From: Promethearchaeota archaeon | GTDB lineage: Archaea; Asgardarchaeota; Lokiarchaeia; Sigyniarchaeales; SOKP01 | Length of the DNA stretch: 64,000 bases | NCBI GenBank assembly: GCA_016839555.1 | Contig: JAEOUA010000011.1 | Span: forward strand, 247,905-311,904 | Direction: 5' to 3' | Shown here: in pieces, positions 1-64,000 of the stretch | Layout of the letters: every line of letters starts with the position of its first letter | Position numbering within the stretch: position 1 is the first letter of the stretch | Translations under genes and position numbers: made by a program | Notes under the pieces: model-generated | What the model was told of the DNA's origin: nothing | Database searches by the model: none | What the model saw: only the letters and a program-made list of their open reading frames with translations

Positions 1-75
1 AAAAAATCATTTAATTATTAATTAAGAATTTTAAGTTATTCAAAATTAAATGTTTCTATAATATTAAATCTTTTT

Positions 76-885
76 TCATTTTTCCAAGAATTCTATTAAT
101 CGAGAAAGCACTTTATCAGTTTCGTGAGCAAACAGCGCATGAGCAGTATTTTCAAACATCGCTAATTCTGAATTTGGAATTAATTCATGGAGAACCTCAG
201 CATTTTTAGAAGGCATAAGCACGTCCTTTTTTCCTTGCATAATTAACGTTGGGATAGTTAAATTTTTCAACTTTCTACATGTGTTATGTTTAAATAAAGC
301 CTTTCCTTGCAGTTCATAAACCTGATCCGAGATTGGATATTTATTCATATTTTCTTTTGCTTCCTCGATTTGATTAGCATAACTTTTAATAAAATCCTCT
401 GTATAGAGAAGAAGAATTGTTTCCTCAGTTATCTCATTTCTGGAACGTCCCTCTCTCGGTTTTAAAAGAATTTTCTGGACTTCGGGGCCTGGTGGAATAA
501 ACTTTGTGCCCCCACAAGATGTGGAACATAAGACAAGTTTTATTACCTTTTCAGGAAAATTAAGAGCCACTTCTTGGGCTATCATTCCTCCCATGGAAAC
601 TCCCAGAATATAAGCTTTTTGTATATTTACTTTATCCATTAGATTTACCACATCTTCAGCTAAATCCTTCATCGTAAATTCCTCAGCAACAACATCAGAT
701 CTACCAGTTCCTCTATTATCTAAAATCATAACTTTAAATGTATTACTTAGTTGATTAATTAAGTCTTCGCCCCACCATTCGGAATTCGCCCCTAACCCAA
801 TTATCATTACTAGAGGGATTCCTTCTCCACTTATTTCATAATATATTTCAAATCCATTAATTTTTACTTTAGGCATTTTTTTCAA
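76..885 (-). CDS. alpha/beta-fold hydrolase
   Basis: GVSMGG nucleophile elbow, DNRGTGRS motif, C-terminal Asp (GKKD) and His (TAH). Confidence 0.9.
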   Translation of the reverse strand: MKKMPKVKINGFEIYYEISGEGIPLVMIIGLGANSEWWGEDLINQLSNTFKVMILDNRGTGRSDVVAEEFTMKDLAEDVVNLMDKVNIQKAYILGVSMGGMIAQEVALNFPEKVIKLVLCSTSCGGTKFIPPGPEVQKILLKPREGRSRNEITEETILLLYTEDFIKSYANQIEEAKENMNKYPISDQVYELQGKALFKHNTCRKLKNLTIPTLIMQGKKDVLMPSKNAEVLHELIPNSELAMFENTAHALFAHETDKVLSRLIEFLEK

Positions 886-1141
886 ATCCTTTTGAGAATT
901 TAATTTGATTTAAATTAAAACATATGATTTCATGAAAAATACAAATTTTTACGATATAAAAAAACCTTTTTTACATATAAATGATACTAAAATTGTCTTA
1001 ATTTATATTGAATTTCTCAATTTTTCTTAAGTGTGAAAATTTGTTGATATTACCTCAAAAAATTAGAAAATCAAAAACCACTTACTTTTTATATGCTAAT
1101 ATAAATATTCTTTATACAGCACACAATCTTATATGAAGGAA

Positions 1142-1238
1142 AGTAGTCCCCCTTAAATAAACGTTCAAATACAAATCGCCTGAAGCATATCTTTTTCTTA
1201 CCTTAGAACGTTTATTTAACTACTCTCTCTTTTTTTTT
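1142..1238 (+). ncRNA. candidate structured small RNA or hairpin element
   Basis: Perfect 14-bp inverted repeat 1153-1166/1206-1219 plus AGTAG/CTACT extension; TATA-like TTTATACA at 1111; T-tract at 1230-1238. Confidence 0.3.
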
Positions 1239-1268
1239 AAGGTTTATCTGTTTAAAATTAGATAGTAG

Positions 1269-1781
1269 CTATTTCAACTTTTTGCTGTCAATTTCTTTAT
1301 CAATAATAAAAAGTCCTATGGAATGGACGCTTTTTAACCGTTCTAGAGTCTTTTTTAATTCCTTAACCCTCTCATAAGGGCCATTTACTGCAATAATTTC
1401 TACGCATTTATCGTATTGAATATGAATGTGCATCGTAGAAATAATAATATTTAAGTAGTGATGTTCTATATCGGTTTTCAAAAGTTCATCTGATTTTATA
1501 ACACTTGCATAACTGGGCCTACTGCTAAAATCATGTTCATGCTTGTGGGAGTCATCATGTTGGTGGGTGTCTTCAAAATGTTCGTGGCTATAAATCATAG
1601 AAATACAGCCCACTACATCTCCAGGTGTTTTGGGAATGTTTTCTTGCATAGAAATATATCTATGCATAGCTTTTCGGACGGCATCAGAGCGAGAGATATC
1701 TAATTTTTTCCTAAATGCTTCAAATTCTTCATATAGATTCTTGGGAAGCGAAATAGTAAATCTTTTGTATTCTTCACTCAT
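1269..1781 (-). CDS. nikR: nickel-responsive ribbon-helix-helix regulator with His-rich insert
   Basis: N-terminal RHH (RFTISLP...SRSDAVRKAM); C-terminal STMHIHI..DKCVEII metal site. Confidence 0.85.
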   Translation of the reverse strand: MSEEYKRFTISLPKNLYEEFEAFRKKLDISRSDAVRKAMHRYISMQENIPKTPGDVVGCISMIYSHEHFEDTHQHDDSHKHEHDFSSRPSYASVIKSDELLKTDIEHHYLNIIISTMHIHIQYDKCVEIIAVNGPYERVKELKKTLERLKSVHSIGLFIIDKEIDSKKLK

Positions 1782-1822
1782 ACTTTTTTTAAATTGCTTA
1801 TATTAAATAAGGATTTTATAAT

Positions 1823-2563
1823 TTATTTTGCTATAAAAACGGCAATTGGGACACTAGCTTCGCGCCACTGAGCAATCTTCCCAGAATATTCGAAATCTAG
1901 TTTTGAGCGACCGTGATCACCGAGGATAATCATTAATGAACCAGGCCTGAGCTGTTTATAATTTGTTTTAATCCATTTATCAGTTCTTAATATTAACTTC
2001 TCGATTAATTCTTCTGGAGTGCGTTGTTTTAATCGTTGTTGTTGTTTATGAAGATTTTCGAAATCAAGATAGTGCATCCAAGTAAGGTCATAATTGTTAA
2101 TCACTTTCGCAGATTCAATCCAAGTATTCATATCAGAATCTTTTAGTTGAGAAAAAGTTCCTCCATCATAACGTTTTAAATCTTTTTCTCTGCCTATAAA
2201 GCACGAATTTTTATCATGAGCATTAAGATATTTTAAGAAATGAAATCCATTAGGCTCTACCTCAAACCCTCCAAACATCATTTGGTGAAGCACACCTAAG
2301 GTATAGGGATTTTTTGTACTTAGAAGAACCATAACTTCTGAGTTAGTGATAATAAAACGGGGCTTAAAATAAGTAATTTCGAAAAGCCCAAAATTATCTA
2401 TTAGGTTTATACTAACCCTTTTTATTCCTGCATATTTTTCTATAATAAAATCTATAGGTTTTGGGATCTGATTAGTGGGGGGTTCTACTTCGAGTAATTT
2501 TAGAATGGTTGCGGGTAATTGATTAAGATACGCTTTAATATTTACTAATTCACTCATAGACAA
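1823..2563 (-). CDS. alkaline phosphatase superfamily protein (phosphodiesterase/nucleotide pyrophosphatase-like, divergent)
   Basis: LIDNFG, YLDFENLH and ILGDHG motifs; C-terminal VPI. Confidence 0.55.
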   Translation of the reverse strand: MSMSELVNIKAYLNQLPATILKLLEVEPPTNQIPKPIDFIIEKYAGIKRVSINLIDNFGLFEITYFKPRFIITNSEVMVLLSTKNPYTLGVLHQMMFGGFEVEPNGFHFLKYLNAHDKNSCFIGREKDLKRYDGGTFSQLKDSDMNTWIESAKVINNYDLTWMHYLDFENLHKQQQRLKQRTPEELIEKLILRTDKWIKTNYKQLRPGSLMIILGDHGRSKLDFEYSGKIAQWREASVPIAVFIAK

Positions 2564-2812
2564 TCGTACTTTTATATTTAATAATTTTTATTTTTTTTTT
2601 ATATTCTAATATTATAATAATAACAATAATTATTAATTAATTGTTTATTTATTAATTCAATAGATGAGCCTCTTATTCGATTATGGCTTCATACAAAGAA
2701 GATTGAATAATTTAAAAGCAAAAACAATTTAAATTTATAAAATCGTTGTAATATATATCAAATAGAGCAAGCATATTCTAAAAGAAGAATAATAAATAAA
2801 AAGGTTTTAATA

Positions 2813-3058
2813 ATGAAAAGATCTGCAAGCGAAAAAATAGCTCTTATTGATAAGGTTTTAGATCGGTGGGACGATGGAGTCTGTTTATATTGTGGCAACG
2901 TGTTAAATGGGGATATGGAAGGGCCAGATTATGATTCGATGCGTTCAGATACCTTCTGTCTGAACTGTGGTAAAGATATTGATCCTTATGATGAATGGGA
3001 TGATAGTGCTGTAAAAGCGATCAAAAAAATAGTCAATGATGAAAAATTTAAACCTTAA
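2813..3058 (+). CDS. small Zn-binding hypothetical protein
   Basis: CLYC...CLNC pairs in an 81-aa ORF. Confidence 0.65.
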   Translation: MKRSASEKIALIDKVLDRWDDGVCLYCGNVLNGDMEGPDYDSMRSDTFCLNCGKDIDPYDEWDDSAVKAIKKIVNDEKFKP

Positions 3059-3213
3059 CTTATTTTTCTTTTATTATTTTTTTTACTTTAAGAAATTTTA
3101 ATTTAATTTAGCGTGTAATAGAAAGTTAATCATGAAAAAGAGTAAAAAAGATTTAAATTAAATTGATGGGGTAAATTAAAAGAATATAATGAGAGAAAAA
3201 AATTCTAGCATAA

Positions 3214-4515
3214 GTGGCGAGCAAATTTTTGAATATACTTTATATTGATTGTACCAACTCGGGAATATCGGGAGACATGTTTTTAGCAGCATTATTAGAT
3301 TTACTTCCAAATCCAGAACAAATTTTAGATCTTTTATCAGATTTAAAAGAATATTTAACAGGAGTCTCTAAGTTAAAAATCAAATTAAAAAAAGTGAATA
3401 AAAATGAGCTACGAGTTAATCAATTACAACTAAAAATTAAAGAAAAAAAAGCATATCGCTCTGTAAAAGCTCTTAAAGATTCTTTAAATCGTTTTATAAA
3501 GGAGAAAGGATACTTATCCCAGGTTTCTAAATATGCTAATAATGTTTTAGATACCCTAATAAAAGCTGAGGCACATGTACATGAAAAATTAGACGATAAA
3601 ATACATTTACATGAGCTTAGCTCAATTGATACTTTAATTGATATCTTAGGAGTGAGTAAAGCTTTAGAACTACTCGGAGTTTTTTCCGGTAATTTCAAGA
3701 TTTATTGCAGTGACTTACCCGTAGGTGGTGGAGCTATTGAAGCTGCTCATGGTTTAATTCCAATTCCTGCGCCCGCTACAGTTAATATTTTAGAAACATC
3801 TAATCTAAAAATCACCCCCGGTCCAATCCAAGATGAATTAAGTACTCCAACGGGTGTAGCATTATTAACTAATTTGAATCCCATTCTAAAAAAGCCATCT
3901 TTTAATATTCATAAGGTTGGTCAGAGTCTCGGACAGAAGAACTTTCCGAATTTTTTGAATATGTTAAGAATATTTATTGGTCAAATTGATTCAGAGATAA
4001 GCGAAGATTTAGATAACCCACTACTCAAATATAGGGAAAAAGTCTCGGTAATTGAGACGAATGTTGATGATATATCTGGAGAAGTTATTGGAGATTTCAT
4101 AGAAATTATGGAAAATGAGGAGGTATTAGATGTTCAAGTGAACCAATCTATAACAAAAAAGAATAGACCAAGTTATGTTATTAAGGTGTTAACTAAACCT
4201 GAATCAAAATATCAGATTATTGGAAAAATTATTCACACTCTAGGAACGTTGGGAGTAAGATATTATACAGTTGACCGCATCTGTGTAGAAAGACAAATTA
4301 AAGTAACGCAGATTAACATAGATCAAGCCATATATCCCATACGATATAAACTTTCTTATATTATCATTGAAGGAGAAAAAAAAATAGTAAATATTAAGCC
4401 AGAATACGATGATCTTAGAAATTTACGAGATAAAACAAAATATTCTGTAAATATATTACAAGATTTGTTTTTTAATAGTATAGATATTGAAAAAGAAAAA
4501 GAAAAATCTAAATAA
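3214..4515 (+). CDS. larC: nickel pincer cofactor biosynthesis protein LarC
   Basis: GISGDMFLAAL, HLHELSSIDT, AHG.IPIPAPAT, TPTGVALL, ETNVDD motifs. Confidence 0.92.
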   Translation: MASKFLNILYIDCTNSGISGDMFLAALLDLLPNPEQILDLLSDLKEYLTGVSKLKIKLKKVNKNELRVNQLQLKIKEKKAYRSVKALKDSLNRFIKEKGYLSQVSKYANNVLDTLIKAEAHVHEKLDDKIHLHELSSIDTLIDILGVSKALELLGVFSGNFKIYCSDLPVGGGAIEAAHGLIPIPAPATVNILETSNLKITPGPIQDELSTPTGVALLTNLNPILKKPSFNIHKVGQSLGQKNFPNFLNMLRIFIGQIDSEISEDLDNPLLKYREKVSVIETNVDDISGEVIGDFIEIMENEEVLDVQVNQSITKKNRPSYVIKVLTKPESKYQIIGKIIHTLGTLGVRYYTVDRICVERQIKVTQINIDQAIYPIRYKLSYIIIEGEKKIVNIKPEYDDLRNLRDKTKYSVNILQDLFFNSIDIEKEKEKSK

Positions 4516-4646
4516 CTCTGATAATCTTTAATTTAAAATAGAAATAAAAAATGGAATTGAAATAAATTCCAAAATTAATTGAAACTTATTTTTTTATCCT
4601 TGATATAGTATTTTGTTTTTCTTGTAAAATGTATAAGCTTTTTTTT

Positions 4647-5189
4647 TTAATAATCGTCTATATTAAACTTATTTAACATGTAATCTTGCTCTAATGCTTC
4701 TTTTGAAAAATCTTGTAACTTTTTCAATTTCTTATTAATCATAGTAACTTCTTTTTGTTTACCCAATTCTTTAAAAATCTGCATTGCTTCCTTATAAGTA
4801 TCAATTGATTCATCATAATCCCCTCTGACTTCTAAATCCTCAGCTATGAATATGAGCCCTTGAGCAACATCAATCTTTTTACCCAATTTTTTCTGAATTT
4901 TCAGAGATAACCAGTGATGTTTTAAAGATTCTACATATTGTTTAAATATAGAATAAGTTCGCCCCATAGCTCTTAAAACAATAGCTTCTTCTTCTTTAAG
5001 ATTATTTTCTTTACAATGTTTTAAAAATTTCGAGAGAAAACTAATATACTGTTTGCTATCCTCTGAATGATTAATCTTTGAAATTGCCTTTTCATATGTT
5101 ACTAAGGAATTGTTAATTTCGCCATTTTCAAAAAATTCTTTTGATCTTTGAAAAAGATCATTCATAATTGCGACCAATTTTAGTCTCAA
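4647..5189 (-). CDS. TPR-repeat protein
   Basis: TPR-like helical repeats (AIVLRAMGRTY, GDYDESIDTYKEAMQIFKELG). Confidence 0.75.
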   Translation of the reverse strand: MRLKLVAIMNDLFQRSKEFFENGEINNSLVTYEKAISKINHSEDSKQYISFLSKFLKHCKENNLKEEEAIVLRAMGRTYSIFKQYVESLKHHWLSLKIQKKLGKKIDVAQGLIFIAEDLEVRGDYDESIDTYKEAMQIFKELGKQKEVTMINKKLKKLQDFSKEALEQDYMLNKFNIDDY

Positions 5190-5654
5190 CTACGTTTTTA
5201 TATTTTACTTTTTTTTAGATGATTAAAAAATAGATTCATATAACATATAATCATCAACATATTTATAGTTATCGGGTCTTAAAATTTAGAACTAGGATTG
5301 GTGAAATAGGGAAAAATTAGAAGTCTGCTAATGTCCGCCTCCTATTAAAGTTTCAATCAAACAATTGTTTTATTAAATTATTATTTTATTAAGTAAATTC
5401 TCTTTTAAATTTTCAAGAGAATTTAAAAATAATCCCTTAATTTTAGTGTATTTTGATTAAATCTTTGTTGAAGTTATGAGATAGTCAATTTTATTCAATA
5501 TCGATTTATTGATTTAAGAATGATGATTTGGAATTTTTAAAATCTATTATGATTTATAATTTCTAAAATCTAAGAACTAACTATTTAGAGTACTTTAAGA
5601 ATAAGAATTATAATAGAAGGAAAAAAAAATATTTAATTTTCATGTTTTAATGTT

Positions 5655-6305
5655 TTAAATCCATCCTAATAATATAAATATGAAGAATGCGCCTCCTCCA
5701 ATAGCATAAATAGTACCTACAAATTTTATTTGTTTCTTTTGATCTTCTAAATCATGCACATAAAACGCACCCACAAAAAACCACAAGTATCCTATAGGGT
5801 ATATTAAGATTGGATTATACCAATTCCACCATGGATATTCCCAGATAAGATAATTACCCCAATTTAGTAAAATCTCTACGAAAACACAAAATGCTGCGAA
5901 AAGAAGGGCGTTGAACCAACGATTCGAAATACCAAAAACTTTTTCTTCTTTATTATCCGATAAAAATTTCGAGAACACAATTCCAGCGATAGAAAACATA
6001 AAAAATATTTCTATGTTCCATCCAATTAGAATAATATATGCACTTGCACCTGGGGTTGTCCAAAATGCAGAATAATCGGTGAAAAAGAAGACTAGAGCGT
6101 TCCAGACCTCATTTATCAAATCTAAGCCTAAAACGGTCAATCCAGCAAAAATAGGAGACCAATTTCCAGTTTTTCTAGCTTTTTGTATTTCTACTCCGTA
6201 AATATATAATACAATAGCAAGGATGGGGATGATATACCAGCCGAAATGAGGATTTAAAACACGCAAATTTTCAAGAGCTTTTTGAGATGCCGCAGTTGGA
6301 GCCAT
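5655..6305 (-). CDS. multi-pass membrane protein
   Basis: About six hydrophobic segments, Trp-rich. Confidence 0.75.
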   Translation of the reverse strand: MAPTAASQKALENLRVLNPHFGWYIIPILAIVLYIYGVEIQKARKTGNWSPIFAGLTVLGLDLINEVWNALVFFFTDYSAFWTTPGASAYIILIGWNIEIFFMFSIAGIVFSKFLSDNKEEKVFGISNRWFNALLFAAFCVFVEILLNWGNYLIWEYPWWNWYNPILIYPIGYLWFFVGAFYVHDLEDQKKQIKFVGTIYAIGGGAFFIFILLGWI

Positions 6306-7164
6306 ATTTATTTCTATTCTCTTTTAATTTTTAATATATATTTATTATATAAATCTATATCAGAGATATTAATAAATGTTTAAAATTATTGCTTAGAAAG
6401 AAATATAAATTATAGAGAGAATTTTAAAAATGTATAGAAAATATTCAGATTTAAGGCATTTATTTTTATAAATATACTTAAATGAATATTTCTAAGAAGG
6501 AAGATTCTGAAAAAAATTATTTATTTTTTTTTAACTAAAATTATCTTCATTCTTCACGGATTAATCAATTCTTTAATTCCTGTATTAGAATCCTTTTAGA
6601 TAAATCATATACTCATAGTTGCAACAAACACGGTAATATCATTATTCTTTAGCCAAATCTATTAACAAATTTTATTTATAAAGATATTGTGAGAACATGA
6701 AATTAAAATAAAATAGGAAGCTTTTTTATCTCTATTTTAAAGATATAATTTCAAAATTGAAATTTAATATTAGAAGGAAATAATCTTATTCTAGTTCTTT
6801 TTTAAGAAGCTTAATATAATTTTTTTTTAACGATGTTATTTTACTATCTAAATCTTTTGGTTTTATAAAGTTTCTATAATCTATAAATACTTTTTTGCAT
6901 TGTGATATAAAGTGATAGGCATCCAGCTCATTAGTATTTTTCTGATTTTTCTTAATTGTTTTATATTCACTCTGAGGTGTCATTTTATTAACTTTACCTG
7001 AAACTCTATTGGACATAGTTAGATTGAAAATCTCTTCATTAAAAAATCATAGAAGGCTGATGATTTACTATGATCACATAAAATAAATTTGTTTTGAGAT
7101 AGAAAATATAAGGAAGAAAATCGTAATGTTTTGAAGTTCTATTAAAAAAAGAGTGAAAGGTTTA

Positions 7165-7401
7165 TTATTTTCGTTTTAATGACAAATTTTTTAGAGCTTC
7201 AATTACTTCTGGCGTAAATAAGGTTCCAACGAGAATAACAGACAAAAATATTAGAATTAAAGTTAATACTATATTCATCCCAAAAATTATTATTAAAATA
7301 ATATCCAAAACAAGTAGTATTATCAAACTTATAGGTAAAATTTGGTATAATAATTCTTTTCTCTCTGCCTTAGTTTCATTTTCAGTTTCTTCAACGCTCA
7401 T
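7165..7401 (-). CDS. small membrane protein
   Basis: Two hydrophobic helices in 78 aa. Confidence 0.6.
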   Translation of the reverse strand: MSVEETENETKAERKELLYQILPISLIILLVLDIILIIIFGMNIVLTLILIFLSVILVGTLFTPEVIEALKNLSLKRK

Positions 7402-7534
7402 TTTTTAAACCTATTTTACTATAAAATTATTAATTAATTTAGATTATTCATTTCTTCATTTAAATTTTGTTGATTATAGAAATTTCAAAAACTAATTTGA
7501 TTTATATATGAAGAGTTGACTTAAATTGAATAAT

Positions 7535-8314
7535 TTATTTTCTTACTCTATTTGCAATCAATGCCGCAGAAGCCCCAGCCCCAAATCCATTATCTATATT
7601 TACCACTAATAATCCAGGGGAGCATGATTGAAGCATAGTAGTTAATGCTCCTTCTCCATTCTTTCCTATCCCATATCCCGAAGAAATAGGCACACCTATA
7701 ACTGGTACATCAACTAAACTGGCAACAACTCCGGGAAGAGTTCCTTCCATTCCCGCTAAAACAATAATCACATCCACACCTTGTTTAATCATTTCACTTA
7801 ATGGTTGAAAAATGCGATGAATACCTGCAATTCCAACGTCATAGCCAGTAATTACAGAGCATCCCATTATTTCTGCTATAGTTTTTGCTTCTTCTGCTAT
7901 AATAATATCCGAGCTACCAGCAGTAATTATTCCAATAACTCCTTTTCTTTTCTTAAATGAATATTCTTTTTTTTTTATAATTATAATTTTCCCTAGCTCA
8001 TTAAATTTTATTTCATATTGCGTATTTTCCTTGAATGTTTCTATTAATAGACTTTTCTGAGTTTCTGTAACTTTTGATACAATAACAAAATGATGTTCCT
8101 CTAAAAACGATGATACAATAGATAATACCATTTCTGGTGTTTTATTATGTCCAAGCACAACTTCAGGTACTCCTGTTCGTAGTTCCCTAAAAATATCTAA
8201 TTGTGCTAATCCCTCAACATTTTTAATAAAATTTGCCCGTAACAAGTCTTCTGTTTGATCTATTGAAATTTTACCCTCAAGAAGGGCTTTTAATATGTCT
8301 TTAATATCTCTCAA
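7535..8314 (-). CDS. larB: nickel pincer cofactor biosynthesis carboxylase LarB
   Basis: RTGVPEVV, AGSSD..IAEEA, DVGIAGIHR, AGMEGTLP, VVNIDNGFGAG. Confidence 0.93.
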   Translation of the reverse strand: MRDIKDILKALLEGKISIDQTEDLLRANFIKNVEGLAQLDIFRELRTGVPEVVLGHNKTPEMVLSIVSSFLEEHHFVIVSKVTETQKSLLIETFKENTQYEIKFNELGKIIIIKKKEYSFKKRKGVIGIITAGSSDIIIAEEAKTIAEIMGCSVITGYDVGIAGIHRIFQPLSEMIKQGVDVIIVLAGMEGTLPGVVASLVDVPVIGVPISSGYGIGKNGEGALTTMLQSCSPGLLVVNIDNGFGAGASAALIANRVRK

Positions 8315-8323
8315 GTAAAAAGA

Positions 8324-10987
8324 TCACCCATAAAGTTTTCCATATTTTATAATGAGTTTAATTAAATGTCTTAAGATAAAACTTCTAATTTTGTCAAAAA
8401 AAAGGTTGACAGCATTATAATAGTAACCTGGCGCTCCAAAATAATCTTGAGTAAGAGATTTCTCGCCATTTAATAAGTCTGGTTTCATGATATCACCATT
8501 AAGGTTTGGAGGAGGTCCATAAGATTTTACTTCTTTCCAATCAGAACTTTCAAAATTTAATTTTTTCCACTCGTCTGTTAAAGTATAATCGTCATTCTTT
8601 GAATATTTCCAACTTTTATCTGATAAGATTTCCAAAATATTTCCATCATTAAATTCAATTTCACCAAAAATATTAAATGCACCTTTATATGCATCATAAT
8701 TAACAGCTTCTATTGCTAATATATTTTTTCCTTGGTTTAGATATTGATTTATATCAAAAACCTGTACTCGTAAAAGAATAGGTAATCTCGATAAAGAAAA
8801 TCTTCCCAGAACCTTCCCTATAAATTTATTATTTATAAAGATTTTCATATAGGTATTAACCGTTGCTTGTATCAGAGCTTTTTTAACTGGTTTATTGATT
8901 TGAATTTCTTTCCTAAAAAAACGCGGTTTTAGAGGAGATATTTTCTCATCAGCCCATATCCATTCTGATTCTAAGTAGGGATTTTTAAAGTAGACATTCT
9001 CTTTAATCTGGGCTATTTTATTATTATATGCTTTGATTAAAAAATCAAAAAGTTGCAAATTATAGTCTAGACAAGGACGCTTTGCTGCCCGTAGCCATAA
9101 ACGCTCATATTTATCTTTTAAATAGATAATTTTATCCCTTATATATTCAATTTTTTCAATTATTTTTTGAAATTTCTCTTTAGAAATATGCCTTTTCCTT
9201 AAGTGATTCGAAATATTAACTGATAATTTAATTTTTTCTCCACAATATTTTGCTAATTCTGCTCCAAATTGAATATATTCGAAATTATTCTTTTCAAGAT
9301 TGACTTTCTCAATTAATTTATTGTATAGTTCTACACATTCCTCTCCAATTTTTTCCAATTGTTTATATTTCTTTAATCCAGGTTTGAATCTCTGTGAAGC
9401 AAAGGGATGTTTAAAAAAGTCAGTATAAAATAGAGGAGGTAATAATAATCGCAAACGATAATAAAGTTCTGCAGAAGAGCTTAAAAGGGTAAACAGATTT
9501 TTAAATGATATTAGACTTTTTTTGTCTATTCCAAAAAATAGAAACCCATATTTATTTTTGAATTGATCATATTCAAATTTTTTCATATTCCAAGCTTTAT
9601 CAGCAGTAAGTATTGCTCCGAATATTTCATTCTCCCGTAATGAAAAATACCTCTGATCTCCCCATGTAGAAGTTAAAACCCCTAAGCATCCATTATTTCT
9701 ATATTTATACGCTAATTCAATCATCTTTATTATATTTTCACTAGCATTTTTATTATCAGGAAAATTTCTGTTCCAGTTTAGCATTGAAGGAGATATTATG
9801 ACCCGATGACCAGCTTCTATAAATTTTTCAACTGGCGGGTTTTTTATTTTTGGATTATATTCCCAATACATTAAGATCATATTCTTATTTAGGTTTTCCA
9901 GAATATTAGCATCCTTTCTTACGATATCATCGTACATAATCACATTTTCATTATTATTTTTTTCTGTAATATTATAAATCTTATTATAGAACTCAGCTAA
10001 CGCTTGACCTTTTCCACGTGCTTCAATAAATTCTTTTGATTTATATTTTCCCACATCAAAACTTTCATCACATCCAATATGGAAAAAATGAGTGGAGAAA
10101 CATTCACTTAATTTAGAGATGTAATTCGTTAAAAAGGGAAAAATTTCGGGATTAGAAATATCCAATGATTGCGCACCGGGAAATTCTCCTAAGTACCAAT
10201 ATTTTTTATGCTGCAAGATATTATCAAAATGTCCTAAACATTCAAAAATGGGTATGAGTTCAATAAAATGATCTTTAGCATACCTATCAATTTCTTTAAT
10301 TTCTTCGCAAGTGAAGGCACCTCTATTCTTTCCTATAAGAGGGTGATCGGGATGAGCAAACATATCTTCTATATAAAGGCAATAAAAATTCATTTTATAA
10401 TGGCTTGATTTTTTAATATATCGTTTTGCATTTTCCACAGTGCAGACTTGACCACGCGACACATCTTGAGCGACACCCCTCATATTTAAATCAGGGCTAT
10501 CTTTGATATTTATTTCTGGAATTATAAAATAATTAAGTTTTTCTTCTTTTTTAAGTATATAATAGTTCTTTAGTAATTGAATAAGAGTTTGAATTCCATA
10601 AAATAATCCTCTTTCAGATATACTAAAGATAATAAAAAGCCCCTCCGAATTTATTATATTATAAGCTTCTTGATTATTTGGACTTAATAAATCCTCTTTA
10701 GAATATCTCTGAAAAAGCTCTTGCTTTGAGCCTATATAATCTATTATTTGTAAGGATACACTGGAATATTCATTCAAATATTCTATTAGATTATTAAAAA
10801 GTAGAGTTTTCTTTTCAACATTGACGAATGAAATTAAATTTTTCGGTCCTAATTTATAGCTAATTTGAGAATTAAAAGCAATAATTTTTTGTGGTTCTGG
10901 AATCAATACTAAGTCATCATAAAGTAATGGTTCGGTCTCTACTGGTTCCAAACCATCAATTATTACGAATTTTAAGAATGAACTCAT
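8324..10987 (-). CDS. GH20 beta-N-acetylhexosaminidase with C-terminal beta-sandwich domain
   Basis: RG..QDVSRG, GHF, FHIGCDES catalytic motif, GLFYGIQTLIQL. Confidence 0.88.
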   Translation of the reverse strand: MSSFLKFVIIDGLEPVETEPLLYDDLVLIPEPQKIIAFNSQISYKLGPKNLISFVNVEKKTLLFNNLIEYLNEYSSVSLQIIDYIGSKQELFQRYSKEDLLSPNNQEAYNIINSEGLFIIFSISERGLFYGIQTLIQLLKNYYILKKEEKLNYFIIPEINIKDSPDLNMRGVAQDVSRGQVCTVENAKRYIKKSSHYKMNFYCLYIEDMFAHPDHPLIGKNRGAFTCEEIKEIDRYAKDHFIELIPIFECLGHFDNILQHKKYWYLGEFPGAQSLDISNPEIFPFLTNYISKLSECFSTHFFHIGCDESFDVGKYKSKEFIEARGKGQALAEFYNKIYNITEKNNNENVIMYDDIVRKDANILENLNKNMILMYWEYNPKIKNPPVEKFIEAGHRVIISPSMLNWNRNFPDNKNASENIIKMIELAYKYRNNGCLGVLTSTWGDQRYFSLRENEIFGAILTADKAWNMKKFEYDQFKNKYGFLFFGIDKKSLISFKNLFTLLSSSAELYYRLRLLLPPLFYTDFFKHPFASQRFKPGLKKYKQLEKIGEECVELYNKLIEKVNLEKNNFEYIQFGAELAKYCGEKIKLSVNISNHLRKRHISKEKFQKIIEKIEYIRDKIIYLKDKYERLWLRAAKRPCLDYNLQLFDFLIKAYNNKIAQIKENVYFKNPYLESEWIWADEKISPLKPRFFRKEIQINKPVKKALIQATVNTYMKIFINNKFIGKVLGRFSLSRLPILLRVQVFDINQYLNQGKNILAIEAVNYDAYKGAFNIFGEIEFNDGNILEILSDKSWKYSKNDDYTLTDEWKKLNFESSDWKEVKSYGPPPNLNGDIMKPDLLNGEKSLTQDYFGAPGYYYNAVNLFFDKIRSFILRHLIKLIIKYGKLYG

Positions 10988-11070
10988 TTTAAATTCTTTT
11001 GTGATTATACTATTATGTTATGTGATTAATATTTAAAAATCAATTTAAGAACTTAAATTTATGAATTATT

Positions 11071-11274
11071 ATGGATATTTTTTTTGAATTGCATACAAAT
11101 TTGCCAAGAGAAGGACCAGGAGATAATGAATCGATAATAAAAACCTTAAAAAAGAAATATAAAAGAAAGAGAGGAATAATAACAACCCTCGAAAATGAGA
11201 TGGAAGAAATTAGAATTTTTGAAAAATATAACTCCTATTATATTCAAGTTTTTTATGTCGTGCAAATAATTTAA
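11071..11274 (+). pseudogene. class I SAM methyltransferase remnant with an in-frame internal deletion
   Basis: N-terminal MDIFFELHTNLPREGPGDNES joined directly to a C-terminal EIRIFEKYNSYY..VFYV segment; the SAM-binding core is absent. Confidence 0.65.
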
Positions 11275-11483
11275 TTCAAAATTTCTAGTCTGTCTTAGAA
11301 GGAAATAAAAAGTGAACAAGAAGAGAAAAATGATTTAATTATTTTTTTTCAGTCAGTTAATTTACAATTAAGACACAAATTTCTTAAAAAGTCTATATAG
11401 AAAGAATATAAAAACCACTAAAATTTATTTTTATTTAGAAAATTTAGAAAATTGTAACTAAAATAATAAGTGATGAATTCAGA

Positions 11484-12704
11484 ATGGTGTTTGAATATAC
11501 CTCATATAAAGATGTAGATTTGAAAGGAAAGAAAATTCTCATTAGACCTGATATTAATAGCAATATAGATGTAGAAAACAATACTATACGGGAATCTCCG
11601 CGCATACAAGCTCTAGCTGAAGCATTAGAAGAATTTAAAGAATGTGCTGTGGTAATTATGGCCCATCAATCTCGCCCAGGAGATAAAGATTTTACTTCTC
11701 TTAAATTACATGCGGATGAATTAAAGAAATATACTGATCTACCAGTAAAATTTGTTGATGATATTTTTGGAGAAAAAGCCATCCAAGCTATAAAGGATTT
11801 AAAAATCGGTGAAGTCTTAGTTCTTGATAATGTGAGAAAATGGGATACAGAAAATGAATTATTTGATGATTTCTCAGAAGCTGAAAAAACGGAAATGATT
11901 CAAACTTTAGCTCCTCTATTCGATTATTTTATAGCGGATGCATTTGGTGCGGCTCATAGAGCCCAACCTTCTATCATTGGATGGCCCTCTTTAATTGCTG
12001 GACCTACTGTAGTTAAAGAATTTGAATATATGACTAAAGTTTTAGAAAATCCAGATAGACCTTTAACAATGCTGATTGGTGGAGCCAAAGCAATTGACAA
12101 ATTTAAAGCAATGAAATATAATTTTGAGAATGATAGACTGGACTATGCTTTATGCGCTGGCTTAACTGCTGTGTTAATTTTTGAAGCTATTGGAATAAAT
12201 ACAGGAAAACCAAATAAAGATGCTATCGCAAAGGATTTAGCTAAAGCAAAAGATGAAATTGTTAAAACATATGAAAAATTCAAAGAAAAAATAATTTTAC
12301 CAAAAGATTTGGTCATAGTGAAAGATGGAGAAAGAGAAAATATTGAGATCAATAAAGTAGGTGAATATAATGAGGTTACGGGAGATATCGGAAAAGAAAC
12401 TACAAATGAATTTGAAAATATTATCCGAAAAAGCAAGGTCGTCATAGCCAATGGTCCACCAGGCATTTTTGAGAAGGAGGTGTTCCGAAAAGGTACCAAG
12501 GAAATGGCAGAGGCAATGGCAAAAGCAACAAAAGAGAATGATGCCTTGACAATCATCGGCGGAGGCGAGTTTGGAACCGCAGCGGAGATGTTTGGATATT
12601 CAGATGAAATCTCCTTTATCTCTACTGGCGGTGGAGCAATGTTAGAAATCCTTAGTGGAATTGATGTCCCTTTAGTAAAAGCCTTAAGAGAAAAAAAACC
12701 ATAA
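11484..12704 (+). CDS. pgk: phosphoglycerate kinase
   Basis: RPDINS, AHQSRP, DAFGAAHRAQPS, GGAK, NGPPGIFE, ISTGGGA. Confidence 0.96.
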   Translation: MVFEYTSYKDVDLKGKKILIRPDINSNIDVENNTIRESPRIQALAEALEEFKECAVVIMAHQSRPGDKDFTSLKLHADELKKYTDLPVKFVDDIFGEKAIQAIKDLKIGEVLVLDNVRKWDTENELFDDFSEAEKTEMIQTLAPLFDYFIADAFGAAHRAQPSIIGWPSLIAGPTVVKEFEYMTKVLENPDRPLTMLIGGAKAIDKFKAMKYNFENDRLDYALCAGLTAVLIFEAIGINTGKPNKDAIAKDLAKAKDEIVKTYEKFKEKIILPKDLVIVKDGERENIEINKVGEYNEVTGDIGKETTNEFENIIRKSKVVIANGPPGIFEKEVFRKGTKEMAEAMAKATKENDALTIIGGGEFGTAAEMFGYSDEISFISTGGGAMLEILSGIDVPLVKALREKKP

Positions 12705-12892
12705 TTTAAACTATATTCATTTTATTTTCTTTATTATTTTGTTTGATAACATTAGAAACTAGATAATATTTTTTACAATAAATTAGTATATATAAATTAA
12801 TACAAACCTTTTTTGTACCTAATCCCTTACAGTGTCTAATCCATAGTTGAATATATTTAGGTATTAATAAAAAATCGAAGGTAAGAGATATA

Positions 12893-13678
12893 GTGAAAAC
12901 ATTAATAGTATTAATAACAATAGGTATAATTGTTATAATTGGTGCATTAATCTATTTTGTTAGGTTTGTTCGTTCTATTATAAAATCCAAAAAATCAGTT
13001 ACCATAGTGGGCAGTGATGGTTCTGGTAAATCAAGTTTAGCAAAAGCATTACTTCTAGAATTTGAAAAAATGGGTTATTCAGCAGGAATTATTCATCTTC
13101 CCCGTTATAAAGAAGCAGGGGGATATCCCGCATTCTTTGGAAAATATATCTATGGTTTTTTCTCTGAGCTAGCAGAAAGACTAAAGAGTAGAAAAATGAA
13201 AATTTTTTCGCTCATTTATAATGGTTTAGCCCTTTTAACCCCCATTTCTAAATTAATTATGATTTCTAAAGATATTATTATTCATGAACGACATTTAAGA
13301 ATAGATAGCGTTGCTATGTCCTATTATTATGCTCCAAATGCGTTCCTAAATTCTCTTGCATCGGTTTTAACCCGTTTAGAGTCTCAAAAACCCAGTTTTG
13401 TAGTGTTTGTAGATCTTAATGATCCTCATTTAGCTTATCAAAGGATTAAAGATAGACTCCTACTCGATAAGAAATATCCTCATTTACATGAAAAATCTCT
13501 TAAATTATTACGACTATCTCAAAAAAGATATAGAGAGATCATAAAAAAAATACAAACCGGTAAAACCACTATAATTCGAATAAATGGGAGTAATCCCATC
13601 ATGTTTAATGTTTACTCCGTTATTGAAACTCTTAAGAATTTAAATTTTTTAGACAAAAATAGAAAAGAAATAGAGTAG
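12893..13678 (+). CDS. membrane-anchored P-loop kinase (thymidylate kinase-like)
   Basis: N-terminal TM helix, Walker A GSDGSGKSS, IHERH (DR-like motif), AYQRIKDR lid. Confidence 0.7.
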   Translation: MKTLIVLITIGIIVIIGALIYFVRFVRSIIKSKKSVTIVGSDGSGKSSLAKALLLEFEKMGYSAGIIHLPRYKEAGGYPAFFGKYIYGFFSELAERLKSRKMKIFSLIYNGLALLTPISKLIMISKDIIIHERHLRIDSVAMSYYYAPNAFLNSLASVLTRLESQKPSFVVFVDLNDPHLAYQRIKDRLLLDKKYPHLHEKSLKLLRLSQKRYREIIKKIQTGKTTIIRINGSNPIMFNVYSVIETLKNLNFLDKNRKEIE

Positions 13679-14034
13679 ATCCTTTTTTCATTATAAAATC
13701 TTTGATTATAAATTTTCACTTTTTTTTAAAGAAAGGAAAAAAAATTGTAATTTTTAATTAGGAAACCCTCTATTTCATTGAGATTAGTATCCATTTAAAA
13801 GAAAAGTTTATATATGTACTAAATATAATAATTATAAAAAATATAGTTTTTTTATTAATTTACCTGTGAGTCTTAAACGATTAAACAGGAATTTTTGAGA
13901 GCAAAAATTATCTATAATTCAATGAATAATAAGGGATTTAAAAATTAATAAGGGAAAACTACATATAATTAAAAATAATTCAATAATTCTATCATATAAA
14001 TGATTTAGTTAAACATTAAAGAAAAAAAATAGTT

Positions 14035-15417
14035 ATGAAAAAAATTGAATTAGTTTATAGGACAATAGGAGAAAGAACTTCAGATATAGCATTAAACTTC
14101 GCAATTAAGAATATTAATCCTTATAAGATCCATATTATGGAAAACATCAAACCTTTTGCCAAAGCGATGGAAAAAATTTTGAGCATAGATTATGAAGGTG
14201 ATTATATTGTTTTTATGGATGCTGATTGCATAATTATGGAAAATTTGCAAGAATTTTTAAAAAACAATAATCACGCATATGTTGATTGCTTTATAATGGA
14301 TAAATTTAGAGGAACAATTCATACGGGAGTCCATATCACGAGAAGGGATGTGGTTGAAGAAATGAAAAAAATAGAAATCTCTCCTGATGATATTAAATAT
14401 GTTTTACGACCTGAATCCAGAATTAGAAATATTGCATTAGAAAATTTAGGAGAAAAAAAAGCCTTTAAAAAATTTAGGATTTTCCATGATTTTTTTCAAT
14501 ATTATCGAGATATTTTCATAAAATATGCGATTAGAGAATTACGAAGTCGCTCTAAATATAAGAAAGAGAAATTAGAATTCTGTATGACTAACTGGCGTAA
14601 TAATGACCTTGATTATGTGCTAGCAAAAAAAGCTGTTAAATTTACTAAAGAGAAAATACCTATTGGGACTCACGCTAAGCAAATCGCAAAATATATAGAA
14701 AAGCTTCCCAACTTTGCGGATCAACAGCTGACCAAGCTTAATATCATGGAAAAAAAACCTCTAGAACTGCAAGAAGTATTAGATTTAAGAATAGCCTATA
14801 ATACGCTGCCAGATCCAAATTCGGATAAAAAGATATTTTGTATTGGGCTTAGTCGAACAGGTACTAAAAGTCTTACAGTTGCTTTATATATTCTTGGATA
14901 TAATATAATCCATTATCCCAGCGATGAACAAACCTTAAAAGATCTAATAGAGGGAAATTATAATTTCAGCGTTCTTAAAGATTACGATGGCATTTCAGAT
15001 ATAACTGTTTCCTCTTACTTTGCTCAGCTTCACAAGCTTTTTCCAAATAGTAAATTTATACTTACTGTAAGAAATAAAGAGGATTGGCTTCGATCTTTTC
15101 AAAAACATTGGAGTGACAGACCTCCTTTCGAAGATCCTACACAAAATGAAATCTATATGAAAGTGAGAAGATTATTAAGAGCAAGCGTATATGGGACTTA
15201 TAAATTTAATAGAGATAGAATGTCTTATGTATATGATCTCCATAAAAAGAATATACTTGATTATTTTAAGAATAAACCTCGTTCATTGTTAGTACTGAAT
15301 ATTTTTAATAAAAAGGCTTGGAAAAAACTCACCAAATTTCTTAATGTGCCAAAACCTAAGAGCTTTCAAGAATTTCCAAATATTAAATCTAATGAACGGT
15401 TATTTCAAATATTATAA
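14035..15417 (+). CDS. GT-A-like domain fused to a sulfotransferase domain
   Basis: FMDAD (DxD) in the N-terminal half; IFCIGLSRTGTKSL PAPS loop and KFILTVR in the C-terminal half. Confidence 0.75.
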   Translation: MKKIELVYRTIGERTSDIALNFAIKNINPYKIHIMENIKPFAKAMEKILSIDYEGDYIVFMDADCIIMENLQEFLKNNNHAYVDCFIMDKFRGTIHTGVHITRRDVVEEMKKIEISPDDIKYVLRPESRIRNIALENLGEKKAFKKFRIFHDFFQYYRDIFIKYAIRELRSRSKYKKEKLEFCMTNWRNNDLDYVLAKKAVKFTKEKIPIGTHAKQIAKYIEKLPNFADQQLTKLNIMEKKPLELQEVLDLRIAYNTLPDPNSDKKIFCIGLSRTGTKSLTVALYILGYNIIHYPSDEQTLKDLIEGNYNFSVLKDYDGISDITVSSYFAQLHKLFPNSKFILTVRNKEDWLRSFQKHWSDRPPFEDPTQNEIYMKVRRLLRASVYGTYKFNRDRMSYVYDLHKKNILDYFKNKPRSLLVLNIFNKKAWKKLTKFLNVPKPKSFQEFPNIKSNERLFQIL

Positions 15418-15450
15418 AATCGATATTAAAAAATTTATTTTAGGATTTTG

Positions 15451-16320
15451 TTAAATTTTTTTTTTTTTATATTTTTCATCCTTTAATAATTTTTTATTAA
15501 AATCCCTTGCTTTTTCATTAAAAAGTTTAAGAATTGCAGGATCAAGTTCTTTTTTCCATCTTTGATCATATTTTATTTGAAGCGGGTGGTCCTTATAATA
15601 ATATTTATTCCGTTCACTTAGTTTAATAGGCGTGTTAGAGCTTTTTTCTTGTTGTGCTTTAATAATTAATGACTGTGTGCCAATGTTCCCTCCTAGAGGA
15701 TGATGCTCATATTGATAAAACTTTAGCATTGAAGGTTCAAATTCAATATTCAACAAATTTGTAAGAGATTTTACTGTTTTCTTAGGATTTAAAGCAAAAT
15801 TTTTATATTGAATTTTCATTTTTTCTCCCTGAAAATTTTCAAAAATTTGATTTGTTTTTTTAATATGAATAATCCAATCATCAATAACTTGTGAGGGATC
15901 CGAAGTTTTATATTTTCTCAATCTGGAATTAATAACACCTCTTCCATCTCTAAATAAATATATAAGATATGATCTAACTAATTTCTTTTTCAAATTTATT
16001 ATTTGTTTTTCCAACCAACTAATATTTTTAGTAGAGTCGATAATGATAGGTTTTTGAGTTCTTAATGAAAGTTGCTTATATAAATCTTTAATATCATCAA
16101 TATAAAAATCACGCCAAATTGGACAATCCTTCCCACAGATTTTACATGTGGTATCTTTGTGAGCATTTTCTAAGTGAAGAAACTTTATTTTATTGGTCTC
16201 ACCAGCATAAAAACAATGTGAATGGCTACCTAGGATTAATCCTAATAAAGTACTTCCAGAATGGGGTGCTCCGCATATAAAACAAACCTTTTCATTCCTC
16301 ATAGGTATGTTTGAATTCAT
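15451..16320 (-). CDS. sulfotransferase
   Basis: GAPHSGSTLL PSB loop, IIDSTK, LFRDGRGVINS. Confidence 0.85.
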   Translation of the reverse strand: MNSNIPMRNEKVCFICGAPHSGSTLLGLILGSHSHCFYAGETNKIKFLHLENAHKDTTCKICGKDCPIWRDFYIDDIKDLYKQLSLRTQKPIIIDSTKNISWLEKQIINLKKKLVRSYLIYLFRDGRGVINSRLRKYKTSDPSQVIDDWIIHIKKTNQIFENFQGEKMKIQYKNFALNPKKTVKSLTNLLNIEFEPSMLKFYQYEHHPLGGNIGTQSLIIKAQQEKSSNTPIKLSERNKYYYKDHPLQIKYDQRWKKELDPAILKLFNEKARDFNKKLLKDEKYKKKKI

Positions 16321-16475
16321 CCATTTTTCTTTTAAACAAATCAGATAAATTATTTTATATTGATGATTCTAAGTTTATGTTATTTTTAACGTATATAAAT
16401 AAGTTGATAATAATATCTTTTATTATGAATTTTAAGAAAAGAAATTATCTATTTACTCTCTTATTTTAGGACCTA

Positions 16476-17006
16476 TTATGCATCTTCTAAAGAATACATT
16501 TCGGGTAAATTTCTATATTTTTCTTTATAATCAAGTCCATATCCTACAATAAATTTATTAGGTACTGTAAAACCTAAATAATCTATCTGCACTTTCCTTT
16601 TTCTGCGAGAAGGTTTGCTTGTTAATGCACATAACCTTATTGAGGATGGATTTCTTTTTTCTAAATAATTTAATAAAGATGTAATTGTAATTCCCGTATC
16701 TATGATATCTTCTACTATTAATAAATCTCTATTTTCAATATTAATATCTAATCCCTTAATAAATTTCACGTCGCCCGAAGTTTTAGTATCATTTTCATAG
16801 CTAGATAATTCAACAAAACAAATTTCTATGTTTATTAATAATTGGCGTATTAAATCAGCTATAAATACAAAAGATCCTTTTAAAACCCCAATTAATAGTG
16901 GTATTTTATTTTGGTAATCTTTATTGATTTTTTTAGCCAATTGGCTAACCGTAACAGATATCTCTTTTTTTGATTTAAAAAGTTTAAGATTAATTTGTTT
17001 ATTCAT
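16476..17006 (-). CDS. hpt: hypoxanthine phosphoribosyltransferase
   Basis: GVLKGSFVFIADL, LIVEDIIDTGIT, FIVGYGLDY. Confidence 0.95.
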   Translation of the reverse strand: MNKQINLKLFKSKKEISVTVSQLAKKINKDYQNKIPLLIGVLKGSFVFIADLIRQLLINIEICFVELSSYENDTKTSGDVKFIKGLDINIENRDLLIVEDIIDTGITITSLLNYLEKRNPSSIRLCALTSKPSRRKRKVQIDYLGFTVPNKFIVGYGLDYKEKYRNLPEMYSLEDA

Positions 17007-17197
17007 AATATTTGCTTATCTGTGAAAAATAAAACTAAAATAAAAAATATGGTGTTTATAATTTTTAAATATTATAAAAAGAGCTTATATTTAAGATTGA
17101 TTGTGATTTATGCATTGATTTCTAAATAAAACGAATTTAAAAGAAAAATTTATATAATTGATATTTCAAGCGAATAATAAGAGTATTATGAATTAAT

Positions 17198-17464
17198 TCA
17201 CTGTTTTTTTTCCTTCTTTCGCCGTCTTTTTGAAAGTATAAAAGCTATAATGATTAATATAATACCTAGTAGGAGAAATGTCATTGAATTTAATACTTCA
17301 GCAGCTTCTGCTCTCCAAAAAATGTCAGAAGGAACATTTTCAGGCATAAAACCTTGGATATAATGAAAGTGCAATTCACTGATAAATGAAAATATGAATA
17401 AAAAAAGTCCCGAAATTAAAATGACTTTCTCAGCAGTGGTAAAATAATTTTTGTTAGAATTCAT
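17198..17464 (-). CDS. small two-TM membrane protein
   Basis: Two hydrophobic helices and a basic tail. Confidence 0.6.
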   Translation of the reverse strand: MNSNKNYFTTAEKVILISGLFLFIFSFISELHFHYIQGFMPENVPSDIFWRAEAAEVLNSMTFLLLGIILIIIAFILSKRRRKKEKKQ

Positions 17465-17745
17465 ATAATCATATTAAATTCATATAGATATAAACATTCC
17501 TATATTAAGTTATAAATTTTCATCATTTGAAAAATTATTTCTTCTGAAAATTATTTTATACGAACTTTTTAATAAAAATACTTCTTATTTCATAGATTTA
17601 TATCTTTTTTTATCTGTACATGAAAAATATAGTATTTTATTACTCCGTCTATTAATGATTTTACTCTATATTTATTTCTCGATTTTAGATAAATTTTTTT
17701 AAAAAGTATAAATTATAGTATTCATAAAAAATGTTTTAAAGCTTT

Positions 17746-17818
17746 GGGCCGATGGTCTAGCTGGTATGACGCTTGCTTGACGTGCAAGAGGTCGTGAGTT
17801 CAAATCTCACTCGGCCCA
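17746..17818 (+). tRNA. tRNA-Val(GAC)
   Basis: Acceptor stem GGGCCGA/TCGGCCC, anticodon arm CTTGC-TTGACGT-GCAAG, T-loop GTTCAAATC; CCA not encoded. Confidence 0.97.
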
Positions 17819-17846
17819 TTTCTAAATCCATATATAAAATTTCAAA

Positions 17847-18308
17847 ATGCCTTTAAGAATCCGTTGGAAATCTAAAGAAAATATCGGTATTGCCCTTATG
17901 CTGGTTGGAGGATGTGGATTATCTCAAGCTATGTTTATTTTAATTGGACAGCTATTTTTAGGGGTAAATAATTATTTTGTTATGATTATTATTCCAATTG
18001 GAATTATAATTGCAACATTTTATGGGACAATTATTATTTATGAAAATTATGCCCAAATAAGAAGACGAGAAAAATTAAGAAGTCAATTTCAAGCTCAAAG
18101 GGAAAAAAATGCATTTAAAAAATTTATAAATTTCCCCATTACAAAACCTCTTTTAATTATGAGTTCTGTATTCATATTATTTTTCATTATTTTTTATTTA
18201 ATTTTGAACATTTTTCTTGAAGGACAATTATCATTTGTATTTTCAGAGACTTTAGCAGCGACAATCTTTTTATTAATCTGTAATGTGATTGAAAGATATT
18301 ATGCTTAA
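17847..18308 (+). CDS. four-TM membrane protein
   Basis: Four hydrophobic segments. Confidence 0.7.
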   Translation: MPLRIRWKSKENIGIALMLVGGCGLSQAMFILIGQLFLGVNNYFVMIIIPIGIIIATFYGTIIIYENYAQIRRREKLRSQFQAQREKNAFKKFINFPITKPLLIMSSVFILFFIIFYLILNIFLEGQLSFVFSETLAATIFLLICNVIERYYA

Positions 18309-18640
18309 AATTAATAGATATGAGATTCTTCCTCCTTAGGTTTAAAATTGATAATTCCATATTATTCATCGGACGTTTATCAACCATAAAAGAGTCTAAA
18401 AATTTTTCTATTCAATATTAAATCTATAATAAAACTACTTTTAGATGAAAAGTTCTAATTTAAAATTCAAACTTTCAAAAAACTAAAGATTTTTAGAAAG
18501 AAATAAATATAAGAAATCCGTAAGAAAAAAACCTTTATTTTATGAACCATTATTGAAAAAAATAAATTTAGATTTCAAAAAAAAAAATTTTTTACTTGAA
18601 AAATGTTTAAAATATTTTAAGAAACTAAAATTGAAAATGA

Positions 18641-19468
18641 TTGAATATGAATGAACAAGAAGAGAAATTATTGCTTGAAAAAAAGGGAAAAATTGCATAT
18701 ATTACAATAGACAATCAAAAGAAGAAAAATGCTATAGAAGTCCCAATGATTTATAAGTTCCTTGATTATCTCGATGATGTGGATAATGATCCAAAAATTA
18801 GATGCCTAGTTATAAGAAGTGCTGGAGATAGTGTTTTTTGTGCAGGATGGGATTTAGCAATGTTCCAACCAGGAAAAACGGAAAATATTGATATTCTGCT
18901 TAAAGATGGATCAAAAATCTCCAAAAAAATTCATTTATTGAAGAAACCAGTTATTATGCAAATTCAAGGCTCAGCTGTAGGAACGGGTACAATTATAGCA
19001 TTAGCTGCGGATTTTAGATTTGTAGCTAATAGAAAGGATATATTTTTTCAATTACCAGAATTGATTATAGGACCAGGAATTTTTCCTGCAACGGGTCCAA
19101 CTGTAGGAGCAGTGAAACTTTTGGGAAATGCGAGAGCAAAAGATATGCTATTAACAGGTCGGAGAGTTTTTCTTGAGGAATTCAATTCTTGGGGAGCTAT
19201 TAGCCGAGTTATAAACCCACCGGAAGAATTACCGAATGCTGTCATAAAATTCGCCAAAGATCTTTCCAAAAAGCCAGCAGAATTATTGATTCTTACAAAG
19301 AATGCGATTAATAGAATGTCTATGCGCTTATTAAATGAATTTTATAAACTTGAAAATGAGATGGGAAGATATTATTTCAATGGTCTCGAAGGTAAAAAGA
19401 GAGAGGAAATTGATGAATTTCTTGAGAAAATAAATATAAATTATTCATCATTAAATAGTGGAAAATAA
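18641..19468 (+). CDS. enoyl-CoA hydratase/isomerase family protein
   Basis: FCAGWDL, KKPVIMQIQGSAVGTG, ADFRF, LPEL. Confidence 0.9.
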   Translation: MNMNEQEEKLLLEKKGKIAYITIDNQKKKNAIEVPMIYKFLDYLDDVDNDPKIRCLVIRSAGDSVFCAGWDLAMFQPGKTENIDILLKDGSKISKKIHLLKKPVIMQIQGSAVGTGTIIALAADFRFVANRKDIFFQLPELIIGPGIFPATGPTVGAVKLLGNARAKDMLLTGRRVFLEEFNSWGAISRVINPPEELPNAVIKFAKDLSKKPAELLILTKNAINRMSMRLLNEFYKLENEMGRYYFNGLEGKKREEIDEFLEKININYSSLNSGK

Positions 19469-19821
19469 CTGAATATTACAACTGGAAAGATTATTTATCT
19501 ATTATGATAATAAACGTAATAATAAATTAAAATCGACTTTTAGAAATTTTTTATTTTTATTATTAAAAATATCTAGCTCACAAGAAAATATTTAGATATA
19601 TGAAATTCATTAATTCAAAATATAAAGAAGAATAATAGCAGGGATAAGAAGATTTAAAACCTTTGAGTTTATTAATATTATTAGATTTATTGATAATTAA
19701 TTTTGATTTTTTCAAAAATATCTTTAATAATAAATTTGTATTTTAATAGACTATAAACCAAATTAAAAGAATAATTATTCATCAGACTCATAAAAGATAT
19801 ATTATAATAAATTAAATCAAA

Positions 19822-20667
19822 ATGAAAATAGAAATTCGCTGCCCAACCTGCAGCAAAATAGGTTTTATTGAAGTTTCCGAGGATAAACTTAAAGATGTAT
19901 CACGGGGATTATTAGCTATAAATATATCAGAAAATATTGTATGTAAACATTCTTTTGTGGCTTATATTGATAAAAATTTAGAGGTTCGGGATTGCTTCCA
20001 AGCAGATTTTCAGATTGAAATCCCGGTACTGGAATCGGCAAAACCTGGAGAGGCAGAAGAAGCCTTTGAGAAGGAAAAATTTGATTTAATATTAATAAAA
20101 TTGAATTTTCCAGCAACTTCAATAGCTTATTTATTAAAAGGGATTTTATCTAAACAGAAATTAGCTATTATAAATGACCAAAAATTCTTAGAATCTCACT
20201 TAAGAAATTTTATAGAATCCATTTCAGAGGGGACTTTTAAGCCGCATGTGGAAATAATTCCCCGAGAAATCTATATTAATAATAAGAAAAATTATGCTGA
20301 TTATGTTATATTGGACGAAAATAAAATAATTCAAAATGAAGAGCGCGTATTAAATAATAGCGAATTAAATGTTGAAAGAACTATTGTTCAGAAATTTTTG
20401 TTGGAAATAGATGAAATGGCCAGTTTTATTATTCTTAGAAATGAGCTTGAAAAAGCATACTCATTAGCAAATTCAATTACCGAATTAATTAATAATTTCG
20501 AGGGGAAAGAACTTCAATCAAAAAAAATTATTGATTATCTAGTCAAAAAACATAATATCGATATCAAAATTCCTTATCTCAACTTTTTATTAGCTATTGT
20601 ACAGAATTATTTTGGCATTGAGGTTCCAAGAAGTTCAGAAGTCGGAAATTTCTTGGGATTTTTGTAA
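19822..20667 (+). CDS. hypothetical protein with N-terminal Zn-binding module (Lokiarchaeia-type family)
   Basis: CPTC...CKHSFVAYIDKNL..RD. Confidence 0.7.
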   Translation: MKIEIRCPTCSKIGFIEVSEDKLKDVSRGLLAINISENIVCKHSFVAYIDKNLEVRDCFQADFQIEIPVLESAKPGEAEEAFEKEKFDLILIKLNFPATSIAYLLKGILSKQKLAIINDQKFLESHLRNFIESISEGTFKPHVEIIPREIYINNKKNYADYVILDENKIIQNEERVLNNSELNVERTIVQKFLLEIDEMASFIILRNELEKAYSLANSITELINNFEGKELQSKKIIDYLVKKHNIDIKIPYLNFLLAIVQNYFGIEVPRSSEVGNFLGFL

Positions 20668-20907
20668 AAATTAAGAGAAGTTTCTTATTTCCTTTTTATT
20701 TGCATTTTATTATTTATAAAAAATAAAAAAAGTAAAACTTAATTCGTGAAACGTCTCTTTCACGTTACTTTAGATAGACCCAGATAATATTGAATTTTTT
20801 AAAGTAAGATTTCAAGTGAAAAAATTTAGATTTGAGATGTTCTACTATGTTGAAGTTCCATTCTACTATATTAAAAAAATTTTGATACTGAAGAGGAAAA
20901 AGAAAAG

Positions 20908-21007
20908 TGCGCCCGCCGGGGTTCGAACCCGGGTCACGAGGAATTTACAGAATAACTATAAGTCTCTTCCTTGGCAACCTCGCATACTGCCACTATACTA
21001 CGAGCGC
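20908..21007 (-). tRNA. tRNA-Gly(GCC) with a 29-nt canonical intron (20943-20971)
   Basis: GCGCTCG/CGGGCGC acceptor, anticodon stem CGAGG/CCTCG, GGTTCGAACCC T arm; BHB with central helix TTGC/GTAA and 3-nt bulges CAA and ATT. Confidence 0.95.
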
Positions 21008-21054
21008 TTAAATACTTGAGCTATACTATTTTGAATATAGGAAAAAATTAAAAT

Positions 21055-22065
21055 TTAATGTAAAATCTTGGAAATATTTTGCATTAAGCTATGACTTTCG
21101 ACAAATTCTTCTAAATCCTCATAGCAATTAGGAACTCCCTCCCTTACACCTGCCTCCTGGCTCTCAAGATACCCCATAGAAGTAGCAACTTTTGCCATTT
21201 GTTGTAATGGAATATTTCTCAAATATGAAACAATTAATCCACTTAAGAATGCATCTCCCGCACCCGTGGTATCTTCTACCTTACCGTCATAGACATCACT
21301 CCTAATAATTGTTTCTCCATCCGATAAATATGAGCCATTTGATCCATCAGTAATCGCAATTATTTCTATTCCCAAATCTGCAAAAGAGCTAATGATATTG
21401 CCAAGATCTTCTTTTTTTGTAAATTCTTTAGCTTCCTCTTTATTTAATGAAACTACATCAGATTTAGAAATTAAGATTTTTGCCCATTTTTCATTATTTT
21501 TAATAATACTCATACTAGGGGCCGCAAAAACGTGTCCATTATGACTTTTTGTAAGCATTATAGCTTTATCAATCGCTTTGCAGGAATCTTCCTTAGTTAG
21601 AGAGGTCCAGGCAAAGACCTTCACATCATCAAATAATTCTTCTTTTATATCATTTGGAGTTAATAAATCATTTGCTCCTTTATACGCAAGAATACTTCTA
21701 TCTTTACCCCATTCTGTTTTTAAGATGATTGAAATCGCGGTATGATCCTCGTTCGTTTTTATAATATTTGATAAATCAACCCCCCGCTTTTCCATATCAT
21801 CCATACATATTTGAGCAGAAAAATCATTTCCCAAAACACCGATATAAGTGGATCTTAATCCTAACATCGCACCATTGCATGCAATGTTCGCCGCAGACCC
21901 TCCTGGTACGAAGCGAACGCTTTCAACATTTAATTTTCTACTATATTCGATAGCAGTATATTTCTTAATTATATCTTTATCAAACAACTCAAACCGGAGA
22001 ATATCTTTTATTCCTAAAATGCAATCGAGTGTACAACTTCCGATTGTTATTAATTCTGGCTTCAT
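21055..22065 (-). CDS. PfkB-family carbohydrate kinase
   Basis: PGGSAANIA, DTTGAGDAF. Confidence 0.92.
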   Translation of the reverse strand: MKPELITIGSCTLDCILGIKDILRFELFDKDIIKKYTAIEYSRKLNVESVRFVPGGSAANIACNGAMLGLRSTYIGVLGNDFSAQICMDDMEKRGVDLSNIIKTNEDHTAISIILKTEWGKDRSILAYKGANDLLTPNDIKEELFDDVKVFAWTSLTKEDSCKAIDKAIMLTKSHNGHVFAAPSMSIIKNNEKWAKILISKSDVVSLNKEEAKEFTKKEDLGNIISSFADLGIEIIAITDGSNGSYLSDGETIIRSDVYDGKVEDTTGAGDAFLSGLIVSYLRNIPLQQMAKVATSMGYLESQEAGVREGVPNCYEDLEEFVESHSLMQNISKILH

Positions 22066-22262
22066 ACTTTTCTATTTAATTTTTAATTGGAATATAATCA
22101 AATTTAAGATAAAATAAGGAATACCCCTAAAAATATTTTTAGAACTAAATAAAAAAGAGTAAAATTAGAGAAAAAATAATTTCAGTTTTCCATATTTACT
22201 TTTATAATTCTCTGTTTTTAAATCTAATTTAAAAAAATGTGTATAATTATTTCCAAAGAATT

Positions 22263-23129
22263 TTATAGTTTAGCACCACAATATTGACAAAAATTTTGAT
22301 TTGGATTTTCAATTTTTTTACCACAATTAGGACAATAATTAAGATTATAACCTCTTGAGTGAGTTGTCTCTTCGGGAGTCTCAATAGCATGTGGGATTTC
22401 AATAGGCATTCTGACTCTGAAATCTCTTCGATCATAACTTTTTTGCACTCCTTTTCCATATCCAAAGGACATATTTTTCATTCTTTTTAATATGATAAAA
22501 ATAAGAGCAATAACTATAATAGTTATATAAATAATAAACTTAATATTAAATATAATAAAATCTCTTGTAGATACTCTTATTAATCCTTCTATAATTCTTA
22601 TTAGATCGGCCAACGCAACAATAAAATGCCCAGAAACTTGAATCCAGCCAGCAATAAAAATGTAATAATCCTTATTTTTATATCCATGAAAAATTAAAAA
22701 AAGCATACCAATAATGAATAAAATATCTGGAATGAGATAATAAATAAAAATCCCAAAAATAGAAAAAAATGGCATTATATTATAATAAAAACTTATCCAG
22801 CTTGATACAAGCAATAATATTGAAGTTATTAAAATAAAACTCCCAAAATTATGTCGATTTTGCTTTGAATAATTTAATAGAAGAATAATTCCAATAATTA
22901 TCAAGATATTAATTACCAAATAAGCTAGAAAAGTATAAGTTAGAGATAGAAAAATTAATAACATGATGATTGAGACTAATCCGAATATACCATAAATCAT
23001 TAAATACACTTTATTAGTTATGAGTTCGTCATTTTGTGTTATTGATGAAACAATGATAAAACTATAATATAATAGAGGAATCACGCCATTACTAATATAA
23101 AATAAGATCGAATATGGCATTTTTGTCAA
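22263..23129 (-). CDS. multi-pass membrane protein with C-terminal zinc ribbon
   Basis: About seven TM segments, then CPNCG...FCQYCG. Confidence 0.75.
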   Translation of the reverse strand: MTKMPYSILFYISNGVIPLLYYSFIIVSSITQNDELITNKVYLMIYGIFGLVSIIMLLIFLSLTYTFLAYLVINILIIIGIILLLNYSKQNRHNFGSFILITSILLLVSSWISFYYNIMPFFSIFGIFIYYLIPDILFIIGMLFLIFHGYKNKDYYIFIAGWIQVSGHFIVALADLIRIIEGLIRVSTRDFIIFNIKFIIYITIIVIALIFIILKRMKNMSFGYGKGVQKSYDRRDFRVRMPIEIPHAIETPEETTHSRGYNLNYCPNCGKKIENPNQNFCQYCGAKL

Positions 23130-23358
23130 ATACTCTCTTGCTAAATAGATTTTAATTATAAAATAATGTATATGATTTAAAAATTTTGAAACTAAGAAGA
23201 GAATGAGAATTTTTATTTTGATTGAAAAAATTCATTAATCATACCAATTAAAATAAAATATGAAATAGAATAGATTTAAGATTTAGATAAATAATATATG
23301 CTCTTAAAGGATTTTATTAGAACTAATAAAAAAGACTCGTGGGAGGAAAAAATTGCAA

Positions 23359-23985
23359 TTAATCCTTAGATTTGAGCTTTTCTAATTCTTTTTCTAATTC
23401 GTCGATTTTCTCATCTGAGGCAACACTTGGAAGTGAACTTGATACTTCAGCACCAATCTCGGCATCTATTTCTCCTAAAAGTTCTTTTACATCATCATCA
23501 GATACTGCAGTGTCCATCGTTATGTTATCAGTAGCATCAGCAGTGATTTCTTGGGTCACTTCGAAATCTTGAATATCAAGATCGATGCTTGACATTAACT
23601 CTGTAATTTGCGGGATGGAAAGGTTTGCCTTTAACGCTGAAACTGAATTTGCAATAGTTTGCACGATTTTTGCTACATCATGGACAGCATCTGCCTGCTC
23701 CATTTTAAAAACGAGACCTTCGAGGTTGGTTCGAAAAGTGTCAATTGCACGTGCCTGTTTTTTAGTTTGTAAATAATTTCTGGCGTTAAATTTTGCACCA
23801 TTCATATCCCCTTGTTTTCGAAGGTTTACTGCTTTATCACGTGCTTGCTTGGCGCTCATTTCTAATTTTTTGGATTGTCGCATTAATCTTTTATTAAAAA
23901 CTCGTAATTTGATTGCTGCAGATCGAACAGAATTATCAGTTTTTCCACCTGTGAGCCAATCACTTACTCGTTTTAGAAAACCCAT
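23359..23985 (-). CDS. ESCRT-III subunit, Vps2/24/46 (CHMP1-3) class
   Basis: Snf7-type basic helical hairpin, N-terminal amphipathic helix MGFLKRVSDWL, acidic C-half, MIM1-like DELEKELEKLK; divergent from vps4. Confidence 0.88.
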   Translation of the reverse strand: MGFLKRVSDWLTGGKTDNSVRSAAIKLRVFNKRLMRQSKKLEMSAKQARDKAVNLRKQGDMNGAKFNARNYLQTKKQARAIDTFRTNLEGLVFKMEQADAVHDVAKIVQTIANSVSALKANLSIPQITELMSSIDLDIQDFEVTQEITADATDNITMDTAVSDDDVKELLGEIDAEIGAEVSSSLPSVASDEKIDELEKELEKLKSKD

Positions 23986-24245
23986 CTTCTATTTCTCCAT
24001 TCTCCTTATTATTATTAATATATTTAAGAAAAAAATATCATTCTTCTATATAATAAAAAAAAATTAATTATATAAACTTAATTTAAAGTTAGTGAACTCT
24101 ACTATTTAAAATTATATTATCTTAATTTAAAAAACTACTTTAGTCCATTTTTTTAGTCCAGTATTTTTATATTTAAAATAAATTTAATTAAAATAATTTC
24201 TATTCTAATAGTAATAAAAAGAATAAAACGAATCATTTAGTAATC

Positions 24246-25445
24246 ATGTCCAGTTTTGATTCAAAATTATATCAGTTCGCGGTGAAAGAAGCAAACGAAG
24301 CCGTTGCATATGATGGAAAAGGGCAATATCGGCAAGCCATAAACAAATATCAAAGAGCTGCTGAAAGTTTAATCCAATTTATTAAATATAATAACAATCA
24401 AATTATGATTAAAAAATGTAAAAAACAAATAGAAGAATATCTCGACCGTGCAAAACTTTTAAAATCTCATCTCAATGGGGCAAGATCAATAAAATCAGCT
24501 ACTGATAGAGATATCAAAGAAGCTGGTGGAGAAGGAGAAATATCCGACGAGGAACGAGAAATATTGGATATGATTAGTGGAACTATCATAACAGAATCGC
24601 CCAACGTGAAATGGTCTGATATTGCGGGACTAAAAAGTAGTAAACAAGTTCTAAGGGAAGCCATCGTATTACCCATTATGAAACCCAAATTATTTACAGG
24701 AGCACGAAAGCCTTGGTCGGGAGTTTTATTATTTGGACCACCGGGATGTGGAAAAACATTATTAGCTAAAGCAGCCGCCTCAGAATGTAAGGCGACTTTC
24801 TTTAGTGCATCTTCTGCAGATTTATTAAGTAAATGGCTAGGAGAAAGTGAAAAATTAGTTAGCGCTTTATTTAAAATCGGTCGTTTAAGAGCTCCGAGTT
24901 TAATTTTTATTGATGAAATAGATTCTCTTGCCACAAAAAGAGGAGAAGGCTCGGAAAGTGGAGGTGAACGTAGAGTAAAAACCCAACTTCTTAGTGAAAT
25001 TCAAGGAATGAAAACCACAGAGAATAAACCTATGTTAGTTTTGGGCGCTACAAATCGTCCATGGGACCTTGATAATGCGATGCTCAGCAGATTTCAGAAA
25101 AAAGTATATGTTCCTTTACCGGATCTTGAAGCAAGAGCGGAGATCTTTAAGATTCACACCAAGGGAGTAAACATGGCTTTAGATGATGAAGACTTTATTG
25201 AATTAGGTGTTAGATCAGAGAGATATTCTGGGAGAGATATTTCCAATGTCTGTAGAGAGGTCATAATGATGCCCATTAGAGAATTAGATGCTTCAGGGAT
25301 GTTAGAACATCCTGAGCAAGAGGTTAAGGTTAGAGATATTACACTTGATGATTTTAAAAAAACTCTAAAAAAAGTGAAACCTATGATGGACAACAAAGAT
25401 TTGGCAAGATACGAAGATTGGGCACAAAAATACGGGGAATATTAA
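24246..25445 (+). CDS. vps4: Vps4 AAA+ ATPase
   Basis: N-terminal MIT domain, GPPGCGKT, KWLGESEK pore loop, IFIDEID, ATNRPWDLD, Vps4 C-terminal helix. Confidence 0.95.
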   Translation: MSSFDSKLYQFAVKEANEAVAYDGKGQYRQAINKYQRAAESLIQFIKYNNNQIMIKKCKKQIEEYLDRAKLLKSHLNGARSIKSATDRDIKEAGGEGEISDEEREILDMISGTIITESPNVKWSDIAGLKSSKQVLREAIVLPIMKPKLFTGARKPWSGVLLFGPPGCGKTLLAKAAASECKATFFSASSADLLSKWLGESEKLVSALFKIGRLRAPSLIFIDEIDSLATKRGEGSESGGERRVKTQLLSEIQGMKTTENKPMLVLGATNRPWDLDNAMLSRFQKKVYVPLPDLEARAEIFKIHTKGVNMALDDEDFIELGVRSERYSGRDISNVCREVIMMPIRELDASGMLEHPEQEVKVRDITLDDFKKTLKKVKPMMDNKDLARYEDWAQKYGEY

Positions 25446-25471
25446 TATAAACAAAATGACGAGGATTAAAG

Positions 25472-26392
25472 ATGGAAAAACAAAGAGATGAAGTAAAAGA
25501 AATTTCAAAAGAGCTTAAAGAAAAAGCTGATAAAGAATTAGAAAGACTCAGAAGAGAGTTATATCGTTTAAGAAAACTAAAAGAGCAAAAAGAAAAAGAA
25601 AAAAAAAAAAAGAAAAAGAAAACCGCTACCGAAGAATTAACTAAAGAATCTGCTTCATCTGTTTCCGAAAAACCAAAGAATATTAGCGGAGTAAAAGAAA
25701 TTGAAGAATCATTTGAAGAGATTGATTCTTTATTAAGTCAAGAATTAGAAAAAGAGAATCACAAAACTTATGAAAAAAATGCGAATTATATTGAAACCCA
25801 ATTACAAAAATTAGAACAAGAAATAATTGGAGAAACGGGTCTCATTGAAGAGGAACTTTCGCCTTATGAAAAATTATTAGATGAATATCCTTGGTTGGAA
25901 CAACCTCGATATGAATATATGTTTCATATCCCGAATAAAACAAAAAATCCAAATGATTTCGAATCCTGGGTCAATGAATGGAGTAAAATTTTATTTGATT
26001 ATGCCAAATATGCGATTTTACATATCCTTTATTTGAGGCAGTTATACACAGAAGCCCCATTTTCTAAATTTGAGAATCGAAAGCAAGCAATCAAGGAAAT
26101 TAGTAATTGGTTGGTAAAGCAAGATTTAGCAAGGTGGCTTTCAAAGAAAAAGGAAAAATTAAGGGTGTATTGGAAAACTTTGGATTTAATGGCCGAAGAA
26201 ATTTATGACTGGGCTTATGATAGCGGGAAATTAGAGCCAATACTTATTTATGAAATTAGGGAAGCCAAAAAGGAATTTAATGGTCTTCCAAAAGACGAAT
26301 TTGAAAAAATATTTGAAAAACTTTCAGAACAAAATAGAGCAGAAATAATAAAAATAAAAGATCGGATTGCTTTAAAGATCCTTCTCGAATAA
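25472..26392 (+). CDS. vps25: ESCRT-II Vps25-like protein with N-terminal coiled coil
   Basis: W..EWSKILFDY and VYWKTLD..AEEIYDWA winged-helix motifs; follows vps4. Confidence 0.8.
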   Translation: MEKQRDEVKEISKELKEKADKELERLRRELYRLRKLKEQKEKEKKKKKKKTATEELTKESASSVSEKPKNISGVKEIEESFEEIDSLLSQELEKENHKTYEKNANYIETQLQKLEQEIIGETGLIEEELSPYEKLLDEYPWLEQPRYEYMFHIPNKTKNPNDFESWVNEWSKILFDYAKYAILHILYLRQLYTEAPFSKFENRKQAIKEISNWLVKQDLARWLSKKKEKLRVYWKTLDLMAEEIYDWAYDSGKLEPILIYEIREAKKEFNGLPKDEFEKIFEKLSEQNRAEIIKIKDRIALKILLE

Positions 26393-26713
26393 TGGAAATT
26401 TCTTTTCCATAAACTTAAGAATTTTTTCCCTTTTATAATGATTACAGAATGCTGAATTACAATCAAAGGGGTGATGACATTCGTTAATATGCCCGAATTC
26501 GCAGAACATACACGAAAATATTTCATCGTCAAATAATTCTCTTTCATCTCTGGGACAAAAGGCGTGACCATATTGAAGGGTGATCATCCTTCTGAGATTT
26601 CTGAGTTTTATTTTATCGTAAGCGGATTTCTCTTTCTTCTCTTCTAAGCGTTTGACTGCTTTAATGATGGTTATAATTGCTTCTGCGTGGTGATTGCTTA
26701 TTTTTTGAGCCAT
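26372..26713 (-). CDS. Cys/His-rich small protein overlapping attL
   Basis: CMFCEFGHINECHHPFDCNSAFCNHY; stop codon lies at the edge of the repeat. Confidence 0.75.
   Translation of the reverse strand: MAQKISNHHAEAIITIIKAVKRLEEKKEKSAYDKIKLRNLRRMITLQYGHAFCPRDERELFDDEIFSCMFCEFGHINECHHPFDCNSAFCNHYKREKILKFMEKKFPLFEKDL
26373..26392 (+). repeat. attL-like repeat TAAAGATCCTTCTCGAATAA (end of vps25)
   Basis: 17/20 identical to 39719-39738. Confidence 0.85.
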
Positions 26714-26716
26714 TGT

Positions 26717-26911
26717 TTAGATCAGTCCCCGTTCTTTGAGTGGATTTTTACGGTGGCATTCATAACATTCGTCATAATCGGGTTCAATATCTCCGTAGCC
26801 ACAATAAGGGCAGTGCAACACTCCATCCATTACTGCGGTTTTCAACATATCGAGGAGTCCTTTTTGCGTTATTTCTCTTTTTACAAAATTTTTATTCATT
26901 TTTGGTTTCAT
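26717..26911 (-). CDS. small Zn-finger protein (virus/plasmid-like)
   Basis: DGVLHCPYCG..IEPD...CYEC...NPL...GLI. Confidence 0.7.
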   Translation of the reverse strand: MKPKMNKNFVKREITQKGLLDMLKTAVMDGVLHCPYCGYGDIEPDYDECYECHRKNPLKERGLI

Positions 26912-26963
26912 CTCTTTTTTGATTTTTAAGGTTTTTTATTGGTTTATTTGGTGTTTGAAAAAA

Positions 26964-27245
26964 TTAGAATTTGCCCCATAAATGCCGATATTTATCGTTT
27001 TCGTCTTTACTGCGGGGGGCGTATTTTTCGGCGTGTTTCTGGGCGATGTAAAATATTGAGTTTCTGGTGTGTCGTGCCTTAAAAAAGCATTCTCTATCGC
27101 AAAACGTGAAACCAAAGGGATCGATGAAAAAAGATTTCTCTATCTGGATCTGCTTTGAACAATAACAGCAATAATAAGTTTTTGTTGTGTGTTTGTTTCG
27201 GGGTAAGTAAAATAAGTTAATCTTTTCTAACTTTTCGTCAAACAT
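26964..27245 (-). CDS. TRASH/FCS-like Zn-finger protein
   Basis: CCYCSKQI...FCDRECF. Confidence 0.65.
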   Translation of the reverse strand: MFDEKLEKINLFYLPRNKHTTKTYYCCYCSKQIQIEKSFFIDPFGFTFCDRECFFKARHTRNSIFYIAQKHAEKYAPRSKDENDKYRHLWGKF

Positions 27246-27739
27246 TATTACATAAATGAGGCAATCCTTTTTAAATCATAATAGGGTAATGATTTAGAAT
27301 AATTGAACTTAATCTCATAATCTATGAGCATTTCAAATATTGTTTTATAATAAAATGGAGTTTTCTACTCATAGATTAGAATAAAGAATATTTTGAATAA
27401 AATCTCTCCTGCTATATACAATTTCTTAATCATTCTCATCAATAGAATTGGAGAAGATACAAAATAAATAAAAAACTAGTAGTTCTTTTTCAGGTAAAAG
27501 CTAAAAATTTCAATCTTCATCCGATCCTTACCAAAAAATATATTTAAATTTCTTTACCTGAGCAAAATAAAAATCTCTCGTTAATATCCCAAAAAAGAAT
27601 TTTGGTGTTTTAATTCTGTGTGGTAAAATTCAATAATATCTTAACAATGTTAATATTGATCTTAACTTATAAAAAAAAAGTAAAAATAGGAAAAAACAAA
27701 AAAATGTAAGTATAAATAGGAAATTTTTGGATCTTTAAC

Positions 27740-27964
27740 CTAATTTCCCAAAAAAATACGATTCAATTCCACCTCGAAATTAATACCATTTAATCTCTTA
27801 AGCATTGTTTTAAGTGTTTTAAATTTTTTAATTGCTTCTGCTGTTGTTTTACTGCTTGTGTCACATAAATGAAAAATAGTTTGGTCGTCATCTGGGTGTT
27901 CTATTAAATATTTCGTTAAGGTAAAAATTTTTTCTATTAGCGAATTTATTTGATCTTTATTCAT
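27740..27964 (-). CDS. hypothetical protein
   Basis: 74-aa ORF co-oriented with the small-gene array. Confidence 0.55.
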   Translation of the reverse strand: MNKDQINSLIEKIFTLTKYLIEHPDDDQTIFHLCDTSSKTTAEAIKKFKTLKTMLKRLNGINFEVELNRIFLGN

Positions 27965-28179
27965 TTTATTTGATTAGATTTTTGTTTATTATGTATAAAC
28001 ATACAATATTCATTTAAATAATGAAATAGCGTGGTGGATTATTATAAATATATCCGATCTTTAACTTTATAGATATTTCAAATCGTCTTGTGAGGGGAAT
28101 AGAATCCATTTTTTAATAGTTTAGTAAAATAAAGAAAAAAAAAATAGAAAAAAAAAGAAAATATAAGAGTTTAAAATGG

Positions 28180-28524
28180 TTAGAATTTGCTATATATCAC
28201 CTTTCCCGTTAATCTGTCAAAAATCTTTCTGCATGTTGGACAAATAAGATATTCTCCGTTGTCAAATAACTTATTCTTGCATAAACAATCAAATTTGGTT
28301 TCCTTAAGGTTTGATAAATCCATCTTCATTTTCTTTTCTCCGATTATGGTATTTATAATCTCTTTAAACTTTGGAATCCATTTTAGCAATAAGATATAGA
28401 TGGATTCTTCTAAAGTTTGCTTTTCTAAGGGTTCTAAATTGTAGATAAAGGTATATCTCTCTTCTAAAAATTCTATTATTTCATCTGTCATAATGTCTAA
28501 GGTTTTATTAACCAGTGCGTTCAT
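28180..28524 (-). CDS. hypothetical protein with C-terminal Zn ribbon
   Basis: CLC...CPTC; start overlaps the upstream ORF. Confidence 0.6.
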   Translation of the reverse strand: MNALVNKTLDIMTDEIIEFLEERYTFIYNLEPLEKQTLEESIYILLLKWIPKFKEIINTIIGEKKMKMDLSNLKETKFDCLCKNKLFDNGEYLICPTCRKIFDRLTGKVIYSKF

Positions 28525-28831
28525 CTCCTTTTTGCTGTGAAATTTGGGGTTGATGAGAAAAGATATTCGGTTTATGGTTTTGGGCGATCCATTTTCCGAT
28601 ATCTTTAAAAAAATGGGTAATATCTCCGTTGTGAAAGTCGATTTTGACTAATTGCATTCTAATCTGCTGATGGATGGCGGGATCACAATGTTTAATATAC
28701 TCAATGATGACCCCTAAAGGCATATAATGATATGTGTTATCATCGTCAATAAACTCGAAAGCAGTTGCTTCTGCGTCTATCTCCTTTTCTTCCAATAGTC
28801 GTTCTAACCATTTGTTAAATTGAAGGCTCAT
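28508..28831 (-). CDS. virus/plasmid-type hypothetical protein
   Basis: LEEKEID...MPLGVIIEYIK...LVKIDFHNGDITHFFK resembles, from recall, a small-protein family of mobile elements. Confidence 0.7.
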   Translation of the reverse strand: MSLQFNKWLERLLEEKEIDAEATAFEFIDDDNTYHYMPLGVIIEYIKHCDPAIHQQIRMQLVKIDFHNGDITHFFKDIGKWIAQNHKPNIFSHQPQISQQKGDERTG

Positions 28832-29091
28832 ATAATATAAATAGAGTTCTGGCTTATTAATGTGAATAGACTAATGATTTAGTTATTTTCATCTGGATTT
28901 TTCTATTTTTGGAATAATTCGATTATAAGATATACATTGAAAGAAAAAAAATGAAAAAATTTTGAAATTCAATATTCTGTAATAGAAAATTTCACATTAA
29001 AGGAATTATCTTTATAATAATTGAGGAGAATTGAGAATTTTTATTCTCATTTATTCTCATATTTTCAGCAAAAAGGAAAAAAAAGAGTGAA

Positions 29092-29316
29092 TTAAAATAT
29101 AGGTATTTTAGATTTAGGAAATTTTATAGAAGGGTTATCCATTCTGAAAGTTATATAATCATCTGGGTTACGAGTCAATGCGTTCTCAAAATCATAATTC
29201 TTGATATTCTCGATCAGTTCTTTTGTTAAGAGTTCTTTGAGTTGTTCATTAGAATACTGAGAAGTGTTAATACCTAAATCTTGAGTGCTTAGTTTAACTT
29301 TAAAGATTGCTTCCAT
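29092..29316 (-). CDS. hypothetical protein
   Basis: 74-aa ORF with AAGGAAG upstream. Confidence 0.55.
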   Translation of the reverse strand: MEAIFKVKLSTQDLGINTSQYSNEQLKELLTKELIENIKNYDFENALTRNPDDYITFRMDNPSIKFPKSKIPIF

Positions 29317-29681
29317 TTTGGCTTCCTTTTATTTTTATATGAGGTATTAATAATAGTTTTTATTGAATTTATTTAAACAAAAATCCTTTAAATACTAAAA
29401 TAGAGCATTAGATTATTGTAAAAATTAAAAAAAGAATTAAGTAAAAAAAGAAAAGAAAATTTCTGTTTCTAATATATATTTGGTCTCCCATCTTGCCATA
29501 GTCTTATAGTAAGAATAGGAATGATATATATCTTGTTTCTGGATCTCATAAACAGAATCGCTTAAAATAATTCTTATACCTTTATTCACCATTAAGAATT
29601 GAATTTTTTTTATTCTATTGCTGAGATTTTATATTCCTTATTTTAAAGAAAGTTTCATAAAACAGAGCAAAATCTTTTTTC

Positions 29682-30071
29682 TTATTGACTGATATAGTTT
29701 TGTAGGTTATAACTCTTCATAGCTCTCTTGATAGTTTGTATCAATGATTTGATTGTAAATGGTTTCTCTAAAAAAGAAAAAGCTCCGCAGGCGAAAGCCT
29801 CTCTCTTTATTCTTTTATCTCCTGTAATAAAAATAATTTTTATATTAGGATCTATTTGTAAAATTTCTTTTGAAGCTTCTATGCCGTTCTTTTTCGGTAA
29901 ATGATGATCCATCAAAATCACTTGAGGTTTACTTTTGAATGCCTTAAACATTGAAATTGCTTCTTCTCCATCCTCTGCTATCCTTACTACTTCAAAACCG
30001 TTTAATCTTAAAACTTTTTTATAAAAGGAATTTAAAGATTTGTCATCTTCGACAATAAATATTTTATCCAA
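29682..30071 (-). CDS. single-domain CheY-like response regulator
   Basis: IVEDD, ILMDHHLPKKNG, FITG, LEKPF. Confidence 0.9.
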   Translation of the reverse strand: MDKIFIVEDDKSLNSFYKKVLRLNGFEVVRIAEDGEEAISMFKAFKSKPQVILMDHHLPKKNGIEASKEILQIDPNIKIIFITGDKRIKREAFACGAFSFLEKPFTIKSLIQTIKRAMKSYNLQNYISQ

Positions 30072-30188
30072 TTTAATCCCTTAACCTAATTTTATACCCA
30101 ATAATTGTGTGAATTCTAATCAATCTCATATAAATTACAGATAGTTCGGTATTTAAATATTTCGATCCCATATAGAATGTAGATAAAA

Positions 30189-30401
30189 ATGAATGGGGAG
30201 ATAGTTAAATATAGATTTTATAAGGATACATCACAAAGTCTTATTACAATTCCAAAAGCAATTGCTAGGTCATTAAATTGGAATGATAAAGATGATATTC
30301 ATATGGTTATAACAACTATTGAAAATAAATTGGGTGTGTTTCTATTTAAAGACTCAGAGAAAAAGTCCGAGAAAAAGTACCTAAACCAAAAATTTCTCTA
30401 G
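30189..30401 (+). CDS. AbrB/SpoVT/MazE-like DNA-binding protein
   Basis: SLITIPKAIARSLNWNDKDDI. Confidence 0.7.
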   Translation: MNGEIVKYRFYKDTSQSLITIPKAIARSLNWNDKDDIHMVITTIENKLGVFLFKDSEKKSEKKYLNQKFL

Positions 30402-30799
30402 GAAAAATAAAGATAAAAAGAGAAAAAAAATAGATGTCCTCGCTTAATATCATAACTTATAAGAAAAGGTTAGAATAAGATCTACTCTATAGAGTTCTAT
30501 AAAGTAATTCACTAAAAGACAAAAATCCAGGGATTTAAGCAAGGTTATCTATTTTTTTAACAAGACCTTACTTTTTTACTGATTCGTCGAATAATTATAA
30601 ATATGATTCCTATTTAAATTTAAGTATAAAAAAGCCATATATTCATAAAAATTAAGATTTCCTATAAGATAAATTATTTTAATGTAAATGTTTTCAAGAA
30701 TCTCTGTGGAGTTGAAGCAGGAAAGAGATTGACACCATTATTTTAGATATATGAATCATTATATTAATTTCCATAAAATAGATGGGGTTATATGAATCT

Positions 30800-31066
30800 T
30801 TATACTTTCCTAATGTCCACTTCAATGACATCTCCTGCGTTCAGATCTAATTTTTCAGCAACATAATATCGGATGGATACTCCTTTCGAACTCCCTACCC
30901 AACGTACTTGGCGTGTCATAGTATGCGAGGGCTTATTTTCTACAGCCTTAAAGATTTCTATTTCTACGAGATCGCCGACATCGAGTTCTAATCCGTCAAT
31001 AATATGTGATTGGATGATAAAACCCAATGTTCTGCCACTTTCAATAAGTAATACCGTATCTTTCAT
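30800..31066 (-). CDS. tandem (two-domain) AbrB-like DNA-binding protein
   Basis: Internal duplication GRTLGFII...LELDVGDLVEIEI / GSSKGVSI...LDLNAGDVIEVDI. Confidence 0.75.
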   Translation of the reverse strand: MKDTVLLIESGRTLGFIIQSHIIDGLELDVGDLVEIEIFKAVENKPSHTMTRQVRWVGSSKGVSIRYYVAEKLDLNAGDVIEVDIRKV

Positions 31067-31266
31067 GGGAATCTACATGTAAAAATTATTATTTTTTCAA
31101 AGTTCTACTTGTAATACTACCTAAAATCTCTACTATTATTTAAGATTTCACTTAATCATTTAATATTTTGATTAAATGTATTCAACTCCTTCCTTAGTTT
31201 CACTATAATAATCAGAGCTTTCATTATATCTTATTTATTTATCACAATTAATTCACCATATTAGAT

Positions 31267-31306
31267 TATGATATCATCATAAAGATTTAAATATGATCTT
31301 ATCATA
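31267..31306. promoter_or_regulatory. two TATGAT-N3-ATCATA palindromic operators around a TATA box (TTTAAATA, 31286-31293)
   Basis: Palindromes at 31267-31281 and 31292-31306 in the divergent intergenic region. Confidence 0.6.
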
Positions 31307-31364
31307 ATATTATCTTGTATTATCTCCATAAAATATCAGGTAAATAAAAAATAAAAACATTAGA

Positions 31365-31718
31365 ATGAGTACTTCAGACCATCCATCAAAGCTAACACCT
31401 AAACCTAAGAAAATATCCTTAATTTATTCACAATTTATCGAAATTCTCAGTGAGAGCTTGGAAGATAATTTTGATGTGTGGTTTGTTTGGGTTACTAAAC
31501 TCCTTATACAGCTTTTACACTCAGATACACTAAAAGGGGAGTATCTGACCAACTTTTTACGGATTTTTACTTCCTTAACACATAGGAAAAAATTGATTTC
31601 TCCAATTCCAGAAGGGAAAGACATTCACACATTATCAGCTCAAAAAAAAGCTCACATAAAAGAAATTCTTGAGGATTTAATATTTTTATCTGAATATAAA
31701 GACAAAGAAGAGGTATAA
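31365..31718 (+). CDS. hypothetical helical protein
   Basis: 117-aa ORF, first gene of a + strand operon. Confidence 0.6.
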   Translation: MSTSDHPSKLTPKPKKISLIYSQFIEILSESLEDNFDVWFVWVTKLLIQLLHSDTLKGEYLTNFLRIFTSLTHRKKLISPIPEGKDIHTLSAQKKAHIKEILEDLIFLSEYKDKEEV

Positions 31719-31776
31719 TAATATTCAAGATCCTCACCATAAAGTTAGGCAGGAAATTAATAGGATACGAAAGAGA

Positions 31777-32310
31777 TTGGATTTACCTCTCTCGATTAAC
31801 GAGCAGATCTATATTATATTTCAGGAAATCGAGAAATGTGCTATTCAGACAGATCCTCTGAAACTCATACCGCTCTTATTCCTTCTCTATTTAAACACAA
31901 ATAATTACTTTCTAAGCTTGGATAAAATTGCCAAAATATCCTATATTTCCGTAAATGAGTGCTTATCCTTTACTGAGGATCTCCGAAGGTTTGAATTTGA
32001 CGAAAAACGATGCACGTTTCAAAATATTAAAACATTTAACCTTACGTTTTCGAAATTCCGCAAAAAATATGGAGTTTGTCCCGTATGTAATACTAAATTA
32101 GATGAGGAATATTTGAGGCTCTACTATTTTGATAGATTGTATGACCGTCAGAAACTTAAGGAAAATCTCAACAATAGGTTGAGCCGGGAAAAATCCTTTC
32201 GATATGTATATGAGAGACGGATCACCCTCAAAATTCCCTGTATTATCTGCTTTCTGGAGTTATTACAGCAATTAAATTATAAAAATGTACCCATTGGAGT
32301 AAATCAATAA
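31777..32310 (+). CDS. hypothetical Zn-binding protein
   Basis: CPVC...CIIC. Confidence 0.6.
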   Translation: MDLPLSINEQIYIIFQEIEKCAIQTDPLKLIPLLFLLYLNTNNYFLSLDKIAKISYISVNECLSFTEDLRRFEFDEKRCTFQNIKTFNLTFSKFRKKYGVCPVCNTKLDEEYLRLYYFDRLYDRQKLKENLNNRLSREKSFRYVYERRITLKIPCIICFLELLQQLNYKNVPIGVNQ

Positions 32311-32336
32311 AATAATAAAATAGGAGTGTATATAAT

Positions 32337-33641
32337 ATGATTGTTCAAGATTGTTTGTATAATAATAATAGTAATAATTTAGATGTATGTGACCTTAGCT
32401 GTGAGTTATGTCATTCCTCTGAAATTAGAGAAACCCAACAAGGGTATGTGTGTGCCGAGTGCGGGTGCGTTTTAGATCTTCCCATTTTAAAATATCACGT
32501 GCCCTATACCCAAAAAAAGATCCATTATGAAGTATCTGTGGGAAATACCTTTCTTGGATTACAAAAAGAACGAAGATCCAATCGACACTCTCCCAAACTG
32601 AAGCGATTACACAAACTTCAGTGTTCCCAATCATATCAAGATATGGTATATCATGATACAGAGATCGAAATTTGCCGGATTCTGGCAGGATTAGATCTCC
32701 CCCACACCTTTAAAGATCCTATCTTCAAAACCTTTAAAGAACTTTGGGGTAATTATTCACAGAGAAGTCGGTTTCAAAGTATTGAGAAATTAATACCTGT
32801 TCTTATCTATTATTTCTGCAAAAAGCAATACATATCCATAAATGAACATGAACTATTGGAAATCGCTAAGGTGAATAGAAAACAATATATTTATTATAAA
32901 TTGAAATTTCTTGCCCCTCCCTCTGCATATAAGAATGCTAATCGAAAAAAGCTTATAAAATCAAAATTGTTTAGGCTGGCAGTTGAGTTAGGTTTGGGAA
33001 TGGATTTCTACCACGATGCAGTAAAGTTGTTAAATAAACTATATAAAGAGATTTGTTGCACGAAAGAGAGTGTGATCGCGGGACTTATCTCATCGATTGT
33101 AGTATTATGTCGTTATAGAGAGGAAATAACTGTCAATTCCATCTGTAATTACTTCAATATAGCAATGAGTACCATTCAATCGCGGGTTAAACGGCATTTT
33201 ATAGAAAAATTTAAGGTCGTCGGATTCGAAAGCCTGGTAAAATCGGCTCATATCATCAAAACGACTATTTATAAGTTAGGGATCTTCGAAGAACCGTCCG
33301 GAGAACAAATCAATGAGCCATTCAAAGAGCTTTATGTTACCATAGAAACGAATGCTACTGAAGAATCAGAAGAAGGAGACTTCTTTTCCGAAACTCTTGA
33401 TACCCCTAAAATAATTCAAGTGAAAGCAATCTATAGAAACTTACGCAAGAGATTTCCCAGACTCCAGAGATCCTATAATTGCTTCCTCTTTATTCTTCAA
33501 AATCGATTTGATTTACACCCCATCTTCATCTCTCTATTATTGCCAACCAATTCGATTATGCATATTCTCAAGCAAAATGGAAATAAAGCCATACTGAAAA
33601 GAATGACCAAATATTTATACCCTTCAAAAGGACCTCCATAA
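32337..33641 (+). CDS. divergent TFIIB/TFB-like protein
   Basis: N-terminal Zn ribbon CELC...YVCAECGCVL, RLHKLQ linker, two cyclin-like repeats (EICRILAGLDLP..., ITVNSICNYFNIAMSTIQSRVK). Confidence 0.75.
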   Translation: MIVQDCLYNNNSNNLDVCDLSCELCHSSEIRETQQGYVCAECGCVLDLPILKYHVPYTQKKIHYEVSVGNTFLGLQKERRSNRHSPKLKRLHKLQCSQSYQDMVYHDTEIEICRILAGLDLPHTFKDPIFKTFKELWGNYSQRSRFQSIEKLIPVLIYYFCKKQYISINEHELLEIAKVNRKQYIYYKLKFLAPPSAYKNANRKKLIKSKLFRLAVELGLGMDFYHDAVKLLNKLYKEICCTKESVIAGLISSIVVLCRYREEITVNSICNYFNIAMSTIQSRVKRHFIEKFKVVGFESLVKSAHIIKTTIYKLGIFEEPSGEQINEPFKELYVTIETNATEESEEGDFFSETLDTPKIIQVKAIYRNLRKRFPRLQRSYNCFLFILQNRFDLHPIFISLLLPTNSIMHILKQNGNKAILKRMTKYLYPSKGPP

Positions 33642-33660
33642 TACACTCATTTATCACAGT

Positions 33661-33685
33661 AATATTCCTTCATTGAAGGAGTATT
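33661..33685 (+). terminator. hairpin downstream of the TFB-like gene
   Basis: 11-bp stem AATATTCCTTC/GAAGGAGTATT (one G-T pair), 20 nt after the stop. Confidence 0.35.
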
Positions 33686-34170
33686 CATCAAGATAAGAAT
33701 TTCACCGAGATTTCTGGATTTTTGTCTAATAATCTTTTGTTTGATTGACGCAAAGAAAAGATTCGCTCTCATTCCTTTTTTGATCATCTCGGATGATCCT
33801 TCTTATCTTTATCTTTTTCTCTTTTTCTTTTAAAAAATGATTTTATGTATCACTTATTTCTCTAATATAAGTCATTAAAGTGAAAAATTTTCCTGTTGGA
33901 TTAGGATTTCTACTTATATTGTATTTTATTTCTTTTATCAGTGGTACAAATTTAAGTCTATAATTGTCAAGGGTTGGATTAAATTTACATTTCTTGTATT
34001 AAAAATTAAATGTCTTTTAATAAAATCGGTATAAACATTTATAAGTCAATTTAATTATACTATTAATAATAGCAGTCGATTTATTTCTATTTATTTAAAT
34101 TTTCTTAGAATTTGAGGGTTGAAAGATACATCGAAATGCAGGAGCTATACAAAGAAAATATAATTAAAAA

Positions 34171-34940
34171 ATGAAGATACCAAAACAGCTAAAAAAAAAT
34201 AGAAATTTTAAATTTAACCAGAAAAATACTAAAACATATTTGAGATTGCTTAAAAGTGAGTTCAAAACTCATTTTAAAGAACTTATGGTTAGATTTAATG
34301 ATAAAAGAAATATTAGGTTTATTTCGAAAAATGGCAAAAGTATTTTCCCATTTGATGAAAATCAAGCTTATAATGAGTATGATTTCAGAGTATTTTGGCA
34401 TAAGAATCAGATTGAAATAGTATATAATGATGAAATAATCGAAAAAAATCTTCTTAGAAAGTATAAACTCACCTTTTTGAAAAATCTATTTAGTCAAATA
34501 GCACATCACGAATATGCTCATACAAGACAATTCGAATCAATGTTCTATAAATATTCTCAATCTATTTATAATGAGATTTTCAATAAAGATTTAGAGATTA
34601 TTTCATCTGATGATATAAAGAGATGTGATATAAAATATAGATCTATTACACAAAAAATACAAAAATCTCTTAAAAATATTCATATACTATATATTGACCA
34701 TACTTTTATTGAGTTTTGGGCGAATTCAATTATATATGATGAAATAGACTCTAATCGTCCCGCAGAAAGGCTGATAGAAAGAAGAGACTTAATGGTTGAT
34801 AAAGAATGTTTATACCCTGATCATATTTTAAATCCTGAAATAAGATATGGAAAGAGAATTTTAGACCTTTTGGAATTATCCCAAGAACATTTTATCTTTA
34901 AAGACTGGGAACCATTAGAAAATCTTTTCAAAAGATTGAA
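34171..34940 (+). pseudogene. 3'-truncated zinc metallopeptidase (HExxH)
   Basis: HHEYAH at about 34504-34521 and downstream EFWAN; after ~34940 the 343-aa ORF reads out of frame into GC-richer DNA. Confidence 0.65.
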
Positions 34941-35012
34941 TCGATTCGTACGTTTCAACTCATCCCCTCGGATGCGCCCCCTCTTAAGTCTAACATTACT
35001 TCTATTACTATT

Positions 35013-38000
35013 ATGTCATTCCAATTATTCGGCGAGTTCTCTTTCGATTCTTCAATCACATTATATCCCAACGAGTTCACTTACGACTCTTCGACGGGGA
35101 AAGTATCCATCAAACCCGCTGCTTTCGAACAGATTAGGGCGAGAACCAGCAATATGGAGTGGTCGAGCAATTCTCACTCTGAAGCGAATCTTCTCTATAT
35201 AATATCCCTTGAATCCGTGCGCTCCATTTATAGTACCGAGGACGATCTCTCGTTGTCGCAGGCAAAGCAAATAATGCTCATGCAAGGCATTCAGATGGGC
35301 ATCGTCGATTATATGAACGAGTATGTCCAAGGATTTGCGAAGGCTCAGCTGGATTATCAGACCGGGTATAATTTAATCATAGCATCGGTTAAAATTGTGG
35401 CGACCATTATCGCGATAATTGCGACTAAAGGTGCCCTGGGCGGAATTGAAGCGCTTAAGCAAAGTTCAGCAGCTAGCGCTTCGGATGCGTCAGGAAGTGC
35501 TTCGGGTTCGGCTGCTGGTGGTTCGAGTTCGGCAGCTGCCGGCACAGGTGAAGCATATATTGGTCTTGATGGTATCCTCTATAATGAATTCGGGGTAGCT
35601 GTCGATGTTGCCGGCGGAATTGCCGTAGACTACGCTACCGAAACCGCCAAAGAAGTCATCAACACCTATTTGGAACAAAGCTTGGTGCAAATGTCAAATA
35701 GACTCGTACAATCCCTTTCTATTCAACAAATTTTGAAAATTGTGGTTCCATCTGTCGGTCAGTTGTCCGTTCAAGGGCTTTCAGAAGTTTCCCTTACGCA
35801 AGTAATTACACAATCCATTGAGCTATCCATCGGACTCGACGGCAGCATCGTCGGACTCATCGGCGGCTATTTACTGACCGATATATTCGGCGAGATAAGC
35901 AACCCGCAGCTCTATGTTCTCTCCCAGGAACTCGCCTCCATGCAAGAACAGCTCGCCTCTCCTACTAAATCGGCTCGGCTTACCCCGCAATTGGCACAAG
36001 TCTTCTTTGAGCTTCGCCCCTATGGATTTGCGGGCGCCTCGGCACAAGAATTGCAGAAATTAACTCCAAGTGCGGTTGAAGTGGTTAATCAGGATGAAAA
36101 AGAGCGTCAGATGGCAGAAAATGCTCAAGACTATGCCGAGTTCATAGCGTGGTTGGAGATGGTGTTTGGCCTTATCAATATGACTATATGGGAATGGTAT
36201 GAATTTTTAAATCGACCCTGGGATTATTCCATTTTCGATGAGATACGGGAGTTTAGACTGTGGGTAGAGGGGGGAATTTCCGATAATTATATTACGAACG
36301 AAGAGATTAAGAATAATCGCATTTATCAGAAATATCTGGAACTTTACCGTAGGAATAAGGAAGAATTTGCCCGAAGATTGGCTCGATACGATGAATGGAC
36401 AAAAGAGGCGGAAGTTTACTCCTTACGGAAGGCAATGAAAAATTATACAAAGCAAACCAGCAGATCCCCTTGTTTTCAATCAACAAATAAATTTAAAGGT
36501 AAATTTATTACATGGTTTCAAGAACATTATAACATACCATTCCCCCTTCACGATGAAGAGATACGGGAAAAGTTTTACAACATATATCCCGCCTTCACTC
36601 GAATTCTTTTAGAGCATTTCGAAATCTATGACTCTTTTGAGAATGTTATGGACGACCCCCTTGATGTAGTGGAATGGGTAGAAAAATTAACGGGCAGGTT
36701 TAAGAAATACAACAATTCTGACTTAAAGCCCGCCCTATATAATGAACCTCGTGGTGGTCGTGATCTCTATAATATTGAAGGGGCGCCCTCTAGTACATCT
36801 TTTTATCCTTATGTTAAGATCTTCATTCGGGAAGCGTTCCGATTTGCGTATGAAAATGGAATGCGAAGGAGATTAACCCCACAAGAAGTGTCTCTTATCC
36901 GTTCCTTGGCTCTGGATAAAACAATAACTACCTATCAAAAGATCGTCCGTGCCGTTCAAAAGGCCTCCAAGCCCGACGAGGGAAAGACCCTTGAATTAGT
37001 CACAACACCCCGAGATTTCTTAAATTTCATGCTTCAAGCGGCAAATAATCCTGATTTACACCCTTCGCATGTTCGTGTGATAATTCGTTGGGTCGAGGGA
37101 GCGCAAGAGTATTCTCCACAAATTCGTAGAATTTATTTAAATCCTCACCGTAAATTGGACGGGTGGTATAAATCTACGGCTTTAACAGCAAAAAATATTA
37201 GAGAGATGGTAGAGCAATATGGATTTGAAATAGTATACATGACCGACGAGCAGATAAACAATGAGTTGAATAGAGTACGGAACGATCCGAAGAGGGGTGT
37301 TAATAACATTAGGTTAACCGTTCGATGTACAAGATGCCACACGGTTCAAACCAAATCGCTTTATAGTATACAGACATCTGCGCATTGTAGCTATTGTATG
37401 CCAAAGATTTATACCAATGAAGCGTATGCCCTCAAAGTATTAACCGAAATACTCTCGAAGCAGTCCAGCTCTTTCGACAGCTTTCTCAGGACCGACCTTA
37501 AAGGAAACAAACTCCCCAAACTCCAAGCAACCCCTCTCTGGAGAAATCAGCATGTATATATCAAGGATCTGATCCACCCCCTTAAGAAAGGCGCGTGGAT
37601 TCTCAATAAACATGGACAATGGGAATGGAATAAAAACTATTACCAATATGAAACGGATACGGATTACATAAAATTCTTCTGGAGCGTACATGTAGATGGT
37701 GCAATATTTGTAAAGGTAAAACTAAAGAACTCCGACCAATTTGTCAAACAAGCAGACGGCACCGACATGGTATTCAAATTTCTATTAGAACGCCAGGGAG
37801 AGCAGCATCAAACCTCATGGAAGGGATTTATAGCGTGGCTCCGATTACATGGGGAAAACACCATCGCGGATATCGTAGAGCCCATTGGCAACATTGAAGA
37901 TACACTTATCGTTCGGAGGTTAACACCTAAACAAAAGGACATACTTGATAAAGAGCATGAAAAATGGCTCAAGCAACTGCAACGAGATCGGGATAAAGTT

Positions 38001-38285
38001 AAGCTGTTTGAGTATCACCAGAAAGACGGGTTCTATCTGCTGGTGATGGACCATACCGTGAAGCCCGACCAAATGCTTCAGTTCCTCTGCGCTCAGATTA
38101 CCGAGATCGTTAATTTACATTTGATTGAGACCATAGAGAATATTCGGGGCGAAGATCTTGTATCTTTTGAGGAGATACGACAGATCCTAGAGGATACCCT
38201 GATGCCTTACGGCAAATATATTCCTTGGTTAAAGCAGAGAAGAGTATGGGGAGATATAACGGATTATCTTAATAAAACGGGATAA
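35013..38285 (+). CDS. 5'-truncated large protein: TM/Gly-Ser region, conserved central block, Zn ribbon, Vsr/DUF559-like endonuclease
   Basis: Frame open from 34902; TM helix LIIASVKIVATIIAIIAT; CTRC...CSYC; HVDG...LERQGEQH...RDRDK...GFYLLVM. Confidence 0.75.
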   Translation: MSFQLFGEFSFDSSITLYPNEFTYDSSTGKVSIKPAAFEQIRARTSNMEWSSNSHSEANLLYIISLESVRSIYSTEDDLSLSQAKQIMLMQGIQMGIVDYMNEYVQGFAKAQLDYQTGYNLIIASVKIVATIIAIIATKGALGGIEALKQSSAASASDASGSASGSAAGGSSSAAAGTGEAYIGLDGILYNEFGVAVDVAGGIAVDYATETAKEVINTYLEQSLVQMSNRLVQSLSIQQILKIVVPSVGQLSVQGLSEVSLTQVITQSIELSIGLDGSIVGLIGGYLLTDIFGEISNPQLYVLSQELASMQEQLASPTKSARLTPQLAQVFFELRPYGFAGASAQELQKLTPSAVEVVNQDEKERQMAENAQDYAEFIAWLEMVFGLINMTIWEWYEFLNRPWDYSIFDEIREFRLWVEGGISDNYITNEEIKNNRIYQKYLELYRRNKEEFARRLARYDEWTKEAEVYSLRKAMKNYTKQTSRSPCFQSTNKFKGKFITWFQEHYNIPFPLHDEEIREKFYNIYPAFTRILLEHFEIYDSFENVMDDPLDVVEWVEKLTGRFKKYNNSDLKPALYNEPRGGRDLYNIEGAPSSTSFYPYVKIFIREAFRFAYENGMRRRLTPQEVSLIRSLALDKTITTYQKIVRAVQKASKPDEGKTLELVTTPRDFLNFMLQAANNPDLHPSHVRVIIRWVEGAQEYSPQIRRIYLNPHRKLDGWYKSTALTAKNIREMVEQYGFEIVYMTDEQINNELNRVRNDPKRGVNNIRLTVRCTRCHTVQTKSLYSIQTSAHCSYCMPKIYTNEAYALKVLTEILSKQSSSFDSFLRTDLKGNKLPKLQATPLWRNQHVYIKDLIHPLKKGAWILNKHGQWEWNKNYYQYETDTDYIKFFWSVHVDGAIFVKVKLKNSDQFVKQADGTDMVFKFLLERQGEQHQTSWKGFIAWLRLHGENTIADIVEPIGNIEDTLIVRRLTPKQKDILDKEHEKWLKQLQRDRDKVKLFEYHQKDGFYLLVMDHTVKPDQMLQFLCAQITEIVNLHLIETIENIRGEDLVSFEEIRQILEDTLMPYGKYIPWLKQRRVWGDITDYLNKTG

Positions 38286-38474
38286 ACTCTGTGGATTTTT
38301 TCTCGTTTACTTTTTATATTATTTTTGCAAAGAATATAATACGATCTAAAAGAACGAAATGATAATGAAAGATAAAAGAAAAAAATAAATATGAAGGTTG
38401 TTGTTATTTATATAATTACCAGCGCACCATTACAGTTTTATCAGTTTAAACCACTAAAAAAAGATTAATATAAA

Positions 38475-39467
38475 ATGGTTGTCGTATTTTATTGGGTTCA
38501 AAGCGAAGAAGAGCGGCTTGCCTTTTACGAATATTATTGGAACCCTCAAACGTATTTTTCTCATCATAATTCCATGATTTTGTTCGAACCCATTACGCTA
38601 GATGATGGTAAGATTTTTGGGGAGAAAGACATACCCTCCGTGGTGCTGGAGTTTTCCGCGGGGTGGGATACAATTAAAGATATGATCAAAAAAAACATCG
38701 TGGTCGAAGAGCGTGTACTTTTATTCGATGACTTGAAGGATGAGGAGAGATATAATGAATTTATGATAAATTTAACGCAAAACCACAATGCATATAAAGG
38801 GTTTGATGCTGGTTCTTACGATATGATAAGATATCTCCATCGTCTTAACTATCGTTATATCGACGGCTCGATTCCTTCCCATGATTTAATAGAGTTGGAA
38901 AACTGGCTTATCTATTTACCCTCGAAGACGCTTCACGACGCAATCTTGGACGCCCTTTTTGAGGAGAACAAGCTTCAAAACTCATTTAGTTACCTATTCA
39001 TAAGGGATATATTGGAAACGAAAGATGGTTGCACTTTCGGTAAGGAAAACAAGCATACCTTGTTTATACACATCTTTTCCACCTTTCATAAGAACGCGGT
39101 TTACGAATTAATCGAAAAGGGCATCATAGAGAAACGACTGGCAATTCAACAGCGACACATCAAGGATTCTATGTTTCAAGATGCGCGAGATCGCGATTTA
39201 CGTAATATGACGCTTTTTTTGGTACTTCTAGACAAGGTAAGATTTAAGTATTATTTTTCCAAAAAACCTTATCGATTTGAAGACGGCTCCCGCCTAACAC
39301 TGGACAACTCCAACTTGTTTCAGAGAAAATTGGATTGGTGGGCGTCAAGGATGATAAAAGAAGAAGACTACTATTGTCCCGCGTGCAAGACAAAAGTTGA
39401 GCAGCGAACTATAAACTTTCGTGAGAAGGGGGAATTCTGTAATCTCTGTTGGGCTAAATTAACTTAA
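38475..39467 (+). CDS. hypothetical protein with C-terminal Zn ribbon; candidate immunity protein
   Basis: Directly downstream of and co-oriented with the nuclease ORF; similar raised GC; CPAC...CNLC. Confidence 0.65.
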   Translation: MVVVFYWVQSEEERLAFYEYYWNPQTYFSHHNSMILFEPITLDDGKIFGEKDIPSVVLEFSAGWDTIKDMIKKNIVVEERVLLFDDLKDEERYNEFMINLTQNHNAYKGFDAGSYDMIRYLHRLNYRYIDGSIPSHDLIELENWLIYLPSKTLHDAILDALFEENKLQNSFSYLFIRDILETKDGCTFGKENKHTLFIHIFSTFHKNAVYELIEKGIIEKRLAIQQRHIKDSMFQDARDRDLRNMTLFLVLLDKVRFKYYFSKKPYRFEDGSRLTLDNSNLFQRKLDWWASRMIKEEDYYCPACKTKVEQRTINFREKGEFCNLCWAKLT

Positions 39468-39718
39468 AACTCATTTAAAAATGATTTTTTTTATTACTCA
39501 TACCTATTAGCTTGAAACTCTCAATTCTAAATTTTAATATTTTATCTTATATAAATTTACTTTCAGATCATCTAAATGATATTACTATTCTTTTTGATCC
39601 CAAAGGTTAAAATTTCAAAAAATACCGAAGAAATATTTAACAAAGGAGACAGAATTAACTCCACAACAAATAAATGAAATAGCAATAGAATTGCTACTGA
39701 AATGGGGAAAAAAAAAAA

Positions 39719-39738
39719 TAAAGATACTTCTTGAATAG
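39719..39738 (+). repeat. attR-like repeat TAAAGATACTTCTTGAATAG (displaced 3' end of vps25)
   Basis: Encodes KILLE-stop, same as the vps25 end; 97 bp from the vps22/36 stop. Confidence 0.85.
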
Positions 39739-39835
39739 ATATATCTTATTTTGTTTCCATTGTTTTTCTAGAATTTTTCTGAAAAACTAAATTTTTATTG
39801 ATATAAAATAAAGTGGGCTATGAAATACAATGGAA

Positions 39836-40561
39836 TTATATGCTTGGGAAAAACCATTGCTTCCCTTTTAGCATTGATTCTGTATATTTAGCTAGTCCGC
39901 TATCTTCCAAGGATTTTAATGATTTAAGCGCTCTACTCTGGGTCCATTGCAATTCATTAATAATATTTTCCAAGGAAATGACGCCCTCTCCTCTTTTTTT
40001 TACTAATTCAATAATTTTTTGTTCATCTTGAGTGTATTCAATAGGGAAAAACTGAACCATTACTGCCCCAGATTTTACTTCTTCCACATTTTCTATTACA
40101 CCTTTTTTTTGGAGCTTTTCCATAGCTTTCGCGACATCATCTATAGCAATATTATCTTTTAATTTACCCGTATTTACCAAATCAAATACTTCCGATAAAG
40201 GAATGAGCCCTGCACCGATCTCTTCTTTTCTAAGGAGTACTCGTTGATAGGCAAGCATTCCTAATTTTTCATAATCTATTCTATTAAATCTTTTACTTAA
40301 TACTGATTCTTCATCAATTTGTTCTTTTATAATTTTAGAAGAAGGAATTCCGTATCTTTCTTGTAGATAAGCAACTTGATTTTTTAATTCTGGATTAAGA
40401 GCTAAAAGTACACCATGTTTTTTAGCAATTTCACTTAATCTTTCTTTCGTCAAATTTTTTACAGAAGCTTTTGCCTTCATCTCTTTCATTTTTAATTCTG
40501 CGGCTTTCTTTTCCATTGCTTCTTTTAAACTTATCTCATCGTCAATATCTCTTAATGCCAT
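39836..40561 (-). CDS. ESCRT-II Vps22/36 (EAP30-domain) protein
   Basis: YEKLG...GLIPLSEV...DDVAKAMEKL, and LQWTQSRALKSLKSLEDSGLA...WFFP winged helices. Confidence 0.85.
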   Translation of the reverse strand: MALRDIDDEISLKEAMEKKAAELKMKEMKAKASVKNLTKERLSEIAKKHGVLLALNPELKNQVAYLQERYGIPSSKIIKEQIDEESVLSKRFNRIDYEKLGMLAYQRVLLRKEEIGAGLIPLSEVFDLVNTGKLKDNIAIDDVAKAMEKLQKKGVIENVEEVKSGAVMVQFFPIEYTQDEQKIIELVKKRGEGVISLENIINELQWTQSRALKSLKSLEDSGLAKYTESMLKGKQWFFPSI

Positions 40562-40663
40562 ATTTAAACCACTTTCTATTTATATAATCTAAAAATTATT
40601 TAACTCTCTTGTTAATATAATAATAATACCTTACCTTTATTTATTTATGTTAATAGATTTAAG

Positions 40664-41251
40664 ATGGTAAATTTAAATAGATTTAGGCTTCTAAATGAAA
40701 CTGAAAAAGGGATAATTTTCAAGTCTGTGAAAAATATTTCTGCACATTTATATCAATTTTTTCATGAAAACTACCATAATCTTTATATTTTAATCTCAAA
40801 AACAAAAGAAAATTTCCAATATCCTAAGGTTTATTTTATTCCAAATGAATTAATTGTTATCATTAGAAAAATAAAAGAGCAATCCATAATCAAATCTGGT
40901 GGATTATATTTAGGATTCATTAAAAAAGGAGAACTAAAAATTAGCATAGAGGCTATTGAATATTATTTATCTAATTATCCCGAATTTTTTTCTAATCTTC
41001 AAAAAATCAATCTCACAGGTGAGGGAGAAAAATCTTTTTTATACGGAAATAACATTCAGAGAGACATGATAATAGATTTTTCTTCGTCATTTTTAGAGCA
41101 AACGTTTATAATTGTTTTAAATACTCTAAATGAATTAATAGGTATTGCCTTGGTGAAAAAAAATCTTCCTTTATTAGAAAAATTAAATCCGGACGATATA
41201 GTCGCCGTAAATTTGCAGGATAAAGGATATTATTTGAGAAAAGCGCAATAA
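40664..41251 (+). CDS. Nip7-like PUA-domain ribosome biogenesis protein
   Basis: FRLLNETE, GLYLG, GEKSFLYGNNI, DKGYYLR. Confidence 0.8.
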   Translation: MVNLNRFRLLNETEKGIIFKSVKNISAHLYQFFHENYHNLYILISKTKENFQYPKVYFIPNELIVIIRKIKEQSIIKSGGLYLGFIKKGELKISIEAIEYYLSNYPEFFSNLQKINLTGEGEKSFLYGNNIQRDMIIDFSSSFLEQTFIIVLNTLNELIGIALVKKNLPLLEKLNPDDIVAVNLQDKGYYLRKAQ

Positions 41252-41258
41252 TCAAAAA

Positions 41259-42233
41259 TTATATCTCTTTCTTAAAGAGACAAATAAAAAAGCCTATGGA
41301 ATCATGGATATGGGGAAAAAACCTTTGAGAGAATTTCAATTCCTTTCTTAAAGTTTTTCCAAATATTTTTGAATATCCTGGAAGACCATAATTCTTTTCA
41401 ATTTGAATAATTTTAATATTAGATGTCTTATCAAGAACTTCATTAATTACAAATTCATTTTCTTCCGGAGCTATTGAGCATGTACTATAAAGCAATAAGC
41501 CATTCTTTTTCAATGAATTTAATCCGGAAAATAACAGTTCTTTTTGAATTTCTGCCATTTTTTGTATATCTTGAATAGATTTACTATTTTTTCTACTTGG
41601 ATCTTGTCGTATTAATCCCTCTCCAGTACAAGGGGCATCTAACAAGATTTTGTCCGCTTTAAAATCCAAGGTTCCAAGGTTTTTAGCATCAAAATTGAGG
41701 ATAATTGAATTATGTATGCCCATTCTATATAAATTTGTTTTAAGAGCGGGAATTCTTTTTTTATTTCTCTCTATAAGGAGCAAAGTTCCTTTATTCTCCA
41801 TTAATTGAGCAAGATGAGTTGATTTTCCTCCTGGAGCAGCGCACATATCAATAACAAATTCATTGGATGTTGGATTTAAAATATGAGCTGGAAGCATTGA
41901 AGCAATATTTTGTATGTAATAATATCCTTGGAGATATTCATGAAGAGACCCTACATTAGAAATTTCTTTTTCTATTTTGAAAGCATATGGAATCCATTCA
42001 CTCTTTTTTAAAATAAATCCTTTTTCTTTTAATCTTTTATAAATTTCATCTGGAATAATTTTAAGAGTATTAGCTCTAATCCATAGATTAAGCGGCTTTT
42101 CATTCGCTTCTAAAAGCTTTATAGTCTCATCAATACCTAAAAATTCCAAATATCTATCAATAATATAAGGTAAATAACCATATTTTTTTGCTAGCTTCTT
42201 AGCTTCTTTAATCTTATTGGTAATAAACGGCAA
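41259..42233 (-). CDS. Nop2/RsmF-family RNA m5C methyltransferase
   Basis: DMCAAPGGKS, ILLDAPCTGEG, YSTCS..PEENE. Confidence 0.93.
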   Translation of the reverse strand: MPFITNKIKEAKKLAKKYGYLPYIIDRYLEFLGIDETIKLLEANEKPLNLWIRANTLKIIPDEIYKRLKEKGFILKKSEWIPYAFKIEKEISNVGSLHEYLQGYYYIQNIASMLPAHILNPTSNEFVIDMCAAPGGKSTHLAQLMENKGTLLLIERNKKRIPALKTNLYRMGIHNSIILNFDAKNLGTLDFKADKILLDAPCTGEGLIRQDPSRKNSKSIQDIQKMAEIQKELLFSGLNSLKKNGLLLYSTCSIAPEENEFVINEVLDKTSNIKIIQIEKNYGLPGYSKIFGKTLRKELKFSQRFFPHIHDSIGFFICLFKKEI

Positions 42234-42308
42234 CTCAATAATATATTTATTTCTATAATTATTTCTTAAGATATATAATTCACGTAAAAATAAATATTCA
42301 ATAATAAA

Positions 42309-42932
42309 GTGAATAAATTGATTGAAGTAGAAGTAAAAGTTTCTATTTCAGATCCAGACTATTACCGAAAAAAATTTATAAAACATGATGGCATTTATCA
42401 AGTTTCCTTTCTACATGAGGACACTTATTATAATATGCCCGAAGGACTTAGAGATTTTAAAGCTACTGATGAAGCATTACGCATTAGAAAATCGATTGAG
42501 TACTATAAGAGTGAAAAGAAACCAAGAGGAAAACCAAAGTATTTTATTACGTATAAAGGTGCAAAATTGGACACCTCTACTAAAACAAGAAAAGAAATGG
42601 AAACACAAATTGTGAATGGAGAAATCTTAAAACGAATTTTAGAAATTTTAGGATTTAAAGAAATTTTAACTGTGAAGAAAGAACGGGATTTATATGAATT
42701 CTTTTATAAGCAAAAAAAAATTGAAGTTTTAATCGATTATATTCCCATATTAGATCAAAGTTTTATTGAAACAGAAATCCTAGCTGAAAAGGAGGAACAA
42801 ATTAAAGAATATAGAGAATTACTATTTAATTTTTTAAGTGAATTTGGGATAAAAAAGAAGAATTCCATTAGGAGATCTTATTTAGAATTAATTATAATTG
42901 AATTAATTAAAAGGGGAGAATTTTCTCTTTAG
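42309..42932 (+). CDS. cyaB: CYTH-domain protein (class IV adenylate cyclase-like)
   Basis: EVEVK, DTYY, EALRIR, TYKG, VKKER, FIETE, SYLEL. Confidence 0.85.
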   Translation: MNKLIEVEVKVSISDPDYYRKKFIKHDGIYQVSFLHEDTYYNMPEGLRDFKATDEALRIRKSIEYYKSEKKPRGKPKYFITYKGAKLDTSTKTRKEMETQIVNGEILKRILEILGFKEILTVKKERDLYEFFYKQKKIEVLIDYIPILDQSFIETEILAEKEEQIKEYRELLFNFLSEFGIKKKNSIRRSYLELIIIELIKRGEFSL

Positions 42933-42941
42933 GTTTGAACA

Positions 42942-43397
42942 ATGAATAAAGAAGAAAAAGATAGAATCATAAAAAATTATATTTCCCCGGATGCTACCGT
43001 AGAATATCTGTTAATTGAAAAAACTGATAACCAATATAAAGTAATTAATGATGATCAAGGATATCAAATGGGATTTTTCAATCTATTTTTCACAGGGACA
43101 GCTAAGAATTATGAACTTGCTACTTTCAAAAAGGAATTAACAGAAGAATTAAATTATAGTGTGAAGACTTATGATACCTTTAAAAATAACAATTTTATTT
43201 TGAAAGATTATAAATTTGGGTTTGTGGATAATGATAAAAATATTAAAGTGTTTCATGAAATGGATGGTAGGTTTTTTGAATACCTTAGAATTTCCTTGAG
43301 AAATCTCTTAATTGTTGGAAAAAATTTTGATATAGAAAATTTTAAACACCATAAGATTTTCAATCACTGGTTTGATGAATATACTAATCGTTATTGA
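42942..43397 (+). CDS. hypothetical protein
   Basis: 151-aa ORF in operon position. Confidence 0.6.
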   Translation: MNKEEKDRIIKNYISPDATVEYLLIEKTDNQYKVINDDQGYQMGFFNLFFTGTAKNYELATFKKELTEELNYSVKTYDTFKNNNFILKDYKFGFVDNDKNIKVFHEMDGRFFEYLRISLRNLLIVGKNFDIENFKHHKIFNHWFDEYTNRY

Positions 43398-43638
43398 GAT
43401 GATTAATTATTCTTAATGCTCTTTATTTTTATAAAAACTAAATTTTTATAAAGACCAAAATTCATTTTTTAAATGAATTCGGGATAACAAAAAAAGATTC
43501 AATCAGAAATCATATTTGGAATTGAGAGTCATAGATTTAATAAAAAATGGTAAATTTCACCTTTAAGTTATTCTTAATTAAATCCAAAGTTTTTAATACT
43601 TGGATTTAGCTATTAAAATTCCTTGGATATAAAAGAAA

Positions 43639-44778
43639 TTAATTTATTATATTATTTTTTACTTTTTCATGGTGGCATACTGTAATTGAATGAGTCGAGG
43701 GCGCTATTAACTTAATTTCATTCTCAACTTCTACATAGGATGCAAGAATAATCAGATTTTTTCCTATTCCCTTTAATATTACATCTTTTCGGATATGGCA
43801 ATTATCAGAGAGGATAGCTTTCTCAATTTTGGAATTTTGAGAAAAATATGACTCTTGATAAATTAAACTTTCTTTAATTTCACAATTTTGTTCAATATAT
43901 ACATCATTTCCTATAACCACATTGGGTCCGATAATACAGTCCTTATTGATAATCACATTTTCACCGATGCATACAGGAGGATTAATTTTTGCGCTGGGAT
44001 GGATATCAGCACTCTCCTTTATTAGATTTTCTTCATTAGAATCTGATTGTTTTAGTATATCCTTCATTAAAAGAATATTTCCATTCAATAATTCATAAGG
44101 CTTTCCTATATCTTTCCAAATTCCTGATATTGAATAATGGTACAGCTTCCCTGTTTGAGCAACTTTAGGAAATGTATCTTTTTCAATAGAAATCTTTTTT
44201 TTTGGTTCAATAAAGGAAAATATTTCTGGTTCTAAGATATATACCCCAGCGTTTACCGGCATTTTATCTCTATTATCCCCAGTAAGTGCGTATTTCTCTT
44301 TTTCTAAAAATTTTTCAATCTTTTGTGTTTCTTCTTTAATTATCAATACTCCGTATCTGGCAGGATTGCTAACTAAACGACTGGCAATAGTCCCTATTCC
44401 TCCATATTTATTATGTGTGGTGAGCATTTCTTTAAAATTAAAATTTAAAATAACATCTCCATTAAGCATAAAAAAATTATCATCTTTCAAAAAGGATTCC
44501 GCGAGTTTTAATGCTCCTGCGGTTCCCATAGGGCTTTGTTCGTTTGTATATTCAATTTTAACATCCCACTTCTCACCATTTTGAAAATAATTTTTTAGTT
44601 CTCTTGACATTACACTAACAGCAAGAACGATTTCCTCCACACCCGCTTTCTTTAACATTAATATTTCACGTTCAATTACTGGAGTATTTAATACTGGAAT
44701 TAGAGTTTTAGGGATAGTGCAGGTTAATGGTCTGAGCCTAGTTCCCCACCCACCAGATAAAATGATAGCGCGCGTCAT
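43639..44778 (-). CDS. NDP-sugar pyrophosphorylase (mannose-1-phosphate guanylyltransferase-like)
   Basis: LSGGWGTRLRPLT..PK, NGDV, WKDIG, C-terminal hexapeptide repeats. Confidence 0.9.
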   Translation of the reverse strand: MTRAIILSGGWGTRLRPLTCTIPKTLIPVLNTPVIEREILMLKKAGVEEIVLAVSVMSRELKNYFQNGEKWDVKIEYTNEQSPMGTAGALKLAESFLKDDNFFMLNGDVILNFNFKEMLTTHNKYGGIGTIASRLVSNPARYGVLIIKEETQKIEKFLEKEKYALTGDNRDKMPVNAGVYILEPEIFSFIEPKKKISIEKDTFPKVAQTGKLYHYSISGIWKDIGKPYELLNGNILLMKDILKQSDSNEENLIKESADIHPSAKINPPVCIGENVIINKDCIIGPNVVIGNDVYIEQNCEIKESLIYQESYFSQNSKIEKAILSDNCHIRKDVILKGIGKNLIILASYVEVENEIKLIAPSTHSITVCHHEKVKNNIIN

Positions 44779-44964
44779 TCTAAATTTATCTTCAAACCTT
44801 TAAGAAATAAAATGATTTTCTTATATTATATTTTTAATAAAATATTTATCTAAATAAAAGTTAATTAATCAAACTGATATTATATATAAAGAGTAAATAT
44901 AAGAATCTAATTCATAAAATTAATATGAATAGAAATATAAAGATAGTTAATAAGTAAAATTGGA

Positions 44965-45369
44965 TTGAAAGTTATGGTTTGTATTCACGGTCTCAATGAA
45001 GAAAATTGTCCTATATGTAGGATATCAAAATATACATATCCTAGTAAATATAAACACATCCAAAACTTAAAAAAAATAGAAAACTCTCTAAGAGAATCAT
45101 TAGTACAATATCTTAGGACTAATTTTAAGCAAAATCATAATTTAAAGGAGAATTTACCATCTAACAATTCTTTTTCGGATATAAAAATAGCAAATTCTTT
45201 TTCGAAATCACCATTAATAAATAATTTACCCGAATTTAACAACACCATGTTTGTTAAAAGGATGGAGGAAATTAAAATTAATAATCCTAATAAATACCAT
45301 CTTTCTAAAAAAATGTCTCTGGAAAAACCCGATTGGCAGTTGAAAAAAAATCAAAAAAAAGAATCCTGA
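44965..45369 (+). CDS. hypothetical protein with N-terminal CIHG...CPIC motif
   Basis: Motif seen in the ORF. Confidence 0.55.
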   Translation: MKVMVCIHGLNEENCPICRISKYTYPSKYKHIQNLKKIENSLRESLVQYLRTNFKQNHNLKENLPSNNSFSDIKIANSFSKSPLINNLPEFNNTMFVKRMEEIKINNPNKYHLSKKMSLEKPDWQLKKNQKKES

Positions 45370-45450
45370 AATTGATTGTTAATAGGAAATAATTTTTTAG
45401 TTAAGATTTTTTAAAGTATATTAAAATTTAAAAAATTACTATTTCCAAAG

Positions 45451-46095
45451 GTGATAATAATGGAGATTTTTTGGATTACTCATGCTTGTTTTAAAATAAA
45501 AACAGAAAAGGGCAAAATAATTTATACTGATCCCTATAAAATTCCTAAAGATGAAGAAAAAGCAGATATTGTTATAGTTAGTCATTCGCACTCTGATCAT
45601 ATGGATACTAAATCTATTAATAATATTTTGAAGGACGCAACCCTTATTTTAAAACCTGTTTCCATATCTCAAAAGTTAGCCAAATATAACGGGAAAGGAT
45701 TAGAGTTTGGAAAAGAGTATGAATTTAATAATATTAAGATAAAACCCGTTCCTGCCTATACCTTAATTAAAAAAACTCATCCCAAGGATAATGATTGGAT
45801 GGGATATATTATTACTTCAGACGGAATAAAAATATATCATGCTGGGGATACAGAATTAATACCTGAAATGAAAGATCTGAAATCTGAAAAGATTAAGGTT
45901 ACTTTACTCCCATGTGGAGGTACCTACACCATGGATTTTCAAGAAGCAGTTTCTGCTGCTTTAGATATCAATCCAGATATAGTGATTCCTATGCATAATT
46001 GGAATAAGGATCTGAATGAATTTAAAGAGCTTTTAAATCAGAGAAGCCCTTCTATAAAGGTAGAAATTTTGACAAATAAAACTCTGAAGATTTAA
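45451..46095 (+). CDS. metallo-beta-lactamase fold hydrolase
   Basis: SHSHSDH, YHAGDT, IPMH. Confidence 0.9.
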   Translation: MIIMEIFWITHACFKIKTEKGKIIYTDPYKIPKDEEKADIVIVSHSHSDHMDTKSINNILKDATLILKPVSISQKLAKYNGKGLEFGKEYEFNNIKIKPVPAYTLIKKTHPKDNDWMGYIITSDGIKIYHAGDTELIPEMKDLKSEKIKVTLLPCGGTYTMDFQEAVSAALDINPDIVIPMHNWNKDLNEFKELLNQRSPSIKVEILTNKTLKI

Positions 46096-46253
46096 TTCTT
46101 TTATTATGGTTTTTATTATTAATTATTTTTGAAAAAAAGAATATTAGATTAGGAAGAATCTTATTTTCTAATAGATAAAAATTATTATAAGAAATAATAA
46201 AAATAATATATCATAGTGAATATTTATACTTCATAAAAAAAGGTTGAGATAGT

Positions 46254-47978
46254 ATGGAAATTGACCAGACATTGAAGGAGGATACCCGAATAGCGTATAT
46301 CTCTATGGAAATAGGACTGGAAAGTAATATTCCCACCTATAGCGGGGGTTTAGGCGTGCTTGCAGGTGATACAGTACGCTCCGCAGCAGATTTAGAAATT
46401 CCTATGGTATGTGTCTGTTTATGCTACAGTAGCGGATATTTTTATCAGTTATTTAACGAAAAAGGAGAACAGAAGGAAAAAGAAATCGAATGGAGTTTTT
46501 TTTATGAATTTGAAAAAGTTGAGAAACCAATCACTATGAATTTGGAAGATAAAGAACTTCTGGTTTCTGCATGGCTTTATAAGGTGATAGGACAGAGTGG
46601 GCATATTATACCTGTCTTTCTTCTTACCACTGAAGTGGAAGGGAATGAAACATGGAAACAAAAATTAACAGGATCATTATATGATTCTACTTCCCGATGG
46701 AATAGGATTGCGCAGGAAATGATTTTAGGGATTGGAGGAGTGAAATTATTAAATTCACAAGGATATAATAATATTAAAACATATCATATAAATGAGGGGC
46801 ACGGGGCATTTTCTACTTTAGAATTATATGAAAATTTAGGTCAAAATATTGAAAAAGTAAAGGAAAGATGTGTCTTTACTACTCATACCCCTGTACCAGC
46901 AGGGCATGACCGTTTTCAACATGGATTGATTAAAAAAGTATTTCAAGACCGATTTCCACCAGAATTATTAAAATTGGGAAGCGAAAATGGAGAATTGAAT
47001 ATGACGCTCTTAGCACTTAACTGCTCAAGATATGTGAATGCCGTGTCGGTGAAACATGAAGATACGACAAGGGATATGTTCCCGAATTATGATATTGACT
47101 CTATTACCAATGGAGTTCATCTTCCATTTTGGGTTTCACGTCCTATCAGAAAAATTTTTGACCGAAAATGGCCTAACTGGAAGGCTCATCCAGAAGTACT
47201 TTCTAATGCTATTGAAATTGATGATTTAGAATTATTTGATGCTCATCTTGAAAATAAATTTAACCTTATTAGTTATCAAAAGGGACATTCTTGGAATTTA
47301 CTTGATGAAGAGCTCATTACGATCGGTTTTGCTCGAAGATTTGCGACTTATAAAAGGGCGATATTAATTTTCCATGATCTTGACAGATTAGGTGAGATTT
47401 GCCAAGGAGAAGTACAATTCATTTTTGCAGGAAAAGCACATCCCCAAGATCAAGCGGGAAAAGAATATATTAAAAAAGTATACGAAGCAGGAAAATATTT
47501 ATATGATAACTATGGCGTTAAGGTGGTTTTAATGGAGAATTATAATATTGACCTTGCGCACATGTTAGTTTCAGGGGTAGATGTATGGCTTAATTATCCT
47601 GAGCGATATAGAGAAGCAAGTGGAACAAGCGGAATGAAAGCTGCCTTAAATGGAGTTTTAAATTTTAGCGTATTAGATGGATGGTGGATTGAGGGATATA
47701 GAATGAAGCCCGAATCGGGATTTGCAATTGGAAAATTTCCGGAAGAATATAGAAAGGATGAAGATATAAATAGTTGGGAAAAGGATTCAAATTATATTTA
47801 TGATATTTTACAAAATGAGATAATTCCCACATATATGAATCATGATGAGTGGTTATTTAAATGCAAAAACGCTATATCGTTAGCAGCGTATTTTAACACC
47901 CATCGAATGGTGTCTGAATATGCACAAAAAGCATATTCGCTAATTAAACAAAAACCTTGGAAGTATACGGGAACTTAA
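46254..47978 (+). CDS. glgP: alpha-glucan (glycogen) phosphorylase
   Basis: YSGGLGVLAGD, HINEGH, ARRFATYKR, EASGTSGMK PLP site. Confidence 0.95.
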   Translation: MEIDQTLKEDTRIAYISMEIGLESNIPTYSGGLGVLAGDTVRSAADLEIPMVCVCLCYSSGYFYQLFNEKGEQKEKEIEWSFFYEFEKVEKPITMNLEDKELLVSAWLYKVIGQSGHIIPVFLLTTEVEGNETWKQKLTGSLYDSTSRWNRIAQEMILGIGGVKLLNSQGYNNIKTYHINEGHGAFSTLELYENLGQNIEKVKERCVFTTHTPVPAGHDRFQHGLIKKVFQDRFPPELLKLGSENGELNMTLLALNCSRYVNAVSVKHEDTTRDMFPNYDIDSITNGVHLPFWVSRPIRKIFDRKWPNWKAHPEVLSNAIEIDDLELFDAHLENKFNLISYQKGHSWNLLDEELITIGFARRFATYKRAILIFHDLDRLGEICQGEVQFIFAGKAHPQDQAGKEYIKKVYEAGKYLYDNYGVKVVLMENYNIDLAHMLVSGVDVWLNYPERYREASGTSGMKAALNGVLNFSVLDGWWIEGYRMKPESGFAIGKFPEEYRKDEDINSWEKDSNYIYDILQNEIIPTYMNHDEWLFKCKNAISLAAYFNTHRMVSEYAQKAYSLIKQKPWKYTGT

Positions 47979-48205
47979 ATAGCGATTTTTTAAATAAAAA
48001 AAGCTTATTCTAATAAATTTAAAAAAGCTTTAAAATTTTTAATTTATCTTTAATTTAATTTTATCAATATTTATGATATCTAATTTGTGTTTTAAATTAA
48101 AATTTAAATGATCTAGTTGAAATATAAGATTTTAAATAATAGATATGAATTGGATATTTTACAGAAATTAGAATCTAAAAAGCTGAAGATAGATGAAACC
48201 AACCA

Positions 48206-49528
48206 ATGAATACCCGAGATAAAATTTTTACCGGTTTTTTTAAAGATTTTTTACCGAATGAATTAAAAACTAAATATTTTGATTTTAAAGCACGTGAGTA
48301 TTCTGATAAAAAGTTTTGTAAAGATTTATTAACTCAAATAAAATTATCCTATAAACATTGTAAATATTATCACAAAAAGCTTTCTAAAAAGTTCAATTTT
48401 CTCATACCCGAGCAATTAAATATGGATGATCTGGATGCTATTCCCTATATTCCATCCAATATTTATAAAAAGTCAGGTATGATGTCCATAAAGCTTCTAA
48501 AAGTTCCACTGGAAAAAATTGCTCTTTTTTCATGTTCTTCATCAACATCAGGTAATCCCTCCATTGTTCCCCGAACAACGGAAGATTTTGATCAAATTCA
48601 ATATAATTCGATTAAAGTTTTTACAGAATTTTTTGGATGGAAAAATTTAAGAATGGGAGATAAGAAACCTCTTGTGTTTAATTTTTCTCCTGGAAGATTT
48701 TTAATGGCTATGATGGCAAGAAAAAATGTTTCAGAATTTCCTTATAAAGATAAAACACGATATTTTACTGCGTGTATGAATAAACCTTGGGAATATTTTG
48801 GGCATGAGGAATACTTAGTAAAACCAAAGTTATTAAAAACGCTAAAAGCAATGATCACCACCTTATCTATTAAGGGAGGATTTGTTTTAGATGTTACTAA
48901 AATGTTGAAAATGATTAATAAGGTTATAAATAAAGGTTCTTGGAAAAATATGAGAGTAAGCAATATTATTTTCGGTGGGAGCCCACTTTTGATGAATAAC
49001 ATGTTTGATAATAGACTATTAAAAGAAAAAACATTCTATGATCTTGATGGAATAGGATTTGTAGGTTGTGGTGGTGGAGGCTGGGAGGGAGTGAAAGGTG
49101 AAGCGAAGATGGATGCCGTTAATAAAAGCGAATTTGTTGAAAAACATGAAAGGGTTTTTAATATTAAACCGAAGTATATAGCAGATATTTATGCATTTAC
49201 AGAAGGTCCAACCCTTTTCGGAGGGCATTGGTCAAAAAAATATCAAGATTTCTTATTACATTGTCCTGATACTTCTAGAATAATTGTGCGGGACATCAAT
49301 ACATTTGAGCCAGTAAATGAAGGCGAAGATGGTCTCTTGGAAGTAATTACTCCTTATGGAGTGAACGGATCCATCAATCAAGCAGTTATTGTTGATGATA
49401 TTGTTGAATTAATCTCTAAAAATATATGTCCAGAGTGTGGATATAAGGGAAGCGTATTTAGAGTACTTGGAAGGGTAAAGAATGTCCAAGGAAAAAGTTG
49501 TTCATCACTTTTTAATTGGGTTTATTAA
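48206..49528 (+). CDS. LuxE-like acyl-protein synthetase
   Basis: SSSTSGNPS adenylation loop, GGGGWEG, DIYAFTE, C-terminal LGR...GKSCS cysteine. Confidence 0.8.
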   Translation: MNTRDKIFTGFFKDFLPNELKTKYFDFKAREYSDKKFCKDLLTQIKLSYKHCKYYHKKLSKKFNFLIPEQLNMDDLDAIPYIPSNIYKKSGMMSIKLLKVPLEKIALFSCSSSTSGNPSIVPRTTEDFDQIQYNSIKVFTEFFGWKNLRMGDKKPLVFNFSPGRFLMAMMARKNVSEFPYKDKTRYFTACMNKPWEYFGHEEYLVKPKLLKTLKAMITTLSIKGGFVLDVTKMLKMINKVINKGSWKNMRVSNIIFGGSPLLMNNMFDNRLLKEKTFYDLDGIGFVGCGGGGWEGVKGEAKMDAVNKSEFVEKHERVFNIKPKYIADIYAFTEGPTLFGGHWSKKYQDFLLHCPDTSRIIVRDINTFEPVNEGEDGLLEVITPYGVNGSINQAVIVDDIVELISKNICPECGYKGSVFRVLGRVKNVQGKSCSSLFNWVY

Positions 49529-49737
49529 GGATTAATTGAATTATTTAAGTTAATAACCCTTATAGACCACTTAGAATATTCTTTTTTTCCTATTCAATAT
49601 GGTTATTCACAAATAAGATTTTAAAAATATATTTAAGAAATAATAATATTAAGAATTAAAAGAAATAATAATAAATATTTTATAAGGAATTCAAAGTATT
49701 TATTTTTAGAATTTATTAAGGAGAGGCGAAAGATAGA

Positions 49738-51189
49738 TTGAAAATATCTTTGATAAATCCCAGCCCCTTAAAACCAAATGAAAATAGGGAGCAGAATGAA
49801 ACATTTTTTTATGTATCCTCTCCTCCCTTGGGATTATTATATCTTGCAGCTTGTTTAAAAGAGGATGGGCACAATATTTCTGTCTTAGATCAAGCTGCAG
49901 TTAATTTTAGCAATAATGATGTAATTAATTGGGTTAAAAATGAAGATCCAGATGTCGTGGGTTTTTCAGTATTATGCATCTCCTTTGAAAATGCGAAACT
50001 TATTTCTAAAGAATTAAAAATTTGGAATCCAAATTTGATAATAGTATTTGGAAATTATCTAGCAACCTTTTATCCTAAAAAAATTTTAAGTAATTATAGT
50101 TGGATTGATGTTTGTATAAGAGGTGAAGGTGAAAAATCATTTTCTGAACTAATAAACGTACTGGAAGCAAAAAAAGACCTTAGTACTGTGAAAGGTATTA
50201 CATATCGAGAGGATAAAATAATTAAAAAAAACAAAAATCGCCCTTTTATAAAAAACCTTGATGATTTACCAATTCCTGATCGAACACTAGTCCCTGATAT
50301 ATATAAAAATAGGATCGGAGGCATTGATCTTGCACCAAGAAAATTTACCACTATAGTTACTTCTCGAGGATGTCCATTTTCGTGCACTTTTTGCGGATGC
50401 TCTGCTTTTTCACATGGAATATGGAGAACGCGTTCAGTGCAAGATATATTTGAAGAAATTTATTATTTAGCTGGGCAAGGATATCGAGAAATTCTAATTG
50501 TAGATGATAATTTTACTTTAAATAAGAAAAGAGTATTTCAATTATGCAAAAAAATTGAGAAAGAAAATTTAGATGTGGTATTCATATGTGATGGAAGGGT
50601 TAATAATAGTTCTTACGATTTATTGAAATCTATGGAAAATGCTAACTTCAAAATAATAATGTATGGAATAGAAAGCAGTTCTCAAAGAATTCTAGATTAT
50701 TATAATAAGGGTATTACCCCTCAAATGAGTCTCCAAGCTACAAAAAATGCTCGAAAGGCAGGATTTAAAATCATTATCGGATCATTTATGATAGGGGCCC
50801 TCGATGAGGCATATGAAGAAGCTATCAACACTCTTAAATTTATATCAAAGCTTGACATAGATTTTCCTTATATATTATTCACACGTGCATTACCAGGAAC
50901 TCAGCTTTTTGATGATTTAGTTAAAGATAAAATTATTAAAGAAGATAAATATTGGGAAACGGGGGTTGATATTATTGATTTACCTCAAGCTAAAATGAAT
51001 CGCGATGTGATTTTTAAAATTATTGAGGATCAGTTCCATATTTTTTTCTTTAAGCCAAAATATCTAATTAGAGCATTTTTCAGGACAATTTTTAGTACTT
51101 ATAGGAGAGAGGTAATATTTAATCATTTAAATATAAAAGATATAGATCGCTTTATCAAGTTAATTAACAATCCTCCCAGTCTTTTTTAA
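49738..51189 (+). CDS. B12-binding radical SAM enzyme (copy 1)
   Basis: PPLGLLYLAA B12 domain, SRGCPFSCTFC, DDNF, GIES. Confidence 0.92.
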   Translation: MKISLINPSPLKPNENREQNETFFYVSSPPLGLLYLAACLKEDGHNISVLDQAAVNFSNNDVINWVKNEDPDVVGFSVLCISFENAKLISKELKIWNPNLIIVFGNYLATFYPKKILSNYSWIDVCIRGEGEKSFSELINVLEAKKDLSTVKGITYREDKIIKKNKNRPFIKNLDDLPIPDRTLVPDIYKNRIGGIDLAPRKFTTIVTSRGCPFSCTFCGCSAFSHGIWRTRSVQDIFEEIYYLAGQGYREILIVDDNFTLNKKRVFQLCKKIEKENLDVVFICDGRVNNSSYDLLKSMENANFKIIMYGIESSSQRILDYYNKGITPQMSLQATKNARKAGFKIIIGSFMIGALDEAYEEAINTLKFISKLDIDFPYILFTRALPGTQLFDDLVKDKIIKEDKYWETGVDIIDLPQAKMNRDVIFKIIEDQFHIFFFKPKYLIRAFFRTIFSTYRREVIFNHLNIKDIDRFIKLINNPPSLF

Positions 51190-51192
51190 TAA

Positions 51193-52743
51193 TTGTATTT
51201 AAAAAGAAAAAAAATTAAAAAGGAGAGATTAAGTTTGAAAATCGCTTTAATAAATCCTAATTTGGAAACAAGAATATATTCTCCTTGGCCCCCATTAGGT
51301 ATCCTATATCTGGGAACAATCCTAAAAGGTAATGGATTTCAAGTTAATTTATTAGATGCTGCAGCGCAAAATTATAGTAAAAAGAATATTTTGAAATGGA
51401 TAAAGAAAATAAAACCAGACATAGTAGGGATAACGATATTTTCAGTCTCTTTTTTAGTTTCAATGGAACTTGCTAAAGAAATTAAGCAATGGAATCCTAA
51501 TATAAAAATTGTGTTAGGGCATTATCATCCAACAATGCAAGCTCAAAGAATTATTCAAAAATATGGAGATCTTATAGATTATATTGTGAGGGGGGAAGGA
51601 GAATATATTTTATTAGAATTATGTAGATTTTTAGAAAAACATACAAATAATCAAAAGGATCCTGAGAATATTAAAGGTTTAACTTTTAAAAATTCCAATG
51701 GCAGAATAATTTCTACGCCAGATGCTCCATTAATTACAAATTTAGATACATTACCCTTTCCAGAGAGGAATCTACTTGATTTCGATTATAAATGGAATTT
51801 TGGGGGATTTGAATTCTCCAAATCAAAATTAACTACTATTATCTCTTCTCGAGGATGTCCATTTAATTGTTCCTATTGCGCTTGTTCAAAATTTGCAAAA
51901 AGAAGATGGCGCCCACGAAGTGCTGAAAATATTGTTGAGGAACTTCTTCTAATAGAAGAACAAGGATATACAGAAGTAAATTTTGTTGATGATAATTTCA
52001 CTCTAAGACCGAAACGAGTTATTAAGTTGTGTGAATTAATGAAAAAAGAAAAAATTGATTTAAATTGGCATACCGATGGGAGAGTAGACCAGACTTCCCA
52101 AAATATGTTATGCTGGATGAGTAAAGTAGGTTGCAGGTCAATATGGTTTGGATTTGAAAGCGCTAATCAGAGAATCCTCGATATCTATAATAAACATACA
52201 AAGGTTTCTCAATTTGACACGGCAATTCGGAAAACCAGAAAAGCGAATATTAATTTAATCGTTGGGCTTTTTATGCTTGGCGCACCCACAGAATCTTTAG
52301 ATGAAATTAAAAATACTATTACTTTTGCGGTAAATTCTGACATTGATATCCCCTTCTTTAATGTGGTTGAAATTTTCCCAGGAATAACTTTATGGGACGA
52401 TTTTATTTCAAAAGGTTTAATCCATCCTGAGGATAAAATAAAAATCCTTATAGGAAATGAAATTAGAGAAGTTGAGCGTTGGGAAACTACATCCAGAGTA
52501 ATTGATGTTTTATTATCTCCAGAAGAACAAGAAATAATGTTAGATACCTTTTTTAATGCATACAAAAGATTTTTTTCTTTCGAGCGTAAGAAATATATGA
52601 TAAAAACGGTTTTAAGAGCCCTTAAAAGTAAATTTATGCTTAATATGATGGGAAATATAATGAGTAATATAAAAGATGCTATGAATGCAATTATTACATT
52701 TCGAGAATCAAAACCTAAAGGATTTGGAATCTATGAAGATTAA
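51193..52743 (+). CDS. B12-binding radical SAM enzyme (copy 2; likely start TTG 51235)
   Basis: PPLGILYL, SRGCPFNCSYC, DDNF, GFES; AGGAG upstream of 51235. Confidence 0.92.
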   Translation: MYLKRKKIKKERLSLKIALINPNLETRIYSPWPPLGILYLGTILKGNGFQVNLLDAAAQNYSKKNILKWIKKIKPDIVGITIFSVSFLVSMELAKEIKQWNPNIKIVLGHYHPTMQAQRIIQKYGDLIDYIVRGEGEYILLELCRFLEKHTNNQKDPENIKGLTFKNSNGRIISTPDAPLITNLDTLPFPERNLLDFDYKWNFGGFEFSKSKLTTIISSRGCPFNCSYCACSKFAKRRWRPRSAENIVEELLLIEEQGYTEVNFVDDNFTLRPKRVIKLCELMKKEKIDLNWHTDGRVDQTSQNMLCWMSKVGCRSIWFGFESANQRILDIYNKHTKVSQFDTAIRKTRKANINLIVGLFMLGAPTESLDEIKNTITFAVNSDIDIPFFNVVEIFPGITLWDDFISKGLIHPEDKIKILIGNEIREVERWETTSRVIDVLLSPEEQEIMLDTFFNAYKRFFSFERKKYMIKTVLRALKSKFMLNMMGNIMSNIKDAMNAIITFRESKPKGFGIYED

Positions 52744-52794
52744 AAAAACTTAATTAAACTCTAAAAATTAATTATTAAGATATTAAAAATAAGG

Positions 52795-54246
52795 GTGAAC
52801 AATACCTTGAAAGTCGCTTTAATTAATCCCGTTCCAATGGATTTGAACTTAGATGATCCGCGACCCAAATTTTCAAGTTTTGCTGAGCCATTAGGATTGC
52901 TATATATCGCGGGAATCTTAGAGGAAAATGGGTATGAAGTTTCGATTTTAGATCATGGGACAACAAATTATACTTTTTCTCAAGTATTAAATTGGATAAA
53001 AGCGGAAGATCCAGAAGTGCTTGGTATATCAGTATTAACTCGATCATTTTTATCTGGAATTAAAATAGCCAAATTAGCTAAGGAGTGGAATCCAAATCTT
53101 CCTATTGTTTTGGGAAATTATCATACGATATGCGCTGAAAGAATCATGAAGAAATATTCGTTTATAGATTTCTGTGTATACGGAGAGGGAGAATACACTA
53201 TGTTAGAATTAGTTTCCTTAATAAAAAAAGGAACTACAAAATATGAAAATATTAAAGGGATATATTATAGAGAAAATAACATTATTAAATCCACACCTCC
53301 ACGTGAATTAGAAGAAAATTTAGATATCTTTGCCATTCCTAATCGAAATTTACTTGAGAGGGGAGAGTATAAAATGGCTATAGGAGGATTAAATATTTCA
53401 AATGAAAAATCGGGAACAATAATAATGAGTAGGGGATGCCCCTTTCAATGCAGATTTTGCACAGTCCACCAGAGAAAATGGCGATTTAGATCAGTAAAGA
53501 ATATAATTAAGGAGTTGCTACAATTGGAATCGGAGGGATATAGAGAAATTATGGTAATGGATGACAATTTTACCTTAAATCCCAAATGGGTCATAGATAT
53601 TTGTAAAGCAATTCATAAAGAAAGAGTTGATTTAGTTTTTCACTGTGAAGGGAGAATTGAAGGAACAGAGGAAATGTACGAATATATGAATAAAGCTAAT
53701 TTTAAATCTATTTTTTTCGGAATGGAAAGTGGCAGTCAACCAATTTTAGATTATTATAATAAAAAAATTACTCCGCAAAAAGGTAAACTAGCCATAAAAA
53801 AAGCACGAAAGGGAGGACTTGATATATTAATGGCTTCTTTTATTATCGGCTCCCCTCCAGAGACATTAGAAGATATTCAAAAAACCATAAATTTCGCTTT
53901 TAAAATAGACATTGATTATGCTATGTTTCATATTTTTGAAGTTTTTCCTGGGATTGAAATCTGGGACGAATTAGCTTCACAAAATAAATTAGATCCTGAT
54001 AAATATTGGGAAACGGGAGTAAGAGTTCCTGAATTATCTTTTTATAAATATTCTTTAAAATTTTTAACAACTGTTATTAGAAAAACATATAGAAAATTTT
54101 ATTCCTTAGAACGACCACAATTTGTCTTAAAGCAGGCAATACGCTCATTAAAGAGTAATTATCGAAGAGATAAATTACGATATTTAGCTAAAGATTTTCG
54201 AGCATCCCTAAGAATGTTAGATTCATTAAGCGAAAAGAGATTTTAA
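52795..54246 (+). CDS. B12-binding radical SAM enzyme (copy 3)
   Basis: EPLGLLYIA, SRGCPFQCRFC, DDNF, GMES. Confidence 0.92.
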   Translation: MNNTLKVALINPVPMDLNLDDPRPKFSSFAEPLGLLYIAGILEENGYEVSILDHGTTNYTFSQVLNWIKAEDPEVLGISVLTRSFLSGIKIAKLAKEWNPNLPIVLGNYHTICAERIMKKYSFIDFCVYGEGEYTMLELVSLIKKGTTKYENIKGIYYRENNIIKSTPPRELEENLDIFAIPNRNLLERGEYKMAIGGLNISNEKSGTIIMSRGCPFQCRFCTVHQRKWRFRSVKNIIKELLQLESEGYREIMVMDDNFTLNPKWVIDICKAIHKERVDLVFHCEGRIEGTEEMYEYMNKANFKSIFFGMESGSQPILDYYNKKITPQKGKLAIKKARKGGLDILMASFIIGSPPETLEDIQKTINFAFKIDIDYAMFHIFEVFPGIEIWDELASQNKLDPDKYWETGVRVPELSFYKYSLKFLTTVIRKTYRKFYSLERPQFVLKQAIRSLKSNYRRDKLRYLAKDFRASLRMLDSLSEKRF

Positions 54247-54341
54247 AAAAGGGAAATGGAATTTCATTTTTATAGAGATATTCTGAAAAAATAGAATTAT
54301 TATCTTCTATTTTGAAGAAACTGTTTACTTATAGGGAAAAA

Positions 54342-54854
54342 TTAAATTAAAAATCCAATAGCTGCCAAAATTATACTTAAAATAAGATATATTAAATTAA
54401 AGACTATCCCAATACTTGAAAATACGCTTCCAGCTTTTCGAAGACCCGTAACAACTTCTTGTTCTTCTGATTTTGTCTTATATACTCTTGATAACGACCC
54501 AAGAATTAAACCAGTTATGTTTATTATCGAACATAAGATAACTAAATATGGGAGAGGTATTATTAAATATGAAATGAAACCACTAATTTGAGATATAATA
54601 AAAGATATAAAACCTAATGCAAAACATATTTTTGCATATGTTTTTGAACCCCTTTTTTCATATATTTGCATTTGTTGATTTTTATATTGAAACTCTAAAT
54701 TATTTCGTGATAGTGGTTGGACCCTCGATTGAATAATAGATTTTTTCTCTATTGATTTTCGATTCGGAATTAATTCTATAAGATTAGCTCCACAGGCTTG
54801 ACAAAATTTTTGATTTGGACTTATTAATTTTTCTCCGCAATTTGGACAATACAT
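54342..54854 (-). CDS. membrane protein with N-terminal zinc ribbon
   Basis: MYCPNCG...FCQACG followed by three TM segments. Confidence 0.75.
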   Translation of the reverse strand: MYCPNCGEKLISPNQKFCQACGANLIELIPNRKSIEKKSIIQSRVQPLSRNNLEFQYKNQQMQIYEKRGSKTYAKICFALGFISFIISQISGFISYLIIPLPYLVILCSIINITGLILGSLSRVYKTKSEEQEVVTGLRKAGSVFSSIGIVFNLIYLILSIILAAIGFLI

Positions 54855-55035
54855 TGTATATTTTCACTAAAAAAAATTAATATCTATTAATCGGATAACT
54901 AAGATTAACAAATACTTTTTTTTATTTAAATATTTTATAAGCCAATTTTAAAAATCCAACTGAATTATTTAATTAGGAAAAAACAAAAATAAAAAATATA
55001 GTGAATTTTAGATAAGTTGTTAAATAGATTATTTT

Positions 55036-55842
55036 TTAGTCTTTTATGGTATTTTTTCTTCGATATACCTGATATATGATAGAAAAAAACAAAATAATCA
55101 TTCCAATAACGGAGACTATCACAATTTCTATTACCAGGGGGGAAGTAGTTAATCTTTCAATAAGTATTCCGAATAAGACCCAAATCCCTACACCTGCATA
55201 TATATAATCATTTCGGGTCAATAACACCGTAGTATATATACCAAGGGCTACTAAAAGAACTATAACAGCCCAATATGTATCTGAAAAGAGAAGAGGGGGA
55301 TTATTAAAATTTATACTCATAAGAAATGTTTTAATAGAAATAATTGTAGCGGCAGTTACCCAGGCCGTATGCATGCTCCATGGAATAACTATAGCGATTT
55401 TTTCAATCTTTGGTCGCTCAACCAGATTAATATTCAATCTTAAATATGCAATGAGAAGAGAAATTAAATATAGTATCATAAAAAGGGTAGACAACCAAAT
55501 AATTTGATATGACCAGAAAATATACCATAAAGAAGGCATAATAACAGAAAGGATGAAAAAAACACTCACTTGATGTACATATGGCATATCTATTTTATTT
55601 TCAGCACTCTTAAATATATCTCGTGCTTGATAAAAATAAAATATCGCAAGGAAAAAGAAAATAGGACCCCAAATAGCGAATGCAAAACCAATTGGATCTA
55701 TAAGACTTTCAGTAGCCTCCGAAGTAAAAGATTGACCAAAATCTGCTTGAAAAAAGGACAACAAGGATATTATGATAAAAACTAGAATCGGTATGAGAAT
55801 ATTAGCAATTTGTAAGATTAATTTCTTTTCATTTTTTTTCAT
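55036..55842 (-). CDS. Trp-rich multi-pass membrane protein (TspO-like)
   Basis: PIGFAFAIWGPIF, SMHTAWVTAATI; about eight TM segments. Confidence 0.7.
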   Translation of the reverse strand: MKKNEKKLILQIANILIPILVFIIISLLSFFQADFGQSFTSEATESLIDPIGFAFAIWGPIFFFLAIFYFYQARDIFKSAENKIDMPYVHQVSVFFILSVIMPSLWYIFWSYQIIWLSTLFMILYLISLLIAYLRLNINLVERPKIEKIAIVIPWSMHTAWVTAATIISIKTFLMSINFNNPPLLFSDTYWAVIVLLVALGIYTTVLLTRNDYIYAGVGIWVLFGILIERLTTSPLVIEIVIVSVIGMIILFFSIIYQVYRRKNTIKD

Positions 55843-55999
55843 AGTGAGGAAAAAAAGAATTTCTTGCTTTTAAGTTACTTTTCTTTAAATTATAAATTAA
55901 TCTGGATTATTCATCAAATCTAAAGAGAGCTTTAAAAAGTTATTAAATTTTAAAATATTATTTAGATAAATAGCTAAATTATGAAGAAAAATCATTAAT

Positions 56000-58900
56000 A
56001 TGAAAGTTTCAAGAAAAGCACGAAATATATTTGAGCTAGATGAATTTGAGTTTTCAGAGCTGGGTAATATCATTTTTGATGGGGAGATCTATAAAGTACG
56101 ACTATTTGTTCAAAAATTAAATCAAAAAAGAGATTTAATTAATTTTCCAGAAAAAGCAATTAAAATTGGCAAATTCAATGGGATGGCCCTTAATTTTGAA
56201 ATTAATGACTACTTAATGGATTTATATGATAAACAAAATGATGATTTTAATTTATATGAGGAAATATATAATTTTTTGGAAGATAAACTTGGAGAGGAGC
56301 AATTAAATGAAACTATTAAAAGTTTGGTAAAAGAATTTCCTCCAAAACAAATTGAAAATAACCAAGTCGAACTTGATAAATTTTTAGAAAAAAAGAGTAA
56401 TAATGTAGAGATTAAGAAACTTCTAACGAAAGAATTTATACATTTAAGGTTGGCGAATAATAATCCGTCTTTCTCTTCATATTTAGAATTATATAATGAT
56501 GATTTATTAAACAAAAAACAACAATATCAAGCTATTTGGGATCATATTACTACTTTTTTTGATAATAAACCAAAATTTAAAGAAACAAATAAAACCTTAA
56601 TAGAAATATTAAGAGAACCAGCTAAACAGCATCCACATTCAATTAAAGACCAATTAACTTATATATATGAGAATTGGGAACCATTTTTAGGTAAATATTC
56701 ATTGATGATTCTTACTGCTTTAGATTTAATCCGTGAAGAAGAGATGCTTAGGGGATTGGGACCAGGAGAAGCTAAAATATTGGATTATGCCGATTTGGAA
56801 TATGAGAATTATACTCCTGATAAAGAATGGATGCCAAAAGTTGTAATGATTGCAAAACATATATATGTATGGCTGGATCAGCTCTCCAAGAAATACAATC
56901 GTTCTATTACAAAATTAAATGAAATTCCAAATGAAGAATTAGATCAGTTGAGCTCATGGGGTTTTAATGCAATTTGGCTTATTGGAGTATGGGAGCGTTC
57001 ACAATCTTCCAAAACAATAAAGCAATGGTGTGGAAATCCCGAAGCCGAAGCAAGTGCCTATTCTATTTATGATTATAAGATAGCCTATGATTTAGGAGGG
57101 TATGAAGCTTATAAAAATTTAAAAGGGAGAGCATGGGCTCGCGGAATACGTTTAGCTAGCGATATGGTACCAAATCATACTGGAATAGTTTCTAAATGGA
57201 TAATGGAGCACCCAGATTGGTATATACAACTTGATTATAAACCATTCCCTTCATACAGCTATTCAGGACAAAGCTTATCTGGAGATCCCAACGTGGGTAT
57301 ATATTTAGAGGATAAATATTTTTCTCGAAGCGATGCTGCAGTTACCTTTAAATATACTAAAGATGGAAATACGAGATATATCTATCATGGTAATGATGGT
57401 ACAAGTACACCTTGGAATGATACTGCGCAATTAAATTATCTAATTCCAGAGGTAAGAGAAGCGGTTATTCAGAAAATTTTGGATGTATCCAGGATGTTTC
57501 CAATTATTCGGTTTGATGCTGCTATGACTTTAACAAGAAAACATTTTCAACGCTTATGGTTTCCCGAACCCGGTACTGGGGGAGCTATTCCCTCACGGGC
57601 AGAGCATGGAATGTCAAGAGAAGAATTTTTTAAAAAAATGCCAGAGGAATTTTGGAGAGAAGTAGTGGACAGAATAAAAAAGGAAAATCCGGATACCTTA
57701 TTAATAGCAGAAGCATTTTGGCTCCTTGAAGGATTTTTTGTACGCACTTTAGGGATGCATCGAGTTTATAACTCTGCATTCATGAATATGTTAAGTGATG
57801 AGGATAATGCTAAATATCGAGCAGTCTTAAAAAATACTCTGAAGTTTGATCCCAAAATCTTAAAGCGATTTGTAAATTTTATGAATAATCCTGATGAAGA
57901 AACTGCCATTAAGCAATTTGGAGATGGACGTAAATATTTCGGTGTATGCACAATGCTCGTAACAATGCCAGGACTCCCGATGTTTGGACACGGTCAAATT
58001 CAAGGATTTCATGAAAAATATGGAATGGAATATAGAAAATCTTATTGGGATGAACCAATTAACTGGGGATTATTAAATCATCATGAATATACCATTTTCC
58101 GTATTATGAAAAAACGATATATCTTTGCAGAGGTGAAAAATTTTCTGTTATACGATTTTTGGACTGGAAATTTTGTAAATGAAGATGTATTTGCTTATTC
58201 TAATCGTGCCGGGAGCGAACGAGCTTTAGTGGTCTATAATAACAAATATAGCGAAACTACAGGTTATATTAAGAATTCAGTTGGTTTTGCGATAAAAAAT
58301 GGAAATGATAAAAAAATAATCCAAAAAACTCTAACGGAAGGATTGGATTTACCGAGCGAAAGTTATTGTATCTTTAAAGATTATATGATGGGACTTGAAT
58401 ATATTAGAAGGAATAAGGATATTAATGAAAAAGGGCTTTATGTAGAGTTAGATGCATATAAAACATATGTATTTATGGATTTCCGTATTGTACAAGATGA
58501 TGAATATTTCCATTATTCTCAGTTATATGATCTATTAAACGGTCGCGGTGTGCACAATATAGATAACACGCTTCAAAAAATAATATATCAACCTTTACAT
58601 TCGCCTTTAGAACAATTAATAAACAAAACTCAATTTGAAGAATTAATTAAAAATAAAGACCAAGAAGAACTTTTAAATATTATTTCTCCAAAATTACATA
58701 AATTCTTAGAAGAAGTGAAGAAATATTCTTCTTCTGGGAAAAATGATATTAAAACGATTAAAGAAAAAATTTTAAATAAATTAAAAATCGTGTTTAATCT
58801 CAAATCTACTATAAATCAATTAACTTTGAAACAAGATATTGAAAACTATTTACAAAATATTTTACCTAAAACTGATTTTGATTGGTCTATGCTTTTCTCT

Positions 58901-59410
58901 TGGGTCTTTCTCCATCTAATTGGAAAGATTGTTTTGACTAAGAATTATGGAATGATTAGCAGATCTTGGATTGACGAATGGAACTTCTCGAAATTCATAG
59001 AGTTAACATTGAAAGATTTTAAGACGGAAAATACGAAAAACCCCGAAGAAGCTATAAAATTAATCAAAATCCTAATTTCTCAGCAAGACTTACTGAAAGA
59101 TTCAATTATATTTCACAAACCCATAAATACCAAGATGAAGGAACTTTTTAGCGATTCCGAGGCACAGAATTATTTTCAATTAAATCGATTCCAAGACATT
59201 TTATGGTTTTCAGCAGAAAACTTCTTCAAATTCATCGATTGGGTATTTTTAATCTCTTTAATAAATATATTAAATTGTAACGTCTTGGAGATTAACCTAA
59301 AAATTGAAATGGAAAATTTAGCTAAAAACATTCAGAAACTGAAGAGATTAGCAAAACAAAGCAACTTTAAACTAAACACATTTTTAGAATTAATCGATAA
59401 GGAATTATAA
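56000..59410 (+). CDS. GH13 alpha-amylase family protein
   Basis: DMVPNH, IRFDAAM, IAEAFW, NNPDE. Confidence 0.9.
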   Translation: MKVSRKARNIFELDEFEFSELGNIIFDGEIYKVRLFVQKLNQKRDLINFPEKAIKIGKFNGMALNFEINDYLMDLYDKQNDDFNLYEEIYNFLEDKLGEEQLNETIKSLVKEFPPKQIENNQVELDKFLEKKSNNVEIKKLLTKEFIHLRLANNNPSFSSYLELYNDDLLNKKQQYQAIWDHITTFFDNKPKFKETNKTLIEILREPAKQHPHSIKDQLTYIYENWEPFLGKYSLMILTALDLIREEEMLRGLGPGEAKILDYADLEYENYTPDKEWMPKVVMIAKHIYVWLDQLSKKYNRSITKLNEIPNEELDQLSSWGFNAIWLIGVWERSQSSKTIKQWCGNPEAEASAYSIYDYKIAYDLGGYEAYKNLKGRAWARGIRLASDMVPNHTGIVSKWIMEHPDWYIQLDYKPFPSYSYSGQSLSGDPNVGIYLEDKYFSRSDAAVTFKYTKDGNTRYIYHGNDGTSTPWNDTAQLNYLIPEVREAVIQKILDVSRMFPIIRFDAAMTLTRKHFQRLWFPEPGTGGAIPSRAEHGMSREEFFKKMPEEFWREVVDRIKKENPDTLLIAEAFWLLEGFFVRTLGMHRVYNSAFMNMLSDEDNAKYRAVLKNTLKFDPKILKRFVNFMNNPDEETAIKQFGDGRKYFGVCTMLVTMPGLPMFGHGQIQGFHEKYGMEYRKSYWDEPINWGLLNHHEYTIFRIMKKRYIFAEVKNFLLYDFWTGNFVNEDVFAYSNRAGSERALVVYNNKYSETTGYIKNSVGFAIKNGNDKKIIQKTLTEGLDLPSESYCIFKDYMMGLEYIRRNKDINEKGLYVELDAYKTYVFMDFRIVQDDEYFHYSQLYDLLNGRGVHNIDNTLQKIIYQPLHSPLEQLINKTQFEELIKNKDQEELLNIISPKLHKFLEEVKKYSSSGKNDIKTIKEKILNKLKIVFNLKSTINQLTLKQDIENYLQNILPKTDFDWSMLFSWVFLHLIGKIVLTKNYGMISRSWIDEWNFSKFIELTLKDFKTENTKNPEEAIKLIKILISQQDLLKDSIIFHKPINTKMKELFSDSEAQNYFQLNRFQDILWFSAENFFKFIDWVFLISLINILNCNVLEINLKIEMENLAKNIQKLKRLAKQSNFKLNTFLELIDKEL

Positions 59411-59511
59411 TTAAACTTAGTTTAGAAGATCAAGAATAAAAGAAACCACGAATATCTCTCAAATTTAATATTTTTGAATTAAATTTATATTCTTATTTCT
59501 GTATATTATTA

Positions 59512-60918
59512 ATGATGGATTCCTTTAAAATCAATGAGTTAATGACTCTAAAACTGGAGAAAAACGGTCGCACGAGCATTTATGTTGCTGGGAAGCCGTT
59601 CAAACAATGCACTTATTTATTATTGACCATCCCCAGAAGTCAAGCAGAGGAGTTTGCAGATATCAAGTCAATTGATGATGCGGCGGAACGGTTAGATAAA
59701 TCTATGCATGATGCAATAGAAAGCAAGAAGTTTAATATACCTCCACGAGTGGAATTCTGGGGGCATTGCTCCAATCTCCAAGCATGGGCGGAAAATGGCT
59801 ACAACCTGAATCTAATTCATTCTAATTTAGGGTTCCCGCTAGTCAAAAAGCTTAGCGAGTTGGGAGATCCCCAAGCCACGGCAGTATTTAAGGAGGAGGT
59901 TGCCCGACGCTTTCAAGAGGGAGACTTCAAAACCAAGCAGTATCTTTTTCTTGAATTCTATTTCAGAAGTTTTACAAAAGAGGAGTTAGAGGTTGTGCTT
60001 AAAGATCTAGACTTTAAAAAGATTTCTGCTGAGTTAACACCCAGAAAAAAATTTTCCTTATTGGAAGAATTAATTGGCTTAGGAAATGCAGAAGCTCGAA
60101 GGATTTTAAAGGAAAAGGTGCTAAAGCGTTTTAAAAAGGAGGGAGAGATAGAGATAGATCGACATTTTATTGTACGGCGGGGATATTTGGATATTTTGAG
60201 TCAAGGGGAAATTGACACACTCTTTTCCCAAGTCCCCAAAGAAGATTACAGATTAGCTTCCGTGAGCCCAAGTGTTTCGAAAACATTTCCGTACTATCTT
60301 CTAAAACTAAACTATTTGGGGAGTTTAGATTATAGTTATTGCGATATAGAGGAGCTTTCGGAATCGATCGGGAAGCTTACTTCGCTGCATACCCTAGAAT
60401 TAAATGGTAATAACCTCAAACGCCTCCCAGAATCAATCGCCAATTTAAATCGTTTAGAGGAGTTGAATCTGGGCTATAATAAATTTGAGGAATTCCCGCA
60501 GCAAATCATCACTCTGGAAAGGTTAAAAAAATTGTATATGGACCATAACAAACTCAATGAGTTGCCCGAATCTATTGGAAAGATGAAAAGGCTTCGGTTA
60601 TTGTTTATAACTGATAATAATCTCAAAGAATTACCGGAGTCTATAGGAGAGCTAAAATTTTTAAGAGAGTTATGGCTAGAAAGAAATAGCCTTACCAGTT
60701 TGCCAGAATCTATTGGAAATTTAAAAAATCTAAAAAGGTTGTATTTAAACGATAATTATCTCACAGAATTGCCAGAAACAATCGGGAATTTAGAAAATTT
60801 AGAGTCGTTAGGATTAAGTTCGAATAATTTGAAAAGAGTACCAGATACGATTAATAACTTAAAAAAACTCGATTTCACGTTCTACCCACATTCTCAGAGA
60901 AAAAGAATGAATAAATAA
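59512..60918 (+). CDS. leucine-rich repeat protein with Lokiarchaeia-type N-terminal domain
   Basis: About eight LPESIGxLxxLxxLxLxxNxL repeats; N-domain FKINE..LKLE...EFWGHCSNLQAWAEN. Confidence 0.9.
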   Translation: MMDSFKINELMTLKLEKNGRTSIYVAGKPFKQCTYLLLTIPRSQAEEFADIKSIDDAAERLDKSMHDAIESKKFNIPPRVEFWGHCSNLQAWAENGYNLNLIHSNLGFPLVKKLSELGDPQATAVFKEEVARRFQEGDFKTKQYLFLEFYFRSFTKEELEVVLKDLDFKKISAELTPRKKFSLLEELIGLGNAEARRILKEKVLKRFKKEGEIEIDRHFIVRRGYLDILSQGEIDTLFSQVPKEDYRLASVSPSVSKTFPYYLLKLNYLGSLDYSYCDIEELSESIGKLTSLHTLELNGNNLKRLPESIANLNRLEELNLGYNKFEEFPQQIITLERLKKLYMDHNKLNELPESIGKMKRLRLLFITDNNLKELPESIGELKFLRELWLERNSLTSLPESIGNLKNLKRLYLNDNYLTELPETIGNLENLESLGLSSNNLKRVPDTINNLKKLDFTFYPHSQRKRMNK

Positions 60919-60936
60919 AAAGTCTTCGATTAGGTT

Positions 60937-64000: not shown

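Follow-up and report, generated by a model that had tools for sequence, protein, structure and literature searches.

A mobile island that interrupts the ESCRT-II gene vps25 of a Lokiarchaeia-type archaeon and supplies it with a replacement end

In E. coli, phage 21 and e14 integrate at the 3′ end of the protein gene icd and replace that end; both have a tyrosine integrase and are not known to use any other gene. Since such an element supplies a 3′ end of its own that differs at synonymous sites, the gene it enters is kept intact, and direct repeats flank the element. A related outcome is known from fungal mitochondria, where mobile endonuclease ORFs (mORFs) make ‘gene hybrids’, in atp6 of Allomyces macrogynus and in atp6, atp9, cox2 and nad3 of Glomus, with a layout of gene core, foreign in-frame terminus, endonuclease ORF and displaced native terminus; in these hybrids the native copy is nearer to relatives, the inserted copy shows mostly synonymous differences, and members of the group sit in different genes (PMC3630166). 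Vsr-like (EDxHD) homing endonucleases, such as I-Bth0305I, also exist, as do ‘fractured genes’ and the free-standing genes within them (PMC3239194, PMC2677866). As for Asgard archaea, the iMGEs described from Atabeyarchaeia are chromosomal islands with short AT-rich junction repeats and tyrosine integrases (PMC11529989).

The locus considered here lies in a 64-kb stretch of DNA, the whole of which we call the window. Its vps25 gene, recognised by an ESCRT-II winged-helix domain (Pfam) and by its place in a conserved ESCRT gene cluster (gene order in relatives), follows the Snf7 and Vps4 genes, and its last codons recur far downstream, next to the convergent vps22/36 gene:

23359 to 23985, minus strand: ESCRT-III (Snf7 family) gene, host flank (Pfam PF03357, E 1.6e-16)
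24246 to 25445, plus strand: Vps4 gene (MIT, AAA and Vps4_C domains; Pfam), host flank
25472 to 26392, plus strand: vps25 (ESCRT-II), 306-aa ORF (Pfam ESCRT-II PF05871, E 3.8e-11)
26373 to 26392, plus strand: repeat copy 1, TAAAGATCCTTCTCGAATAA, the last codons and stop of vps25
26380 to 26392, plus strand: foreign replacement end, CCTTCTCGAATAA, in copy 1 after TAAAGAT
39719 to 39738, plus strand: repeat copy 2, TAAAGATACTTCTTGAATAG, displaced native vps25 end
Within copy 2, after the shared TAAAGAT, plus strand: native vps25 end, ACTTCTTGAATAG
39836 to 40561, minus strand: vps22/36 (EAP30 family; Pfam PF04157), host flank, convergent with vps25

The two copies are spaced 13,346 bp apart and match at 17 of 20 bases. 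They begin with an identical 7-bp block, TAAAGAT (26373-26379 in copy 1), past which 10 of 13 bases agree, and the three mismatches (ATC/ATA, CTC/CTT and TAA/TAG) all fall on third-codon positions and are synonymous, both copies encoding K-I-L-L-E-stop. The repeat is not a product of chance. The expected number of second matches with at most three mismatches in the window is 0.07, and the degenerate 20-mer occurs at these two sites only in the whole 3.74-Mb genome; three mismatches placed at random would all hit the 7 third positions with a probability of 0.03, and at least 10 matches in the 13 bases past the identical block would arise with one of about 0.0015. No extension of the repeat past 20 bp was found on either side. 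The C-terminus of Vps25, ALKILLE-stop, agrees with the A[FL]KIxLE-stop of relatives, and copy 1 employs the host's rarer codons ATC (0.16) and CTC (0.06).

Full-length vps25 homologues are found in 131 of the 154 genomes of the order, and relatives keep the gene order Vps4, Vps25, Vps22/36. Among the 123 other genomes with vps25 and vps22/36 on one contig, the two genes are convergent neighbours in 117, with a gap of at most about 121 bp as read from coordinates. In L046, a closer metagenomic relative (85-87% nucleotide identity; 93% amino acid identity in Vps4), the site is empty: alignment with the window stops at 26391, resumes at 39719 and continues to 42935. The vps25 end of L046 equals copy 2 at 13 of 13 distal bases and copy 1 at 10 of 13, copy 1 departing from both at the same three synonymous positions; copy 2 is therefore the native end, and the working end arrived with the insert. 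The present vps25 is a hybrid gene, with a native core and an end supplied by the insert, and the interval 26380-39725 is the island proper, 13.3 kb of foreign DNA that entered 13-20 bp before the end of vps25 in this lineage and is missing from relatives. Apart from this, the vps25-vps22/36 gap holds unrelated single-gene inserts of 0.6-1.2 kb, devoid of repeats, in G005, G012, G022, G049, G046 and G085.

The original prediction had described the recurring 20-mer with its three synonymous third-position mismatches and the KILLE-stop of both copies, and each of these details was borne out. It had also read the interval as an insertion, expected an empty site in relatives and proposed that the element brings a synonymously different replacement end that leaves Vps25 intact; L046, with neither island nor the bases peculiar to copy 1, and the 117 genomes with adjacent genes agree with all three. 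Deletion of the interval restores a compact ESCRT cluster, as had been foreseen, with copy 2 at 97 bp from the stop of vps22/36, an arrangement as in relatives.

The island itself contains the following features:

26393 to 26434, no strand assigned: junction segment of 42 bp with a TGGAA...TTCCA hairpin, between the replacement end and the start of family homology
26372 to 26713, minus strand: Zn-finger ORF (113 aa), left-end gene of the element family
26964 to 27245, minus strand: Cys-rich ORF (93 aa), second conserved left-end gene, 72% amino acid identity to L035/L037
27352 to 34940, no strand assigned: middle block of 7.6 kb, not present in related elements (Pfam and PHROGs matches)
28508 to 28831, minus strand: phrog_6004 ORF, middle block
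29682 to 30071, minus strand: response-regulator receiver, middle block
31365 to 33641, plus strand: three-gene operon, its last gene encoding a TFB-like protein, middle block
34171 to about 34940: HExxH ORF, 3′-truncated, middle block
35013 to 38285, plus strand: protein A (1090 aa), C-terminal half conserved, 24-44% amino acid identity to the A proteins of relatives
38475 to 39467, plus strand: protein B (330 aa), tandem ferredoxin-like domains and a C-terminal Zn ribbon

Nucleotide homology with the related elements L035 and L049 starts at 26435/26436, just past the junction segment, which has no significant similarity to vps22/36 3′ ends; around the Cys-rich ORF, nucleotide homology spans 26971-27351. 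The Zn-finger ORF is 86% identical in amino acids to that of L035 over residues 1-93 and is cut off after about residue 96, its homologues being about 175 aa long, with an extra C-terminal domain in G005, L035 and L049. The middle block, which also includes small Zn-ribbon ORFs and two AbrB-like ORFs, has paralogues within this genome, at C1:138.6-142.8 kb (77-86% nucleotide identity), C4:211.2-212.1 kb (92%) and C11:18.7 kb, and near 34940 the GC content jumps from about 0.25 to 0.40-0.47. The island is a mosaic that includes truncated genes rather than one clean element. Its 7.6-kb middle block, GC-rich A-B block and two truncated genes indicate later rearrangement, and this copy is therefore probably no longer mobile.

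The conserved C-terminal half of protein A carries a Zn ribbon and a Vsr/DUF559-like motif, VHVD...LERQGEQH...RDxDK, of which the residues H-D...ERQGxQH...RD..K are invariant in the A proteins of L035, L047, L049 and L050; the N-terminal half, which contains a membrane segment and low-complexity sequence, is not conserved and varies from 0 to about 580 aa across A proteins. Searches of Pfam, PADLOC, PDB sequences and Foldseek returned no match to protein A. VIA-align gave weak matches to FASTKD4 RAP (Z 5.7, rmsd 3.8, 105 aa), Vsr (Z 4.8, rmsd 3.3, 104 aa) and I-Bth0305I (Z 4.4, rmsd 3.8, 85 aa), with Bax1 also matched, all Z-scores being below 6 and the underlying model poor (pLDDT 57). Protein A is perhaps best called a weak candidate for a Vsr-like nuclease. 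It would share with the Vsr-like homing endonucleases a fold used by selfish elements, as judged from the weak fold matches and the D...ExxGxxH...RD..K motif; unlike them, it is not set in an intron or intein, is much larger and has the variable N-terminal half, and no sequence similarity to them could be detected.

Protein B has only seven relatives in 1.84 billion representative proteins and is found at full length in two of the 154 genomes of the order (G000 and G005); its homologues always lie directly downstream of an A homologue, and its model (pLDDT 79) gave no informative fold match. The A-B pair could be a toxin-immunity or addiction module riding on the island as a passenger. Polymorphic toxins have a conserved N-terminal delivery part and a variable C-terminal toxin tip, followed by the cognate immunity gene; B always follows A, and the pattern within A is reversed, its C-terminal candidate nuclease half being conserved and the N-terminal half variable.

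Small Zn-finger genes, protein A and its partner B, which form both ends of the island, define a rare Lokiarchaeia-type element family, with four other insertions in sister lineages, each at a different site. In L035-L038, the Zn-finger gene, the 93-aa Cys-rich gene, A (499 aa) and B form a 4.2-kb intergenic insert, G000 being empty at C11:135740-135799, and no clear gene-end copy was found at this insertion. In L047 (= G005), A (706 aa) and B lie in a 5.6-kb insert within an HTH regulator gene (HTH_20), and about 240 bp from the 3′ portion of that gene stand on both sides of the insert at about 98% identity; the left copy completes the gene. In L050, A (200 aa) and B are inserted after about codon 12 of porA (G000 empty at C12:109544-109563); at its right end the insert has the por promoter region, in a 76%-identical copy, together with recoded porA codons 1-12, about 35 bp of gene end being copied with an identity of about 69%. 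Another copy of the family is L049. Two of these insertions mend the interrupted gene with a diverged copy of its end. Since the same family is found in the HTH gene, in porA and upstream of a helicase gene, vps25 is one target among several, and the earlier idea of vps25 as a dedicated attB finds no support. As a separate observation, a B homologue and a host-type metallophosphoesterase gene are joined on L034, a 2.3-kb contig whose ends overlap by 141 bp.

The fungal mitochondrial mORFs are the closest known counterpart of the vps25 island. The architecture is the same, with protein A as candidate endonuclease, the native copy is nearer to relatives, the differences are synonymous and family members sit in different genes; a foreign in-frame terminus with a displaced native terminus is likewise seen in L047 and, mirrored, in L050. 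Several aspects differ: the setting is the chromosome of an Asgard-type archaeon, the candidate nuclease combines a Zn ribbon with Vsr-like features and is not LAGLIDADG or GIY-YIG, the partner gene B is constant, the element is multi-gene and 4-13 kb in size, and one member (L050) repairs a 5′ end plus promoter. We lean, with modest confidence, towards reading 26380-39725 as a composite, partly decayed mobile island that moved like the mORFs, and such movement seems, on the same analogy, the most likely for the family as a whole. The Vsr-like nuclease A, possibly together with B, would cut an intact target gene; the repair that follows would bring in a copy of the element along with a gene terminus acquired from its previous host, and the native terminus would be pushed downstream as a dead duplicate while the gene remains functional. 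The same final structure would result from one Campbell-type crossover within the shared TAAAGAT. Among the 123 genomes of the order, no second one has the element at vps25, which gives no support to repeated homing at a single site; a survey for further inserts at vps25, suggested by the original prediction, yielded no other large one in this set, in which close relatives are thinly sampled. With five copies at five sites, transposition or host-fragment capture fits as well as homing.

Capture is the basis of the alternative that survives best, though we consider it unlikely: a circular plasmid- or virus-like element that picked up a host gene end might have entered by a single homologous or microhomology crossover, with no site-specific enzyme of its own. 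The gene-end copies vary in length and identity (20 bp, 85%; about 35 bp, about 69%; about 240 bp, about 98%) as expected of captured fragments from donors at different distances, and the joint of a B homologue to a host-type gene in L034 also accords with capture. Against this, 20 bases with three mismatches are far below the needs of ordinary homologous recombination, the crossover lies right at the margin of the stretch of similarity in both the window and L050, and no replication gene is evident in the element.

Less probable still is an integrative element whose tyrosine recombinase joined an attP to the vps25 3′ end within TAAAGAT, the attP having come to mimic that end by specialisation. 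The flanking direct repeat, with its 7-bp identical block followed by 10 of 13 matches, and the empty site in relatives would suit such an element. The island shares with phage 21 and e14 the synonymous alternative 3′ end and the direct repeats, and with the Atabeyarchaeia iMGEs the nature of an Asgard chromosomal island with short AT-rich junction repeats. Tyrosine integrases and 11-bp AT-rich att motifs are documented in integrated Asgard elements, and the sections of that study considered here report no gene-end replacement (PMC11529989). Profile scans of all ORFs of at least 50 aa (Pfam and PHROGs), which could miss a very divergent enzyme, found no tyrosine recombinase, serine recombinase or known transposase in the island, which also has no tRNA, and the predicted action of a tyrosine recombinase on a 7-bp overlap is not supported. 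PF00589 had no match there at E≤1, the single match of the genome lying on another contig (C10:406077-406598), and the compact relatives L035, L047, L049 and L050 have no Pfam-recognisable recombinase either. The internal rearrangement, with its junction near 34940, could have removed an integrase. However, the related elements have entered other targets, where the copied gene ends measure about 35 and about 240 bp, and such variety is a poor fit to one fixed attP and integrase specificity. The island also differs from phage 21 and e14 in that no integrase was found and the targets vary between relatives. The exact attP and attB patterns had no matches in viral and metagenome contigs. Direct repeats at both junctions (20 bp, 17 of 20) and an empty site (L046 and 117 of 123 genomes), as expected of an integrase-type element, are present.

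Ordinary gene gain between convergent genes, with the repeat a coincidence or a diverged local duplication, is very improbable: unrelated single-gene inserts (0.6-1.2 kb) do occupy the same intergenic spot in six other genomes, but the repeat is not expected on statistical grounds, the genes at the ends of the island are mobile at other sites, and duplication in situ predicts that copy 2 differs from L046 at least as much as from copy 1, the counts being 0 of 13 and 3 of 13. An assembly chimera that misjoined the island to the ESCRT locus is hardly credible, since the paralogues of island parts on other contigs (77-92% identical), which might invite it, are too diverged to collapse, the genome has only 12 contigs, and both junctions fall in the same 20-mer in the same orientation with vps25 kept in frame.

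Little is known of the mobile elements that Asgard archaea carry; to our knowledge, those described so far are viruses, plasmids and integrase-bearing islands. Together with its four relatives, the vps25 locus points to another manner of chromosome entry, in which a gene is interrupted and a working end is brought from an earlier host. We tentatively suggest that Lokiarchaeia-type Asgard archaea might host previously undescribed, integrase-free selfish elements, built around a Vsr-like nuclease and its partner, which invade genes or operons with donor-derived gene ends, in one case also with a promoter, as an archaeal counterpart of the mORF ‘gene hybrid’ mechanism. A with B would be a candidate for a new family of sequence-specific nucleases. 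The ESCRT connection of this island appears incidental. The mode of entry would offer a route for the exchange of short stretches of conserved genes between lineages, including eukaryotic-signature genes such as vps25, and the codons at the ends of such genes may be of foreign origin, a point to be considered in their annotation and phylogeny.

The vps25 gene (PF05871, E 3.8e-11), which has Snf7 and Vps4 genes as its upstream neighbours, ends in the 20-mer TAAAGATCCTTCTCGAATAA (copy 1, 26373-26392), and a near-repeat of these final 20 bases, TAAAGATACTTCTTGAATAG (copy 2), stands at 39719-39738. Both copies translate as K-I-L-L-E-stop, with three mismatches, every one at a third codon position.

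Genes at the vps25 site and in the interval between the copies (the island), in window coordinates
25472-26392: vps25, 306-aa ORF
26372-26713: Zn-finger ORF, left-end gene, found beside A and B in related contigs L035-L038 and L049
26964-27245: Cys-rich ORF, second left-end gene, likewise beside A and B in L035-L038 and L049
35013-38285, + strand: protein A, 1090 aa, candidate Vsr-like nuclease
38475-39467, + strand: protein B, 330 aa
39836-40561: EAP30/Vps22-36 homologue (vps22/36), convergent with vps25

The repeat as first described, with its 13,346-bp spacing, the 97-bp gap to vps22/36 and the synonymous mismatches, was reproduced in full. A second match to the 20-mer with three or fewer mismatches is expected 0.07 times per window at random, and the degenerate 20-mer has two matches in the entire 3.74-Mb genome, copies 1 and 2. 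The probability of all three mismatches falling at third positions is 0.03, and that of 10 matches in the 13 positions outside the identical TAAAGAT block is ~0.0015. A longer vps25-like stretch left of copy 2 (in-frame peptide ...LTPQQINEIAIELLLKWGKKKIKILLE-stop) was rejected, as it scores E=24 against a Vps25 C-terminal HMM (about rank 31 of 2452 frames), and a DNA profile had no match there. As to the 42 bp that follow copy 1 on its right, a decayed vps22/36 3' end was considered; they showed ~64% identity over 45 nt to one relative by eye and had no nhmmer match.

The order vps4-vps25-vps22/36 is kept in eleven relatives' loci, the latter two genes being convergent and almost touching. Both proteins were used to search 154 genomes of the order, and the coordinates were then compared by hand. 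Besides the window's genome, 123 have the two genes on the same contig, and 117 of these show a gap of at most ~121 bp; in four genomes the genes are on separate contigs. Among the genomes surveyed, a 13.4-kb gap is found in the window's genome only, and none of the 123 compared carries the island's element at vps25. The remaining six carry inserts of 0.6-1.2 kb that lack the repeat and hold unrelated single genes, at loci L008 (G012:C91), L002 (G005:C140), L025, L026, L027 and L028, comprising a flavodoxin-like gene, a 184-aa protein, a beta-helix protein and small ORFs; with such contents and no repeat, we rejected them as instances of the same phenomenon. In one of these genomes, G012, Vps25 ends in ...GFKAFF-stop, diverging from the codon where the window's repeat begins. 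The metagenomic relative L046, with both flanks 85-87% identical to the window in nucleotides, has an empty site, its vps25 ending in ...GKIALKILLE-TAG 101 bp from vps22/36; aligned to the window, it matches as far as 26391 and again from 39719, so that the two alignments overlap on the repeat. The linked, empty gene pair in these relatives bears out the view that the interval is an insertion. The joins expected from such an event are ...GATTGCTT-TAAAGATACTTCTTGAATAG-ATATATC for the empty site and ...GGGGAAAAAAAAAAA-TAAAGATCCTTCTCGAATAA-TGGAAA for a circle; searches for the exact attB, TTGCTTTAAAGATACTTCTTGAATAG, in metagenome contigs and for the exact attP in viral contigs each returned 0 matches.

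Which of the two ends is native can be judged from the same relative. The last 13 bases of the L046 gene (ACTTCTTGAATAG) are identical to copy 2 throughout, and the three variable sites are their only differences from copy 1; the codons particular to copy 1 are the rarer ones in the host (ATC, 0.16 of Ile; CTC, 0.06 of Leu). Because of this identity and this codon usage, we conclude that the current working end of vps25 (26380-26392, perhaps from 26373) was brought in by the insert, the native end having been pushed to 39719-39738, and the earlier proposal that the insert supplies a substitute vps25 end is borne out. Duplication in situ followed by divergence would leave copy 2 no closer to L046 than to copy 1, which is not what is seen. 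Over the last ~80 nt of vps25 (26313-26392 vs L046:3800-3881) identity falls from ~0.9 to 0.77-0.79, with a one-codon (3-nt) indel (KIKD-RIA vs KLDNGKIA). This tail might be a co-conversion tract from the donor; there are comparable dips elsewhere in the gene, and the pattern is suggestive only. At its N-terminal end, Vps25 of this family carries a charged, Lys-rich extension of ~130-160 aa before the ESCRT-II domain (25472-25900); its length is conserved among the genomes of the family, in which the protein has 294-336 aa.

The island itself is of mosaic make-up. Its GC content is 0.25-0.33 over 26.4-34.9 kb vs 0.40-0.47 over 34.94-39.5 kb, with an abrupt step at 34.94 kb that cuts an HExxH ORF short. 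At ~29.0-33.8 kb lies a block made up of a small ORF, an AbrB-like gene and three genes in an operon, the last of which encodes a TFB-like protein; positions 28996-33835 are paralogous (77-86% nucleotide identity) to C1:138600-142783 of the same genome, where the block has a kinase of 1346 aa and an Spt5-NGN-like gene as neighbours. For the response-regulator/AbrB pair at 29627-30558 there is a 92% identical copy at C4:211201-212136, and the TFB-like operon block and this pair seem to be mobile in their own right. No tyrosine or serine recombinase or transposase was found among the island ORFs (Pfam, PHROGs), nor any tRNA or Rfam RNA in 25-41 kb, and a six-frame PF00589 scan of the whole genome gave a single gene, on a different contig.

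Because L035-L038 and L049 hold the left-end genes directly beside A and B, we take the core element to be Zn-finger gene, Cys-rich 93-codon gene, A and B, ~4-5 kb in all as judged from gene neighbourhood. In the window 7.6 kb of other genes separates the two halves of this core, and the Zn-finger gene is truncated at 26435 relative to its ~175-aa homologues. In the L035 copy of the gene (7000-7020) an in-frame TGA takes the place of the window's TGT (Cys), and the frame runs past the TGA into a C-terminal domain known from homologues in G005, another genome of the order. The left ends (26385-26410 in the window, L035:6716-6740) share GAATAATG(N2-5)AATTTCTT and the right ends share AAAAAATAAA(A)G(A)T; as two element copies are compared (n=2), these motifs may be chance or element termini.

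A search of 1.84 billion representative proteins gave only seven relatives of protein B, and its homologue always directly follows that of A on the relatives' contigs. What is conserved in A is the C-terminal half (36744-38285), with a Zn ribbon and the invariant motif H-D...K...ERQGxQH...RD..K; as this motif resembles Vsr/DUF559 nucleases, we consider A a candidate endonuclease. The model of A is poor (pLDDT 57), and a VIA-align comparison of residues 224-464, with weak scores, placed several Vsr-type folds among the best rows.

VIA-align rows for protein A, residues 224-464
FASTKD4 RAP: Z 5.7, rmsd 3.8, 105 aa
Vsr: Z 4.8, rmsd 3.3, 104 aa
I-Bth0305I: Z 4.4, rmsd 3.8, 85 aa
Bax1: Z 4.1-4.3

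Foldseek with the A model, Pfam and PDB sequence searches gave no match for A, and word-based homologue searches with its 1090-aa and 499-aa forms returned only itself. Protein B is modelled with confidence (pLDDT 79) as tandem ferredoxin-like domains, and none of the fold comparisons was informative: Foldseek gave no pdb match below 1e-3, atlas TM values were below 0.35, the best VIA-align hit was a generic ferredoxin-like domain (Z 5.6), and an ESM feature search gave 0.78.

Other members of the family were located on contigs whose lineages share 72-87% nucleotide identity with the window's genome; the latter served as the source of empty sites. In L035-L038 a 4.2-kb insert stands in the place of 58 bp in the window's genome (C11:135740-135799), ~20 bp upstream of a helicase start codon, without a clear gene-end copy. 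In L047 (1050-7480 of G005:C98, GCA_008080765.1 SHMU01000098.1, same genus as the window's genome) a 5.6-kb A-B insert is flanked by two ~240-bp, ~98% identical copies of the 3' portion of an ArsR-like (HTH_20) gene, of which the left one completes the gene and the right one forms a 76-codon fragment. Their few differences, mostly synonymous, cluster in the first 30 nt and the last codons, and at these edges the right copy is closer than the left to the orthologue in the window's genome; the identical middle 200 nt may reflect gene conversion between the copies. In L050 (JGI Ga0102944_1003106, 2900-5260) a 2.2-kb A-B element, with a protein A of 200 aa comprising the nuclease part only, follows ~codon 12 of porA in a porG-porD-porA-porB operon. 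The window's genome is uninterrupted there, and the L050 flank alignments overlap by 20 bp (C12:109544-109563). The native start MTESKQKNFVQ remains as a stub. At its right end the insert has a second version (76% identical) of the 300 bp that precede porG, with a palindrome and an ORF of 35 codons in it; this is joined to a recoded porA start (TTG ACA CAA TCA..., TQSAQKDFLQN) that runs into the native gene, so that the downstream genes regain a promoter and a start codon. L049 (JGI Ga0209918_1002826) holds a further copy, its right junction at most 6 bp from the B stop codon; its flanks map to two contigs of the window's genome (C3 ~18.1 kb, C10 ~429.4 kb), which suggests rearrangement at the element or a synteny difference. 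The two ends of the 2428-bp contig L034 (GCA_014730125.1 WJIT01000342.1) overlap exactly over 141 bp (unit 2287 bp), and the contig represents either a small circle or an insertion between repeats that was collapsed; its B homologue (74% aa identity) lies beside a host-type metallophosphoesterase-like gene with a 78% homologue at C12:231459-232259. Of the five insertions, the window's included, three thus bring along a diverged duplicate of the end of the gene that they interrupt (20, ~35 and ~240 bp), each specific to its own target gene.

We favour, by analogy, nuclease-driven insertion with a co-transferred terminus: the putative nuclease A would drive insertion and the foreign gene terminus would be carried along with the element, so that the gene core continues into the foreign terminus and the native terminus is displaced beyond the element. 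In the survey the element is at vps25 in one genome only, so that homing as such is at most a possibility. A Campbell-type crossover through a captured host fragment would yield the identical end product; a fixed attP with an integrase cannot account for targets that differ, each with its matching gene end. The A-B pair could also be an addiction or toxin-immunity pair; PADLOC gave no match to A and B as a defence system. Of the original prediction, the insertion, its polarity and the replacement end stand, whereas the tyrosine recombinase acting on a 7-bp overlap, based solely on the length of the identical block, is unsupported by the recombinase searches of the island, and vps25 as a dedicated ESCRT attB does not fit a family with members at other targets.

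Prophages that carry an integrase, phage 21 and e14, restore their target gene icd with an element-borne end. Homing endonucleases of the Vsr-like type have been described (PMC3239194, PMC2677866). Target-gene restoration is also familiar from the mobile endonuclease ORFs of fungal mitochondria, in Allomyces atp6 and Glomus atp6, atp9, cox2 and nad3 (PMC3630166). These ORFs share with the window the layout of core, foreign terminus, element with nuclease gene (a candidate here) and native terminus, and in both the native copy is nearer to close relatives and the differences are largely synonymous. The Asgard integrated elements on record have tyrosine integrases and short AT-rich att motifs (PMC11529989), unlike the island, where no integrase was detected. 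What appears to be new, on sequence comparison, is the host group, the lack of an integrase, an A-B pair without family assignment, and repair of a 5' end together with its promoter. The family is mobile and has repeatedly repaired genes that it interrupted, and vps25, as one of several targets, looks to be involved only incidentally. The argument from selection remains valid: insertions that keep the conserved A[FL]KIxLE end of Vps25 are the only ones expected to persist.
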